Made by a program: the position numbers and the translations under genes
Source of the DNA: Schmidtea nova
Taxonomy: Eukaryota
Reading direction: 5' to 3'
DNA length: 64,000 nucleotides
NCBI GenBank assembly: GCA_044892505.1
Contig: CM097882.1
Span: forward strand, 271,374,001-271,438,000
Notes under the pieces: model-generated
Seen by the model: the letters and a program-made list of their open reading frames with translations, nothing else
Databases searched by the model: none
Told to the model about the DNA's origin: nothing
In this document: piece after piece, positions 1 through 64,000 of the stretch
How positions within the stretch are numbered: the stretch's first letter is position 1
Layout of the letters: each line of letters opens with the position of its first letter

Positions 1-12219: not shown

Positions 12220-15200
12220 AGTTAAATCAAAACATGTCTATATTCAATTGTTAGATAAATATTATAATTAAATATATTCTAAGTATAAAATTTATAAATA
12301 AAACATTTGTTAGTTTTACAGTTTAGTAAATTTAAACAAATTAATTTCTATTTCAAGTTATTTTAAAAGAATTAGAAGTCTTTAGATTATTGAACTATTT
12401 TAATACATATATAAGTGAAAATTTGTATAGAATCATCAAATGATAGTTAATATCAAAATAAATGCTTAAGTATATATAAAATAATAGTTGATAAAAATGT
12501 AAAAACAAACTCAGCCATGTGTTGGGCAAAAACCAGAAATTGTTTTAATAAAGCGATAACCCCATAGGTACAGAGCGCGCAAGATTCAGTTTTAACCCAA
12601 ACATACATTAAAAATCCAAACGATTAAGTGGAAAACACCAAAAGGTGAAGTGGACTCAAAATACATCAACCAGTAGAGAACGCGCTAGCTGTGAGTCTAA
12701 AAGCTATTACATTGAAACCTCGAGAAAAATCAAATGCCATCAAAAGAAGAACGTTTAAAAGTTAGAATAGGCGGGAAACCCATTGAAAATACCCATAAAA
12801 AACGGAATTGTGTTATAAAACCTTCAGTCCAGAAAAAATTAACAAAATTTTAGCCGAAAATTGTGATTTTATCAAAATATTTCACATTAACAACAAAAAG
12901 AACTAATATTGATCGAAATATCGTAAATTAAATCAAATCGAACAAATTTCGATTCAAAAATAAATATTTTGAATTAAAATAAATTATTTGTGTTTTATAA
13001 AAAACTATTACACAAAAATATGGATTTAATTTTCGGAAAATCATTAGAATTAATTTAGAAAAATTAAAAGGAAAATTCTGGAACAATTTGTTTTATTACA
13101 CTAGTGAAGGTAACGCAAAATCGATGGTATATATACCGCCATTAAAATGGAATTTATCAGAATTTGTGCAAATAAACTTTTTTTTGTTAGAGAATTTTGA
13201 GAGAATTTTGAAAGAACTTTGAAAGAATCTGTGAAAATTTAGTGAAAATTTTTTTCGAAAGAGTCGGTAAGTAGCATTCTTTTGTTCGGTGCGGGGTCAC
13301 TGAACAGCATGCCCTTTCAGTTACCCCGTACCCGGTATTATTTTATTATTTGTTAATTTTATTGATTGTTATGTCTATATTTATCATTATCAATTTTAAT
13401 TATTATATAAAATATTTAATGAAAGTTATTATGTTTTTCATTATTTTGAATTTAATCTTGTTATAGATTCTCAGATTTAATTGAAATTCATTTTAATATT
13501 TATTGCACAAAAATAAAATTAATAATTTTTTTTTGTTTCCGTAGCCCCTGAAGCCTGTTTCTGGCCTTGTGCCGATCGGGTGGAAGTAGCCTGAGCGGAT
13601 CGCTGGTTCGATTCGTTAATCGATCAGCCCATATTTCCGAGTCCAGGTGAATAGCCCAAACATCCATGATCACTTCATCCCAACTGGGGAACAGTGGCTT
13701 GGCCAAAGGCAAGTTGTTATATTAATGATATTTGATTTATAATAAATGTAGTTTATCCAAATTTATAATCTCTGACATATTTATCATTTAAAAATTAATA
13801 CCACATGTAAACGTAAAGACGATTCTCTCCAGCAATGTCTTTTCCATTATGAAAAATAGTTTATGAAAGAACATTTTACTCGTCGTCGCCTTCACTCTCG
13901 CAACAACTGTCATCTTATCCGAAAACGCAAGTAAATGGAAGCTAATGTTGGAAAAAGAATCATATGAAATAATGCTCAAAACTGATATAATGATTATGAA
14001 ATGAAATGAATTATTAAGACAAGTATTGATCGATCTGAATTGAACCTCATTCATCATCTAAATAATTTTCCAGTGAACCTTGTTTTCGGGAGCCTGAAGT
14101 TCCTAAGTGAAGTGTCCCGAAAAATTTGCGCGCACTTTGATTGGGAAATTCATGCTCGAACGAAACCGAAATTCACTTTACTCGATGTCGAAAAATATTC
14201 GTTGAAAAATTTATAACTCATTTTATTTTTATTCAGTATATAAAATTTTAGATTGAATTCTCATTTGGATTTCTAAATTTATGGATAAAAATTTATTATT
14301 ATGTGGATTTCGTGTTGATCAAAATATAAAAATTTACCTTTATTATATTGCGAAAATTTTATAATGAAAAAACTATAAACCAACAAATGTTTCCTAAAAA
14401 TTTATAAATCGAAACTTATATTACAATCCATAAAATTTATAGATCGAAGTATTATTATTATACTGAAAATTTTTATCATCTTGTAAAATTCTAAGTTCGA
14501 GATTTTATAGGAAAATTGTACGATTAATATATATATTAAAATATAAAAATTTGAATTCGAAATGTATATTATAAAAATTTAGAAATTTTATTATTTTCAT
14601 AAAATTATAATTTTAAAATTTATAAAATCATAATAAAAATATTATTATTATTTTAATTTCTGAAAATATTTTGGATATATAAAATTTATATTACTTCATA
14701 AAATACCCCCACGATATCTCCAAATCATAATGCATCCTTATTTGCAAAAATTTACACCCATTTCATTCAATAGTAACATCCATACTTGATACAATACAAA
14801 ATACATTCAGTTACCAACACACACACCCTACCACATTTCAATCAATAGGATTTTCTATATCAAATAATCCCATAATCTATACATTCACTCACCAACATAC
14901 ACGACATGATTTCATCTCACCATATCCGCTAGCAACATACATCCAGATGAGCCCCACAAATATTCATATAATCCCGCCCATTGTTTAGAGCCTATTACCA
15001 CAGTATCATTCCCAACATACAAACACACGCAATCACATAAAATCATAACAATAGGGCATTCATCACAAGCGTACTATAAAACATACATACATACATCTCC
15101 GAACTTATTTCCATTTGTTTCACCAAACCCCAATGTACAACATATCCATGCAAGAAATGTCATAGGAATTCGCAACCCCGCCATTTACGAAACTCATCTG

Positions 15201-15608
15201 AACTATCGGCTAAAATCCAGAATCCCCAATGGTTTTACTTTGTACCAGATCATACATGCTCACCTCGCCGGTAATTTTAAAAGTTCCTATCAAATGTATT
15301 CATTATATGGTTTGTGTAGTACACCAAAAATTTACTAAAATTTATTATATTCTATATATTATACTCTATTTATTATACTCTATATATTATACACTATTTA
15401 TGTAATTGTTATTATACTCCAAAATTTATAATAACAAACCTCTAGTCAGCTCATAATACAAGAACTAGACCAGTATCTTAGTATATTGATGAATGCTAAA
15501 CCACCGATAATTCATAGTCAATCCCCGACTAAAACTACCTCAAAATAATTGATAAAAAACTCTGCACCACAGGTGGAGTATAGTTCTAACACTCCCTGAC
15601 CGTATGGG

Positions 15609-16214
15609 CTGTGGCGGACTGGCTACTTATTCTCAGGGTTGCTGATGTACCTCAGGGGCCCGTAATTGCATGCAGGGTCACGAATTCTTTCTAAACAAAT
15701 TTTACCTCTATGTTAAATTTACGTGAAAAATGACTTTTGTGCACACTATGGTATATATGCAAAACTTTTAGAAGTAGACTTAATATCGTTTGGTAAATTA
15801 TAAAGAATGTTGAGAAAGAAACGAAAGAGTCCTTTTAATAGCGTAATTTTTGAAATTTTATAATAATAAATTAAATATCACAGTTGAACTTACTTCAAAA
15901 TGATCCGTTAATGAAATAAAATTGCATGCACAATGCAGAAATGATAATTCACGAGAATTCTCTGATAGCGCGGTTAAGTTATACTAACAAACTTAGCAGT
16001 TAAAACAAATATATAAAAAATGTTCGTAAATCAGCCTGATTATTATTATTCTATACTTGCATTGTTGATTTAAATAAATTTTTTTCATAAAGTACAAATC
16101 AATAGGTATTAACTAAAATATATATTTTTATTCTACATTGGGCCCGGATCCCTAACATTTGGAAAGGGCCCGGGTTGCTAACGCAACCCGGCAATCCGGG
16201 TCAGTCCGCCACTG
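15609..16214. mobile_element. hAT MITE, 606 bp
   Basis: TIRs CTGTGGCGGACTGG / TCAGTCCGCCACTG (12/14). Perfect 8 bp TSD CGTATGGG. GGGCCC subterminal motifs. Confidence 0.85.
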
Positions 16215-17594
16215 CGTATGGGTAATACTGACAACCCGCACAAAAGCTAAAAATTGTTTTTTTCCATATATCTGCATAAAACATTTATCGATCAAATTTT
16301 ATCAAATTAAAAAGGAAAAAGAAATAATAAGGTAAACTGTATTTAACTTTTAAATATAACAAAAATTAGTGAAAAACAAAACATTACCCAGCTACACATA
16401 TTAAACGGTCATTCACAAATAGAGGGATGGAAGAGGTATAATAAAGTTCCACAGGATAAATGAAATTTTCCATGATCGATCGCGAATTGATATTCCAAAT
16501 GAGGTGATCCTTCACAATGGTTCCAGGAACTTAGAGACAGATTCCATCATTGCGAGTATGAGAGAAATTTCCAAAATGAGTGAACGCTCGAGAATGAGAC
16601 AAAAAATCCGCATAGGATTCAGCTGGCAAAGGGGAAATTTCCAAGCGATGTTCATCGATTTTCTTCCTTTCCATCTGGAGTTCTTTGGTTTAGGGGAATT
16701 TCAGTTGATAATCGAGTGGTGTGAGATAGGATATTGATCGGTGTTGACTGGGTATTTGACTCCTTAAATCTATTAAAAAATTAAGAAAAGTTAAAAGAAA
16801 AATTACATAGATATATTGAAAATGACCAACTTATCCAAATCATCACCAGAATTCTAGAGGATTTCCCCATCTAAAAATAAACGTGTAAATCAATAAATTT
16901 GATATAATAATTGAAAATTACATAATATAAATGGGCCAATAAGAATTGACGAATTTTTGCTTGGCAGTTATATAGGTTTCTTCTTTAGCGGGGGAACGCT
17001 GAGGGTTTTGAGGGAATTGCGGTTGAAATCGGATTTCCTAATTAAAAATTTAATTTTGAAATTGGAATAAGAAATTAAAATTAATAAATAAGAGGATTAT
17101 CAGTATAATAAAATTAACATGAAAATTATAGAATGTATATTATTACCGTTGCTAAGGCCTCGGCGAAGTTTTGAAGTCAAAATGATAAATTTTAATAAAA
17201 TGCTAAAGATTTATAATAAGCAAGATAGACATTAGGTATAAGAGATAAGCGAAGTTTTAGTTAAATTTATCAACACAAAAATATAAAAATCAAAAACATC
17301 CAGAAAATAATAATAGCTTGGTCTAAATCAATAAAAATTAATTACCCCGAAATTTTATGATAGATCAAAGATTTTTCGATCTCTGAATTAAGTTGGCGAT
17401 GGTATATTTGAGGGTAAACATAGTAAGCAATAATGAATGTGTGATTTGCGATAAATTTTGTGTATAATAGTTGGATTTGAAAAATCGATAAATGTTCATC
17501 GATCAAAATGATTTTATTTTATTGATTTAAAATGAATATTTGAAATTGAATGTCAAATGACGACTGGAATGGGTTATGATTGTATAATTTTTAG

Positions 17595-18071
17595 ATGTCC
17601 GAAATGAATATAGAACAGAAATTCGAAGAGATGTACAAATTGATTTTGGAAAATGCCCGCCATAATCGCCGGGTAGACCAGTGCTTCGCCGAGATGGAGA
17701 GGGCGAAAACCTCAAATACGGACGCGCTGCAAATCATGACTTCTCGGATGGAGAAGTTCCGAGCGCGATCCCGGGAGATGGAGTCGACGTGGTCGGACAA
17801 GGAGACCGTGGACAAACTCCGAAAACAAAACCAGATGCTGTTGCAACAGGCTGCGGACGACGCAATGAGATTGCGGGCGTGCCGAGTCACAATCCGAGAA
17901 TTGGAAACTCAGAATGAAAAGCTGAGGACGGACAGTGGCATCATTGCTGCCGTCCTGCCAAAACCACCCTGCCTGTCTCAAGAGTTGTTCCCAGTGAGGG
18001 TCGAAGAACAGATATTGACACCTCCTGTTCCCGCAAAAAAACAACCAGACAGAAACCCAATAAAGGGGTGA
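17595..18071 (+). CDS. Hypothetical coiled-coil protein, 158 aa, probably mobile-element derived
   Basis: Open, GC-richer frame with heptad-like E/K/R/L content. The ATG directly follows TTTTTAG. Confidence 0.4.
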   Translation: MSEMNIEQKFEEMYKLILENARHNRRVDQCFAEMERAKTSNTDALQIMTSRMEKFRARSREMESTWSDKETVDKLRKQNQMLLQQAADDAMRLRACRVTIRELETQNEKLRTDSGIIAAVLPKPPCLSQELFPVRVEEQILTPPVPAKKQPDRNPIKG

Positions 18072-19632
18072 GGGCTCGACGAAGACGTCGGCAGGAAGCG
18101 AGATTGCTGGGGCAAATCCGCAAGGAATCTTCAGACGTGATAGACATTACTTCTTTGTGATATAATTGACAAGGAATATTTTATCGTGTATTTATTGATT
18201 TTTCTTTGTAGTTTGTGTTGTTGTTTTTGTTAACATTAAAGTTTCCTTTTGTTTTTTTAAATATTTATTGGTTTGGATGATTGAATGGAATAAAGTGAAA
18301 AATGGAATAAATTGAGTAAATTCCACTGAGGTTTAATAGTAAATGAAGTTCATGAAGTTTTTCTGAAGTAAATAATGCATAGGAGGGACAAAATGGGCAT
18401 TAAACCTTCTATCGGTAGCCCTTGGACCCAGGAGATATTCGGTCAATCATAGTTTCGTATTGACGACGCTCACTGATTGCGAATACCCACCCACTTGTTA
18501 CAGTACCAACGTTACATAGTAATGGGTAACAAGATGGTAGTTTAAATGTTTTATGTGTTGAGTTGTTCATGAGAGCCATAGAATCGTCAAGGTCATATTG
18601 ACGATCAATAACTCACCACATGAAAAAACAGACTTCGTAAAAGTTCCAAGGAAAATGACGTCTAGAATATCTAGTGGTAGGAGAATAGGAGAAGAACGTA
18701 ATAGTTAGTTGAAAGAAGACAGCACCCGTATATTGCTTCGACAATTCAAGCAACGTAAAGAATGACTAATATAAGTGCGCAGACAATTAACGGCCACCAG
18801 AAAAATGAAAGAAATTATAAAATCAAAAGAGAATTGAAAAGAACAAGCAAAATATCAATATGCTAAGAAAGATAATAACCAACGACCAAGAAGCCAAAAG
18901 GAAATGTAATGGTTGTTGGGTAGTATGAGTGTTGTTATGATTATTTATAGTTGGTTGCTACGGATGACTACAACCCATACCCCTTAATAAATATTAAACT
19001 ACCTCACTCATGTACCCATAGTTATTCCCTGACTAACTATTTTGGTACTGTACATGATGGCGAGAATCTAGTGAGCAGGTGAGCTTCGTTGACAAAACTA
19101 CTCCTCACTATATTGTCTCTTTCGGGTTCCTTCTGCCGATAGAAGGACTTACGCATTTACCTACTTTACGGTCCTATAACATGACTAAATCGGAACTATC
19201 CCTTTCCCACATGATTTCAGATCTGTCTTTATTTTTTCCAAAAAGAAAATTTATATTTATGTTGATGATATCTAAATAACAAATTTATGAATAAACAAAT
19301 AAAATTACCTGTGAGAAAATCGTCATGGCGAAAGAGACGGTCAATGGGAACACGAAAAAGAAAACTGAAAAAAAAGAGAAATGAGAATAAGGAATCAGAC
19401 AAAAGAAATCAGACAAGAAAATAGAAACAAAGGTCAGCACTAATTAATTAGTACAAAAGGAAAAGGAATTTTAAATCGGGAAAAACAAAAATAACAACAA
19501 TTTACTTATCTCGACAGCTTGTCAGAGATAACGAAAACGAAAAAAACAGACCAGAGCGGCAAAAAAGAAAAACAAAAAATATCTTGACAGCTTTCAGACA
19601 TAACTCTTTTGCAGAAAAAAGTCGGGGACTTA

Positions 19633-20174
19633 TGTGAAGGAAAATGTAAAATGAGAGATAAATTTAAGTTCCTAAAAGTGACGATATATAAAAGGAGGAA
19701 GCACAGCAGAAGCAGTCAGAATATTTTAGACAGAACACTGTAGACAGAATATTGTTAGAGAACTTTGGAGAGGAGAACATTGTTAGACAGAATATTGTGA
19801 AAAATACTTGGAACAGAGGATCGAAGTCAGAGGAAAACAGAAAGCTATAGGAAAATATTTATTTGGAGAAATTGGAGAAAATCGGAAAGAAAATTCGAAG
19901 CAAATAACTTAAGAGAAAATTTAGAGAAGAGTTAAAAGGAGAATCAGAAACAAAGGGATAAACAGCAGGAACCTATTCAGTCGATAACCGAGTTAAGTTC
20001 GGCGTAAATCCAAGTCAAATCAAGAAAGCAACCAGTTAAATTACCAATTGTTATACCCATCAGTGGTGAGTGATTGTTTAACCCAAGATTATACGCGAGT
20101 GCTATTCTTCACCGTCGTGTTGTAATAAGAAGTGTATAATCAGTTACTAAATTGTTGAATTTTGGTCACTTCAG
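19633..20174 (+). repeat. Putative LTR remnant
   Basis: Begins with TG after a purine run ending GGGGACTTA. TATATAAAAG at about 19686, internal AGACAGAATATTGT repeats and an end near CA. No partner LTR found. Confidence 0.35.
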
Positions 20175-20274
20175 TGTAAATTGATAATATTGTTATTTGT
20201 GGGTCAATTAAAAATACACTTTGGAGTCAGATATTTGATTGGTAACTTTTACAATTTCACCAACAACCCAGAAC

Positions 20275-20277
<3 letters not shown>

Positions 20278-20322
<45 letters not shown>
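20278..20322. repeat. (TA)n microsatellite
   Basis: Visible directly in the sequence. Confidence 0.95.
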
Positions 20323-20325
<3 letters not shown>

Positions 20326-22375
20326 TTATAAAATACTTTAACCAAAATTATGAATACCTATGTGTAGTTCCCTTCGTCCGGCCCGAATTCGGTTCAAAGT
20401 CATCGCATCGATATAATCCCAGAGGATCAGGACAGAGAGTCCAGCAACCCGGGGTTAGAAACCACCAAGGCTCACCTTATTTATTTCAGTCGAGGATCCC
20501 TTAATAAAAACCAAAAGTGTACCTCAAAATTTATTATAAACCTCGAAAATGATAACAACAAAATATTACCATCAAATATAAACATAGAAACATACTTACG
20601 AACTCGACTGGCTGGCATCTTCCAAAGATTTACTCACGGTAAATTAATAGCTAGTAAGTTTAAATTATGATTTAATCAAATTTAATTTAATTCTATTTTC
20701 ATTCTTAACTCTGTTATTTTTACGATATTCCAATGAGAATTTTTCTATAATTTTTAATAAATTATTTTTTTTCTAAAACCAATTTAATTTTTTTGATCAT
20801 ACTTTCGTATTCACTATACAAGCAATGAACTTCCCCATTCTGATTCTCGTGCTGTCATTCAAATGTAAATCTTACCTGCGCTCAAATTGTGTGCTCTCTT
20901 TTAAGATGCCTCTTATTTTATTGTTTCAACCCTATCCCGACTGACTTAAAAATGTGGTTCGTATGACTAATATTTTCTTTCCTGTTTTGATTCCGTTTCT
21001 TTTGTATGCATTTAATTCTGATGAATTTAAACAAAATTTATTTTTCTACTTCGCCAGCACAACATCATTCCGGGGCCCGTTTATATTGCGTCCCGCAATC
21101 TACTTAGACAAATGACCATTAGCGCCACATTCTATTAGGTAAACACTATCCTTTACACATACTATAATTCTTGATACATGTTAGAATATAATTGACAGAC
21201 AAATGTCAAAAAATGTTTTAAGGACAATCAGAGGGTATATATGGTAACCCGTCGACTACAAATACAATTCAGATAAAATGTTCCCATTAACGGAAAATTG
21301 TTACCATATATAATGTTTTTGTTTTGGATCAGTTCATCTTGTTTATGTTCCTTTTTCTTTGGGTTTCAATCTCGAATGTATAGGTTGATTTTTGATTGTA
21401 TTTGAATTATTGGGTTTAGATCGTTTTATCTTGATCCTTGTTCTTCCAGGATATTCGGTTCTATTTGTTGGGCCAGCAAAGTAAGGTTTGTATCTGTAAT
21501 CAAATAAAATAATTAATTAATTAATTTAATTGATTAATTAATTAATTAAAAACCAGAGAACCAGCATGGACAGTAAATGTAAAATAAATAAAACAAAATA
21601 ATCAATAAAAGAAACATAAATTCCTACATAAACAGCAACACCTGGAATCCATGCCCAATTGACAGAACCTAAAGTAAAAGTCAATAAGCAACAACAAAAT
21701 ATAATCATAGTATTACAATCAATTGAAACCACTTGGAATCGTAAGAAATCCTAAAGTAATTAAATAAGATTAAAAATAAAAATAAAATGGCAATTCAACT
21801 GCTGTCACCTACCTAGCACAGCAAGTAAAGCTAGAAAAACTAATAAATAAATTTCAAAGAGTTTAAGTTACCCGAAAAAAAAACTTGAATCTAAAAAATC
21901 TCCAATACGAAGAATAAAAATAAATACCTGTCAATAATGGCAGCGACAGGTGAATTTTGATTGGCTGACAGCAAACCGAAAATATTATAAATACGGACAC
22001 CAAATTAGTTGAAAGCAGCATATTTTTACCTTGAGTGTTTTTGTACCTTACTGTACCTTATTGACTAAAAGTTGTATATTGAACGTTATTTGAATTTGAA
22101 CGATTTATCGCTAATAAAGGTATCAATTGTTGTTATTATGTGTTAAGTATAATTTTCGGTTAAACCCCATGTTTTTCTCTTTCGTTAAAATCAATAAGGG
22201 CATGTCCCGACGGTCTCGCGACCTGACGGGCGATAATTGGCCTCCCGATCCGACACTCCCGGAGTGTTAGGCGGTGCCGCGTACCGGAGCTAATCATGAG
22301 GAGAAAAGGGACTGCACATAGAACAACTAAAGGATTTAGGATAGTTTGCAATGAAATTTATTTTGAGATAGGGGA

Positions 22376-23378
22376 TGTGCTGATGGCACCTATACAGTAA
22401 CCCCGATCGCAAGTATGAGTCTGAAATGGGGCGTAGGAAATCGACAGAGTAAAATGAAATTCAAACTAGAATTTTCATATGTAATTAGCAATCCACGACA
22501 AGATAAACAAGCCAAAGACTCAAAAAAAAACTATAAAAAAACTATCAACACCATTAAAGAGCTTAGGGGAACGCAACCCATGTGATGAAACAAGTTATAT
22601 AAAATTTTGTTGTTGCGGAAACGACCGATCATTTATCGTATTGTTGGGGTTAATATAAAAATCACAAAAGTAAAATAAATAAAAGTGCAAAAATTAATTA
22701 AAATTTATCAAAAATTTAAAATTAATATTCAATGGGGGAAATTGGTATGGTTGAATGCCAAATATAAAGACGAACCCAAAATTAATAATAGAAATTTAGT
22801 AAGGGGTCCCCAGAGAAAGTTATTTAATAAAAACAAACTAATTAAAATTAATTAATCGCTCAATGGGAAGTCCGAGACAATGGGAAGCCCGAGGCAATGG
22901 GAAACCCAATCAATGAGGAAAGCCTGAGCGCAAAGAGACCCGAGAGATCAAAGTCGGGGCAATTAGGAAAAATCCATCCGAGGATAATTAAAATAATTGG
23001 TTAGCAAAACAATTAAACCCGAGATTTGTTAACCTTTAGGTATCGATAAAACCTAATTGCTATTTGCGAGAACTATAAAAGGCAGCGCAAAACAGAGGAC
23101 GGGGCCGACGAGTTGATAGTTAAAAAAGGAGAATATTAAAAAGTTTCGAAAACAAATAAAGAAAGATCCTGAAGAAATCAAACAGACAAAGTGAGAAAGT
23201 ATCCTTTTAACTAAAGAATCAAATCCGAATCCAACAGAAAGCGTAAATTGACCAAAAGTGTGTATAACAAAATTTGTAGTTTGTGTTGATCGTGAATAAA
23301 AAGATTGTTCTGTGTTGGGTTCATTGATTTCGATAATTAAAGAGCACGAGGAGTCAGGTCAGTAAACCGATCTTAACA
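22376..23378 (+). repeat. Putative LTR remnant
   Basis: TG after PPT-like GAGATAGGGGA, CTATAAAAGG TATA box at about 23074, AATAAA at about 23295 and an end at TTAACA. No partner LTR found. Confidence 0.35.
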
Positions 23379-24345
23379 GAATAATAACCTAACAGTATTG
23401 TATTGCCAAATACCCTCAAATCGGATAAAGTACCATTACTATGGAAATAACCAACACAAACGGATTATTACTCACATCACCGCAATAAGAAACCGACATG
23501 CCCAAAAACCTTAAGAAATTCATAGTTTTCATGAGTCCCAGTGCGACAGCATGTTTTCCCCGAGAGCGATTAAAGGTTAATTTCTATAACCTATCCACCG
23601 GTGATTTGCGGGAGTTGTATGAGAGGTTTCTGCAACAATGACCATTCAAATAGACTATACAAATGTTGCAAATATAATCGTATGATTGGCATGAAGCGAT
23701 TGAGGGAGAGATCCGGAATGATGTATGCTGACTATCTAAACTCACCGGGAGTTGTTGTTAAATCATACAATGATCAGATCTTTCTGAATGTTGAGGTAAT
23801 TATAATTACGAAGGGCAAATGAATTAGCCTGACATAATCTCCGAGATAAGCTTATGAATAAAGCACCAGGTGTGCCAGAAATCGGTTCAAATAGTATTAA
23901 TCAAATCCATTTGGAAATCTTTAGGGAAGGATCACATTACAAACACTGATTATGACCACGCCAGCTGTATTAAACCCAGGCCAACTAGTAAATAAGCGAG
24001 AATTTCTGAGTTGAGGGGATTAGTCGTCGTAAACAAAGAATGAAGAATAGAACACCCGACTGTTACCAGATCAAATCAGGGAAAGGCAAATTTCTCGATC
24101 AATTTTTCTATTGGCGTTTTGCTAACCCAAAAAATTTTAGTTTTCCGACAGCAGAGTTAATGAGAATTGAAATTAATACATTTCCTGAGGAATAATGAAT
24201 ATCACCAATCGCAAAGCAACACTAAATTCAAGAAGCATCGTATGTGTTCAAAATCATGCCACGAATCGCCCAACCGTCTATTATCAAGACGGGAAAGTCA
24301 ACCGACCAGGGATCTGGGCACTGAAGTAAGCCCCGTCCGAGGTAC

Positions 24346-24861
24346 TTGACGACAACAACTGCGAAAAAATGGCGGAGTCAATTCAAAAGGAAGACCCCAT
24401 TCGAAAAATGGAAGAAATTTACTAAAGAGCTCCATTATGAAGGATGGCCCCTATGGCCAGCAACTTATCATACCAATATGCCTAAGAGATGGTTCATCGT
24501 TCTACACCATGACGAGGTAGTGCCACGCTGGATTCTTTCTTTTTCTTGGATACCAGTCAATGAATTACACCAAATAGGCTACATCCTCCTTGGTAGACCT
24601 AGACGAATAGATGGTGGTGAAATGCAAGAATTCACAAACCTTCCTTTTGAAATGCCAAAGGATTGCCGAAATTCATCAAAGTGGGCCCAGAGCGTACAGA
24701 TTAACAAAATCTTTATGTACAATTCGCGGCTCTGTTGGACTCTAAATCCAAAACTATACCAGCCAAACGGGATACTCAAACAAGAAGCGGTGGCCTATCA
24801 GGAGTGGTCACTGCAAAACCCAACAGTTCCGCAAGTCGGAATCGACCAACCTACATCATGA
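24346..24861 (+). CDS. Hypothetical Trp-rich protein, about 170 aa, unknown family
   Basis: Open frame of 171 codons in AT-rich DNA. No family recognised and the start is uncertain. Confidence 0.35.
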   Translation: MTTTTAKKWRSQFKRKTPFEKWKKFTKELHYEGWPLWPATYHTNMPKRWFIVLHHDEVVPRWILSFSWIPVNELHQIGYILLGRPRRIDGGEMQEFTNLPFEMPKDCRNSSKWAQSVQINKIFMYNSRLCWTLNPKLYQPNGILKQEAVAYQEWSLQNPTVPQVGIDQPTS

Positions 24862-25179
24862 CAATCACCCTTGAAATGAACTGTGTTATAATGGCAATTT
24901 AATTGTCTATTTCTTATCTCAGTAGTTTGCTTTAAATTAATTAAATACATTCGAATTGATTTCGTGTACAGAGTTTTTATTGGCGAATGAATAAAATTGT
25001 GTGAATAAAATGGATTGATGGTAAAGGCTGCTTACTCAAATGCATAGTTCGAATAAAGTGAGAGAGGAAGAGGAATATAACGAACATGCGTGTTAAGGTA
25101 GATGCCGAACTCATATCAGATAGCGAATTTCCAAAGAGAGGATTAATCTAAGGGGAAACTGAAGCACGATTAACATTAC

Positions 25180-25662
25180 ATGTATCGTTTAAGCCCATGT
25201 AATTTCCAAATGGACCATATCAAACAATTGATTCACACAACTATCAAGAGGCAGCTGCAACGTCGCGTTCAGTTATTGGAGGGAAAAATCAATCATAAGA
25301 CCCTTGAAATAAATGAATTGATACGGACTTGGTTAAGTACTGAGCAAATGAAAGAGGCCCTAAAGAGTCATGATAGAACAAAACAGGCCCTCAGCGAACA
25401 GACAGCGAAGTTGTCGCCTACCCGACTAGAACTTAACCATTGCCTGCGGTCGGTTTCAAATGATTTCATTGAAAGGTACCTTTGGGAACAAATCCGTACG
25501 AGTACATTCGAAAAATGGATCCCAAATAAGAGCGTGAGCAGTGAGAGGCAAACACACGGAGTACCTTTCGTTGTAGAAACCGGAAACCGTGAAGGGGTTC
25601 CCGCAACTAGCTCGGCGCCAATAAAAACGAAGAGACGAAACCACCTAGGAGTGAAGAGATGA
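25180..25662 (+). CDS. Hypothetical coiled-coil protein
   Basis: Open 160-codon frame (LQRRVQLLEGKINHKTLEINEL), upstream of a PPT-like/TG junction at 25878. Confidence 0.35.
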   Translation: MYRLSPCNFQMDHIKQLIHTTIKRQLQRRVQLLEGKINHKTLEINELIRTWLSTEQMKEALKSHDRTKQALSEQTAKLSPTRLELNHCLRSVSNDFIERYLWEQIRTSTFEKWIPNKSVSSERQTHGVPFVVETGNREGVPATSSAPIKTKRRNHLGVKR

Positions 25663-26836
25663 AGAGAGTGACGCGCGTTCGCGGAACGCATGAATATTGA
25701 AGTCGACCTTTTAAGTGGATTGTCCGAGAGGCAATTATTAAATGTTATTTATACCAACGTGTTTGTGAGTTAATAAATGTAATAGCTTATTTATGGTTTA
25801 GTTATTTCTATTAGATGTTGAGTATGTGTGCGAGAATTATGAATAAAAGAACCTAATTAAATAAATAAAAGGGGACATGAGTTAAACTACTAAGACCTTT
25901 TATTGGTCAAAATGAACCCGTGGGGGTAATAAAGGAATAGTTACCGCGAGGTAACTCACCTGTCCTATTAACCTATACTACTCAGTACATTACCAACGTG
26001 AGGCACAATTAGGGGCAGATCACGTGTATTCGCGTGGGGTTTATATTTTTATGTTGGCGGGATTGCCCTAATATAAACATCAATTAAATTCCACGTTAAC
26101 TTACAGGAGCTAGCCAACATATCGGTTAATATCTGTTTTCTTTCGGTGGGTTTTGAATCTTTATTTTTTTCGGGATTCTGCTTTGGTAGACTTGGTGTTA
26201 TCGGTGTTGATGAGGTTCGGTTTCAATCTAATAAGGTTATTCTTTGGAATGGTCTTTGATTTCCTGAAATTTATTTTGGATATTTTTATTGCTTCTAGGT
26301 CTTCATATTGATTGACTTGAAACGGTTAGGTTTAGTATTTTCTTTTCTGGATTTTCTTCCGAAGTCGATTTGTCTATATTCTGTTCTGACTGTTCTGATT
26401 TTCTTTTAGGTCTGGATTCATTGTTTGCTTCTTTGCGGATTACGAGCTTTATGATTCTTGATCCGTTTTTGTTTTTATATTGACATATGAGTTTATTGTA
26501 CTTCCATTACGAGTATTGATACCATGTTGATACGTATATATTGAATTGATTTCACTTTTTACAATTGATCCACTTGATTTCTTTTTACACTTCACTCTTC
26601 ACCACCTGATTGTTTGGGGTGAGAGATTTCTGGTTCCTACATTATTTGCGATTTCAAAGTATTCTGGTGTTGACTCTTGATGTTTCCAATTTTATTTTTC
26701 TTCTAATAGAGTTATTTCTTGTATTGCTGATGTTAGTTGGTTTCAAAATTTGGTTATTATTTATCTTTGTATAATGATTTCTTGTAGATCACTGAAGATT
26801 TACCTCCTCATATTAGTTAATTATATCTCTTTACTT

Positions 26837-28774
26837 TTATTTTTCTCCCTCAAGATTTTTCATGTTCTCTTGAGATTGTTTACTTGTTTTTCCAGATGAT
26901 TGATTATGTAATGTTTCCATCCGTTCACATTTCTCAACTGGTTTTGGTTTCATTGACTTGTGTATTCCTTGTCGTTTCGATCTATTGTCGCCTGATTTCT
27001 TGTTTTTGTACACTGGAACGCTAAATGTATTGGTACTATATTTGTACATACTGGCTAGTCTTCTTTGATTTGTTCTCTCTTTGAACAGTTTTGAATAATT
27101 CGATTGTTGCAATACTTTTCCATTTGTTGGTTATTATTATCTTTGAATTTGTATTTTTTCGTTTCTTTTTTTTGTTTTTGAGTTGATTTCTTTACCGATT
27201 TTGTCATAGTGATTGCGTGTTTCCTGTTTTTTCTTTAGATTCCAACAATTTCTTGCCATGTGCTCTTTTTTCCCACAGTTGTAACATCCTTGAATTCTAC
27301 AAACCTTCTTTCCATGTTTTTCTGTTCCACATTTGGTACACATTTTATTTTTGAAACAATTGCTTTCTAACTGTCCTTGTTTTTGGCAGCATTTACACCA
27401 TTCATTCCTTTTGCATATATAATCTTCCTTTGTTTCTTATTGGTCTTCATTTTCTTTCTTTTCGTTTTGATTTATGTCTTCTGTGTTTCCTGTTTGTTCT
27501 TTTCCCCCCTCGACTTCTGTCGTATCATTTATTACTGAAAGCTTGCTGTCGTTATTTTCTGTGACAAGTTGATTTATCGTTATATTTTCAATTTCTTCGA
27601 TTATTTCGCTTTTAATTATTGCTTTTTTGTCTGTTCTGTTTGGTTTCTCATTTGTATTTTTTTAGCATATTGATCCTTGGCTTATACTTTTCTTGTTGTT
27701 TCCAAAATTATTCTATCTTTTGTGCACTATTACTTCCATTTGCCATTTTCAACATATCTGCTTTTAGTAATTCTTCTTTTATTTTTCTCCAATGTTCCTT
27801 GTTGGCACAAGCCTGCAATCCTCCAAATTTGTTCCACCTGAATTCTTCCTCAGGAACTTTTCTGATTGTAAGCGTTTATGGTTCTGATTGGCAACTTACC
27901 ATCATGTTAATTCTCCATTTATTTATTTCTGGTGCCCTTTAGTTTTCTCTCGTTTTTGCAGTTTTATTTATTGTAATTTGTTCTTGTACTCTCATTAGTT
28001 GTTCTTTCTTTTCCTTGTATCGTCCTTTCATTTCCTTTCTGTTTACTGTAACGTTCTTCTGCAATTTTAGCTTTTTTTACTTGTACATCGAACCATTCTT
28101 GGCGTTGCTTTACTTGAAGTATTTCCACTGTTGATTCTTGTTCAACGCATGTAAGTTTGTTTATTTTTATATTCCATTTAGTTGTAATATCGCCTCTATT
28201 ATGGTAGTACATGTTTTTTGTATGTCGTCTGTTCTAACCTGGGATTGTCCCACACTTGAGTTTTTGGCATTTTCTTGGCAATTACTCTTTATATGTCCTT
28301 CTTGTCCATATTTATAGCAGTTCTTTCTGTTTCTTATATGCATTTGCGATGTGCCCTTTACCATTGAAATTCCAACTTTTAAGTTGTATGTAGCAATTGT
28401 TTTGATAGTTTTTTTTTGCAGTATTTGACTAAATCTCATGCTTTTGGGAATTGCTTATGTATCACGCTTTGGTTGCTCTTTGGTGGTCGTCTTGGGTGTT
28501 TTCCTTGATTATTATCTGTCGTCGTTGTTGTTTCTTCTTGTGTCACTGTAGCTCGTATTATTGATTCACTAGAATTCTCACAATCTTTGGTCGTTTCCAC
28601 TGTCTCATCTGCGATCGTGTAGCCTTTACCTTCTATCGCTTGTCTTACATCATCTAGTTGTGTTTCTTTTGTAACTTGACTGATTAGTTGTCTCTTTCCA
28701 TTCTTTTTCACAAATAATACTTTATCCAACTGTCTTAATACACTTCCGTACATGGAGTACGTTTCATTATCCAA
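26837..28774 (-). pseudogene. Degenerate retroelement gag-like region with CCHC zinc knuckles
   Basis: CYKYGQEGHIKSNC, CKCCQKQGQLESNC, CTKCGTEKHGKKVC and CYNCGKKEHMARNC, spread over broken frames. No pol nearby. Confidence 0.62.
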
Positions 28775-29101
28775 TGCTATTGTTTTATTACTTTTCCGAT
28801 TTCCTGGGTTTCTCTTGGGTCAAATTCTAAAAACTGAAATAACAGATCAACAAATTAGGACGACATAAATCATAAAATAATATTTTTATAAAACTTTCAC
28901 GTCAACAGAAGTTACATAATCAGATAAATCTTTACACATATATTTTCTTTTTGCGTCTTACTAATGAGACTGTTGGATTGGACATCTAGCAAATTTTCAG
29001 TCATGGAAGGAACTCGTTTCTACATTTGCTAAAGCAAAAGCGCGAAAAATAAAGTTTTGAAATTACATTACTTGTATAAACGAATATACCATTATATAGA
29101 T

Positions 29102-31780
29102 CAGAGCTCCGCAACCTTTTCTCACCCGCGGCACACCTAAAGACTTAAAAAAATTTCGCGGCACACCACAAACAAAAATATTTTAAAATTTACGTGATAA
29201 GAAATGCACAAGCAGAAAATGTATTTTTTTTATTCGATAAATTTATTATCACCGTTAATAAATATTTTTTATTTATAACTATAACTAATATGAACAATCA
29301 CTAATGGGATACCTGTGCTTGTTTTAAGGAACATAATAGTTTTATATTGGGCTCAATATTTGAAAGAGCAACTCGAAGTTCTTGGTCAAGGCCCTTCAAG
29401 CACGACCGCTTATCATTTTTTATTAAAACTAGAGTTGAAAAACTTTCTTCACATATGTACGTGGTTGAAAATGGGAGCAGAACTTCAATAGCCTTTTCGG
29501 AAATTCGACGATATTCTTCCTTAACCGCAATCCAAAACGTATCCAATGAAACGTCGGAAAATTTTATTCTTAGCGTCCCATCGTTCCTCAAGTCGAAAAA
29601 TTCGTCTCGAATTTCAAGGGAAAGAGCTACTGTAGAATTTTCGGCATTCGATGAAAAAGGATTTCGAATCCAATCGTATTGGTCTGTATTAATTATGTGA
29701 AAGTATTGGTGAAATTTCTGTTGTAGCAATGTTAAATGTTGTTCGGCCAAACGCAATATGATCTGCTTGTTTTTTCCTGCTTGTGCAATCCTTCCAATCG
29801 TCTGGTTGGTTCTTTGGTACATTTCTAGTGATCCTTGTTGTAACTCCGATTGCCAAAGATCAAGTTTCTGTTTGAATCCGTTCAATTTGTCGGAGCATGT
29901 CAACAAATTTTCATTTCGCCCTTACATTTTTTTATTAAGTTCATTCAGGTGTTCAAATATGTCAGCCATATAGGCAAGTTTGGTCATCCAGTGATTATCT
30001 TGTAGGAGCTTGTGTAGTTCGGGCACATTTTGATTCAATAGAAAATCACTAACCTCTTCGCGAAGCTCAAATAGTCGTGCTAGAACTTTACCTCGGGACA
30101 ACCAGCGTACTTCTGTGTGAAGTAATAAGGATTGATATTCCGATCCCATTTCTGCGCAGAGTATCCCAAAAATTCGCTAATTCAAGGCTTTTGATTTAAT
30201 TAAATTTATAATGCTGATGCATTCATTCATTGTTGCCAATAGTTCCGAAGGTAAATTTTTAACCATCAAAGCTTCTCGATGTATGCAGCAATGTGTAATT
30301 TGTATTGCCGGATTTTGTCGCTTCACACATGAGACAAACCCCTTTTTATAACCCATCATTGCCGCAGCGCCATCCGTGCAAACACTCATGCAATTGCTCC
30401 ATTGAATACCATAGGTTTTGAAGAACTCATCAGTTACTTGAAAAATTTCCTCACCGGTAGTCCGCTCTGGAACTTCTTTGCAAAACAAATAATGATCTTT
30501 TATGGACTCCTCGTCAACGAAACGTACAATACATATTAGTTGTGCTCGGTTTTTAATATCGGTTGATTCGTCAATCTGAAGAGAAAAATTATCCGTCATT
30601 TTCAATTTTGTAATTAATGTTTTTAAAATATCGCTTGACATATCATCAATACGTCTTTTAACAGTATCAGCTGATAACGAAACTTTACTGACTTCATTAA
30701 TTTCATTAGGCCCAAACATTAATCGAATAATTTCCATGCATGTTGGTTTAATAAGGGTTTCGCCAATTGTATGTGGTTTTTTCTGACGTGCAATTAATTT
30801 TGCAACGTGGTAACTAGCTTCTAACGCTTTGTCAGAAATTGTAACGGACGATCTCATAAATTGCCTCTGTTTTAAATTTTGATTTAAAAGCCGCTGAAAA
30901 TATTGTTTGTCCTTGTTGGCGCAATTGGGATGTTTTGATTTTAGATGGCGAATCAGTTTACTTGGCACCATTGCCTCGTTGGAAAGCTGTTCTCTGCAAA
31001 TTACGCATTCTGGTTTCGGAGCCGCTTCTTCACCACACCATGAAAATCCGTATTGAATATATTCTGCATTGTATTGCCTTTTCATTATCTTCGGTCTTTT
31101 TACATCATTGCTCGTGCTGGGTTCATCATCATTTGTCGATAAAGTTGAACATTCTTTACGCAAAAACTTGTCCATATTTAAAATTATATAAAGTAAATAT
31201 GAATAAAATAATTTTATTATTACACGCCAGGTACAAATATTATTAGTAATCGTAAAATATTTTAAATGTTATTTTAATTGTAATATTTATATATTAAAAA
31301 TTATTCAAATTCAATATTTAGAATTGAGCGCTAGTCAAGTTATTTAGAAAAATAATTATTTGAATACTTACATTAATTTTTATCTTCTAAATTCACAAAA
31401 TCACAGAGAGATGAGTACACTATAAAAGCTAACTTACGAATGAAAATTTAAAATCATCATCTGATTCAATAAAGTAATGGATCAGTTGTCCGAAGTCAAC
31501 GAAAACAAATTTCTCTAAAATTTCTTGTATTTATTGTTCAGGCTGTAAAACTTGGTAGCACAACATAAGACAATAAATTTAAATGTGAACAACCTGAAAT
31601 GTAATTTTTTAACCCATGTTTATTGACCGAATATTTTGTCAACAACGCAATTATTTGTAAACAAGATAGATATAAGCATAACGCACGTGTCCGTCATAAA
31701 CCCTATATTTTTTTCTCGGATAGGCATTGCGCCGCGGCACACCTAGCATCGCCTCGCGGCACACCGGTTACGGAGCTCTG
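29102..31780 (-). mobile_element. Full-length hAT/Buster DNA transposon, 2679 bp
   Basis: TIRs CAGAGCTCCGCAACC / GGTTACGGAGCTCTG (14/15). Perfect 8 bp TSD ATATAGAT with central TA. CGCGGCACACC subterminal motifs at both ends. Confidence 0.96.
29301..31175 (-). pseudogene. Buster/ZBED5-like transposase, 624 codons, two in-frame stops
   Basis: BED finger (CVIC...HLKSKH), IDESTD, CTDGA, HCCIH, EVRWLSRG and LLPFSTTYICEESFS. The three ORF pieces share one frame, split by TAG (30177) and TAA (29922). Confidence 0.93.
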
Positions 31781-32285
31781 ATATAGATTATAAATGTTCT
31801 ATTCTATTCTATTCTTCTTTCTATTGAATGCAAATGCGAATTAAATTAAAAGGCACCATAGTATTCCTTTGTGAAAGTTAATATTATTTCAATCATAGTT
31901 CCTGTGGGCGCAGGGGCGCTGTGCGACAGGTTCGTCTAGAGTGTCAAATACTCTGGCGCCAGCCCTGCAAGTATTTAGTTGCATCTGTGTGCGCACTTGT
32001 TCATTTTTTTGGGCTCGCGCCTGTGTGGGTAGATTCTTATTATTTGCGTCTGTGTTCGAGTTCGGTTTTTTGTTCGATCAATTAAATTGTAATTGGTCAA
32101 CCTTTCGTGAGATTCTGTTAATTGGAATTCTATTTTGAAACATTTGTTTATTGGAATCAATTTGAATTATTTAGTAGTTATATTTTTTTAAAAGAATTTG
32201 AAATTTGCTTGGTGGTTTTAAAATAATAAACGTTTTGGGAATCGAATTAGTGTTTTATTTTGGTCTCTATTAGTTAGAAATAAAG

Positions 32286-33990
32286 ATGATAATTTTTTCA
32301 ATCGAAAAAATAAGAGCTCTTATGGAGAAAAAGCAGTGATGAGCTGCCAAACATTTTACAACTGGTTCTATAAAACCAGAAACTAAAAATCGTTTTATTT
32401 TAATAAAATATCATTTTATTTGAATAGATTTTTATTTATTTTTTTTAAAAATTATTATAATAATTTCCAAATGATTTCATTATTTTCATTAATATATTTT
32501 TTGGCGCATTTCGAATCCTGGTATCATTAGCTGAATTGTGATTCCTCAACCAAGTTTTGACATATTCTCCAGCATTCCATGATTCAAATGGTGGTCCAAT
32601 CATATTAATACTCATTAAACTAGAAATATGTTCTACTAAAAGATTAGCTCTTCTTTTTTCACAAATAATATTCATTAATGAGAATCCTCGTTCGGCCTCT
32701 GATGAACTTATAGCAATGGTGTTAATTTTATTTTTAGCTTTTTGAATTGTTTCTATTTCAGATATTTTTCCTTCAATTACATTTTGAACATAATCTCTGA
32801 AATCATTAATGGGAATTTCGTATCTAATTATTTCATTTAAATTTTTCAATTTTTCTTCTCCCAAAATCCACGGACAAGTAATTTCTTCCAAATTCCAATC
32901 AGCTTCAAGTAAATTAAATAATTCGGCAATGTCGTTATTTTTTTCTTTTTTTGTCATTCTTATATGTCTACAATTTAACATTCGGGAATTCATTTTATCA
33001 ATTATTGTTTCAATAAATTTTTTTCCTGGGAGATTTTCAAATTTTTTATTTTCCACAAAAGGAATATCTGCAAATGCAGGTGATGACAACATTTCTTCAA
33101 CTTTTTTTCAAATGTTTAGTGAAAGAAATCTCAACGCCAACTTTGCAATGAAAATATTTTAAATTTTAAATTTATTTGTTGTTTTTATATATAGTGTCAC
33201 CTATTAATTAGGTATCAACAAAATTAATTTGTTGATTCCTAATTAACAAACGGTTCTATAAACTACAAAAAATTTAACAACCGGTTCTATAGAACCGGTG
33301 CGAACCGGCTACAGCTCATCACTGAGAAAAAGGGAAACATTCGCGATATGAGTGTCATAGCTCAAGTTGATCATGGAAAGTCTATTTTAACAGATTCGCT
33401 AGTAAATAAATCTGGTATCATAGCAGGAACTGAAACCAGCGAGGCTAGATTTACAGCCACAATAAAAGACGAACAAGAAAGATGTATAACCACAATATTT
33501 ACAGCTATTTCCATGTGCAATGAAATGGCTGAAGACAATTTGGCCACTGTCAAATTTTTTCAACCTGTAGCTTTAAGTGAAGATGGGAAAACTGACGAAA
33601 AAGGATTTCTAATAAATTTAATCGATTCTCCTTGTCACGTTGATTTCAGCAATGAAGTGGTAGCAGCATTGCGAGTTACTGATGGTACATTTGTTGTTGT
33701 GAATTGTGTTTCCGAAGTCAACGTTCCAACAGAGACCTTATTGCGACAGGCTATGGCTGAACGAATAAACCGGTGTTGTTTATGAATAAGATGGATATGG
33801 CAGTTCAAGATTTACAGAGCGAACCGAAAGATTTATATCAGAAATTTCAAAGAGTTATTTAAATTGTCAATGTTGTCATAGCACAATATGGTGAATTGGA
33901 AGGACCAATGGGAGATATTCAAGTCACACCTGAAAACGGCAATGTTAATTTCGGATCACGAATGGGCCTTTGCTGTTAAAAACTTTTGCC
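32286..33990 (+). pseudogene. EEF2: eEF2 pseudogene, 3'-truncated, split by a hAT insertion
   Basis: MIIFSIEKIRALMEKK | [61 protein letters not shown]1 and G3 motifs are mutated, frameshift near 33770, no introns visible and homology ends near 33990. Confidence 0.92.
32334..33324 (-). mobile_element. Internally deleted hAT transposon, 991 bp, retaining the transposase C-terminus (32445-33092)
   Basis: Perfect 13 bp TIR CAGTGATGAGCTG. TSD AGAAAAAG / AGAAAAGG. hAT dimerisation motif ISSSEAERGFSLMN. Confidence 0.9.
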
Positions 33991-34593
33991 GCTTCCCATT
34001 GTTATCACAGTCGAATATAACTTATATATTCCCTCCTATAATGTATAAAATCCAAACTAATATTGTTGTCATTATTTTTGTCCACTTTTTCTAACACAAA
34101 ATTTTATATTTTCTTCTTGATGATATCTATTTCTGAAAATATGTAAGCTATTCAATTTTGCATTGGAGGCTTTTCCTCCTCAGTGTATATCATATTATAC
34201 ACCAAATATGCTAGACCCGCAAGATATTTATTCTTATCTGTGGAGTTCCGGGACTGTTAGAATAATTTCTCAAATTATTCAAAATCAAATAAATTTAATA
34301 AAAAAAATTTTGAATTTATTAATTTTTTTATTAAATTTTGAATTTAATAATAAATCATGAGAATTAGAAATAAAAAAGTAATGCAAAATGCAATACTTTA
34401 TAATAAATAAAAAAACATTTAACAAAATAAACTCTAACAACAAAATTTAATTTACTAAAAAATTTTCAAATATTAACTTTATATAATAATACGAATCCTG
34501 ATAAGAGTTTATTAAAAAAATATATAATACTTTTTTTTTTGATTAAAAAATTATTACATTAAATTTGTTTAAAAATTTTAATTAATCACAAAA

Positions 34594-37500
34594 ATGACAA
34601 CTATAGCAGCAAATGAAACATTGAAAGTTATAAAAATTCACGGATATAACGGGAATTTCAAGCTTAACAAAAGTGATTTATTAACTGTTATGTACGTTGA
34701 GTCCGAGACAGTCGAAAAAATTATATGCGATCGCAAGGCAATTGTCAATTTTAAATGCAAAGTCGGAGAATTAAAACAAAAAAAGTAACAATAATCATTT
34801 TTATACAAGTCGTAACAAATCTATTTCAGTGAAATATTATGTGAGTTATCGGATTGCTTACATAGTTGCGTAATCAACGGATTCTGTGGTTTGTGCTCAT
34901 TGCCTGTTGCAATGTAATTTTACATCAAGTTAAATTTTATTTTAAATTTTATCTTTTTTATTTCAGAACAAATTCTAAAAATGGTAAAATTGAATCACAG
35001 AACTGTAACATGTATGCAATGGTGCATACCAATAAGAGTCTAGTAATAAGTGAAAAGTGTGCCATGGAAATTGCTTCCAAAGATTTGATAAAATTATTAA
35101 CCAAACGAAAACTTTCACTGTTGGTTGATTTAGACTCAACGATTTTACATACAACCAGTAAAAATGTCTCACAAAACCTAAAAGATATTTTCCACTTTGA
35201 CGTCCAATGTGATCCGAAACAGAGACCAAATTCTATGAATCTCCATACGAAATTTCGACCATTCCTGAAAGAATTTTTGAATGAGATCAATTCGTATTTT
35301 GAAATGCATATTTACACATTTGGTAACAAATCGTATGCAGCTAATATAGCAAAATATCTCGATCCAACTCAGGAGTTTTTCGGAAATAGAATTATCTCTA
35401 AAGACGATTCGTTTAATGTACAAAAGAAAAGTGATAATTTGAAATCACTTTTCCCTAAAGGTGATAACATGGTGTGCATAATAGATGATAGGTTAGACGT
35501 TTGGGATAATGCTCCGAATTGCATTCTTGTGCAGCCGTATAATTATTTCCCCGATGAAGGCGACATAAATGACCCCTTTAAAACCAAAAATATAAAAGAC
35601 GAAAACAAAAACTCAGATGACCCAGTAACTATGGAGATCAATTGTGACTTTCCGGACAATGATAGATATCTTCTGAGTTTAGTTAATATTTTGAAAAATA
35701 TTCACAGAAAATTTTTCTCTGAAATTGATGAATTAAGTCAAACTAAAACCGTAGAAGAAATAGTTTCCGCAAATGAAACGCCAGACACCAAAAAAATAAT
35801 GAAAGATATGAGATCAAAAATTTTAAAAGGATGTCTTGTAAACTTTTCAGGTATTATACCATTAAAACAAGATTTGAATGATAATTTTGAATACCAAATG
35901 TTGAACACACTCGGTGGCCAGTATGGTCATCACATTAAATTACCCTCGCTTGAACATGAGCAAGATTCTATGTAATTATTTTTATTTATATGTTATTGTT
36001 TTAAAGTTACGAAAAAACCATACAGTTCTCGAAAAACATTAGAATTATAAATTTCAATATATAACTTCCTTGCTTGAATTTATAAGATAACAAAATATAC
36101 AGTTAATATTTCAATTTTTTAACAAATATTTTTTATTATAAACTTCTATTATAATATTTGACATTATTAGTAAAATCTTTAATATATTTCACCGCTAATC
36201 AAAGATTGTCATAAAAATTAAAATTCTTTTTTCACACTACCGCATATTTGTGCATATAACATCTGCGTTTACAGATTTGTATGCGTCTTATTTAACTAAA
36301 TTTTTCTTTAATTCTATTGGCTGATTTTAAACTTTAAAAATCGATGAGTCATGACAGACTTGAATAACACCAAGACAATTTAGGCATTAATTCAAATAAC
36401 AATTAAAATGTAAACCATAAAACTGAAAATGCATGGGTGACTTGTATAATATTTTATCTGTGACTCAAAATCAACTAAGCCCTAAATTACGGTTGTAACA
36501 AGTTTGAAATTCTACAATTTTTTAACTCTTTCTATTAACTTCCAATTTCTGTTTGTTTTCTTGACAAACTTTGGATCGATTTTTAACCAACTTCCCGATA
36601 TCCAATCGATCTGAAAATTTGCGAGCAGACTCGTGGTGGCCCACAAATTATTCCATTGAAAAAATTTGAAACAATGTGATTTTTCAATTTACTGTTGCCG
36701 AGAAACTACCAAACAATGAAACAACAATAAAATTAACCGAGAACATGAGGAAAAGAAAGAGTTACATTAAAAACTTCTTTTTATTTATTATTCTATTTGA
36801 ATAATACATTTGATCCTACTATGAGATGTGTTGCGTATCCATTAAAATCTTCTTCAAACACCCAAACTTTACCGTTGCTTTCAACGAAATATATTTAAAT
36901 AATTGCCATAAAAATTACCCAAACTATTTCAAACTATTTTCCACGTCTGCCCAATTCTGTTACATTGTTAAATTTTTAATAAAGTAAAATCAAAAATTTA
37001 ATTTCTAAATTTAGAAGTGAAACGAAATTTACGACTCACCTGATTTGCAAAATTGTCGGTACCAGCAAAATGAGACAATCAGCTGAATACATTTCGGCAG
37101 TTAATAAACTGATTTCCAGCAAATCAGAAAGACTTCCCAAATCCATCCACAAAATCCACATACTCAAATATGATTGGCTGTGGCAAAGTTTTTATTTTTG
37201 GCAAAGGGTCAGCGAAAAAGATTTTACGCTCATTCAAAATCTTGAACTGTTACCGCTGCCAGATGGACATAGGGAAATGAAGTTTGTCAAGAATGTTAAT
37301 CCAAATTGTAGAAAAAGAAATCTATCAAAGACTAATGAGATTATTGCGTAATTTTGGTGAATTTTCCATTAATTTTATTATGTAACTTTATAGATTAAAA
37401 CATCAGAAATTTGACGAATGTCAACTTTCACTTGAAAATAAAGAAGATATTCCTTTTCAAGTCACTGAAGAAGATTTGAGAGCTCTTGATGATCTCTGTG

Positions 37501-37700
37501 ATGATTCCTCTGACACGAAGAGTGTAATTCTCAGTGAATCCGAAGACGAAACCAATTCTATTTCGACAGACACATGTGAAGACGACATTTTACAAGATTT
37601 AATAGGCAATACAGAAAACAACAAAATTGAAGATTTTTTCGAAGAGAACAGTAAAGGGTCTATCATTGACCTGACCGAAACTGATGAAGATAATGATTAA
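34594..37700 (+). CDS. CTDP1: RNA polymerase II CTD phosphatase FCP1: join(34594-34784, 34830-34913, 34967-35971, 37015-37347, 37394-37700)
   Basis: KLSLLVDLDSTILHT (DxDxT), KFRPFLKEFL, MHIYTFG, YLDP, RIISKD, VCIIDDRLDVW, then a BRCT domain (VNFSGIIP...THLIC...WLWQSFYFWQRVSE) and an acidic tail. All intron phases are compatible. Confidence 0.9.
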
Positions 37701-40304
37701 TCTTTTTATTTTTTTGTGTAAATATTTCAGAAAACAATTATTTATTAAAAAGATTTTAAAAGGCTGTGTAGAATGTTCACTTTTTTAAAATTATAGTTCT
37801 AATAATTATTATATTAGTAAATAGTTTTTTAAAAAGTCCCTCCTTCACTTTTTACATAAATATTAAGAAAAGTACATAACATTTCAAAATATACCAACAA
37901 CTTCAATAATGCCAGAATTCACATATAAAAGGTTAACGTACCAAAAGTAAATTTTCTATTATAAATCAAACTCACTTTGAAAGGCAGGACGATCCTGAAT
38001 GGTCTGTTAGACGGACTCAATCAGTATAAATACTGAACCGAAAATCAGTGAGATATACCGAATTTTGTGAACTAGTCTTCAGGTCGACTTTACTGATCTT
38101 GAATTATTAATTTGGAAACTTTCGTTAGAACGAACCTTTGAGGATCGATAATTAAATTTTATTTTGTTGTATTAAATGTTATATGCTCCCATGATATTAT
38201 TCAATAATATATTATTTCATAATGTTGATTTTATGACCAATTTAGTAAAGTGTCCTCTGTAGCTCACGCTGCGAGGTTTCTATCCATCTCCTAGGGGTTT
38301 CTTAGCTCCGCAAGATAATGAGTACATTTAACAACAATGCTAACATGCAACTTTGTAACAATAGATAGCTAAAATGATTTTTGATAGTTTCAGGAGGAGC
38401 ACTGTAAATAGGAGGTTTCGGTTAGAAATTCATAGATAATTTTTTAGACATCACTGCACTGGAATGCATTGGATAGTGCCAAGGGCCATAAGGTTCGTAG
38501 CTAAATGGAAATTTTATGAGGGCAGAGTATTGATGAAAGTCTAAATTCGTCTAGGAATCATGCAATACATTTCTTAGGTTGATAATAGGCTCATTCGCAT
38601 TTTATACACTATTGTCGTAAAAGGAATAATCGAATACCTGTTGGGGACCCAATTAATTATCATTAATACAAGTAAGGGAGGATTGACGAGTTGGACGGAG
38701 GCGCTTGGTTTATTTTTTACAGTAAGATAGTAAAAATTTCCTTTTGCAAATAAAACGAGAAACGTCGTCATTAGCGCAACTTTCGTAGCTCGAGGTAATG
38801 ACGAAAGGTGTGTAGGCCAGCCAGCGGTAAATGGAAAGGTCATGTGTACAATTTTCGGGATTTCAATTTAGGGAACCAAGGACGGGTAAAAAAGATTCGA
38901 CATATCTCCACCAGACAGTAGCGTATGTGGATGCAAGTCAGTCATTGAGGCGGACGTCGATAATTATTAAATTCACCTATATGGAATTTTACAGAAATGC
39001 AATAAACCTGGCTGGAAGAGAAACAAAATCAAAATACACGACGATATCAGCATTCATTCTCAATCTGGATGAGCACAAAGGACGAAATATGGCATCATGT
39101 GGGATTCATTGTCCAATTCCAATGGGATCCACGTATTCACCACAATACGCTAGTTTACTGATCATCATCAAGAACAAACTGCAGCGACTAATTTATTGGG
39201 GCTACATTTCCCAATCTGAAATCCATGCACTTGTGTTGGTGTTGCTTCGCCCTCCTTGGTCACTCCGAAAACTTCAGAAAGTGAAATTTGATAGATTATC
39301 AAAATCGATAATGCGACAAAAACCCATCCGACTTGGACTACAAATTCAACTGATTTTTGCGTGGAATTCCACGTTATGCTTCGACTAAAAAATAATCATG
39401 TTGAGTGTATCAAATATATGTCTTCTTTCTTTGTGCGAAGTTGTCCGATTTAGTGAATGAATATAGGAATTTTCAGATGATTGACTGTTACTAAGTAAAA
39501 TTTAGTTTTGTTTATAATTCTATTTAAATAAAGAGTTAACTTCATGTTGAATAGAAGTATCTATATCATTTCAGTGTGTCAAAATATCAGGGAACTCGTG
39601 ATGCAATTACAAAGGCTTGAAATACTCAGAAAGGTCATGAACGAGAGATCGAAAACTGTAAGGCTCAGGTAATCAAAATCAGTACCTGCGTCAAACTCTG
39701 TTTACGCTGGTTTAAATGAAAACAGATTAGGCTCACGGAAAGAGCCAAACGAGCCGTCACCGAAACACAATAAGAGCTCGAGGCAACATAAATAGAATTA
39801 CGAAAATTCCGTAACTCGGTCACTTGATCGTTGGTTGAGAAAGAGTTAAAGGCTTGCATCCGACCCATCACGTTGCAACAATACACCGATCAATTAAATT
39901 TGACGATTTTATTGAAAATTAAATTATTATTTTATGTCAAATTTAAAAAAAAATTTAAATAAATTTATTTTATCACAAAATGTTTACTCTAAAAATAAGA
40001 TTTTATTAATTTACTAAAATTTGATAAATTTTTATTTGGTGGGTTTTTTGATTGTCAATATAACTTTGACGTTGCCCTGGCTCCCATCAACAACTCAACA
40101 CATAAAACATTAGTCAAAACAATCTTGTTGCCCGTCACAATGTAACGTTGGTAGTGCAACAAATGGGTAGATGTATGCAAACAGTGATCGTCTATAAATC
40201 GAAAATATGATTGACCGAACATTACAGTGGGTATCAAAAATATTATATATATATATATATATATATATTATCATAATTATCTTTTTTCACCTTTGATCTT
40301 TTTT

Positions 40305-40485
40305 TATTATTATTATCAATAATTCTCATAATGACTATAGATCAAATTATTTTATAAACAATAACACAATATTTCGGCACAGCCTTTATCAAGTGTGTAC
40401 ACACTTGATAAAGGCTGTGCCGAAATATTGTGTTATTGTTTATAAAATAATTTGATCTATAGTCATTATGAGAATTATTGATAAT

Positions 40486-40492
<7 letters not shown>
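40305..40492. repeat. Perfect 188 bp palindrome (94 bp arms, no spacer) flanked by (TA)n
   Basis: Checked base by base, centre between 40398 and 40399 (GTGTGT|ACACAC). Confidence 0.95.
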
Positions 40493-40521
<29 letters not shown>

Positions 40522-41667
40522 AATTATTATTTTACTTAAAATATTAAATAAATTTAAAATATGCTAAAATAGCTTAAATTTATAGTTTAAAAAACTCACC
40601 AACTACCTGAATTAAATGTCTTTGTTGCTCTTAATTACAGACTGTATGTGTAATATAAATTATTGATCTTTATATTTATTTATAAATGGAAAAATAATCA
40701 AAATAGATCAAAAATAAATTATTTAAAGTTTTATTCAAGTTTTATTTAAAAATATTAATTTGGTTTTGCGTAAAATTGTTAAATTTAATTTTGAAATAAT
40801 CGAAAATTTTTTCTGGAACTATTTGTTTTAATACATCAATGGAAGCAACACGCAGAACATTATATAAATACCAACATCAAAATGAAAGTCATTCAGAAGT
40901 TGCCAGGATTTTCTGTAAGATTTTCTCGAGAATTTCTTTTAAAAATTTACTGAACATTTCCAAAAACTTGCATATTGCCACAGGGCGAAACAAAACTCTA
41001 AATATTTTATCAACTGGTAAGAACTTCTAACTGTAGAAGCCGCCGCAAAACAACTAAAGTTCTACCTAAGGCGAAACGTTAAAACTCTGCTCGTTCAACC
41101 GGAAGAGATCATATTTAAGAAACTTTCCATAATTGCAAAGTCTTCCAACAAACAAGAATAGATTCGTACCATACAAGTTCATAAACTTTAAAAGAAAACT
41201 AAAAGTTATTGCCGACATGAGAATACCCGTACACGCACTATTGTAAGAATCTTTGTTTTATTTATTAGGTATGGGGCTTCCAAAGTCAAGCCCTTTGATC
41301 GTTCCAAAACCCAGTAGTTATTAATTTAAATATTGGATGATATTTTGTTTCTTGTGTAAAATTTATGTATTCGAATTTTTAAATTATATTTTATGCTTTT
41401 AAAATTGCTTTTATTTCCGAATTAAAACCATTTTTGATTAACTTTAACTGATACAAATTTGTCACAATAACCTATATTTAAATATTATGCAAAGACTAAA
41501 TAAATCCTATTATCCTCCGTACATTCTGAAGTCAGTCCAGCCTCGAGCTGTACTGATGGGCGATTCAAAGTCTTTTATAAGGGAACAATTCCTACTGAAT
41601 AGTTCTGGAGCCTCGGCCGATTTATATTAGGTCCCGCTCCAGCAGAAAAATCAATGGATATCCCTTA

Positions 41668-42729
41668 TGTTAGGGTTCGAGATCAAGGGATCTCGGGTTT
41701 TTGTAATTAAATATTATAAGTAAATAAATAAATATAAATAGCAATTAAGAATTACTATAAATAAATAGATAAATAGTAATAGTAAATAAATAATTACTAT
41801 AAATAAATATAGATTAAATATAGTAATAATTAAATAGTATATAATAAATATAGTAATAAATAAATACATGATACATTTAAATAATAATAATAAGTTATAT
41901 ATAGTAATAATAAATTACTTTAAATAAAAATATAATAGATATTTTTAAAGGTCATGATTAGTATGACCACCACCGCTTTATTTTCAACGTAGTAGTAAAC
42001 CTACTATCGCTTAAAAAAATTATATATATACTGATTGCAAAATCAGTTGAGGAGAAAAATTAATTTTTGAGCAGAAGAATTACGAGAAGTTCAGAGCAGA
42101 ACATAAGTGTTTACAGAATAGTGAATTTGAGAAGTTTAGTTCAAAGTTAAATTTGCGTGGAGAGAATAATTTTACAGAATTTCATTTGTGATAATTTTCC
42201 GAAATTGGAATAATCTTTGAGCAAATTATTAGCTGGTAAATTTTCTAGTTTGTTTTAATTCTATAAATCGATCACGGGGAAATAGTTATATTACTATTTT
42301 TCCCCTTCAGTAAAGTCGTTAAATAATAAATTATTAGAAGGGAAATTATTAGGTCACAGTGACAACCATTTCTGGGTTGTCACTATCGCGATTAAACTAC
42401 CGGGAATCCCTCGTCTTTTGTCCTTTCATTTAGTCGGAGCTGTTGAGCCTTTTAGGTCCAGCTTTCGTTCTTAAACTCTGAGGACGGTTTGTATAACCGA
42501 TTTTCTAACTTTTGCTTTGCAGCTATTTTATTATATTGTACATTGTTATACATATTTCACAATAAATTTTATTAAAACGAATTAGTTTTGTATTCTTTAC
42601 ACCCAACCTAAAACATATATTTTATTTATAATTAATAAGCGGATTATCGTTTGGAGTCCGATAATCAAATTAAAGTTTTAAATATATATACTTTCTGTGT
42701 TCGTCGTAACCACTGATACGAACCGAACA
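41668..42729 (+). repeat. 5' LTR
   Basis: Direct repeat of 55563-56624, with five substitutions seen by eye. AT-rich low-complexity U3, TATA-like run at about 42021, TCAGTT initiator-like motif at about 42045 and AATAAA at about 42561. Confidence 0.97.
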
Positions 42730-42732
42730 TTT

Positions 42733-42750
42733 TGGTGAGCCCGGCGTGAT
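42733..42750 (+). promoter_or_regulatory. Primer-binding site, tRNA-Trp
   Basis: TGGTGAGCCCGGCGTGAT matches 16/18 positions of the standard Trp PBS TGGTGACCCCGACGTGAT, 3 nt after the LTR. Confidence 0.85.
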
Positions 42751-42821
42751 ACAATTATTATCAGTGGGCATATTGTCATATATACAAAATAGCTCCTAAA
42801 AAGTTAAAAGTTGTGGAGGAC

Positions 42822-45800
42822 ATGGCTGAAGAGAATAATGTTTTTGCTAGATATCCCGCTTTACCTGTCAAGGCATTTAGCGGAGATCCAGGAGAATTTC
42901 CGGAGTTTATGTCAGAGTATTATCAGATGGCAAAGGCCTATGGGTATCCAGATGCAATAATGATACAAAGACTGCCAATTTACCTTAAGGGTATGGCAAG
43001 GGAAAATTACAACGATATTATGGCGTTACCAGCAGCAGATAAACCAGGTACATGGGAAAAGATGAGAGAATCACTAACGGCTAGAATATTACCGGGAGAT
43101 TCAAGTAGAATTTTCCGACAACAATTTTATCACAGGAAGCAGAATGCAAATGAACATGTAGGAGAATTTTCCTATCAATTATTGTTATTAGCAGAAAGAG
43201 CATTTGGACTCAGAACTACCTGGAATGATGCAACTAAAGCTATGGTTAAAGACCAATTATTAGCTGGATTCACAAATGTTATGAGAAATGCATTGATTCT
43301 CCACACGGGAGATGATTTTTGGGAATTAACAAGAAAAGCTGTCGTAATCGAAAGCAGCTTAGAAAAGGCTACCTCATTTATGGTAAATAATGAGAAACCA
43401 GCAATTGAATGTTTTAACTGCCATAAGAAAGGGCACATATCAAAAGATTGCCACAGTAAGAAGGTAGCTGATACTCGTAGGGGTATTCAGTGTACTAAAT
43501 GTGGTATGAATAATCATAGTGTTGAGAACTGTAGAGTCACGAACTTGCAGTGTGATAAATGCAAACGCAGAGGGCATGTGGCTTCCGTTTGTAGAGTTAA
43601 AATTCTCCCCACGAATGGGAATTTTAATATAAAAAGGGATGATGTTAATTCATCAGGAAAGATAAAATGTCACGGATGTGGAAAATTCGGGCATATTCTG
43701 AGGTCGTGTCCTCAAAATCAGAGTAATAATACGAATAATAGGACTACCAATAGTGGTAATATCAGCAAGCCAAAAACTACGTTCATGGTCAATCACGATA
43801 AAGAATTGACGTATTTGCAACAACTGGAAATGGAAATCCAGGAGGAGAAAAATCGATTAGCACGGCTAATGGATCGAGATGATACAGTTTTTATGATTTC
43901 AGCTGAGAAAAATCATGCTCACACAGATGAGCGAGGAACAGTTTTGATGAATACAATTGAAGAAATAAATGAGACTCACACAGTTGGGCAAGAGACAGTT
44001 TTTATGATTTCAGCTGAGAAAAATCATGCTCATATGGATGGGCGAGGAACAGTTATAATGAATCCCATTGAGGAAAGCGATGATGCTCACACAGTTGGGC
44101 AAGGAACAGTTTTGATGATTTCAGCTGAGAAAAATCATGATGCTTACACAGACGAGCAAGGAAATAGTGAACTCATGGATTCCAGCAGCGAGAATCATGA
44201 GGTAATAGAATCAGAAACAAATTCTGATAATGATGACGAACCCAGTATGAGTACCATACTGAGCGAGTTCGACCAGGCTTTGTTCAAGGAAACAAAGGCC
44301 AAGAAAGGGTCAGATACCCTAGCAAAATGTTTAAAACTGGTGGATTCCAGATATGAGTATCAGCAGAGACTGACTCGAGAATTAGAGAAATTATCACAAG
44401 GTGATATCAAGAATAGTGAAATTGGAAAGATATTACAGTTAATATCTCAGGTCGAAGATGATCCAAGGTATCATAGCGACATACATAAAATCCTACGAAA
44501 GATAGGAACTGCAATGGAACATGAATGGGATCTTCAGGATTCGCATTTAAACATAAAACTTCCTCAGGAGCAGGAGTTTAACATCGACATGAATGTAAGA
44601 TGTCGAACAGATAAGTTGTCAGATACAGTGATGAAATTGAAACTTAATAGATATGATTTTTATCTATATGGAGAAAAGTTAGTAGTTGGGGAAACACTAC
44701 TACAAAATGGTGTATTACCAGGAAGGGTAACGAAACTCACAACGAAACTGACAGGAATATCGGTCCCAGTAGTGGATCAAGACAGTGTGTTTCTACTCAC
44801 ACAAATGGAAATTGCACAGTTGGAGGAAGTCCAACAAATAGAGCAACGTCTGAAGATAGAGTTGCAGAAATCTCCGAGGGATGCAGAAACAATCAAGGAA
44901 ATATTAGACTGGATGTTGGTATTGCGCATACCAGTAGAATCATTGGAGAATATAATTCCTATTCTACTACCTGTAGCAAAGGAAACTAGTTCATTTCAAA
45001 CGGAAATAAAAATGTTAATGAGGAAAAATGGAACAGCAATACGTCATCAAGCACATCGACAAGGCATGATAACTTTAGACCTTCGAATATCGGGAAAAGA
45101 ACCCATGACGAGATTATATCGCTGTTTTAGCAAAGTGATAACGTTGAGAAAAGATTTAATAGATACTGGGCAGACTACCGGTATATTCTTGATTATGATT
45201 CATGGAGGGCAAGTGGATGATGATGAATATTTAGTAGATGTGGGATGTCTACCATTTGAAACGACAACAGTAGCAATCATTCCCGTAGAGCCACCTGAAT
45301 CTCAATGGTCAGCATTACGGTTACCAGATGAAATGGTCACTGGTAATGTTGAAACACAACCATTTAATGTAGATATCGATGCCGATAATCACGGAGAAGA
45401 GGAAATCAGACTCAATAATGAGGAAACTAACGTGGGAGCTTCAAATTCTCGGGCGGTAGAAACTGTCAGGCCAGCATGGCAGATAAAGAAAGATAGGCGA
45501 GGAAGGCCTAGGAAAGATCAAATGAAACCTCCACCAACGGAGCAATTAAACCAAGAAACCATTAAACAGGTTCAGATGAAAACCCTGTCAGGAATAGCCA
45601 GGGATGTTGATATGAGAGACGAGGGTGTACATATACCAGAAAAATCTCTGACATGGAAGAGATTAAAACAGATCATAGGAATATTAAAGCCGGAATGGCA
45701 GATCACTCGGATTAAAGGAATTCAAGTGGATAAAGTGACACAGTCAATCGCGAAGACGATGAGGAGATTACCTAAAGGGGTACCGCAAAACGAGATACAG

Positions 45801-48356
45801 AATATGTTAGAGACACTCATACAAGATGGGTTATCTAAAGGAAAAATAGTGACAGCATTATCTATGTTGATTCAAGATGCCTTAGCCCGCGCAGGCAATG
45901 AGAAGAAACTTATTAATCGAGAAATAGACCAGATCACGGAGATAACGGAGCATTATCTCGGAACGTGGATGAGTGAAAATAACTTCTGGGAAGAGGAGAA
46001 ACATAAACTACGATATGAATTCGTGGAAAAGGCTATGAATAACAACCACCTCGGAAATGGAGGAATGGGGAATATGACGAATATGATATTAATGTTTTTA
46101 GTAATGATGGGAATAATGAAACAGACAAACACAATGACAGCGTTTGATTGCAGTGATCCAAAGTTAGCTCGGATATATTCGCTAGTAGATGCAATTGAGT
46201 GCAAAGAGGCATACCCAGAGAAAGTCCAAACAGGAGAAAAGGTCGAATACTATGTTTATCAAGAAAGTGAATTCTTCAGAACTAAGATAAGAGAATGTAG
46301 AGTCCAAAGAGCGACATTTGAATATTATTGTGGTTCACACAGCTATACAGCCTTTCTATCAGCCACTCTAATACCCAGACCTGTCAACATATTGCCAGAA
46401 GATTGTCTTGACGCCTTTCGAAAAGGTACTTTAAGAATCGATAACGAGGTAACCATCGCCGCGGAAGTAGGAAAAACATTGGGAGTAACCATTACACGAG
46501 GAGGATCAATCGGATCAGATGGTACCTGTTCGGGAAGAAAGAAAACTCGCGGATCGGAGTTGGTAAGTTTTGTCGTAGATATTGAGGACTATTCAATCGA
46601 ATTAAGAGAATACGAAGGGACGTTCGATGTATTATCAGGAAGATTAATGGCACACCCTCAGTGCCTTGCGAAATTTGGAAGCTGTAGAACAGGGGTCATT
46701 ACATTATTATACGATCAAATACTAGACCATTGCGAATTGTCATTACTAAAGAAAATTAATTTCCATAAGTTGAACGGGACAAAGTATCGAGATTTACCCA
46801 AAAGAGAAAGAATTTGGGATAAAGAAAAGACGTTGAAAAGGATCAACAAACAGCAAAAAGAGGATATTAGTGAGGAAATCACACCTCTAGTATTAGTATC
46901 AGAAGATAAGAAAGATGCAATCAGATTTGTCAGAAAAGATAAGAAGACAAAATGCGGAAAAGTGGTGTATGAGACCAACTATAAAGGATTATATTTGTCA
47001 AAAACATTTATCCAAAAGGCCAAGAATATTCACAGCCAGGATATCAAAATCACGAACTATATAAATAATAAAATAGATTATTTATATCATGATCTGCAAG
47101 GACAAATGCAGGAAATGTATCAGGAAGTAATACTTAATGATTGCAAACTAAATCGCGAAATAGTTCGAAATCGGTTAGCGATATCAATCGTGAATCCGGA
47201 TCTAGTGACACCTATGTTGCTAGAAGATGGAATGTTTGGCAGAATTATGGGGGAAGCTATATACAGCTATCAATGTCAACCCATAGAGGTACAATTAACA
47301 CGGTACAATGAATGTACTCTAGAATTACCAGTGTCATATCAAAACAAAATACGATTTGTAATGCCAGTAACGAGGAGACTTTTGGATGAAAAACAAAAGC
47401 CTCAACCTTCAATTTGCAATCCAGCAATATCACCGTTATACAAGGTAAATGATAGATGGATCTCATTACCTGACAGAAAACCATCTAATAGAAAGGTGGA
47501 AACATTGGAAGTCACGAAACTCGAGGAAAACATGGAATTTAAATCACTCGATGAATTATCACAAGGAGGAATTTACACTCCAGTAGACATTGAGGAGGCA
47601 AGACAGACGTTGCTATTTCCTCAAGTAAGAGAAAGAGGTATCACTGAAATCATAAGAACAATTTACCAAGCAAACGAAATGAGACCAGATTACAATTTAT
47701 TATTCGGTCCAGATCATTATAAAGAAGCAGCTAAAAATGTGATGATGAAAATATGGGGAAGGTTTACCAATTTTGGTATATTCGTGGCAGGCTGCTCAGG
47801 AATATATGCAATATTCGTAATTCTAAAGTTAATAATAACACAATTAATTTCCACATACAGCATATTCAAAATCGGTGGATGGTCTTGGAAGTTGATACTA
47901 GGATTGTGTCCTATGTGTGCGGAATTTGCATTGTTTAAACATCATCGTAAAGAAATAAAGACAATCAAACAGAGAAGCTTGGTTAAACACGAGATTATTG
48001 GAATCGAAATGGAGGGTAATACAAGTTATCGGGACGATAACAATTCGGAAGGAGGAGGTAATGGAGACTCTCTTAATACAGTTCAGAGGCAAAGTAGAAG
48101 TCGAAAAAGAAACTACAATAAAAAACCGAATCATCAATTAAGGAAAATGAAATATCGGGATTATCAACCACCTTACGAAGCGACAAAACAGATTTTCGAC
48201 AAAAGTATGATTTCAGAAGATGAATACGATAGTGCAGACCAGAAATTTGCAATCAATACAGCATCACCTAGATTGAAAAGAAGCCCAAGATATATGCAAT
48301 TGCCATATCTTAGAAGCTTACCAACAGCGCCAAAGGGGGAATCGCCAGAGTTTTAA
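42822..48356 (+). CDS. Gag-Env polyprotein, 1844 aa: capsid, 4 CCHC knuckles, 37-aa repeats, two Ubl-like domains, AT-hook, signal peptide, chuvirus-like glycoprotein, TM, basic tail
   Basis: Uninterrupted ORF. Knuckles at 43410-43709, RGRPRK at about 45498, hydrophobic signal at about 46086-46120, AFDC...YYCGSHS...CG...NKIDYLY...CKL...GEAIYSYQC...ELPV cysteine pattern and TM at about 47772-47870. Confidence 0.93.
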   Translation: MAEENNVFARYPALPVKAFSGDPGEFPEFMSEYYQMAKAYGYPDAIMIQRLPIYLKGMARENYNDIMALPAADKPGTWEKMRESLTARILPGDSSRIFRQQFYHRKQNANEHVGEFSYQLLLLAERAFGLRTTWNDATKAMVKDQLLAGFTNVMRNALILHTGDDFWELTRKAVVIESSLEKATSFMVNNEKPAIECFNCHKKGHISKDCHSKKVADTRRGIQCTKCGMNNHSVENCRVTNLQCDKCKRRGHVASVCRVKILPTNGNFNIKRDDVNSSGKIKCHGCGKFGHILRSCPQNQSNNTNNRTTNSGNISKPKTTFMVNHDKELTYLQQLEMEIQEEKNRLARLMDRDDTVFMISAEKNHAHTDERGTVLMNTIEEINETHTVGQETVFMISAEKNHAHMDGRGTVIMNPIEESDDAHTVGQGTVLMISAEKNHDAYTDEQGNSELMDSSSENHEVIESETNSDNDDEPSMSTILSEFDQALFKETKAKKGSDTLAKCLKLVDSRYEYQQRLTRELEKLSQGDIKNSEIGKILQLISQVEDDPRYHSDIHKILRKIGTAMEHEWDLQDSHLNIKLPQEQEFNIDMNVRCRTDKLSDTVMKLKLNRYDFYLYGEKLVVGETLLQNGVLPGRVTKLTTKLTGISVPVVDQDSVFLLTQMEIAQLEEVQQIEQRLKIELQKSPRDAETIKEILDWMLVLRIPVESLENIIPILLPVAKETSSFQTEIKMLMRKNGTAIRHQAHRQGMITLDLRISGKEPMTRLYRCFSKVITLRKDLIDTGQTTGIFLIMIHGGQVDDDEYLVDVGCLPFETTTVAIIPVEPPESQWSALRLPDEMVTGNVETQPFNVDIDADNHGEEEIRLNNEETNVGASNSRAVETVRPAWQIKKDRRGRPRKDQMKPPPTEQLNQETIKQVQMKTLSGIARDVDMRDEGVHIPEKSLTWKRLKQIIGILKPEWQITRIKGIQVDKVTQSIAKTMRRLPKGVPQNEIQNMLETLIQDGLSKGKIVTALSMLIQDALARAGNEKKLINREIDQITEITEHYLGTWMSENNFWEEEKHKLRYEFVEKAMNNNHLGNGGMGNMTNMILMFLVMMGIMKQTNTMTAFDCSDPKLARIYSLVDAIECKEAYPEKVQTGEKVEYYVYQESEFFRTKIRECRVQRATFEYYCGSHSYTAFLSATLIPRPVNILPEDCLDAFRKGTLRIDNEVTIAAEVGKTLGVTITRGGSIGSDGTCSGRKKTRGSELVSFVVDIEDYSIELREYEGTFDVLSGRLMAHPQCLAKFGSCRTGVITLLYDQILDHCELSLLKKINFHKLNGTKYRDLPKRERIWDKEKTLKRINKQQKEDISEEITPLVLVSEDKKDAIRFVRKDKKTKCGKVVYETNYKGLYLSKTFIQKAKNIHSQDIKITNYINNKIDYLYHDLQGQMQEMYQEVILNDCKLNREIVRNRLAISIVNPDLVTPMLLEDGMFGRIMGEAIYSYQCQPIEVQLTRYNECTLELPVSYQNKIRFVMPVTRRLLDEKQKPQPSICNPAISPLYKVNDRWISLPDRKPSNRKVETLEVTKLEENMEFKSLDELSQGGIYTPVDIEEARQTLLFPQVRERGITEIIRTIYQANEMRPDYNLLFGPDHYKEAAKNVMMKIWGRFTNFGIFVAGCSGIYAIFVILKLIITQLISTYSIFKIGGWSWKLILGLCPMCAEFALFKHHRKEIKTIKQRSLVKHEIIGIEMEGNTSYRDDNNSEGGGNGDSLNTVQRQSRSRKRNYNKKPNHQLRKMKYRDYQPPYEATKQIFDKSMISEDEYDSADQKFAINTASPRLKRSPRYMQLPYLRSLPTAPKGESPEF

Positions 48357-51300
48357 AAGACATCAGGAGAAGGCAAGTCAAGTTATGCTTTAACCATACC
48401 AAGAAACAAAATGTACATTTCTAAACATCAACAAATTCTCGACAAAGAGGCTCGAGAAACAGGTAAAAGCATATCATTATCGTTAGAAAATGAAGGGAAA
48501 CTGTATCCTATCGAGTCGTTAGAAGCAATAAAAGCAAAATTCAAGGAATATAATCCAAAATTGAGTGATACCGAACAAGATGAAGCAGAGAAATTCAGAG
48601 CAAATACCATCGGGATAACGCATGCTACTATTTTGATGGCAAATGGGGTGAACTTGGATAAGAAACCCATGATAAAGATAAAAATAAACTGACACACAGT
48701 TAATGCAGTGATAGATTCAGGAGCAGACGGCACCATCATAGAGGCAACACTATTAAATCAAAAAGAATTGGAATCAATGGAAACCTCTAGAGTTTCGCTA
48801 ACAGGTGCTACAGGCACATCATTGAATATTATCGGTACTCTAGTTTGCAACATCAAGCTATGTGACCAAGAATTTCGTCATGATATTATAGTCATGAGAA
48901 CTTGTCCAGTAGAATGTCTACTAGGAATGGATCTTTTAAGAAGATTAAAAGGAGTTGTGTTCGATTGTGCTACCGGATTGTTAGTTAGATCAATCGGTAA
49001 GAAAAGAAAAGTTTATAATGATGATACAGTTTTCATCGATCATACGATGATAATACCACCAAGAGCAGAAACAGTATGTTTCGTGTCCACTAGCGAACAG
49101 TGGGAAGGAGAAGTTGTATATTCGAACCAGATGAAAGGTTCTCAGCAAAATATAATCTACCAATTACGCATAGCGTTGGTAAAGTTGAAAATGGCAGAAT
49201 ACCAATTCGGGTAGCCAATTTAGATATAAAACCATTAAAATTGTACCCAGATACAAGAGTAGGGAGAGTATCAAAGTCGGATCAATTACCGATTGGGGGA
49301 TCTGTCCTGACAGTGAAGGCAGAGAATAGAGAACCAGACATCGAGTACTATGATGCGCCAACGGCAAATAGTAAAGCTCTTTCACGAAGAGAGAATATTC
49401 AAGTAAACATGTTGTTAAGAAAATATGATCAAGTATTCGCCAAGCACGAATATGATCTGGGAAAGACGAACTTGTTGGAACATGAAATTGTTCTTAACAA
49501 TACGAAACCAATAAAACTGAGACCGTATCGAATTCCGTTTAGCTTGGAAGAACCTGTCGATAAGCAGGTAAAACTGATGTTAAAACATAACATCATCAGG
49601 CATAGTAAATCACCATACCAGTCACCAATGATAGTGGTGGCAAAAAAGGATGGAACAGTACGACTATGCAACGACTATCGAATGGTAAACGAAGCAACTT
49701 GCAAGGATAGTCACCCATTACCATTATTGGATTACATTTACGGACGCATGAGAAATTCAAAATATTTCTCAGTGATGGATGCTCAGAAGGGATTTTACCA
49801 AATCAAGTTAAAAGAGGAGACAATACCAATTACGGCTTTTTCTACAAGCCTTGGACACTTCGAATATACAGTAATGCCATTTGGTCTTACAGGAGCGCCG
49901 GCAACGTTTCAAAGAGCCATGAATCTAATGTTAATGGATGTTCATCATGCAATGGTATACATAGATGACATCATTGTATTTTCTCCAGATTTGGAAAAAC
50001 ATTTAGAACATTTAGAGGACGTATTCAAAAGGTTAATTAATGCAAATCTTAAGGTAAAACCATCAAGATGTAAATGGGCCGAATCAGAAGTAGTCTATGT
50101 CGGTCACATTATCTCGAAGGATGGAGTAAAACCAGATCCAGCAAATGTTGAGAAAGCAAAGAATTTTCCAGAGTCAAAGACAGTCAAACATATTAAAGGG
50201 TTTTTGGGCTTAGTGGGATATTACAAGAAGTTCATCAGAAACGTTTCGGCCATAGCGTTTTCTCTGACACAATTAGAGGGAACAAATGTCAAATTTGTAT
50301 GGGGAAAAGAGCAACAGGGAGTATTTGATATGCTAAAAAGGATGCTCGTGGAACCTCCCATATTACGATTTCCAAATTTTTGAAAAAAAACTTTTGGTCA
50401 TGACAGACGCCAGCACTCGGGGTATTGATGCTGTGTTAGGTCAAAGAGATGACCTACGCGATGAATATGCCATAGTGTAAGCTAGCAGAGGATTGAAACC
50501 GCATGAAAAGAATTATGTAGTTATTGAATTAGAGGCATTTGCAATCGTTTATGCTATCAATCAATTTAGGACGTATTTATGGGGTCGAAAGATCATTGTG
50601 TATACGGATCATAGACCATTACAGTGGTTAACAAAGCATACTATGGATACATCAAAATTGGTTAGATGGGCATTGATCTTGCAGCCGTACGACATCGAAA
50701 TACATTACCGAAAAGGACATCAAAATGGGAATGCAGATGCATTTTCTCGAATGGACCAGGGTGATGAAGCAGAAGACGTTAAGGAAGGAAGATTAGAAGG
50801 AACAATCTTCGCACTTACAAGAGAAGCAAACAGACTCGCGGATTTAATGGCAGCACAACAATCGGATGAAGAGATAAACCAAATCAGACAGGCTTTAGAA
50901 GCAAAGTTCATACCGACGGAATTTAATAAATATTGGGAGAAAAATCGAGACAAATTTATCCTAGAAGAAGGATTAGTCAAATATGTGGATGTAAGGGATA
51001 ATGTCATAATGGTCCCTAAGAAATATCGGGAAGCCTTGATGTTACAATATCATGATGGAGCACTGGGAGGGCATTTATCTTCCAGGAAAACATTGTCAAG
51101 GTTGAAGCAGAAATATTTCTGGCCGACAATCAAACAAGACGTACAGGAATGGTGTCAGACATGTAAGATCTGTATCACCAGGAGAAATACGGGGAAGAAA
51201 CCTCATGTGCCAATGAAACCAATGCCAGTACCATCCACACCGATGGAAATGACGGCGATGGATATTTTAGGGCCATTCAAAGAATCAAATAGTGGTAACA

Positions 51301-53093
51301 AATACATATTGGTATTTTGCGATTACTTGACGAAATGGCCGGAGGCTTATCCGATACCGAATCACAAGGCAGATACGATAGCCAGGATTTTCGTAGAGCA
51401 AATTGTTTTTAGGTATGGAGTACCTACAAAACTACTAACAGATAGAGGAGCAGATTTCATGAGTAATCTGTTAAAAGGAATAAATGATTATTTCGACATT
51501 TTAAAACTGAATACCTCTCCATACCATCCACAAACAGACGGATTGGTAGAGAGATTTAACGGAACGCTCGCAAATATGCTAGCATCATACGTAAATTCAG
51601 GGCAAACGGATTGGGATATACATATTCCATCATGCCTATTCGCATACAGAAATGCTGTTCATGAGGGTACGGGACAAACGCCGTTCTATCTCATGTATTT
51701 AAGGCAAAGTAAAATGCCTATAGACTTGTTGTTTTTCCCAAAAGCAACGCAGTATCTAGACCAAGAAGATTACCTCATGGAAATGAGAGAAAGAATGCAA
51801 GAAGCATGGACAAAAGCAGGTCTTAGTATAAAATTCAGTCAGGAAGCGTCGAAAGATTATCATGATAAGAAAGCCAAAGGACATGGCATGTTAGTTGGAG
51901 ATAAGGTGATGTTAGAAAGCCATTATAATAAAAAGGGCTTATCACCTAAATTAATGAGAAACTTCAAAGGACCGTATGAGGTTTTGAGAACCACAGACAC
52001 GAATTTAATCTTGCAATTAGTAGCAAATAGAAAAGCTGAACCAATAATGGTACATGCTAACAGATGCAAGAAAGTTGCGGTCACGGAGAAAGATCCGATT
52101 AAGAAAAAGGAGGATAAAGGGTCAGAACCAGTCTCAGACAGATATCCATTACGATCAAGAAGCGTGCCAAAATCAGTTACGTTTTTGGTAATAATAAGTT
52201 GCCTTATATCCTGTGTAAAGACATTTGTTCCAACAGCGGTACAAATTCAAGATCTCGCATTTAGAAGATCTTTCCAGGAATTTAGAATAATATCATTAGC
52301 TGAAAATGATACCAAATTCAAGTTCTCGTTTTGCGAACGACGTTGTTTCCATTTTACATTGGATTCAAACACAAGAGTGAAAGTCATAAAGGACTTACGA
52401 GCAGAAAAGGAATATTTATTAGATATACTTGTTCAACATTTTATGTTCGGACGATGGTCAGATTTTTCAAAGTCACAATGGAAGCTGAAGACAGCAGATT
52501 TCAAAAGGAAAGTTAGAATAAATATCCAACAAGGTATGATTACCTTCAGCCAACCAAAACAAGGAGTGGATAGAGTAAAGATAGAAATCCATTCCGACAA
52601 GGAAATAGTACAAGAATTGTGGCTAAATGAAGATATTGAGAAACAAAATCTCAAGTGGAACAGCTCAGTGGAGTGGGAAGCTCATATCACTTATATGAAT
52701 AATAAACAAAAGCCCGGAGTCGATGAATGGAATGAGGTATTTTATGAAGTAATCTCTTTGAAATTACCACAATCATCGACGACAACGAAATCGGTTACAT
52801 CAATTATACGGAAAGAAAGTTACGTCATTCATCCTGCAATATGGCAGAGATTGAAAGGATTGAAAATGGTAAAACCAACAGTATCAACAGAAAGCTATAT
52901 TAAAAGTTGTCAGTGTGAAATTAACGAAGTAAACCCCATTACTCACTTGGGAAAATTACCCGTTGGGGTATGGATTATTACGTCAGCAGTATTATCTATG
53001 ATCACTACATTAATAGCAATGGGGGTTTGGATGAAATTATTCTTCAGTCAGGCTATTGAGTCGGTTGATGGGATTATGATGACGAGATTATGA
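48357..53093 (+). pseudogene. pol (PR, dUTPase-like linker, RT, RNase H, integrase) plus in-frame C-terminal membrane protein; four lesions
   Basis: IDSGADGT, RLCNDYR, YIDD, TDAS, ELEAFAIV, YTDH, HHCC, DILGP/TDRG/VERFN and GPYEV. Lesions: TGA 48690, -1 nt near 49108, +1 nt near 50381, TAA 50478. Confidence 0.93.
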
Positions 53094-53207
53094 CAATTAC
53101 AGATAAAATCACATATTTGTATTTATATATATATTAAAATCTATAATCTTGTTGAGCTCCGAGTAGCATTAACTTACAGCATAAGTAGATCCCGTAAATC
53201 GAGATTT

Positions 53208-55268
53208 ATGCATTTCTTTTTAGCCAATATTGGCATATCAGTATATCTGATATTAACGTTAATTATTTTTCTTTCAGATATGAAGCATCAAGTGTCACAA
53301 TACAAGCAGCGTTACAGCACTATCGATGTGCAAACAATACAGAAGGAAAAACTGATTTATCGAAACATCGAAAAAGCGATATCCGCAGAAGCACGGAAAG
53401 GTCGTCGCTATTGGTATTACGGGCACTGCACCGGCATCCCGAACAATTTTAAGTTTCTTGGATCACCTAAGAGACAAATGTGCATAGTCACAATTACCAG
53501 CCGTGAGAACACCCGGTTGACTGAACACATGGCGGAATTTAACAGATCAACATTTACTCACCATCTCCTGATTCACGCGATCAATAAACCCTTTACAATC
53601 TTCATGGCAGGAGCCACAGGACCTATCCTACTTCAACCAGAATCAACTCTAGAAATTAGTAACGGAGATGGCAGAGAAAAGAATATCTCCATCCAATGTG
53701 AAGGATATAATACCATTGTGGTATTAGAGATTTTGGAACCCAGCAAGGCAGTGCAATCATTGTGGAAAAATGAACCTGCCTGGACCTATAATGTGAATGA
53801 GAACGATCTCAAATCATTCAAATCCTTTGTTCGGATGAATCTGCACCCCAATCAAGAAGATAGGTTGTCAATATTTATTGCAGCGCATTACGCAACTTTG
53901 CGAGATTATTTAAAGCCAGCTTTGGTGGCTGTTTCGATAGCAAACTACTGTGGTGATTTAATACTAAACACGGTGGTTACACCCAGAAACCAGGTCAAAC
54001 ATTACCAATCGCACGCGCATGGTATGACCGAAAAAGAAATCATCGGACAATTTGACGGAGAGGATTGCGCAGACCGTATTAGGAAATTATGTGATGGGAA
54101 AATCCTAATAGGTCTCCAAGTCAACGATTTCTTGGAAGCAGTCCAGTTACACCCTCAACGAGTTTTGGGAATTAGAGAACTAGGAGCAGCAAAATGCCTG
54201 GAAGCGAGAGAACTAAAGAAATGTAACGGACATTATCGACTCGCGTATTTATCAAAGTCAATTCTCGAAAAGGAAGAACTAAACCGTTCAGATCTGAAAA
54301 CGGAAAATGACGTGGAAACGACACGTAATATTTACCTTAAACTGAGAGAAGTTTGGGTAGATGACATCACCCCAGGTAATCGTAGTGGGACGATTACATC
54401 AGAAGTCAAAATGGTTCATACAATACAGCCACAAGAAACGAGTAAAAGGAAAGCTATTGAGAGCTTACCCCAGGAACAGCCATTATCAACCAAATTGCAA
54501 AAGATAGTTGAGGAAGAATCACTATCCCCTCCAGCTATATCCTTAGCTGATGAAGACGATTACGCCACCTGCGAAAGCGAGGGTGAGGAACAAACAGAGA
54601 TGCGTTTAACTTTACACGGAGACAGCCGTACAAAGATCGTGCCAGAAAATCCACCAAAGAAAGAGAACAAGCTCTTGGAAAAAGTTACTAAGACTTTTCA
54701 AAAATTGACTTCAGTAGAAAAGTCATTCCCAAAGAAAAGTCAAGAACCTGTTGTAAGGTTACAAGATCTAAAGATCAAGAAGAAAGTACCAAATCTCCTC
54801 TCGACGGAAGACAAAGATTTAATCGAAACAGCATTCGTTCCACCCGATATGGAACAGATTCCTGAGGTTAAGGGCGAACCTATCATTATAAGAGAAGGGG
54901 ATTTCGTTGGAACGGGAAACTCAGCAAAGATACCCCAGGATTTGGACAATGAAGACCCTAGTTTTTGGCAGCGACCAGAGAGAAATTGGGTACCTCGGAT
55001 AAAAGAATACGACGGGAAACCGGTACACCAATCATCAGTTTCAAACTTCCCTTACTATGGCGTATTGGAGGCCAACGGAAAATCATACGTGATTTCTTCT
55101 TTGGTATATAAGGAAGTTGAAACACGTGAAACATTGGTGGTCAGCTATAGACCAGATATAGTGGAAGATCGCATCAGGAACGAACAAGCGCATATTCGCA
55201 AGAGAGCAGCTCAAAACCTATTCGCGAAGGATAACAAGCATTGCTGCTACGTTCAATCCAAGGTCTAG
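53208..55268 (+). CDS. Accessory ORF3 with a degenerate DEDDh (REXO4/ISG20-like) exonuclease domain at about 53859-54356
   Basis: LVAVSIANYCGDLILNTVVTPRNQVKHYQSHAHGMTEKEI...KILIGLQVNDF...ENDVETTRNIY aligns by eye with REX4 ARVSIVN.G....D..VKP...V.DYRT.VSGI...ILVGH.L..D...EDA.....LY. Possible alternative start at ATG 53280 after TTTCAG. Confidence 0.75.
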   Translation: MHFFLANIGISVYLILTLIIFLSDMKHQVSQYKQRYSTIDVQTIQKEKLIYRNIEKAISAEARKGRRYWYYGHCTGIPNNFKFLGSPKRQMCIVTITSRENTRLTEHMAEFNRSTFTHHLLIHAINKPFTIFMAGATGPILLQPESTLEISNGDGREKNISIQCEGYNTIVVLEILEPSKAVQSLWKNEPAWTYNVNENDLKSFKSFVRMNLHPNQEDRLSIFIAAHYATLRDYLKPALVAVSIANYCGDLILNTVVTPRNQVKHYQSHAHGMTEKEIIGQFDGEDCADRIRKLCDGKILIGLQVNDFLEAVQLHPQRVLGIRELGAAKCLEARELKKCNGHYRLAYLSKSILEKEELNRSDLKTENDVETTRNIYLKLREVWVDDITPGNRSGTITSEVKMVHTIQPQETSKRKAIESLPQEQPLSTKLQKIVEEESLSPPAISLADEDDYATCESEGEEQTEMRLTLHGDSRTKIVPENPPKKENKLLEKVTKTFQKLTSVEKSFPKKSQEPVVRLQDLKIKKKVPNLLSTEDKDLIETAFVPPDMEQIPEVKGEPIIIREGDFVGTGNSAKIPQDLDNEDPSFWQRPERNWVPRIKEYDGKPVHQSSVSNFPYYGVLEANGKSYVISSLVYKEVETRETLVVSYRPDIVEDRIRNEQAHIRKRAAQNLFAKDNKHCCYVQSKV

Positions 55269-55550
55269 CAATAAGCTATGACAACTATCAATCAAACAAT
55301 TAGCATTTCGGCTATGTGATCAACAATCCAACTCTTACAGACAGTTATTATTTGATATCGATTGTGATCAACATTACTTATGTATTATGCGTTTTATGAG
55401 ACTCATTTGTTTTATGTGATTTATTTTAATTTTTATTGACCAGGTGCAGTCAATGTATATATATGCATGTGTTGTTATTTTATTTTTTATTTTATGGCTG
55501 CGTAACCTTCTTGTCTTTTCCGCTTTAATTTTCGGGACGAAAATCTTGTT

Positions 55551-55560
55551 AGGGGGAAGA
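55551..55560 (+). promoter_or_regulatory. Polypurine tract
   Basis: AGGGGGAAGA, 2 nt before the 3' LTR. Confidence 0.88.
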
Positions 55561-55562
55561 CA

Positions 55563-56624
55563 TGTTAGGGTTCGAGATCAAGGGATCTCGGGTTTTTGTA
55601 ATTAAATATTATAAGTAAATAAATAAATATAAATAGCAATTAAGAATTACTATAAATAAATAGATAAATAGTAATAGTAAATAAATAATTACTATAAATA
55701 AATATAGATTAAATATAGTAATAATTAAATAGTATATAATAAATATAGTAATAAATAAATACATGATAAATTTAAATAATAATAATAAGTTATATATAGT
55801 AATAATAAATTACTTTAAATAAAAATATAATAGATATTTTTAAAGGTCATGATTAGTATGACCATCACCGCTTTATTTTCAACGTAGTAGTAAACCTACT
55901 ATCGCTTAAAAAAATTATATATATACTGATTGCAAAATCAGTTGAGGAGAAAAATTAATTTTTGAGCAGAAGAATTACGAGAAGTTCAGAGCAGAACATA
56001 AGTGTTTACAGAATAGTGAATTTGAGAAGTTTAGTTCAAAGTTAAATTTGCGTGGAGAGAATAATTTTACAGAATTTCATTTGTGATAATTTTCCGAAAT
56101 TGGAATAATCTTTGAGCAAATTATTAGCTGGTAAATTTTCTAGTTTGTTTTAATTCTATAAATCGATCACGGGGAAATAGTTATATTACTATTTTTCCCC
56201 TTCAGTAAAGTCGTTAAATAATAAATTATTAGAAGGGAAATTATTAGGTCACAGTGACAACCATTTCTGGGTTGTCACTATCGCGATTAAACTACTGGGA
56301 ATCCCTCGTCTTTTGTCCTTTCATTTAGTCGGAGCTGTTGAGCCTTTTAGGTCCAGCTTTCGTTCTTAAACTCTGAGGACGGTTTGTATAACCGATTTTC
56401 TAACTTTTGCTTTGCAGCTATTTTATTATATTGTACATTGTTATACATATTTCACAATAAATTTTATTAAAACGAATTAGTTTTGTATTCTTTACACCCA
56501 ACCTAAAACATATATTTTATTTATAATTAATAAGCGGATTATCGTTTGGAGTCCGATAATCAAATTAAAGTTTTAAATATATATACTTTCTGTGTTCGTC
56601 GTAACCACTGATACGAATTGAACA
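55563..56624 (+). repeat. 3' LTR
   Basis: Direct repeat of 41668-42729, followed by TSD CTTA. Confidence 0.97.
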
Positions 56625-56752
56625 CTTACAGTCCCTCGGGAGTGTGCGAGATAGATTCTGACGAAGATTGTTCATCGATTTGTGCTGACGTTAATGTAAT
56701 TGTAGGATATGAAAAATATTAATTAATGTGTTCTTTATTATTCATTTATATA

Positions 56753-56759
<7 letters not shown>

Positions 56760-56804
<45 letters not shown>
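56760..56804. repeat. (TA)n microsatellite
   Basis: Visible directly in the sequence. Confidence 0.95.
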
Positions 56805-56811
<7 letters not shown>

Positions 56812-57020
56812 CGTAAAAATTTAAGTATGATAAAGACATTTAAGGAAGTGGTGAATTTGTCTAAAGAGAGTAAGAGTAAAGAGAGCTGGTAATTGCGAGT
56901 GATAAAGTATTGAGGAAAATATTGGTTTCCGTTGAGGGAAACACTAGTTAAATAGGACATTTGAGAGGAGAAGTGAGAGGATGGAGAAAGATTAAATTAC
57001 TTATAATTTTAAGATAACTC

Positions 57021-57329
57021 ATGACTAAAGAGAAAAAGAATATCGGGAAACTGAAGCGACGAATTATTGAGTTAGAAGAAAGTTACTTTGCGCTGTCAGA
57101 GATGAAAGTCGTAAGAAAAAAACTGCGAAGAGCTTTGAAAACAATCGAAGATCAACGCATCGAGTTGGAAGCGGCCAGAATCGAAACCATCAACTGTCGA
57201 CGAGTTATCACCAAGAACTTCGTAGCCGTGCAGCTAGCCGGCTTAATCCGGCTTAATCCTGTTTGTTTGGAAATAACTGATTTAATGACTGCAATTAGAC
57301 TAATATTCGTTGTAGACTTCGTAAATTGA
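57021..57329 (+). CDS. Hypothetical coiled-coil protein, 102 aa
   Basis: IGKLKRRIIELEES...KKLRRALKTIEDQRIELE, weakly resembling the ORFs at 17595 and 25180. Confidence 0.35.
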   Translation: MTKEKKNIGKLKRRIIELEESYFALSEMKVVRKKLRRALKTIEDQRIELEAARIETINCRRVITKNFVAVQLAGLIRLNPVCLEITDLMTAIRLIFVVDFVN

Positions 57330-58780
57330 TCCATTTAATTCCCGATTTGACGCAGAGGCTCATAAAATAAAACCGCGGACAATTTTTTGCACGAACTGAC
57401 AATTATTTCAATAATCTAAAAAAATATAACTATTTCAATGTAACAAATTATTTCAATAATTATTATGATATAAAATAAATCTACATGAAGTACAAACCAA
57501 TATAAATCAATATCAAGTAAAGATAATAAATACAGTTATTAGATATAGTAAAAGAATATACACCTCAAATGTTAAATGAATGTCATTAAAATAGAAAATA
57601 TATACTTTTATCAAATGAATGTGCACATTTAAAAGGTATATCAATTATCAAATAAATGTCAAAGTAATAATTTTGTTTGAATTGAATGGACCATATGTTG
57701 ATTGATTGAAGGGTTGTACTGATTGATTGTGTGGTTGTTCAAGAACTTTTCGAGAAAGATTATTACAAGGAAATAATTGTCTTTTGGTTAAATGGTGTTT
57801 ATGGTTGTTTGTTGAAGTTTAATTGTCGATTGCACAGATGAGTTCTGCATATATATTGATCTTTAATTTATTGAGACCTACGCTATAATTTTCTGATAGA
57901 AGTGTATTCATAGGTTAACCCTCGTTTTCTAACAATTTTTAAACATGTTTTACTTAACTTTTCTGATGGTGTTTCTCATTAGAGATTTCGCGCTCTCTAC
58001 ATGCTATGTTACCGCTTCAATAAAACAAACATCCATTAGGTTTAGTTTTTGCCCTAAAGTAAAAATCAAAATTTAAAAACCCATTCAGAAACAGATTTAA
58101 TTAATTATTAATTAAATAAATTTATAAAGATATAGTTATCAAGAAACCAGCTTTTGCGTATCTCATTGTTAAGTAAAATATTTAAACAAAACTATTTAAA
58201 TTCATTGAGAACATCAGGATTACATTTTTCTTTAAAATGGAGAATTATTGTTTAAATTACTCATAGAAGAAACTAATATTTAAAAATCTACTTTAATCAA
58301 TATATTTAACATTTTAATTTATGTGAATTAAGTAATCATTGTAATATTTTATATTATTTTTATTACTGTAATTTATTTTTTTAATAAAAGTTAATTTTAT
58401 CATCTAATGAAAACGTCAAATATTGGATCAACTAAAGAAGTAATTCTTTTCATAATTTTTAAATTTTTTTATCATTTAATTATCTTTATATTTTTTACGC
58501 AATCTAATTTTGGAATTTTACTTTACAATCATCAATTTTAATAGGTATTTTCTACACATATTTTTATTATAAACTACAAATAATTTATTTAAATAACAAA
58601 ATTAAATTTTTAGGCAAATTGTAAATTAAATAATATGATTTTTAAAGTTTTAAAGTCACGGTTGCCACGGTTCACCATCAATTTTAGAGACAAAGAAATG
58701 ATTCTTATTTTACTGTAAATTAGAATAATAATATAGAAATCAATTTTCCCAAATAAAATTTCCTAGTTTTATTTTGTTAA

Positions 58781-59083
58781 CCCTTGCGCTGCGGCGCGTG
58801 TTTAAGCCCTCTGGACCTTCTGTGCGGCGTTTTTTCAGGCGCGCGGATATGTACGTTTTGTATGATGTACGTTTCCCGCAGTCAGAGACAAAAACAATGA
58901 CTGCACGGAAATCTAGTTTTGACATGCATATAGCATTTTTATTTGTTATAACATAATTATAATGCAGCGTATGCGTTCGTTCTACGCAGTTAGTACTAAA
59001 ATTTTGCCTGCATATTAAACCTGTTCTAGCATACGAGCCACCAAAATATTTTACGGCTTCGTACGTTTCACGCAGCGAAAGGG
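58781..59083. mobile_element. piggyBac-type MITE, 303 bp
   Basis: TTAA TSD on both sides. TIRs CCCTTGCGCTGCG / CGCAGCGAAAGGG (12/13). Confidence 0.87.
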
Positions 59084-60425
59084 TTAAGTATATTAAACTC
59101 TCGACACACTAAATAAATGACCACTGGTTAACGAAATGATTAATATCTATTGCATCTTATCGAGTTTTATTCAATGATTTAAAAAAATTAATTATTTCCT
59201 CTTTGAATATTCTTTTGCCATTACAGTATATGGAAAAAACTATTCAATTGCTTGTTTTTTATTTTTCGTCGCATTGAAGTTGCTTGTAAATAATAAAAAT
59301 ACTTTTTAAGGTTTTCCTTGTAACCAGCGAAATTTTAAATGCCTATGATTGAGTATCAAAGCCATTATTAATTGTAAAGTGTTTCGACTTTTCCGTTTCA
59401 TGTTATTAGATCTACAATATCTATAAATTAATATAAAAAAATTTGTTATTATTATATTAATATATTTATTGTTTGACTTTTATATGAATAGTAACCAATT
59501 TTTTATTTTTTATATTTAATTAACCATTTTAGCGCTAATTATTTTTCGTCTAAAATCAATTTTTTATTTTAACGTTATCTGGTAATAAAATATTGAAGTT
59601 TAACACGATATTGTGTGATAATTCAGCAACACTAAACATTCCATAGTTTTATTTTGACACATGTTTTAATGATGATTAAACAACAGTATTTATTAAAAAA
59701 AATCATTAAAACTTAGTAATTTTTCATTCATTAGATTTTAGATAAATTTTTTACTATTTAACTCATATTTTTAGCAGTTTTTTTTCGAAGAACCTTAACA
59801 CATTGACGCACACTTTTTTTATCAAGCCGCTCCCAAAAACATTTAAATTAATATTTAGCGTTGGTATAGAATATTAAGAATTAGTTACAAGTTGAAAATT
59901 ATTACGCTTTAGCCGTCATTTGTTATGCACATCGCCAAAATTTGGACTGTTATAGATGTCATTACCGTTAACTTGTTAAATTTGTGTTGAATAGGAGAAA
60001 TTTTTCTTGATCTATTGTTTGGAAAAATTTAAGGTTTATCAACATTATTTATTAAAGTTAAAATTTCGTTTTAGTAATATTTTGATTTCATTTTCAAATT
60101 GAAACTCTTAATTAATAATAGTTATCCATAATCTGATAGAATTTTTAAAGTTTTTCAAAAAATTATATAATTCAAGTATCGCGTAGTCAATTATTATAAT
60201 AATATAAGTTTTATTTTTTAAATCCATTGTAACCAGTAGCGTATGAATAAATTTTTACTTCATCTGTCCGAGGAAAGACTAAAAATGTGTTGAAATTACT
60301 TTAAGGAAATTTTCACCTGGTGTACATTTTTAAAAATTCCTTGAATTCCTTGAATCCTGTATGCGCCAAAGATTCTAACACATTCGGTGTATTTTGATTA
60401 CTTATATATAACAATTAGTTAATTT

Positions 60426-61575
60426 GGATCAACCTTTTAATTTAATATTAATATTAATATTAATTAATATTTTAAAATTCATTAATATTTTGCAATATAA
60501 ATTAAAAAATCACATTTAAATATTATATTTAAAATCAAAGTTTAATTAAATTGAAGACCGCATTGAAAAAATCTGCTCTGTTATTAAAATAATAACAAAA
60601 TTCATTAAGAAAGTCCTGTCTTTTTTCTGTTAAAACACTTTTTCTTCGTTTGATTTCTAACTTTAATTCATTGTGGAATGATTCGATAGCTTGAGTGTTA
60701 ATTCCATTCCTTTTATTTATAAAGTCATACTTGTGGCAAACTGTGCTATGATAAAAACTGTATTCATCAAGATTGAAGTATGCTTTATGTTCATATGTCC
60801 ATATTACGCTATTATTGGCCACTTGATTACATATGATAGGCACTATTGTTCTTTCTTTCTTGTTTGGTATTGTTACTGCAAATGCTCTTTCAATATTATT
60901 ATTTACCTCCACAATACACAGTGAATCAGTTCTGTTACTAGGAGCCCGGCCACAATGACTTTTGACCTTATAATTAAGCTTGGTATCATCGATTTGTACT
61001 ATTTTTTCAGGCCCCCTAGTTTAGAATTGCTAAAATCAACTCTAGGTATTTTACTTTTTAACCTCTTTATTACCTTTTCAATTGTTGAATCAGAGGTATC
61101 TAATGCTAATTTGATACTAAAAATAAGCTGCCTTGTAGAATATTTTATAATTATTCTTAAAATCAAAGACATCTTAACAGTTAATCCATCAAAAAAAGAA
61201 CCTTTTCTCACCGATTCATAGACTTTGTACCTTTGACAAGCTGGTGTCATACACCTCCAAACAATTTTGTCTATAGATCTTTTACGATCTACCAATTTCA
61301 TAAAGGTATTACATGTACTGCACACATGTTCATTCTTCAAAAATGAGTTTGTCATCAAAAATAAAGCAAGATTTCTTTCGTCCAGTGTTATGCATATTCT
61401 TTCAAATTCATCAGGAGTCATTTAAAGTATTGAAAAATTGACTATTATTTTAATTAATATTAATGAATTAATATTACTTTTTATTTATTTTCGGGGGTTA
61501 AATTAAAAGGATGATTATTATGGGGGTTAAATTAAAAGGTTGATTATTATGGGGGATAAATTAAAAGGTTGATCC
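60426..61575 (-). mobile_element. Merlin (IS1016/ISXO2-like) DNA transposon, 1150 bp
   Basis: 19 bp perfect TIR GGATCAACCTTTTAATTTA, perfect 8 bp TSD GTTAATTT and tandem TIR-like subterminal repeats at 61495-61575. Confidence 0.93.
60535..61421 (-). pseudogene. Merlin transposase, frameshifted
   Basis: Zn ribbon (CSTC...WRC...C), KLGG, VQIDDT, IWTYEHKAY (catalytic D changed to Y) and NTQAIESFHNELK. 1 nt deletion near 61010. Confidence 0.9.
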
Positions 61576-61953
61576 GTTAATTTTCCAAAATATAAATGTT
61601 TTAACAGACTATAAATTACTATAATTACTAAATAATTTGTAAAAAATTATTTAGAAACATACTTTAAACGACTGAATCAATTCAACTATATTTCTCTATC
61701 AAAATCTATTTTTAATGTTATAATATTTGTAATTTTTAATTTATTAATAATTTTGATTAATTTATTATTTAAATACTTTGCAAATTAAACAATAAAAATT
61801 TTGACAATCATTTTGTTAAAAAAATCACATTATAATCTAAAATGAAATATAACCAATGTTGCTATGAAAACAGACAACAAAATGTGTTTAAGTTGATGGC
61901 AATAAATTTAAAATTTTTCATTTCACATCGGATTGTAGAAGAGTCACCACGAT

Positions 61954-63078
61954 ATGTATTATTCTGAATATCCTGAAAATTCAATAGAAGTTGTTTTTCA
62001 TTTAATTATATTTAATTTCATATTTTGCACATTTTCTTGTTAAAAATAATTATTTAAATTTATGCATAAAATTTTTTAAAGGATTTTGATGTATATGAAA
62101 TACTCGGTCGAGGAGGGTTTGCAAGAGTTTATCGGGCAAAATCTCTGAAAACCGACCAAGAAGTTGCCATTAAAATAGTATAGAATCATTTTTTTTATTG
62201 TTTTTAATATTGATTTTGCACTGAAAGATTGATAAAAAAATGATGCACCATCACGGAATGACTGCACGAGTGAGAAAAGAAGTGGAATTACATAGTCGCT
62301 TAAAGCATCCGTCAATTCTCGAAGTAGGATAGATTGTTGATACGTTTTCCCAAAATTTGATATCTATCTATATATATAGCTCTATACGTTCTTTGAAGAT
62401 GCAAATTATGTATATTTAGTATTGGAAATGTGTCACAATGGGGAATTACACAGGAGGATAAGAGAGAATGGCCCATTATCCGAAGATCAAGGTAATCAAT
62501 AAATTATCTATTGTGAAGCACACTGGTCATAATTGCTCTACAACTGAAATAAATATTTTGCAATAATATCAATAATAAATGGTAAATATTTAGCTAGAAA
62601 ATATCTAAAACAAATAATCGATGGATTGAAATATCTCCATTCCTATGACATTCTCCACAGAGATCTCACTCTGGCGAATCTATTGCTGACAAAGGATATG
62701 AAAATAAAAATCGCCGATTTCGGTTTGGCAACACAACTGGAAGCCGGAGTCGAGCATTTCACCATGTGCGGTACACCGAATTATATCTCTCCGGAAGTTG
62801 TAAGCCGATCGAAACAGGGCCTCGAAGCAGATGTCTGGAGTGTCGGTTGCATGCTGTACACAATGCTTGTCGGTAAAGCACCATTCGATACGAAAGAAAT
62901 CAAAGGCACTCTCAATCGGGTTCAGGCCGGCCGGTTTCATATACCCTCGAATATCAGTGACAAGGCAAAAGATTTGATTACCGGATTATTGCAAACGAAT
63001 CCCGACAAGAGACTGAATCTTCAGCAGTTGTCAATTCATGGGTTTATGCAAGCTGGTCATGTTCCGGATTTATTCCAG
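61954..63078 (+). CDS. PLK4: Polo-like kinase 4, kinase domain: join(61954-61989, 62082-62177, 62228-62323, 62380-62491, 62594-63078); continues 3'
   Basis: [84 protein letters not shown]. All exon phases join. Confidence 0.92.
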
Positions 63079-63599
63079 GTATTCATTTATTCATTTTAAT
63101 GTGCTATATATTGATTTTAATGTGCTATATATATTGATTTTATTTGTATTTTATTATTATATGCTGTCAGTTAATTAATTGCTTGATTATTTTAACATTT
63201 CAACTTCTAATGAGACATATCTGCCCCGCTAAAGACAGTACAGACACAACCAATTACATAATAACAAATTTTAAACCCACTATATATAATGAATATCAAT
63301 ATTTTTCGAAATAATTTTGGATCACAAGATGGGGCATTTGTTTTTGAGTCGAATGAAACTAGGCACATTGAGATTGGTCCAGTAGATTACTTGGAATTTT
63401 GAATTTAGTGAAGATCGATAATCGATCCTGAACTTATTTCCATAATAAAAGTATATGGTAATTTTTTCCTTAACAAAAATCGTAAAAAATTTAACTTTTC
63501 ATAATTTTTCAATCAAAAAATGCTATAGGAGAGACTGGGCATGCTTATATTTGACCTTCATAACTTGATTGTAGAAAAATCCTAAAAAACTGTGTAACC

Positions 63600-63990
63600 T
63601 AAGGGAAACTGTGATTTGTGCACAAAAATCATGATTTGCACTTTTTTGCACTTAAAAATTGATAATAGCACTTTTAAATAAAGTGCAGCACTTTTAAAAA
63701 TATAATTGCATTTGAAAATCCTTAGTAGCTTTTTTTAATCAATAGATACATTTGATTTTATAAAAACGCGTGATAAATTGTTGCACAGTTGCCAAGAAAA
63801 TATTTGCGTCAAATCCTGGGTAAGCAAGTGAAAATCTGTGATTTTCACACATAAAGCACCTTTTTGCACCATTATAGCACCTTTTTCAGTTTAAATTCAA
63901 TGACTTTTTAAAAATATATTTGCATTGAAATGCCATAGTAGCACTTCTTAATCAATAGATACACTTGATTTTACAAAAACGCGCGACAGC
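63600..63990. repeat. Degenerate tandem repeat, period about 210-215 bp
   Basis: TTAATCAATAGATACA(T/C)TTGATTTTA(T/C)AAAAACGCG occurs at about 63734 and 63948. Confidence 0.55.
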
Positions 63991-64000
63991 GCTTACATAG

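Follow-up and report, generated by a model that had tools for sequence, protein, structure and literature searches.

The window analysed here, a 64,000-nt stretch of the Schmidtea nova genome (contig CM097882.1, positions 271,374,001–271,438,000), carries a 14,957-bp LTR retrotransposon at positions 41668–56624 of the forward (+) strand, on which all features described below also lie. The 15-kb element of the original prediction is real: it is bounded by 1062-bp LTRs (41668–42729, TGTT...AACA, and 55563–56624) that differ by 5 mismatches, and comparison of the two flanks reveals a target-site duplication CTTA (TSD; 41664–41667 and 56625–56628). A primer-binding site (42733–42750) that pairs with the 3′ terminus of host tRNA-Trp(CCA), one of the pairs being G:U, and a polypurine tract (55549–55562) are found alongside the TG...CA LTRs and short TSD, all hallmarks of Metaviridae. 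An empty-site joint connecting 41663 to 56625 was found in one contig of run X4. The genome contains 74 env matches at 97–100% identity; the element is young and present in many copies.

The interval 42822–55268 spans 4149 codons in the window copy, with ORF1, protease (PR), RNase H–integrase (RH–IN) and the last ORF sharing one phase and reverse transcriptase (RT) in another, between frameshifts near 49.1 kb and near 50.38 kb; this part of the original prediction stands. The frame is not open in this copy, which contains in-frame stops at 48354–48356 (UAA), 48690–48692 and 50478–50480 (inside RNase H), where one had been listed earlier. The copy, ~97% identical to three sister copies, is recent but broken, with three in-frame stops and two frameshifts. 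The UAA following env, formerly taken as a feature of the layout, is a lesion; it is absent from long-frame sister copies, and we rejected it as a candidate recoding site.

Stop-free frames of at least 3400 aa hold 26 of the 74 env matches found by genome search, so the window family encodes one Gag-Env-Pol polyprotein. All ten long-frame copies fetched run for 3411–3449 codons without a stop and terminate at TGA CAA TTA. In these unbroken sisters Gag, a Bcl-2-like domain, Env, Pol and a membrane protein with two predicted fibronectin type III (FN3) domains form one frame of ~3450 codons. The polyproteins of related families are of similar length (3544–3549 aa in family B, 3395–3401 in C, 3393–3397 in D). 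The predicted order (Gag, extra domains, fusion protein, PR, RT, RH, IN, membrane protein, UGA, exonuclease-like ORF) is confirmed and recurs in families B, C, D, G, H and I; a single polyprotein with env ahead of pol is likewise borne out by the unbroken sisters and related families. A word-indexed search for full-length env polyproteins of 3228–5000 aa returned none, a weak negative. No −1 slippery heptamer between gag and pol common to four families was evident; with no shared slippery site giving Gag in excess, the stoichiometry is left without explanation, which counts against the model proposed below.

Gag (42822–43709) comprises a capsid-like domain (Retrotrans_gag, E 0.005) and four CCHC knuckles (zf-CCHC). 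Two weakly supported ubiquitin/SUMO-like domains follow (44577–44729 and 45069–45260), recognized by a repeat motif that they share in the alignment. A search for Ubi2/SUMO-like domains gave E 0.0015–0.09 in sister families and no match in the window copy; the first domain matches ubiquitin (E 0.024) and Rad60-SLD (E 0.0015) in families D and C, the second ubiquitin (E 0.094) in family C only. The next region (45648–45995) possesses BH1- and BH2-like motifs and has lost the canonical NWGR. Its Pfam Bcl-2 E-values are 0.036 in the window copy, 0.0004 and 0.0012 in families C and D, with no match in family B, and in a comparison of a four-family profile with the PDB the best 60 of 117 matches all belong to the Bcl-2 family (best E 1.5e-4). 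A BCL2-like domain is therefore present ahead of env by weak E-values that consistently name one family; the Bcl-2 and ubiquitin-like matches lie below Pfam curated cut-offs, which again weighs against the proposed model. A hydrophobic segment (46074–46130) may serve both as a Bcl-2 tail anchor and as an internal Env signal peptide. Its equivalent is hydrophobic enough to clear the hydropathy threshold in families C, D, G, H and I but falls below it in the window copy and family B, a further point against the model.

Env (46131–47850) is an HSV-gB/chuvirus-type (class III) fusion protein, assigned to the Monjiviricetes type by PF24664 (E 6e-90), with a C-terminal transmembrane segment at 47772–47850; it had no match among PDB sequences. 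Downstream lie an aspartic protease with a DSG motif (48693–48965; gag-asp_proteas, E 4e-10), the phase-shifted reverse transcriptase (49094–50380; RVT_1, E 2e-32; YIDD near 49958), RNase H (50385–50690; RT_RNaseH, E 3e-22) and integrase with HHCC, core and C-terminal parts (51012–52076; Integrase_H2C2, E 7e-20; rve, E 1e-8), the PR-RT-RH-IN order of Ty3/gypsy (Metaviridae). A conserved stretch occupies the PR–RT interval, the place of a dUTPase-like domain in Burro; a dUTPase Pfam match was seen there in 0 of 4. A quick RT tree covered 85 of 128 RT rows, and its database neighbours carry no clade names.

Could env have arrived as a nested insertion, or could 46000–48400 be misassembled? Nothing in support of either was found, and both are practically out of the question: no internal LTR or TSD surrounds env, dozens of copies, and each of the seven families examined, have it at the same place and in the same frame, the sister copies refute the idea directly, and contigs from three runs of one study, possibly of the source sample itself, cover all 30 bins.

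A second membrane protein is fused behind the integrase. It consists of a hydrophobic segment that may act as an internal signal peptide (52173–52220; similar segments occur in families C, G, H and I), an ectodomain (52240–52760) and a transmembrane segment followed by a short tail (52962–53030). An AlphaFold2 model of the ectodomain built from 19 sequences, with blocks mostly at pLDDT 79–90 over residues 11–180, predicts two fibronectin type III domains. An Atlas lead scored 0.87, Foldseek matched the ectodomain to fibronectin Fn9-10 (E 6e-8) and VIA gave Z 9.5 (rmsd 4.0, 168 aligned), a Z that only modestly exceeds the range the tool calls common and so tempers the assignment. Sequence comparison with Pfam and the PDB yielded nothing significant (best E 0.19, gp130). 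A further result counts against the assignment: families G and H have ectodomains that did not match the profile (E 0.03–0.2). On the strength of the model, we predict a type I membrane protein with two FN3 domains in a tandem beta-sandwich fold.

We favour an attachment role for this protein. That it is instead host-acting cargo, a cytokine-receptor decoy or adhesion modulator, is a tentative reading to which we give somewhat less than even weight. The fold matches include, beside fibronectin, the receptor ectodomains of IL-12Rb1, Tie2, IFNAR1 and CD45; the ectodomain diverges fast, with 12–22% identity between lineages; and the planarian Burro elements are described as rich in captured apoptosis and ubiquitin regulators (PMC6431247). 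Against cargo, the signal–ectodomain–transmembrane unit is kept at the same position after integrase in 7 of 7 young families examined, and the protein would be made one to one with Env, since both share a frame.

The last ORF (53280–55268) encodes a beta-rich N-terminal domain, a DEDDh exonuclease-like domain (~53860–54360) and a long charged tail. Profile matches to ISG20L2 (E 7e-11) and ISG20 (E 2e-5) identify it as homologous to the DEDDh (ISG20/REX4-like) fold; a profile search retrieved 35 clusters at E 1e-30 or better, a word-indexed search for relatives found none (a weak negative), and a single-sequence fold reached a mean pLDDT of 33. The motif alignment shows A-A-H at ExoI and a missing ExoIII His in the window family, whose nuclease is thus probably inactive; the catalytic residues are retained in families C and D (D-A-E and H...LED).

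The polyprotein stop that precedes this ORF, TGA CAA TTA (53091–53099), lies in a CARYYA readthrough context, a type found after 0.3% of stops in the background (20/6259). Among distinct non-B copies with an assessable junction, 29 of 33 have the exact nonamer, which persists down to ~40–46% ORF identity, and conservation ceases at the sixth base 3′ of the stop. No stop interrupts the A+T-rich spacer (53094–53279), which includes an (AT)n tract and shares the frame of the last ORF. Spacers of 96–192 nt are free of stops in 6 of 6 cases, picked as in-frame, versus 1–5% of shuffles, and indels between lineages outside the (AT)n tract measure 3 or 6 nt. The frame into the last ORF is kept in 20 of the 29 copies with TGA CAA TTA; the nine that are out of frame count against readthrough, as does the absence of a CARYYA-type context in families B (of the same RT clade), C, D, G, H and I. 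Nor do the copies count as independent observations. Predicted folding of the RNA 3′ of the stop was no better than in shuffles (z −0.89), so we claim no hairpin or pseudoknot stimulator. CARYYA after UGA gave ~15% readthrough in a mammalian reporter (PMC4132726). UGA-CAA-UUA is likely leaky and would add the DEDDh nuclease-like protein by readthrough.

Readthrough is not needed to explain the last ORF, because a splice-acceptor-like site lies just ahead of its ATG in every lineage examined. In the window copy this is a T-rich tract and CAG (53266–53277), 2 nt ahead of ATG 53280. Splicing probably supplies a second route to the ORF, the only one evident in families B, C, D and I. We consider it possible, though distinctly the less likely case, that the last ORF is expressed from subgenomic RNA alone (by cis-splicing, spliced-leader trans-splicing or an internal promoter) and that TGACAATTA is conserved for a role in the DNA or RNA rather than for recoding. 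A T-rich tract with YAG 2–8 nt ahead of the ATG in the window family, B, C, D, I and older lineages would fit this, and such a site precedes only 5 of the 323 ATGs in the element. The nearest database relatives of the last ORF start at the homologous Met, and the spacers of families C, D and I contain stops and share GATTGG and TATA-like blocks. Difficult to reconcile with it are the exact coincidence of TGA CAA TTA with the polyprotein stop in frame with the next ORF, the end of conservation at the sixth base, and spacer indels in multiples of three. A hydrophobic stretch immediately ahead of ATG 53280 is a doubtful signal anchor, since the T-rich acceptor tract falls within the same sequence. 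A further point against the model is that, once the stop is read through, the hydrophobic spacer could carry the nuclease-like domain to the wrong membrane face.

Taken as a whole, a Burro-like broken copy with one-frame sisters and likely readthrough to a probably inactive DEDDh protein is the explanation we hold to be fairly probable. By analogy with flavivirus polyproteins, the chain may be threaded through the ER. Gag, the ubiquitin-like domains and Bcl-2 would remain cytosolic, and the helix after Bcl-2 would anchor the latter while serving as the Env signal. Env would be luminal, its transmembrane segment returning the chain to the cytosol for PR-RT-RH-IN; the second internal signal would then export the FN3 pair, and the last transmembrane segment would end the protein. 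Cleavage by signal peptidase and by the element's own protease could release the parts. Env might fuse membranes and the FN3 protein bind cells, allowing particles to pass between cells, with Bcl-2 postponing death in the cell that produces them. A minority of ribosomes would pass the stop and yield smaller amounts of the pseudo-nuclease, most plausibly an RNA-binding factor shielding element RNA.

Retroviruses and errantiviruses are known to carry a single envelope gene. A second surface protein in the same frame, if true, would divide binding and fusion between two proteins, the arrangement seen in paramyxo- and herpesviruses. We speculate further, regarding it as rather improbable, that these elements are two-glycoprotein enveloped planarian viruses, with a class III fusogen and an FN3 attachment protein cut from one membrane-threaded polyprotein that includes Gag and Pol, plus an RNA-protecting DEDDh protein, live or dead by lineage, whose dose each lineage would set in its own way: through UGA readthrough in the window family, perhaps a +1 overlap in G and H, and an RNA of its own in B, C, D and I. 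The 9-nt readthrough context is open to direct reporter test. PMC6431247 asks whether these elements form particles and disturb cell death in planarians; the compact families, being young and numerous, offer a simpler route to this question than the 30-kb Burro.

The layout itself, earlier thought possibly unreported, is already published for Burro (PMC6431247) and for the GAG-ENV-POL errantiviruses of nematodes, bryozoans and flatworms (Chary & Hayashi 2026; PMC13524379), in which the flatworm elements are termed "ancient errantiviruses". A previously unreported, independently evolved enveloped lineage, as originally proposed, is highly improbable and not supported, since env is close to a published flatworm errantivirus env (73 of 107 residues identical to Smed_errantivirus_4, counted by eye) and Burro already has an in-frame env with BCL2 and SUMO-like domains. 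In its favour, Chary & Hayashi report GAG-ENV-POL elements as non-monophyletic, and the ORFs of the 15-kb form have no Pfam matches to the Burro cargo domains MATH, BIR, ankyrin and Smc. Two features of Chary & Hayashi's GAG-ENV-POL errantiviruses are present: an HSV/gB-type env between gag and pol, and multiple near-identical full-length copies, the window copy's ~97% identity to its three sisters being just under their 98% copy rule. The window element is best explained as a Ty3/gypsy errantivirus, present in many copies, of the GAG-ENV-POL (Burro-like) kind already in print. Literature searches returned no description, in these elements, of the FN3 protein behind integrase, the conserved TGA-CAA-TTA or the in-frame DEDDh ORF, and a term search of PMC13465017 likewise drew a blank; published figures and sequence files, Repbase and Dfam may show some of them.

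The nematode NERVs also place env before pol, a likeness of description, not sequence; those of Sacco et al. 2022 reportedly have a continuous gag-env-pro-pol ORF, and their accessory ORFs are said to differ from those of the window family. Burro (GYPSM1), a giant gypsy-like LTR retrotransposon of planarians, resembles the window family in its single polyprotein, with a Gag bearing several CCHC knuckles, Ubi2/SUMO-like and BCL2-like domains, and a mononegavirus-like Env in frame followed by PR-RT-RH-IN (PMC6431247). It differs in size (>30 kb, against 15 kb with 1.06-kb LTRs here) and polyprotein length (4873–5140 aa against ~3450 aa), and the section of PMC6431247 that describes it names no FN3 membrane protein, DEDDh ORF or readthrough. 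Smed_errantivirus_4 and its flatworm kin share the multi-copy state and an HSV/gB-type env between gag and pol (PMC13524379). The main text of that paper, where cargo is unannotated, does not refer to readthrough, polyprotein, Bcl, ubiquitin, exonuclease or fibronectin; Smed_errantivirus_4 may well carry the same extras. As in TMV-type CARYYA systems (PMC4132726), a stop with CAR-YYA is followed by an in-frame ORF. Soybean SIRE1 uses stop suppression between pol and env (PMC4132726, PMC2194720), whereas the window element is gypsy, not copia, and its predicted readthrough of UGA leads to a DEDDh-like protein rather than env. The rotifer LTR elements Juno and Vesta likewise have a DEDD-superfamily 3′–5′ exonuclease-like ORF3 downstream of pol, of the RNase D-like DEDDy type (PMC5408684), in contrast to the ISG20L2-like DEDDh type here. 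Compared with cellular ISG20L2, ISG20 and REX4, the last ORF has an extra N-terminal domain fused to it and has lost the catalytic residues in this clade.

The element at 41668-56624 (plus strand) is real and young. Its LTRs, 1062 bp each, start with TGTT, end with AACA and differ at five positions, and a CTTA target duplication flanks the element on either side. The primer site matches host tRNA-Trp, the primer tRNA of the window copy's own family (A) and of the related young families B-D. In the searched genome G000, tRNA-Trp genes are arrayed in tandem on C3 from about 128.02 Mb onward (loci L101-L103), repeating every ~282 bp; the array pattern has 1985 genome-wide matches, the first 100 listed all lying within this array. 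One contig of run X4 joins position 41663 to 56625, thereby carrying the empty site, and the insertion may therefore be unfixed; the runs come from one study and maybe from the source sample. The window copy is broken: its frame is interrupted by stops at 48354, 48690 and 50478 and is shifted near 49.1 kb and again near 50.38 kb.

The surrounding sequence contains hAT transposase fragments identified by Pfam (29304-31268, minus strand; zf-BED, DUF4371 and dimerisation domain), an integrase fragment from another element (8634-9281, plus) and an ISXO2-like, Merlin-type transposase fragment (60538-61020, minus). Host-like ORFs, all on the plus strand, encode a translation-factor GTPase (33243-33782), a NIF phosphatase (34866-35972) and a protein kinase (62548-63096). 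A 103-bp near-perfect palindrome without spacer (40296-40501) lies inside a MITE-like element with imperfect inverted ends (39892-39971 and 40711-40790).

Pfam searches confirmed the domain order of the original prediction: Gag carrying four CCHC knuckles, then a fusion protein of Monjiviricetes type (E 6e-90), followed by protease, RT, RNase H and integrase. A genome search with the env region returned 74 scored matches from 3950 candidates (97-100% identity), 26 of them within frames of 3400 aa or more that contain no stop. Ten sister copies, fetched for their long frames, all have an open run of 3411-3449 codons, from Gag through the second membrane protein, that terminates at TGA CAA TTA; in seven the frame continues directly past this stop. 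Because these sisters run stop-free, the UAA at 48354, listed after env in the original prediction, is a lesion without counterpart in them, and a single Gag-Env-Pol polyprotein is the family state as predicted from the frames. The same layout occurs in six further young families, with polyproteins of 3544-3549 aa in B, 3395-3401 aa in C and 3393-3397 aa in D, and frames of up to about 3080, 2992 and 3402 aa in G, H and I, respectively. Sister copies and families together exclude env being a nested insertion or a product of misassembly. In family B, three of four fetched copies (among L041-L046) have long (AAT)n tracts on both flanks, which suggests a target preference for such tracts.

Between Gag and Env, a four-family alignment revealed a ubiquitin-like motif present twice and a segment with BH1-/BH2-like motifs directly before the helix preceding Env. 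Three of the four families match Pfam Bcl-2 below the cut-off (E 0.0004-0.036); ubiquitin/SUMO matches are weaker still, with none in the window copy. Against PDB, the best 60 of 117 profile matches all belong to the Bcl-2 family (best E 1.5e-4). The linker from Gag to the ubiquitin-like region (43881-44159) contains imperfect tandem 111/57-nt repeats. Of the 150 Pfam Bcl-2 matches scored across the genome, the majority fall within frames that measure from many hundred to more than 3000 aa. The ones retrieved belong to retroelement polyproteins; Bcl-2-like domains carried by elements are therefore likely to be far more numerous than host genes.

Downstream of integrase, in frame, all seven families encode a hydrophobic segment, an ectodomain and a TM, followed by a short tail. 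The ectodomain, modelled from 19 natural sequences, is predicted to fold into two beta-sandwiches (mean pLDDT 69.7, with blocks mostly at 79-90 across residues 11-180). All PDB matches listed by Foldseek are tandem fibronectin type III (FN3) proteins (best E 6e-8); VIA gave Z 9.5 and rmsd 4.0 over 168 residues, and the Atlas lead is FN3 too (0.87). By sequence, the ectodomain has no Pfam match and its best PDB match reaches only E 0.19; the FN3-ectodomain profile does not pick up the ectodomains of G and H.

Since hydrophobic segments alternate along the chain, we propose that the polyprotein may be threaded through the membrane, with signal peptidase and the protease of the element cleaving it. 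The helix behind the Bcl-2-like domain, weak in the window family, could serve both as Bcl-2 tail anchor and as Env signal. Env would perform fusion and the FN3 protein binding; alternatively, the latter might be a decoy acting on the host. One frame implies that Gag, Env and Pol would be made in equal amounts, and no slippery site altering their ratio was found common to the four families compared.

The last ORF (53280-55268) resembles a DEDDh exonuclease: a ten-sequence profile matches ISG20L2 (E 7e-11), ISG20 and SDN1. The D-A-E and H...LED motifs are kept in families C and D and lost in the window family, B and older lineages. In a profile search, 973 clusters reached E 0.001 and 35 of them 1e-30; among the best 65 clusters, D-x-E is kept in 39 of 64 scorable and is missing from the four closest. 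None of ten clusters looked up carried a name. The N-terminal domain (53280-53800) looks cupin-like, with a Pirin_C_2 match in family D only (E 0.13).

One route to expression of this ORF would be the junction at 53091-53099. Among 60 loci examined, with duplicates and rearranged loci excluded and older copies included down to about 40-46% last-ORF identity, 33 distinct non-B copies had an assessable junction: TGA CAA TTA is exact in 29, differs by one base in three and is absent in one. The frame is kept in 20 of the 29, most of the other nine differing at an (AT)n tract or being decayed. CARYYA follows only 20 of 6259 background stops; it is the TMV signal, giving ~15% readthrough after UGA in a mammalian reporter according to PMC4132726. 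Six spacers of 96-192 nt, chosen for being in frame and related to one another, are stop-free, compared with 1-5% of shuffles, and spacer indels between lineages measure 3 or 6 nt outside the (AT)n tract. These patterns make readthrough at the polyprotein stop reasonably probable. The last ORF could also be reached by another route, from an acceptor-like site near its ATG: a T-rich tract with YAG lies just 5' of this ATG in every lineage looked at, and stops interrupt the spacer in B, C, D and I. In a quick RT tree, families A and B form one clade with lineage E, which is older (support 100); family B lacks the motif. In C, D and I (L062, L068, L156), the interval from polyprotein stop to last ORF contains common GATTGG and TATA-like blocks together with, ahead of the ATG, a short intron-like stretch (GT...AG); this makes it a candidate internal promoter. 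The DEDDh-like ORF of families G and H overlaps the final 33-44 polyprotein codons in the +1 frame (L148:6917-7200, L149:6810-7120, L152:6930-7180), open across the A+T-rich spacer in five of seven copies, hinting at frameshifting instead of readthrough.

The env-before-pol layout is already published: PMC13524379, which credits Sacco 2022, reports GAG-ENV-POL errantiviruses from nematodes, bryozoans and flatworms, and its Smed_errantivirus_4 shares 73 of the first 107 aligned env residues with the window copy, counted by eye. The env match and the Burro-type cargo point to a planarian host. The element is a member of a published kind. Three features are new within the literature searched: a predicted FN3 membrane protein as part of the polyprotein, a conserved context for readthrough, and a live or dead DEDDh ORF; no description of FN3 in GAG-ENV-POL or Burro-like elements was found there. 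PMC2194720 lists SIRE1 among retroelements in which a stop separates pol and env. DEDD ORFs behind pol are known from rotifers, as PMC5408684 describes; the position is common to both, whereas the rotifer type is DEDDy and the present one DEDDh. With Burro, the giant planarian gypsy-like elements, the 15-kb element shares Bcl-2-like and, less surely, ubiquitin-type cargo, but it lacks Pfam matches to the Burro domains MATH, BIR and ankyrin and is not Burro in the strict sense.

Follow-up and report, generated by a model that had tools for sequence, protein, structure and literature searches.

A duplicated helical and ubiquitin-like module, with a predicted LEDGF-IBD/TND-like fold, in the Gag-Env linker of a planarian retrotransposon

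The giant Gypsy-like elements of planarians known as Burro carry, as described in the text of PMC6431247, Ubi2/SUMO-like and BCL2 motifs together with an in-frame Env, and GAG-ENV-POL errantiviruses with an HSV/gB-type envelope have been reported in the Platyhelminthes (PMC13524379, main text). Cellular TNDs, for their part, read short motifs of other proteins, which they bind through two pockets and a basic patch; the review passages that describe them mention TFIIS homologs in some viral genomes and contain no word beginning with "transpos" (PMC9987994).

The window, that is, the whole stretch of 64,000 nucleotides of Schmidtea nova DNA that was analysed, contains a Ty3/Gypsy LTR retrotransposon of 14,957 bp (41668-56624, forward strand, as are all its features below) with the target-site duplication CTTA on both sides. 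The 5′ LTR (41668-42729; 1,062 bp, TG...CA) has CTTA just upstream, the 3′ LTR (55563-56624) has it directly after, and the pair differs at 5 of 1,062 bases; the element is young, multi-copy, and envelope-carrying. After the 5′ LTR the sequence has a primer-binding-site-like stretch (42733-42750), which we take to be of the tRNA-Trp type. A single frame (42750-48356) then runs from a Gag capsid region (42822-43373), assigned by its position and its likeness to Gag relatives, through a nucleocapsid with four CCHC knuckles (43404-43718; zf-CCHC, E 7.8e-5), a spacer of 111-nt (37-aa) repeats with candidate protease sites (43881-44147), the two-unit region that is our subject, and a hydrophobic stretch that by eye resembles an internal signal peptide (46074-46142), to a class III fusion glycoprotein of the gB/Monjiviricetes type (46143-47942; PF24664, E 6.2e-90), with a transmembrane segment from about 47772. 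In this copy, three stops (48354, 48690, and 50478) and two frame changes interrupt Pol (PR-RT-RNase H-IN, 48357-52163). The LTRs, the target-site duplication, and the PR-RT-RH-IN order are those of an errantivirus, and the Env of the gB/Monjiviricetes type inside the Gag frame, upstream of the protease, is that of the GAG-ENV-POL errantiviruses.

Beyond the integrase, and in frame with it, lies a second membrane-protein-like region (52164-53093), where a signal-peptide-like stretch is followed by some 250 residues and then by a hydrophobic segment at the C-terminus, possibly a second surface protein, for which the Pfam search gave no match. Before the 3′ LTR there is an accessory ORF with an ISG20L2-like exonuclease domain (53094-55268; E 2.2e-5), whose acidic catalytic motif seems degenerate on visual inspection; sister copies also have ORFs at this position. 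Elsewhere in the window there are near-perfect palindromes with a related core (40296-40501, 103-nt arms; 5002-5120, 56-nt arms), possibly a small non-autonomous element, fragments of a hAT transposase (29301-33107, reverse strand), an IS1595-like DDE transposase (60535-61020, reverse), and another integrase (8634-9284, forward), and host gene exons close by (GTP_EFTU at 33243, NIF phosphatase at 34866, and a kinase at 62548).

Like Burro as its text presents it (PMC6431247), this element encodes one polyprotein with Gag, CCHC knuckles, Ubl, a BCL2-like domain, and then an Env of the mononegavirus type before the protease; the series Gag-Ubl-BCL2-Env-PR in one frame was found. However, it measures 15 kb as opposed to more than 30 kb, the frames of its sister copies are of about 3,450 aa as opposed to 4,873-5,140 aa, Pfam gives no match in it for MATH, BIR, ankyrin, or dUTPase, and it has two Ubls, each paired with a helical domain; the Burro text names neither a TND/IBD-like domain nor an AT-hook (PMC6431247). 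Membership in Burro proper was rejected, given 14,957 bp against more than 30 kb and the lack of an ORF near 5,000 aa. With the Platyhelminthes errantiviruses it shares gene order and Env class, and the nearest of them is Smed_errantivirus_4, whose Env is alike by eye and whose listed span is about 14.9 kb (PMC13524379); the main text of that paper has no occurrence of "ubiquitin" or "exonuclease," and an annotation of the Gag-Env linker was not found there. Among open-access papers other than the first description of Burro (Grohme 2018), searches of the text found neither a retroelement-encoded TND/IBD nor a two-domain helical-Ubl unit. What is already published, as far as the Burro text goes (PMC6431247), is the arrangement of the element together with its cargo of Ubl and Bcl-2 domains, and the new part would be the IBD/TND-like partner of the Ubl, which is supported by the ranking of folds, short of proof.

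The linker was described in the sequence-only reading as a Gag extension with two helical and ubiquitin-like units, and this is what lies between nucleocapsid and Env. Unit 1 has a helical domain of three helices (44343-44528), a shortened and faster-evolving copy, followed by a ubiquitin-like beta-grasp domain (44544-44759); unit 2 has a helical domain of four helices (44799-45047), with the predicted LEDGF-IBD/TND-like fold, followed by a ubiquitin-like domain with a conserved acidic DDDEYL motif (45063-45287). The internal repeat supposed in that reading also held, as the cross-score of the two units was reached by none of 1,000 shuffles; the units are a real duplication, and a chance repeat is rejected. 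An assembly artefact as the source of the region was likewise rejected.

The beta-grasp fold of the Ubls was recovered as foreseen, and so was the missing terminal GG: a C-terminal di-glycine follows none of 16 unit-2-type domains and is also absent after unit 1, so that a conjugatable ubiquitin is rejected. Identity to ubiquitin is about 11%, ESM Atlas scores for the Ubl (0.79-0.82) have the level of a lead, and in the comparison of folds no subfamily stands out, with ties in Z (ISG15, ubiquilin UBL, and Rad60 SLD among the integral Ubls). These integral, non-conjugatable Ubls are like those of the element in having a beta-grasp without GG, whereas the conserved acidic DDDEYL loop is the element's own. 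Single-sequence searches of the region gave nothing against the PDB and no match in Pfam, word-indexed protein searches gave no relatives (weak evidence), and in a viral fold library the matches were Ubl-type or uncharacterised, BVDV polyproteins being among those of the Ubl and none being named TND. The idea of captured host-like modules is supported.

For the helical half of unit 2 the model is a four-helix bundle (pLDDT 81), whose top nine Foldseek matches are all the LEDGF integrase-binding domain, at E 0.5-1.3. The four long helices of LEDGF IBD/TND structures (as given in the texts of PMC9987994 and PMC3185499) superpose on it, with an rmsd of 2.0-2.4 Å on the LEDGF IBD crystal structures, to which no other natural protein comes as close in rmsd and whose alignment takes in 76 of 82 residues; the short alpha3 of the five-helix TND/IBD is missing from the model. 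HEAT/ARM solenoids tie with the IBD by Z. As regards sequence, Pfam PF08711 and PF11467 do not match this half, a profile of the element's helical domain compared by hhalign with host TNDs gives no significant match (Probab 0.38), and the comparison with the host IBD is marginal, 1 and 23 of 1,000 shuffles scoring as high. Because the HEAT solenoids tie by Z and the sequence support is marginal, the half can be called IBD/TND-like, not a proven member, and the model weakly suggests a LEDGF-IBD/TND-like fold. Of the likeness to TFIIS-N/LEDGF IBD proposed earlier there thus stands the first place of the LEDGF IBD in an unbiased fold search; it is weak, with HEAT repeats tying. In the host genome, some 30 TFIIS-N (PF08711) matches were also observed in tandem, about 1.2 kb apart (G000:C1:216191207-216252340), with more PF08711 clusters at C1:28.8 Mb and C2:284 Mb; these arrays suggest expanded host TND gene families.

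The unit is not peculiar to this copy. In the host genome 125 of 1,811 candidates scored, with an identity of 66-100% in 107 of them and of 42-44% in the other 18, and 27 of the 125 matches sit in frames of 3,389-3,453 aa, a length that would be enough to span Pol. It recurs in five families (A-C and D-E) and is also present in other assemblies; in a search of 1.84 billion proteins it was found in 23 of 27 matches, the other four being ubiquitin-repeat proteins. It occurs single or doubled per element, and wherever both Gag and Env are visible it is located between them. Unit 2 is the better conserved between families (dN about 0.3-0.4 vs 0.6-0.9), dN/dS for a non-saturated pair is 0.13, and the variants common to 20 family-A copies number 37 synonymous and 8 non-synonymous: the module is under purifying selection. 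In a tree of 25 units, unit 1 of A/B/C stands apart from unit 1 of D/E, with weak deep branches. Among sequencing runs, none of RNA was listed as containing the element; contigs from two runs of one study cover 30 of 30 bins, which has no bearing on expression.

Downstream of unit 2 there is a basic patch with the AT-hook core RGRP, possibly an NLS (45486-45515). Judged by sequence, this putative AT-hook keeps its core and basic flanks in families A, B, and C at a background identity of about 35%, and the core is also found in several outside relatives (PF02178, E 0.027, in relative P0012); it is missing from families D and E. A basic patch and AT-hook near an IBD-like domain recall the layout of LEDGF in the account of PMC3185499, although the element differs from LEDGF in its 16-21% identity, the lack of the short third helix in the model, the lack of a PWWP, the fusion to a Ubl, its encoding by a mobile element, and the absence of Ile365/Asp366. 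A degenerate Bcl-2-like domain follows (45648-45995), suggested by PDB profile matches and by PF00452, whose matches stay below the curated cut-off throughout (E 0.04-0.08 in the window and 8.5e-5 in family D; BH1 degenerate). Some 27 residues separate its end from the Env signal peptide, and this peptide might also serve it as a membrane tail anchor. Relative P0013 has one unit, an AT-hook, and Env, with no Bcl-2 Pfam match, and several tandem protease-like domains (four PF13975 stretches). Between the units lies a candidate site for the element protease (44781-44807), detected with a motif trained on 12 junction sites picked by eye; of the untrained sites it ranks best in families A and B, a rank that it does not hold among distant relatives.

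The domains, their order, the duplication, and the recurrence under purifying selection having been observed, what could this region do? It would be an accessory linker of the Gag-Env(-Pol) polyprotein, in which two copies of an IBD/TND-like and Ubl module might serve as an adaptor that docks on host proteins of transcription/chromatin and of the ubiquitin system, or as a decoy for them, a reading that we hold tentatively and to which we give a little less than an even chance. Upon co-translational insertion, Gag and the linker would remain in the cytosol and Env would enter the lumen. Env would be split off by signal peptidase, and the element protease would cleave at two points, one behind the nucleocapsid spacer and one separating the two units, releasing a soluble unit-1 piece and a second product, with unit 2, the AT-hook, and the Bcl-2-like domain, for which the Env signal peptide may be a tail anchor. 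The two halves of the module, helical and Ubl, would function together, binding short motifs of host proteins as cellular TNDs do, with the Ubl offering a further surface and the AT-hook, where present, contributing a contact with nucleic acid. Such a cassette may help the element to be expressed or to survive in the face of host silencing, alongside a putative anti-apoptotic Bcl-2 mimic. Planarian Gypsy and Burro elements are PIWI-silenced, as stated in the text of PMC8532177, and this silencing would be a plausible pressure on the elements.

The same topology allows a reading without any host partner. Because the region lies in one frame between the nucleocapsid and the internal signal peptide, Gag is predicted to be anchored at the membrane, and the linker could work in a matrix-like manner, tethering Gag through the Env signal peptide, with the folded units as spacers or as self-assembling layers between capsid and envelope; the presence of the module in all five Env-linked families examined, with greater conservation than its flanks, fits this. 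However, the number of units varies between one and two, and the neighbours are host-interaction modules (Bcl-2-like and AT-hook; in Burro MATH, BIR, and ankyrin, according to the text of PMC6431247), so we consider it unlikely, while still giving it appreciable weight. Less probable again is a reading in which the helical half has no relation to TNDs and is a HEAT-like pair of a generic sort, which would leave the unit as an integral Ubl adaptor to the proteasome, SUMO, or autophagy machinery only: the tie in Z and the marginal sequence tests are what would be expected of it, but the IBD has the lowest rmsd over nearly the whole domain and the host IBD outscores nearly all shuffles. As for the Ubls as cleavage signals for host deubiquitinases or as conjugatable modifiers, ubiquitin folds do sit within a viral-type polyprotein, and pestivirus polyproteins carry ubiquitin inserts. 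The lack of GG after all 16 unit-2-type domains and unit 1, with so low an identity to ubiquitin, largely refutes this, and we give it almost no credence.

There remains the role of the chromatin. Lentiviral integrase is tethered by LEDGF, which has AT-hooks and an NLS besides its IBD, as far as PMC3185499 describes it, and the element, with the LEDGF IBD as nearest fold and an RGRP core kept in three families, could have captured an IBD-like domain that binds its own integrase, held on chromatin by the AT-hook, so as to steer or boost integration. Yet the loop between alpha1 and alpha2 lacks the residues that contact lentiviral integrase, Ile365 and Asp366 aligning to a Lys-Ser that varies between families; LEDGF binding is specific to lentiviruses in that same account (PMC3185499), and families D and E have no AT-hook. 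Neither is an AT-hook-guided insertion into AT-rich sites supported, as insertion flanks have a GC of 0.29-0.31 in family A (n = 18) and 0.20-0.29 in family D (n = 17), a difference that is not significant at any flank width in a small sample (a usable LTR start in 18 of 20 family-A and 17 of 20 family-D copies, one family-D flank being derived from a neighbouring LTR). We judge this explanation to be improbable. The nuclear or chromatin targeting proposed from the sequence alone gained no support: families D and E have the units without the AT-hook, insertions of the AT-hook family show no higher AT content in their flanks, and the predicted topology may hold unit 2 at the membrane by way of the Env signal peptide.

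TNDs are known as host scaffolds that are hijacked by lentiviral integrases, and an element-encoded IBD-like domain, retained beside a Ubl in divergent families, would turn the usual mimicry the other way round. If the reading in which the element brings its own LEDGF were true, a clade of enveloped retrotransposons would carry, within its own polyprotein, the chromatin tether for which lentiviruses depend on the host. The analysis also defines a unit of 170 residues that is suitable for expression and testing, and it gives a sharper form to the suggestion that elements of the Burro type may interfere with ubiquitination and apoptosis in the host.

Follow-up and report, generated by a model that had tools for sequence, protein, structure and literature searches.

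The PTAP and LYPIESL motifs considered here belong to a chuvirus-like envelope glycoprotein (Env), on what is predicted to be its cytoplasmic tail, within a single Gag-Env-Pol polyprotein. We regard them as probable late domains, with TSG101 and ALIX as binding partners, for ESCRT-mediated scission of a budding particle (probability about 0.62). Judging from the comparisons described below, these elements and the viruses related to them likely recruit the membrane-cutting machinery through the envelope rather than the capsid protein. The motifs themselves likely belong to the glycoprotein tail and not to a displaced Gag p6, since none of 22 env-less relatives has the YP motif before its protease, while glycoproteins encoded without a gag carry both.

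The window, a 64,000-nucleotide stretch of Schmidtea nova DNA, contains a copy of a Ty3/Gypsy element of ~15 kb, whose family has a single Gag-Env-Pol frame of ~3,450 aa with a chuvirus-like Env. All features are on the plus strand. The LTRs (5′, 41668..42729; 3′, 55563..56624, with a polypurine tract before it) have TG...CA ends, are identical at 1060 of 1066 positions and are flanked externally by a 4-bp target-site duplication; a primer-binding-site-like stretch beginning TGG lies just inside the 5′ LTR (42733..42749). From the first ATG at 42822, Gag and a long spacer without a Pfam match extend to 46073, with a CCHC zinc knuckle in Gag at ~43407-43451 (PF00098, E 7.8e-5). A hydrophobic stretch, by hydropathy a putative internal signal/anchor (46074..46118), precedes the ectodomain of the HSV gB-type fusion glycoprotein (46134..47771; PF24664, Monjiviricetes_fusion, E 6.2e-90). 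This is followed by the membrane segment (47772..47936) and by the tail, or linker to the protease (47949..48638), which contains both motifs. A cytosolic location for the tail is suggested by hydropathy and by the fused protease, reverse transcriptase and integrase, the membrane segment having two hydrophobic runs (47772-47858 and 47892-47936). At its end the tail has a T-[VTI]-[FL]-M sequence, which recurs six times in the element frame and is a putative protease site.

Downstream lie the aspartyl protease (48693..48960; PF13975, E 3.9e-10) and the reverse transcriptase, the RNase H and the integrase (49094..52100), which in the window copy are broken close to 49,117 and again somewhere within 50,383-50,481. 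The frame continues past the integrase into an extension with two hydrophobic runs and no Pfam match, possibly a second membrane protein (52161..53093), and an extra ORF (53094..55268) includes an ISG20-like exonuclease-fold stretch (7yw5_A, E 1.7e-5). The pol order, PR-RT-RH-IN, is that of Ty3/Gypsy errantiviruses, and together with the LTR ends, the target-site duplication and a chuvirus-like Env between gag and pol (the Env class coming from the profile match) it places the element among the GAG-ENV-POL errantiviruses, a class that is already published. In a quick tree of 47 rows, which included 30 stand-alone proteins picked in id order and gives no direction of transfer, the Env clustered with those of 11 other Gag-Env-Pol proteins (SH-aLRT 95). 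A PDB sequence search with the Env returned no match below E 0.4, a word-index search returned no longer Env relatives, and a sequencing-run search listed no RNA holder for the element.

With respect to the motifs, the positions given in an earlier sequence-only reading were confirmed. PTAP (48321..48332, within the 7-mer LPTAPKG at 48318-48338) and LYPIESL (48501..48521) match the TSG101-type and ALIX-type YPx3L consensus, respectively, and lie in one frame, 60 codons apart, with LYPIESL 70 residues upstream of the protease catalytic Asp. That reading had them straddling the stop of ORF1; the TAA in question (48354..48356) proved to be damage of the window copy, as one comparison shows it in none of 29 other copies and a larger one in none of 46 (59 of 60 submitted loci matched, minus duplicates and the window's own locus). 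Programmed read-through at 48354 was rejected on the same count (0/46). A second break, the TGA at 48690..48692, is likewise private (0/46), as is the frameshift near 49,117 (0/29). The window copy is thus broken and would not make the full polyprotein, and intact frames of 3,446-3,453 aa occur at about 20 of 150 scored genomic places. From Gag through protease in the window frame, the other late-domain pattern match is a single YPxL near the Gag N-terminus.

Among the 46 other copies of the window element's family (family A), PTAP is kept in 44 and the YPx3L of LYPIESL in 45, but copies that are 98-99% identical test nothing about selection and were not accepted as proof. More telling is the comparison of four families of this genome (A-D), between which the Env membrane segment is 37-78% identical and all of which have YPx3L in the same position. 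The motif followed by x2[LIM] is found in family A, in 36 of 38 loci of family B, the two misses being frameshifted, in 7/7 intact loci of family C, and in shifted frames in 3/3 degraded loci of family D. It aligns across A, B and C, with the catalytic Asp ~67-70 residues downstream in each, and is kept between A and B even though only 40 of 152 aligned linker residues are identical. Moreover, in two B subfamilies (linkers identical at 111 of 156 residues) the seven core residues are unchanged while six core codons differ silently. PTAP is patchier: it is present in families A and B, at positions that do not align, and absent from C (0/7) and D (0/3). In the conservation check that the earlier reading had proposed, YPx3L holds up and PTAP does so in patches, being found in two of four families and one of 11 outside linkers. 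The retroviral order of the two motifs, offered as support, carries little weight, given a PTAP-to-YP spacing of 60 residues in the window copy and 0 in family B.

Outside this genome, the linkers of 11 Gag-Env-Pol proteins (28-42% identical in Env; P0004, missed by the protease pattern, was left out) were compared using patterns fixed beforehand, namely YPx1/3L, P[TS]AP and PPxY only; a hydrophobic-YP pattern was chosen after the linkers had been inspected. YPx1L or YPx3L occurs in five of the 11, against a shuffle mean of 0.44 with none of 2000 shuffles reaching five, and at 4.0 per 1000 aa in linkers versus 0.53 in the remainder of the same proteins. The common form there is n=1. By these patterns, six of the linkers contain no motif, and ten are without PTAP. 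Before the protease of env-less Ty3/Gypsy relatives, YPx1/3L was found in 0/22 (Fisher p 0.002), a small control set (22 of 119 proteins usable, ten with an upstream knuckle) that does not comprise the nearest relatives. The one env-carrying protein in this RT-selected set has a linker that holds PSAP, PPxY and LYPxL. Searching the genome with PF13975 for families to serve as env-less controls yielded none, as 29 of the 30 loci listed belonged to family A.

The same motifs recur in stand-alone relatives of the Env. In the last 45 residues of 89 such proteins, four named chuvirus glycoproteins among them, YPx1L occurs in 24 (shuffles 1.0) and P[TS]AP in 12 (shuffles 0.5), and the reversed motifs in three and none, respectively. 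After thinning to <35% identity, each is found in 5/36 (shuffles 0.4 for YPx1L and 0.2 for P[TS]AP). Neither PPxY (4/84 tails; shuffles 2.0) nor the generic Y[^P]xx-hydrophobic pattern (34/84; shuffles 41) is enriched, and 46 of the 89 tails contain no motif by the patterns used. In two glycoproteins without gag, P0106 and P0107, PTAP stands one residue ahead of YP, as in family B. Taken together, these sequence comparisons place YPx(1/3)L beyond chance; for PTAP in the window element alone the same is said less firmly, because it occurs in only two of four families and at different places. The attachment of the motifs to the Env tail, as first described, is borne out: they behave like conserved late-domain motifs, lying past the Env membrane segment and ahead of the protease.

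Several other explanations were weighed against a budding function. Matches by chance in a low-complexity linker would fit short motifs, the extra YPxL near the Gag N-terminus, the uninformative near-identical copies and a PTAP that appears and disappears between families. For YPxnL, however, this is refuted by the shuffle, reversed-motif, rest-of-protein and env-less controls, and the silent-only changes in core codons run against it as well; chance as a whole appears very improbable, less so for the PTAP of this element alone. We give equally little credence to a p6-like segment severed from Gag by insertion of env upstream of it, as the sequence-only reading had proposed. In lying between nucleocapsid and protease the segment does match HIV-1 p6 in location, and P(T/S)AP is upstream of YPxnL wherever both occur (A, B, P0007 and P0158). 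Yet the env-less relatives lack YPx1/3L before the protease, glycoproteins without gag, including P0106 and P0107, carry the same pair, and the knuckles lie ~790 residues away from Env; on these comparisons a Gag p6 origin is already largely refuted. By parsimony, the tail motifs would instead have come with the glycoprotein family.

Instead of serving as an ESCRT ligand, the YP motif could be a tyrosine-based signal read by clathrin adaptors in sorting, or the start of a structural helix beside the protease. YPx1L formally matches the Yxx-hydrophobic sorting signal, and the n=1 form common outside this genome suits such a role too; a structural role is in keeping with the fixed distance between motif and protease in A, B and C. 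We nonetheless consider both improbable. In the n=3 forms of families A-D, position Y+3 is not hydrophobic, and the tails are enriched in P[TS]AP without being enriched in other Yxx-hydrophobic motifs; stand-alone glycoproteins have the motif without a protease, and env-less elements the protease without the motif. Somewhat less improbable, although still unlikely, is that the motifs bind ALIX and TSG101 to route Env with its attached Pol to multivesicular bodies or to exosomes, or to clear Env from the surface, rather than for particle scission. This fits the same conservation data as the budding reading, and part of the text of PMC9511404 describes cellular membrane proteins that load vesicles through late-domain motifs. 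It sits less well with an element in whose frame, read from Gag through the protease, no other late domain is evident, the YPxL noted above being the sole further match, and with chuvirus genomes given as L-G-N or N-G-L with no matrix gene named (PMC6932829, in part).

In terms of mechanism, a budding role for the tail would work as follows. The internal hydrophobic stretch would thread the polyprotein into the ER, so that Gag on one side and the tail, protease, RT and integrase on the other stay cytosolic. The protease may then cleave just upstream of itself and the motifs would therefore remain on Env. Env would thereby deliver the Pol enzymes, and with them the budding signal, to the membrane, where the tail would recruit TSG101 and ALIX and ESCRT would cut the particle free. 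The putative partners are encoded by the host genome, in which a TSG101-UEV and an ALIX-V domain were found; in the single exons examined, most of the pocket residues that were checked are conserved. The F676 position of ALIX is kept (single exon), as are Y68, N69 and I70 of TSG101, with F at 63, in an exon that excludes pocket residues 139-143; a word-index search returned no full-length host ALIX. The alternation of n=1 and n=3 in YPxnL matches the two known types of ALIX ligand (PMC5995805).

A broader proposal, which we offer tentatively as a possibility somewhat short of even odds, is that the whole chuvirus-type glycoprotein family bears its own ESCRT-recruiting late domains on the cytoplasmic tail, and that this is the budding route of the matrix-less chuviruses. 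A retrotransposon capturing such a gene would have gained entry and exit machinery at once, which could explain both the success of the capture and the in-frame position of env before the protease. The proteins from which canonical late domains are known are internal ones: Gag, matrix and a few more. Here, a single fusogen family, shared by free viruses and retroelements, has TSG101-type and ALIX-type motifs on its tail, which suggests that env capture may have delivered a budding signal along with the fusogen. For each motif a host partner and a 10-residue target can thus be named, so that peptides and knock-downs in the host could be used to test how invertebrate env-carrying retrotransposons and the matrix-less chuviruses exit the cell.

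Among known systems, the GAG-ENV-POL errantiviruses of Platyhelminthes, Nematoda and Bryozoa with HSV/gB-type Env (Chary and Hayashi, PMC13524379) share with the window element a Ty3/Gypsy pol and a gB-type env between gag and pol and, compared by description in the text available, LTRs, many near-identical copies and a length of ~15 kb. The terms "late domain", "ESCRT", "budding" and "cytoplasmic tail" have no matches in the available main text of that paper, nor does "late domain" in the available text on Burro/GYPSM1 (PMC6431247). This planarian giant gypsy, as described there, also encodes one polyprotein in which env sits in frame after gag and before pol, and its env likewise matches fusion glycoproteins of negative-strand RNA viruses; it differs in its length (>30 kb versus 15 kb), its 4,873-aa ORF (versus ~3,450 aa) and its BIR, BCL2 and ankyrin domains, for which the window element has no Pfam matches. 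HIV-1 p6 and EIAV p9 likewise combine P(T/S)AP with YPxnL, n=1 and n=3, between nucleocapsid and protease (PMC5995805 and PMC8402826, in part), but there the motifs are on soluble Gag, and here on a membrane glycoprotein tail fused to a protease. Our literature search returned no prior report of late domains on chuvirus- or errantivirus-type Env tails, and in the available text of an artovirus paper such motifs are on other proteins. The idea that a matrix-less virus reaches ESCRT through its glycoprotein tail is shared with hartmanivirus GP2 and hantavirus Gn, discussed as matrix surrogates in part of PMC6261641, although the glycoproteins are unrelated and the motif, speculative there, is of the ALG-2 type and not a canonical P(T/S)AP or YPxnL. 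Related in the glycoprotein itself are the chuviruses (Jingchuvirales), such as Fushun oxya chinensis chuvirus 1 (gp2) and Tacheng tick virus 4: their stand-alone proteins differ in being type I, of ~650 aa and mostly of the n=1 form, but share with the Env of the window element the PF24664 glycoprotein family and carry the same motifs in a short C-terminal tail.

The window carries a 15-kb LTR retroelement (41668-56624) of the Ty3/Gypsy group in which env lies between gag and pol. It is flanked by a 4-bp target-site duplication, and its Pfam matches run in the order CCHC knuckle, Monjiviricetes fusion glycoprotein (Env; PF24664, E 6.2e-90), protease, RT, RNase H and integrase. The element is a further member of a published class, as GAG-ENV-POL errantiviruses with a gB-type Env are described from Platyhelminthes, Nematoda and Bryozoa (PMC13524379), and planarian Burro elements carry env in frame (PMC6431247). 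The insertion is young, as the two LTRs match at 1060 of 1066 positions (99.4%), yet several breaks are private to this copy, reflecting either decay or assembly error. Between Gag and Env, the spacer contains a 111-nt tandem repeat (43881-44159, forward strand) whose units bear a recurring T-V-[FL]-M motif, a possible protease cleavage site. Past the integrase, the pol frame continues (52161-53093, forward strand) with roughly 310 residues between two hydrophobic runs, a candidate second small membrane protein with no Pfam match. An extra 724-aa frame before the 3' LTR (53094-55268, forward strand) has a hydrophobic N-terminal run (53211-53285) and a stretch that may adopt an ISG20L2/ISG20-like exonuclease fold (E 1.7e-5). 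Outside the retroelement, inverted-repeat elements and related hairpins at 1742-3190, 5002-5120 and 40296-40501 are probably small DNA transposons.

Within this element, PTAP (48321-48332), a TAA codon (48354-48356) and LYPIESL (48501-48521) share one frame, and the positions given for the motifs in the sequence-only reading were correct to within the flanking residues quoted. That reading also took the TAA for the ORF1 stop. A genome DNA search, in which 40 of the 228 candidates were scored, returned at least 40 places (counting that of the window itself) at 98-100% identity, and the TAA, a TGA at 48690 and a frameshift near 49,117 each occur in none of 29 other copies. With further loci added, both stops are absent from all 46 distinct copies, so the TAA is not a feature of the element. 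Because these breaks are private and frames of 3,446-3,453 aa stay open at about 20 of 150 scored genome places, the element's family (family A) makes a single Gag-Env-Pol polyprotein. The motifs fall at offsets 124 (PTAP) and 185 (LYPIESL) within the 255 residues from the Env membrane segment to the protease catalytic Asp. PTAP is found in 44 of 46 family-A copies and LYPIESL in 45 of 46, counts that say little because the copies are so nearly identical.

At least four related Gag-Env-Pol families occur together in this genome (loci L031-L088), and in three of them many copies keep frames of about 3,400, 3,450 and 3,550 aa open. In family B (Env 44-50% identical), PTAP sits one residue ahead of YPx3L in 29/30 and 7/8 loci, the misses being frameshifted. 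Family C (72-73% identity in the membrane segment) has YPx3L in all seven intact loci and PTAP in none; the other seven loci from that search are degraded, and three of them constitute family D, with YPx3L in shifted frames, PPxY in two and PTAP in none. The motif continues as x2[LIM] in all four families, and by global alignment the YPx3L of A falls on those of B and C, even though the A and B linkers between membrane segment and protease share 40 of 152 residues. Two B subfamilies have identical residues at the seven core motif positions, with silent differences in six of the codons, and differ at 45 of 156 linker residues. The proposed check of conservation in relatives thus favored YPx3L, present in families A-D; PTAP is confined to A and B, at positions that do not align.

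Searching Env against 1.84 billion representatives gave 1,392 matches, and the counts that follow come from the 150 listed. In eleven listed proteins, a protease motif comes after the Env membrane segment. Their linkers contain YPx1L or YPx3L in 5 cases (shuffle mean 0.44), YP in 9 (shuffles 2.7) and PSAP in 1 (shuffles 0.03), and YPx1/3L occurs at 4.0 per 1000 aa there vs 0.53 elsewhere in the same proteins. Some Gag-Env-Pol polyproteins from outside this genome (P0001, P0003 and P0011) seem to have two protease-like stretches. As a control, 119 proteins were found by RT; 96 were unusable, and the 22 usable ones (no Env, 150 or more residues ahead of the protease), a small and distant set, contain YPx1/3L before the protease in no case and PSAP in one. 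The single Env-bearing protein found by RT has PSAP, PPxY and LYPxL in its linker.

Most listed Env matches stand alone as glycoproteins some 650 aa long. Of 20 whose records were checked, 4 bear the name of a chuvirus or chuvirus-like glycoprotein, 1 falls in a cluster with wasp genome proteins and the other 15 have uninformative names; PF24664 is the sole Pfam match in all 7 scanned. The last 45 residues of the 89 listed proteins of 600-800 aa (median tail identity 18%) contain YPx1L in 24 (shuffles 1.0; reversed motif 3) and P[TS]AP in 12 (shuffles 0.5; reversed motif 0). Thinning these 89 to 36 proteins below 35% identity leaves five of each (shuffles 0.4 and 0.2). When tails were instead cut by hydropathy (84 of the 89 listed proteins), P[TS]AP was absent from the ectodomains and other Yxx-hydrophobic motifs were unenriched (34 vs 41 in shuffles). 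The family-B arrangement, PTAP one residue ahead of YP, recurs in two stand-alone proteins, one of them from a named chuvirus. In a quick tree, one branch (SH-aLRT 95) separates 12 fused Envs from the stand-alone proteins, giving no direction, and the motifs occur on both sides. Read most simply, they belong to the glycoprotein tail, although convergence may also account for them.

With respect to mechanism, hydropathy reveals hydrophobic runs at 46074-46118 and 47772-47936 that would serve as an internal signal and the Env anchor, placing Gag on the cytosolic side together with the tail-protease-RT-integrase part. The sequence T-[VTI]-[FL]-M appears at five positions beyond the knuckles and again at 48627, directly ahead of the protease; if these putative sites are cleaved, the motifs would stay on Env. 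YPx3L would then draw ALIX to the bud neck, and PTAP, where it occurs, would draw TSG101 there. An engineered protein whose glycoprotein tail bears a peptide that binds ESCRT is reported to drive vesicle budding (PMC10121106). Both host genes are expected in any animal, and their presence is permissive only. The genome encodes TSG101-type UEV exons, two at separate places (L069:1492-1773 and L070:1474-1752), and an ALIX V-domain exon. Numbered from the ranges aligned with the human structures' sequences, the first UEV exon keeps Y68, N69 and I70, with F at 63; the F676 position is retained in the ALIX exon. These are pocket residues, and ALIX ligands come in n=1 and n=3 types (10.1101/2024.11.15.623737, PMC5995805).

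Taken together, we put the probability that the Env-tail motifs recruit ALIX/TSG101 to the bud neck at about 0.6, judging from sequence. Against it, PTAP is patchy, about half of the relatives lack a motif match, the topology comes from hydropathy, and the control is small and distant. ESCRT binding could instead serve sorting rather than scission, which we consider unlikely. A non-ESCRT role is less probable still. We give very little credence to a displaced p6, as proposed with env inserted inside gag, or to chance, short as the motifs are; the env-less proteins and stand-alone tails bear on the former, the shuffles and reversed motifs on the latter.

Late domains are themselves well known (PMC8402826). 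Our search found no earlier report of them on a chuvirus-type fusogen tail, in retroelements or chuviruses, with most of the subscription literature, and the figures and sequence files of PMC13524379, outside its reach. Chuviruses, to our knowledge, lack a matrix protein. Their gene order is L-G-N or N-G-L (PMC6932829). Bornavirus late-domain candidates are located on P (PMC5834213). The nearest printed idea found concerns hartmanivirus GP2, on whose tail an ALG-2 motif is suggested speculatively (PMC6261641); that motif differs from the PTAP and YPx3L of the window element.

Follow-up and report, generated by a model that had tools for sequence, protein, structure and literature searches.

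The integrase of a planarian errantivirus is followed, in the same frame, by a predicted second membrane protein whose ectodomain most likely consists of two fibronectin type III (FN3) domains, the family that a first-pass annotation of the sequence had been unable to name. The element lies in a stretch of 64,000 nucleotides from Schmidtea nova (assembly GCA_044892505.1, contig CM097882.1, positions 271,374,001 to 271,438,000), hereafter the window, to which all coordinates refer; the features described below are on the plus strand. We regard it as probable that the segment behind integrase, at 52164-53093, is a real FN3-like membrane protein, and the sequences of related elements indicate that its succession of signal, ectodomain and transmembrane (TM) helix is a trait of the whole clade. 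What appears to be new, in the literature searched, is this second membrane protein with its probable FN3-like fold; the GAG-ENV-POL gB-type element class that harbours it is already known.

The whole element spans 41668-56624 and is a young, LTR-bounded Ty3/gypsy errantivirus with a gB-type (class III) Env. Its 5' LTR (41668..42729, TG...CA) is preceded by the target-site duplication CTTA, its 3' LTR (55563..56624) has a polypurine tract before it and CTTA after it, and the two LTRs align without gaps with 6 mismatches in 1,066 aligned nt. A primer-binding-site-like stretch starting TGG (42733..42749), overlapped by a splice-donor-like site at 42735, leads into a region at 42822..46136 comprising the capsid-like part of Gag with its CCHC knuckles (zf-CCHC, 7.8e-5; Retrotrans_gag weak, 0.12), an accessory region and the Env signal peptide. 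The Env ectodomain and TM follow at 46137..47825 (PF24664, E 6e-90; TM from hydropathy), and protease, RT, RNase H and integrase at 48693..52163, as assigned from Pfam domains and reading frames. Of the features of the class, the LTRs, target-site duplication, primer-binding-like site and polypurine tract, the PR-RT-RH-IN order and the class III Env between gag and pol are present. In the window copy, pol carries two stops (48354-56 and 48690-92) and two frame breaks (about 49100-49200 and 50380-50480).

Several smaller observations concern the same stretch. Within the Gag region, a 111-nt repeat of ~2.5 copies (43881-44159) encodes a similar hydrophobic motif in each copy, which might be a candidate protease site. 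Between Gag and Env, at about 44590-45300, there are stretches that by eye look like ubiquitin/SUMO and have no Pfam match, and ubiquitin/SUMO-like domains occur between Gag and Env in the relatives P0010 and P0011. Outside the element, perfectly abutting inverted repeats at 40296-40501 (103-nt arms, 96%) and 5002-5120 (56-nt arms, 95%) have sequence in common with each other and are possibly small foldback elements.

One frame without stops, 50481-53093, takes in RNase H and integrase and continues into the segment, in line with the in-frame fusion behind integrase that the first-pass annotation had described. Integrase ends in RYPLRSR (52140..52160), and the junction reads RYPLRSR-SVPK-SVTFLVIISCLISCVKT; the annotation was right about this end and about the signal-like start, and wrong to place them next to each other, having omitted the four residues SVPK. 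The predicted internal signal peptide occupies 52164..52223, with its h-region at 52176-52214 and a putative cleavage site. It is followed by FN3-like domain 1 (52224..52496), which carries an NDT sequon (52305) and GRWSDFS near its end, FN3-like domain 2 (52497..52775) with an NSS sequon (52659), a Ser/Thr-enriched stalk (52776..52961, 23% S+T) that includes a CxC pair, and a predicted TM helix with a 19-aa tail and the stop (52962..53093). By hydropathy, the hydrophobic windows of the segment are the signal and VGVWIITSAVLSMITTLIAMGVWM, and the signal and TM calls rest on hydropathy and layout. The predicted order is therefore signal, a beta ectodomain of ~185 aa, stalk, TM and short tail; the ectodomain with its stalk amounts to ~247 aa with 4 Cys, 2 more Cys lying in the signal, in close agreement with the earlier description of about 245 aa with both sequons, several Cys, a TM and a short tail. 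Hydropathy, layout and sequons fit a predicted type I membrane glycoprotein.

The signal contains no in-frame Met, and a simple, crude scan found no splice acceptor-like site in front of it, which together suggest that the module is probably synthesised as the C-terminal part of a polyprotein. The possibility that the segment has a spliced mRNA of its own was weighed and rejected, the sole acceptor-like site above threshold in 51000-53400 being, in this crude scan, the one at 53277; the pyrimidine tract of this acceptor is the better explanation for the hydrophobic stretch that opens the frame at 53094. Among 131 protein matches in the genome, counted by hand (128 of 306 candidates scored), 25 hold the segment within a stop-free frame of 3,406-3,449 aa, which corresponds to 42750-53093 in the window and indicates that the family encodes a single polyprotein from Gag to the segment's TM. 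The absence of a Met and of an acceptor-like site, and a layout shared by 14 of 14 related polyproteins, described below, support the proposal that an internal signal leads into a second type I membrane protein.

Structure comparison of the segment points to FN3. In an alignment-free, single-sequence model, domain 2 matched fibronectin best (Z 7.9, rmsd 1.9, 80 residues aligned), and about 38 of the 50 matches listed were of FN3 type as judged by their titles. In an alignment-based model, the best match of domain 1 was an integrin beta4 FN3 domain (Z 7.8, rmsd 3.1, 88 aligned), with C2 and other Ig-like folds within about 1 Z of FN3; a Z under 8 can reflect a common arrangement. The models are weak (mean pLDDT 45 and 53) and each resolves a single domain, and alignments A2-A5 placed domain 2 differently, A5 being chosen by eye. 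Foldseek, which the annotation had proposed together with structure prediction, returned FN3-type proteins for the alignment-based model in 40 of the 40 matches listed, five of them at E<=0.001, with low TM-scores of 0.23-0.32. In an atlas comparison, domain 1 reached 0.93 to fn3 clusters with 158 shared features, and the whole protein 0.87-0.91, below the atlas recognition mark. Fusogen folds of class I, II or III were absent from the matches listed in the PDB and viral fold-library comparisons. Cytokine-receptor FN3 domains are among the structural look-alikes. Class I cytokine receptors are marked by a WSxWS motif, paired N-terminal Cys and a Box1 tail; of these the segment offers GRWSDFS only, in the first domain, and its 19-aa tail has no proline-rich box, and membership of that class was rejected.

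Pfam found no family for the window segment at E<=1 or E<=10, and because its domains have no PF00041 match they are filed as FN3-like and not as members of PF00041. Word-seeded protein searches with the segment gave no match at E<=0.1, at near or longer lengths; the PDB sequence search gave chance colicin matches only, the PDB profile search no match below E 0.17 (two FN3 chains came at E 1.2), and the viral fold library no match at E<=0.001. The ectodomains of the relatives are repeats of about 90 residues. Profiles built with one family left out scored its repeats above all shuffles in five of nine tests (P0002, P0006, P0010, P0011 and family D), family E being marginal and family B, P0008 and P0012 not recovered, and 59 of 973 shuffles scored as high as the window domains when compared with the repeat profile of the relatives. 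Compared with 42 host FN3 domains, a family marked by the loop signature L-x-P-x-T-x-Y, the relatives' profile scored 23.2 over 20 columns vs 12.5 or less in 60 shuffles (probability 32%), and the window's two domains alone did not rise above shuffles. A six-sequence clade profile that includes the window retrieved 17 matches among 1.84 billion proteins, namely 12 Pfam fn3 proteins and 5 element pieces, so that besides elements it retrieves FN3 proteins exclusively (12/12). In a Pfam fn3 search of the genome, none of the matches listed fell within a frame of 3,400 aa, and no gene of the host emerged as the donor of the module. Each of these lines is moderate; taken together they are best read, with good confidence, as two FN3-like domains.

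The first-pass annotation held that its proposal would fail if intact copies lacked the segment or did not keep it open. It was open in 29 of the 30 best DNA copies, window included, and the upstream frame was open across all 621 codons covered in 28 of these 30. Changes of the segment common to at least two copies comprised 11 non-synonymous vs 48 synonymous (ratio 0.06), and singleton changes 34 non-synonymous to 16 synonymous (ratio 0.54); the corresponding shared counts were 2 vs 38 for integrase, 2 vs 18 for domain 1 and 4 vs 14 for domain 2, and the signal and TM-tail, where sites are few, had no shared non-synonymous change. The segment is under strong purifying selection. Between the sister families B and C, ectodomain dN is 0.24, with a near-saturated dS of about 2.4, as against a dN of 0.09 for Env and 0.04-0.05 for RT and IN; the ectodomain is thus constrained, yet changes faster than Env. 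Host-facing proteins often evolve fast.

Family searches in the same genome uncovered four more env-bearing families, B to E, and a database search with Env yielded 11 polyproteins, eight of which reach integrase; P0003, P0004 and P0009 end before it and were left out of the module counts. In all 13 of these polyproteins (window, B-E and the 8 from the database), integrase is followed by a hydrophobic signal, an ectodomain of 126-399 residues and a TM, the weakest TM being that of E. P0061 is a fourteenth polyprotein with this layout by inspection. In a tree that holds no published element, these 14 group as a single clade (97/97), apart from three env-less families whose branches are long. 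In env-less gypsy loci, 0 of 14 had an Env match or a hydrophobic segment in their long frames; these controls are only remotely related (26-32% IN identity, from about 3 families), and the co-occurrence with Env is therefore confounded with ancestry. The number of repeats varies among relatives from 1 to about 4.

The module also varies in place and content. In P0058, a signal-FN3-like-TM module sits between ankyrin repeats and protease and not behind integrase, which suggests that fusion to integrase is not what matters and that the module behaves as a movable cassette within the polyprotein. In P0012 the cassette is a swapped one: the post-integrase signal and TM enclose a short, Cys-rich ectodomain that has no FN3-like repeat. 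Family E has an env-less derivative, and the module is retained at all seven of its loci (L079, L081, L083, L085, L086, L088 and L094, at about 4200-9400); this derivative is without env and most of pol, and has a different gag-like ORF followed by E's integrase tail, the membrane module, here with a Met just before the signal peptide, and the exonuclease ORF. Near this derivative, L094:534-2486 holds a 650-aa open frame with MIF4G (1e-19) and a weak MA3, which is eIF4G-like. Between integrase and the signal, an extra protease domain or protease motif is found in five of the nine database relatives with integrase; the polyproteins P0002, P0005, P0006, P0007 and P0008 hold as many as three aspartic protease domains, including one between integrase and the second signal.

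Downstream of the segment, ORF3 (53280..55268) encodes an ISG20/DEDDh-type exonuclease-like protein (ISG20L2, E 2e-5) and follows the acceptor-like site ending at 53277, to which it is likely spliced for expression. It is under purifying selection (6 vs 43 shared changes) and 30% identical to ORF3 of family B. Its first catalytic motif reads IAAHY as against IDAEY in family B, and it is therefore probably a catalytically altered exonuclease. No closer sister family was found for ORF3 among 108 scored of 2,019 candidates. The ORF3 of family D (L075:6283-8979, 898 aa) has no Pfam match.

The combination of FN3 domains with a Ser/Thr-rich stalk is characteristic of receptors and adhesion proteins. 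The module is the conserved last part of the element's single gag-env-pol polyprotein, which we propose to be threaded through the membrane, with Gag predicted in the cytosol, then a signal, Env in the lumen, a TM, PR-RT-RH-IN in the cytosol, the second signal, the FN3 pair and stalk in the lumen, and the final TM. Signal peptidase would cut the module free, and the element's own protease would release integrase from the leftover signal anchor. The two glycoproteins would then be made one-to-one and reach the budding membrane, where Env would carry out fusion and the FN3 pair may attach to a protein of the host surface or matrix. Near the integrase end, 12 of the 14 related polyproteins have a Y-x-[LI]-R motif. 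This motif, RYPLRSR in the window, shows a resemblance, and no more, to the chromatin-binding peptide YNLRPR that in foamy viruses binds the nucleosome, as described in PMC12125541; given this likeness, integrase would need to be released from the leftover anchor.

We put the chances that the module works as an adhesion protein on the particle, beside the gB-type Env, at about even. This role is favoured because an FN3 pair on a stalk is an adhesion-type architecture, because synthesis would be one-to-one with Env, and because the ectodomain changes faster than Env, and we rank it above a decoy on the host cell and, after that, an aid to assembly. Against it stand the different ectodomain of P0012 and the retention of the module by the env-less derivative of E. 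A complex prediction for the Env ectodomain and the FN3 pair, in which alignments were not used, scored 0.00 and weighs neither for nor against this role.

It is less probable, though worth weighing, that the FN3 pair would remain on the surface of the cell that makes it, and there either draw off a host ligand or receptor as a decoy or block re-entry of related particles. The cytokine-receptor look-alikes, the likeness of GRWSDFS to WSxWS, the ISG20-like ORF and the persistence of the module in the env-less derivative all suit such a role, as does the host-tinkering cargo described for planarian Burro elements (PMC6431247). By eye, the alignment has no WSxWS-like motif in the relatives' repeats, and the inconstant repeat number and a tail without a recognisable signalling domain further argue against it, while one-to-one synthesis with Env suits a particle protein equally well. 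Rather unlikely, and a step below the decoy, is an aid to assembly, in which the second signal and TM would anchor Pol at the budding membrane, or the module would chaperone Env in the ER, with FN3 as a spacer. The signal and TM are indeed kept in 14 of 14, which the FN3-like repeat is not (P0012), and at their few sites they carry no shared non-synonymous change; however, the Env TM would already tether Pol, the ectodomain is itself strongly constrained, and the P0058 module precedes the protease. The earlier suggestion of a relic of an older env is very improbable: the position just 3' of integrase, where an env usually sits, and the signal-ectodomain-TM layout agree with it, but the prediction is all-beta and tandem FN3-like with no fusogen among the matches listed in the PDB or viral libraries, about 185 residues are folded, and purifying selection is strong. 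The view that the segment is a neutral passenger, or arose when the integrase stop was read through by chance, has in its favour only the lack of a direct sequence homologue of the window segment; it is refuted by the selection data, together with the open copies and the same layout across the clade.

The window element can be set beside known ones. GAG-ENV-POL gB-type elements have been described in nematodes, bryozoans and flatworms, with Smed_errantivirus_1-6 as the HSV/gB-type members in Platyhelminthes (Chary and Hayashi, PMC13524379), and the window element is like these six in its Ty3/gypsy Pol, its gB-type Env between gag and pol and its many near-identical copies. By eye, the window Env is most like Smed_errantivirus_4, which points to a flatworm as host and to these published elements, and the Env of family B is like Smed_errantivirus_1 (PMC13524379 supplement). 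The C-terminal addition to integrase discussed there is a chromodomain, in contrast to the membrane module here, and the main text and 7 supplements of PMC13524379 have no mention of fibronectin, FN3 or exonuclease. Burro/GYPSM1, giant planarian gypsy elements with one large polyprotein, env in frame between gag and pol, and accessory domains (PMC6431247), share these traits with the window element, but are much larger and carry BIR, MATH, BCL2, ankyrin and SUMO-like cargo; the available text of that review mentions neither fibronectin nor FN3. Bdelloid LTR retrotransposons have extra ORF3s, including a DEDD-type exonuclease as a 3' ORF, as in the window element, and small TM-bearing ORFs (PMC5408684). 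Their extra ORFs are separate and occur in elements with F-type or no env, and fibronectin was not found in the available text of PMC5408684. According to PMC13524379, it is not yet understood by what means the majority of errantivirus Env proteins pass their elements on.

In the openly accessible literature searched, we found no description of an FN3 module behind a gypsy integrase. The module accounts for an overlooked tail of 300-400 aa on the 'Pol' of this clade, and a surface protein of this FN3-like, fast-changing kind beside Env offers a specific candidate determinant of cell tropism in gB-type elements. Viral entry is divided between two components in herpesviruses, with gB and separate binding proteins, and in paramyxoviruses, with F and G/H; in alpha- and flaviviruses, polyproteins are processed by signal peptidase and internal signals alternate their topology. 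Somewhat short of even odds, we tentatively propose that the whole clade uses two-component entry, in which a class III fusogen is paired with a dedicated attachment protein built of FN3 repeats that were captured, the two being released from a single polyprotein that threads through the membrane with the enzymes between them. The parallel of a fusogen beside a second surface protein is one of analogy only, and, unlike in the two-component viruses, the enzymes of the window element sit between its two membrane proteins. If this proposal is true, the division of labour between a binding and a fusion protein that herpes- and paramyxoviruses show is open to retroelements too.

What the first reader, a model, noticed from the sequence alone, without database searches (positions are those of the whole stretch)
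53091..53282. pol stop followed by the CARYYA readthrough signal, in frame with ORF3
Seen: TGA CAA TTA at 53091-53099, and the frame stays free of stops through AT-rich sequence into ORF3 (62 codons to ATG 53280). Established: stop-CARYYA is the TMV-type readthrough motif and is also used at the pol/env-like junction of SIRE1-type retroelements. Inference: ORF3 is made by stop suppression. An alternative route is splicing to the TTTCAG acceptor at 53277, since the spacer looks like an intron end.
Basis: partly seen in the sequence, partly recalled or inferred. Interest (0 to 1): 0.7.

Follow-up and report, generated by a model that had tools for sequence, protein, structure and literature searches.

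The report
Retrovirus-like element with leaky pol stop
A retrovirus-like jumping gene ends its giant polyprotein with a stop codon followed by the tobacco mosaic virus leak signal, and a distant relative carries a different textbook leak signal at the same spot, so ribosomes likely read through into a last gene that is probably also made from a spliced RNA.

Summary
Observation confirmed: TGA CAA TTA at 53091-53099, 62 stop-free codons, ORF3 ATG at 53280, acceptor TTTCAG ending at 53277. The site ends the polyprotein frame of a young gag-env-pol Ty3/gypsy element. Of six families in this genome (ORF3 40-66% identical), four keep TTA TGA CAA TTA C, with open in-frame spacers of 99-201 nt in their best-kept copies. 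Two lack the motif and have 2-11 stops in the spacer (0 of 27 open). One distant relative from a metagenome (RT 50% identical) has TGA CGG plus a stem-loop starting 8 nt downstream (z -3.1), the type II readthrough signal, at the same stop, again with an open spacer. All families also keep a branch-point/poly-T/AG acceptor just before the ORF3 ATG. Best reading: readthrough is under selection, but as a second route beside splicing. ORF3 is not env-like. It has an ISG20-like DEDDh fold that lacks catalytic residues. No RNA or ribosome data were available, so neither route is shown. The scan's earlier notes hold no such finding on other DNA; two report a different, inferred readthrough in non-LTR elements of this genome.

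The parts
41668..42729 (+). 5' LTR (TG...CA), flanked by the 4-bp target-site duplication CTTA
   Evidence: 99.4% identical to the 3' LTR over 1065 aligned nt
42733..42750 (+). Primer-binding site (tRNA-Trp-like, label recalled); holds a splice-donor-like G|GTGAG at 42735, the candidate donor for an ORF3 mRNA (inferred)
   Evidence: same CATTTTG|GTGAGC in families C, E, F
42822..48356 (+). gag (CCHC knuckles) fused in frame to a Monjiviricetes-type fusion glycoprotein; ends at a stop that is a break of this copy
   Evidence: PF24664 E 6e-90; PF00098
48357..52160 (+). protease, reverse transcriptase, RNase H, integrase; broken in this copy near 48356, 48692, 49100-49200 and 50380-50480
52161..53090 (+). 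pol tail module: signal-like hydrophobic segment, about 270-aa beta ectodomain (two fibronectin-III-like domains, low-confidence model), transmembrane helix, 20-aa tail
   Evidence: (mean pLDDT 49.5); same layout in B, C, E, F and L274
53088..53104 (+). Readthrough site TTA TGA CAA TTA CAG AT; the 11 nt after the stop equal those after the TMV leaky stop
   Evidence: TMV context from primers in PMC2754532
53094..53279 (+). Open in-frame spacer, 62 codons, with a (TA)n tract and a hydrophobic 19-mer near its end
53256..53277 (+). Splice-acceptor-like site: TTAAT branch-like word, 11 of 12 pyrimidines, CAG
   Evidence: highest pyrimidine count of the 5 sites found in the element, and the only one between 49988 and the 3' LTR
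53280..55268 (+). ORF3, 662 aa: beta-rich (cupin-like) N-terminal part, ISG20/ISG20L2-like DEDDh fold without the ExoI D-x-E and the ExoIII His, then a poorly conserved C-terminal part
   Evidence: (pLDDT 89.7 on residues 1-357)
55551..55562 (+). Polypurine tract
55563..56624 (+). 3' LTR

Best explanation
The TGA at 53091 closes the polyprotein frame of a gag-env-pol Ty3/gypsy element and is likely a programmed leaky stop, so that a minority of ribosomes would run through the open 62-codon spacer and add ORF3, while most ORF3 is probably made from a spliced RNA that uses the acceptor at 53277 and the ATG at 53280. Shown by sequence: the stop context, the open spacer, the acceptor-like site, and their spread over families. 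Inferred: that ribosomes read through (a few to about 15%, by analogy with reporters); that splicing occurs (donor perhaps at 42735); that splicing is the larger source; and that the readthrough form is a membrane-bound version of ORF3, joined to the fibronectin-like membrane module at the end of pol, whereas the spliced form is free. Which side of the membrane ORF3 ends up on is open, because the spacer adds a further hydrophobic segment.
For: (1) Young family A: 45 of 45 copies picked by ORF3 protein alone have TTA TGA CAATTACAG; 42 of 45 are open and in frame. (2) Motif / open in-frame spacer in loci not fetched by the motif pattern: B 12 and 11 of 13, C 14 and 5 of 17, D 4 and 4 of 8, E 0 and 0 of 17, F 0 and 0 of 10. 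A 13-nt block is invariant among A, B, C, D representatives, and only 4 of the other 50 columns from -30 to +33 are. (3) Commonest spacer lengths are 189, 201, 108, 105 and 99 nt, all multiples of three. (4) L274 (RT 50%, ORF3 28% identical) has TTA TGA CGG, a stem-loop from 8 nt after the stop (-23.1 kcal/mol, z -3.06, 1 of 200 shuffles), and 53 open codons (0.6% of shuffles); PMC3542737 lists UGA-CGG plus such a stem-loop as type II. (5) UGA-CARYYA gave about 15% readthrough in a mammalian reporter (PMC4132726). (6) Each of the 4 frame-broken young spacers examined has an in-frame copy as nearest neighbour, so they look like later (TA)n slips. (7) Acceptor-like site 2-16 nt before the ATG in A1, A2, B, C, D, E, F, 13 nt before it in L274, and in L061; its phase varies, which fits a non-coding leader and ORF3's own ATG. 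(8) The best 19-residue hydrophobic window of the spacer is reached by 0.2% (L274), 1-3% (A1, A2, B) and 7-10% (D, C) of open shuffles.
Against: No RNA, ribosome or peptide data. Families E and F are young and numerous without motif or open spacer, so readthrough is dispensable for this group. Only 5 of 17 C copies and 6 of 13 D copies are open and in frame; these are old copies, and I did not measure their background decay. Three old copies have a second stop straight after the TGA (L063, L064, L173). The spacer peptide is not conserved, and among young A copies the spacer shows nucleotide-level rather than protein-level constraint (shared variants 2 synonymous and 3 non-synonymous, against 5-17 synonymous in each of ten coding windows). 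The shuffle p-values of the families are not independent, and the representatives were the best-kept copies. The type II case rests on one contig. The test of whether the motif-bearing families form one clade was split: p-AU 0.02 without L061, 0.10 with it. No spliced genomic copy was found with the one pattern tried.
Confidence: 0.7

Rival explanations
1. Readthrough only: ORF3 is made solely by stop suppression, and the acceptor-like site is not used in this family.
For: Motif and open spacer in four families and L274; no spliced copy or RNA junction seen.
Against: Families E and F have no leak signal, several stops in the spacer and, in most E copies, an in-frame TAA just before the ATG, yet keep ORF3 intact and the same acceptor. 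The acceptor and a Met right after it are kept in every family. Distant ORF3 relatives P0001, P0002 and P0004 are called from a Met at the same position.
Confidence: 0.12
2. Splicing only: the motif and the open spacer are kept for an RNA-level reason, or are relics of an older pol-ORF3 fusion, and readthrough has no function.
For: The spacer is constrained at nucleotide level; the word ATCAGTAT lies in different frames in A and B; E and F thrive without the motif; the spacer peptide is not conserved.
Against: Two unrelated known readthrough signals sit at the same stop. The frame is kept through length changes of 3, 6, 9 and 12 nt between subfamilies. E and F spacers filled with stops once the motif was gone, which shows what a free spacer looks like.
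Confidence: 0.1
3. The conserved block is a second splice acceptor (TGAC as branch point, TTACAG ending at 53102) that joins an upstream exon in frame to the spacer and so skips the stop.
For: CAG at +10 to +12 is kept in A, B and D and is in phase 0 with ORF3; it would explain the open spacer.
Against: Family C keeps TGACAATTAC but has no AG there, nor has L274 a matching site. Only 6 of 12 pyrimidines against 8-11 at the downstream site. The branch A would be 10 nt from the end, against 14-17 at the downstream sites. The same CAG follows the TMV stop, where no splicing is involved.
Confidence: 0.04
4. Stop-start reinitiation: the ATG overlapping the stop (ATGA at 53090) starts a short peptide in the -1 frame, and that is what is selected.
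For: The ATG is present wherever TTA TGA is.
Against: The mini-ORF is 8-22 codons in most copies (15 here), varies freely, does not reach ORF3 in intact copies, and does not explain the open zero frame or the CGG stem-loop of L274.
Confidence: 0.03

Closest known systems
SIRE1 of soybean (Sirevirus, Ty1/copia): pol to env-like ORF by stop codon suppression. Seen in a passage of PMC2829016; the primary paper was not held; that its context is CARYYA is recalled.
   Same: An LTR retroelement whose pol stop is leaky and leads in frame into a third ORF.
   Different: Here a Ty3/gypsy element of an animal; a 32-66-codon spacer rather than only a stop codon; ORF3 is a nuclease-fold protein, not env-like; a splice acceptor is kept as well.
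Type I readthrough, UAG-CAR-YYA of tobamoviruses, beny- and pomoviruses, Providence virus (PMC3542737 passages; PMC2754532 introduction and passages)
   Same: CAAUUA hexamer; 11 nt after the stop identical to TMV; A before the stop; no conserved downstream structure (z 0.0 to -1.1 in A1, A2, B, D; -2.5 in C, from a TA repeat).
   Different: UGA rather than the usual UAG.
Type II readthrough, UGA-CGG plus extended stem-loop (alphaviruses, tobra- and furoviruses; PMC3542737 passages)
   Same: L274 has UGA CGG and a predicted stem-loop starting 8 nt after the stop.
   Different: Applies to the distant relative only, not to the window copy; one contig, so no covariation test.
GAG-ENV-POL errantiviruses with HSV/gB-type env of flatworms, nematodes and bryozoans (PMC13524379 passages and supplement rows); Burro/GYPSM1 (PMC6431247 passages)
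   Same: env in frame between gag and pol; about 15 kb; one flatworm env row of the supplement shares words with this Env (by eye, not aligned).
   Different: The main text of PMC13524379 has no hit for exonuclease, nuclease, read-through or splic; ORF3, the pol-tail membrane module and the leaky stop are not described in the passages seen. Burro is twice as long with other cargo.
DEDDy exonuclease ORF3 of bdelloid Juno and Vesta LTR elements (PMC5408684 abstract and passages)
   Same: A DEDD-superfamily ORF3 after pol; that paper says ORF3s are typically expressed from spliced messages.
   Different: Here DEDDh (ISG20-like), with an added N-terminal domain and catalytic residues lost; that paper has no hit for readthrough.

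Membership tests
Type I (CARYYA) readthrough site | Stop codon followed directly by CARYYA | tested here: met
   TGA CAA TTA
Type I (CARYYA) readthrough site | Downstream ORF in frame and open | tested here: met
   62 + 662 codons; p 0.007 for the spacer
Type I (CARYYA) readthrough site | Motif conserved while flanks diverge | tested here: met
   Families A-D keep it, E-F do not
Type I (CARYYA) readthrough site | Stop is usually UAG in natural cases | tested here: not met
   UGA here; CARYYA also works with UGA according to PMC3542737 and PMC4132726
Type I (CARYYA) readthrough site | Readthrough product demonstrated | not testable with these tools
   No RNA run or proteomics
Type II readthrough site (L274 only) | UGA followed by CGG or CUA | tested here: met
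   TGA CGG
Type II readthrough site (L274 only) | Extended stem-loop starting about 8 nt after the stop | tested here: met
   Predicted only: z -3.06, outer stems also in the centroid; no covariation test possible
SIRE1-type Sirevirus | Ty1/copia domain order (integrase before RT) | tested here: not met
   PR-RT-RH-IN, the Ty3/gypsy order
SIRE1-type Sirevirus | env-like ORF directly after the pol stop | tested here: not met
   ORF3 has an ISG20-like fold; env lies upstream of pol
GAG-ENV-POL Ty3/gypsy errantivirus (PMC13524379) | LTRs, primer-binding site, polypurine tract, target-site duplication | tested here: met
GAG-ENV-POL Ty3/gypsy errantivirus (PMC13524379) | Mononegavirus/chuvirus-like (gB-type) glycoprotein between gag and pol | tested here: met
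   PF24664 E 6e-90; one frame in intact copies
GAG-ENV-POL Ty3/gypsy errantivirus (PMC13524379) | Placement in the published RT tree | not tested
   No tree with the paper's elements was built
Active DEDDh exonuclease | RNase T / ISG20 fold | tested here: met
   Foldseek E 3e-8 to ISG20L2, TM 0.82 on the target; 8 of 21 aligned members hit PF00929, the window protein itself does not
Active DEDDh exonuclease | ExoI D-x-E and ExoIII H...D intact | tested here: not met
   FIAAHY where relatives such as P0006-P0008 have MDAEF or LDAEF; His absent
Spliced subgenomic ORF3 mRNA | Conserved 3' splice site before an own ATG | tested here: met
Spliced subgenomic ORF3 mRNA | Spliced RNA or spliced DNA copy observed | tested here: inconclusive
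   One pattern search found 0 copies; no RNA data

The most novel reading that the evidence does not exclude
A lineage of envelope-bearing gag-env-pol retroelements of animals makes one accessory protein in two forms: free, by splicing, and membrane-bound, by leaky termination at the end of a polyprotein of more than 3,300 residues. The need is old enough that the leak signal was swapped between the two classic viral types (TMV-like CARYYA, and UGA-CGG plus stem-loop) at the same stop. The readthrough form would display a catalytically dead ISG20-like RNA-binding domain on the particle or cell membrane next to a fibronectin-like module, as a decoy against host RNA defences.
Probability: 0.35. 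Interest if true: 0.82.

Novelty: new variant of a known kind. Interest (0 to 1): 0.7.

Why it matters
Readthrough from pol into a third gene is known to me from one plant copia element. In the papers seen, third ORFs of gypsy-type elements are described as spliced. This case would extend it to animal Ty3/gypsy elements. It supplies a natural experiment: four families with a type I signal, two that lack it, and a relative with a type II signal at the same codon, so signal exchange and loss can be tested directly in reporters. It also adds two modules that the passages seen do not describe for gag-env-pol errantiviruses: a fibronectin-like membrane protein at the end of pol and an ISG20-like pseudonuclease.

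Tried and rejected
No RNA holder listed; the four runs laid are contigs of unknown kind from one study and show only presence; the stretch is spanned by one contig of 'organism B' with 6 other letters. Search for a spliced genomic copy with one pattern: 0; this covers only one kind of junction. Rfam on 52900-56700 at E up to 1: 0 matches, so no SECIS support for selenocysteine. Whole-spacer fold of the window: z -1.6, not notable. Word-index protein searches for ORF3 and for the pol tail: no hits; Pfam on the pol tail: nothing meaningful. ESM Atlas for ORF3: best score 0.83, RNase_T, a lead only; for the pol tail it did not complete. Related-locus scans: alignment A1 too diverse; A2 in metagenomes and viral contigs, and P0006, P0007, P0101 in viral contigs, found nothing; P0009 in metagenomes gave L274. 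P0002 against the own genome returned only family A. The DNA alignment had wrong coordinates for family C and was not used. The BLAST columns failed through a script error; only its translations were used. The pol-tail tree did not finish. Papers not held: SIRE1 primary paper, Harrell 2002, Gao 2003. The product of shuffle p-values (5e-7) was not used, since the spacers are related.
Full report
1. Observation. The sequence reads TTA TGA CAA TTA CAG ATA at 53088-53105. The TGA closes the frame 50481-53093 (RNase H, integrase), and the same frame stays open from 53094 to 55268: 62 codons to ATG 53280, then 662 codons. The 186-nt spacer has 26% GC and 0, 8 and 5 stops in its three frames; 0.7% of 20,000 dinucleotide shuffles are open. 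CARYYA after a given stop has a chance of about 0.002. TTTCAG ends at 53277.

2. The element. LTRs at 41668-42729 and 55563-56624 are 99.4% identical, with a CTTA duplication, primer-binding site and polypurine tract: a young insertion. ORF1 holds CCHC knuckles and a Monjiviricetes-type fusion glycoprotein (E 6e-90), followed by protease, RT, RNase H and integrase. This copy is broken in pol. In 10-kb stretches of other copies, gag, env and pol run as one frame of more than 3,270 codons in 4 of 12 family A, 2 of 2 family E and 1 of 2 family F stretches; the 4 stretches from B, C and D are decayed. So the stop in question ends the whole polyprotein. The gag-env-pol order is that of the gB-type errantiviruses reported from flatworms, nematodes and bryozoans (PMC13524379, passages) and of Burro (PMC6431247, passages). 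Earlier scan notes call this genome a flatworm (unchecked). After integrase, pol carries a signal-like segment, about 270 residues and a transmembrane helix ending about 20 residues before the stop. A low-confidence model (pLDDT 49.5) matches tandem fibronectin III domains throughout its hit list. ORF3 residues 1-357 model well (pLDDT 89.7) and match ISG20L2 and ISG20 (E 3e-8). The ExoI acidic pair and the ExoIII His are missing here and present in several of the relatives aligned (20 others, 18 of them from the 98 hits). ORF3 is therefore likely a pseudonuclease (inference), and it is not env-like.

3. Close copies. Among 45 distinct family A copies chosen by ORF3 protein alone, 45 have TTA TGA CAATTACAG and 42 an open in-frame spacer. 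These copies are about 98% alike, so this says little by itself. The 4 frame-broken spacers among 51 usable copies come from the (TA)n tract, and each has an in-frame copy as nearest neighbour.

4. Diverged families. Protein and DNA searches of the genome gave five more families, 40-66% identical in ORF3; the pol tail of A is 26-29% identical to those of B, C, E and F. Of 216 loci then held, 207 matched a family junction, 5 could not be aligned at stop or ATG, and the rest were de-duplicated to 137 copies. Stop plus CARYYA / open in-frame spacer: A1 60 and 50 of 61, A2 5 and 3 of 6, B 12 and 11 of 13, C 14 and 5 of 17, D 9 and 6 of 13, E 0 and 0 of 17, F 0 and 0 of 10. Twenty-five loci had been fetched by motif-bearing patterns; without them A1 is 53 and 49 of 54, A2 0 and 0 of 1, D 4 and 4 of 8, the others unchanged. 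Several misses in C and D are partial or poorly aligned old copies, which I left in. E and F end pol with TAA or TAG and have 2-11 stops in the spacer. Anchored on the stop, 13 nt are invariant across A, B, C and D, against 4 of the other 50 columns. The 11 nt after the stop in A and D equal those after the TMV leaky stop as printed in the primers of PMC2754532. An ORF3 tree puts A at the base and D next to E+F with moderate support (84/89), which suggests loss in E+F; the clade test was split (p-AU 0.02 and 0.10), and the groups were named after a first tree was seen.

5. A distant relative. L274, a metagenome contig fetched with P0009, has env, protease, RT (50% identical), integrase, a signal-like segment and a transmembrane helix in one frame of 2,643 codons, then TTA TGA CGG TTA, 53 open codons and ORF3 (28% identical). 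A stem-loop starts 8 nt after the stop (-23.1 kcal/mol, z -3.06). PMC3542737 (passages) gives UGA-CGG with an extended stem-loop beginning about 8 nt downstream as the type II signal. Two different known signals at the same stop are hard to explain except by selection for leakiness. It is one contig.

6. Splicing. A TTAAT word 14-17 nt upstream of a T-rich tract and YAG stands 2, 2, 6, 6, 7, 7 and 16 nt before the ORF3 ATG in A1, A2, B, C, D, E and F. L061 and L274 have T-rich AG sites at the same place. The phase varies, as expected if ORF3 starts at its own ATG behind a non-coding leader. In the window it has the highest pyrimidine count of the 5 acceptor-like sites in the element. E and F have no leak signal and no open spacer, so splicing is the simplest route for them. 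No junction was observed: no RNA holder was listed, and one search for a spliced DNA copy found none.

7. How it likely works. Most ribosomes stop at the UGA and release the polyprotein ending in its membrane module. Some insert an amino acid and go on. UGA-CARYYA gave about 15% in a mammalian reporter (PMC4132726, passages), and Trp was found at UGA in the TMV context in plants (PMC2754532, passages). The product would be a membrane-bound ORF3; splicing would give a free ORF3. The spacer peptide is not conserved in sequence, but carries a hydrophobic stretch in A, B, D and L274, weaker in C. If this crosses the membrane, ORF3 would face the lumen or outside, which is odd for a nuclease fold and remains unexplained. 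I put both routes at 0.70, readthrough alone at 0.12, splicing alone at 0.10, an upstream acceptor at 0.04 and stop-start at 0.03.

8. Against. No expression data. E and F prosper without the signal. Only 5 of 17 C copies are open. Three old copies have a double stop. The spacer's constraint among young copies is at nucleotide level, so part of its conservation serves RNA functions.

9. Known or new. Pol-to-ORF3 stop suppression is reported for SIRE1, where only a stop codon separates the ORFs (PMC2829016, passage; primary paper not held). DEDD ORF3s are known from bdelloid LTR elements (PMC5408684, abstract and passages). Ten full-text searches (listings only, apart from the papers cited and PMC3441728, passages) showed no report of readthrough at this junction in animal gypsy elements. 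The library lacks most subscription papers and Repbase, and bioRxiv supplements were closed. The scan's notes had nothing by sequence or words. By place they report an inferred stop-plus-hairpin readthrough in non-LTR elements of the same genome and splicing of accessory genes in Burro-like elements (unchecked); the latter prompted. Verdict: a real feature, a new variant of a known kind, interest 0.70.

Noticed in passing
window 52161-53090: pol ends in a signal-like segment, two fibronectin-III-like domains (low-confidence model) and a transmembrane helix; the same layout is in B, C, E, F and L274 (D only the helix seen). Possibly a captured receptor-like or adhesion module beside the fusogen.
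   Followed up: partly
L084 and L127 (families E and F): Their pol tails are 97% identical but their ORF3s only 66%, which points to recombination at the pol/ORF3 junction.
   Followed up: no
L149, L072, L074, L084, L127 near the pol stop; window 42733-42739: A word CTCACC recurs near the junction in A2, B, C, E and F (absent from the window copy) and is complementary to the GGTGAG of the primer-binding site and donor-like site; a long-range pairing is possible.
   Followed up: no
L061 / L273: An ORF3 of a seventh family (49% identical to the window) with the acceptor-like site but no pol in the 6.5 kb fetched upstream; a short coiled-coil-like frame precedes it.
   Followed up: partly
P0006-P0008, P0013, P0014, P0016, P0017, P0020: Distant ORF3 relatives keep the DEDDh catalytic residues, while the group around the window protein has lost them; their genomic context could not be fetched.
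   Followed up: partly
window 43881-44159: About three 111-nt repeats in gag, each holding a T-rich AG word; one passes the acceptor scan at 43902.
   Followed up: no
window 53090-53137: An ATG overlaps the stop in the -1 frame and opens 15 codons.
   Followed up: yes
L133 (family B): One old copy has a sense codon in place of the stop, with the hexamer intact; a single copy, probably a later mutation.
   Followed up: no
window 40296-40501: A 103-nt, 96% perfect palindrome of AT-rich DNA just upstream of the element.
   Followed up: no
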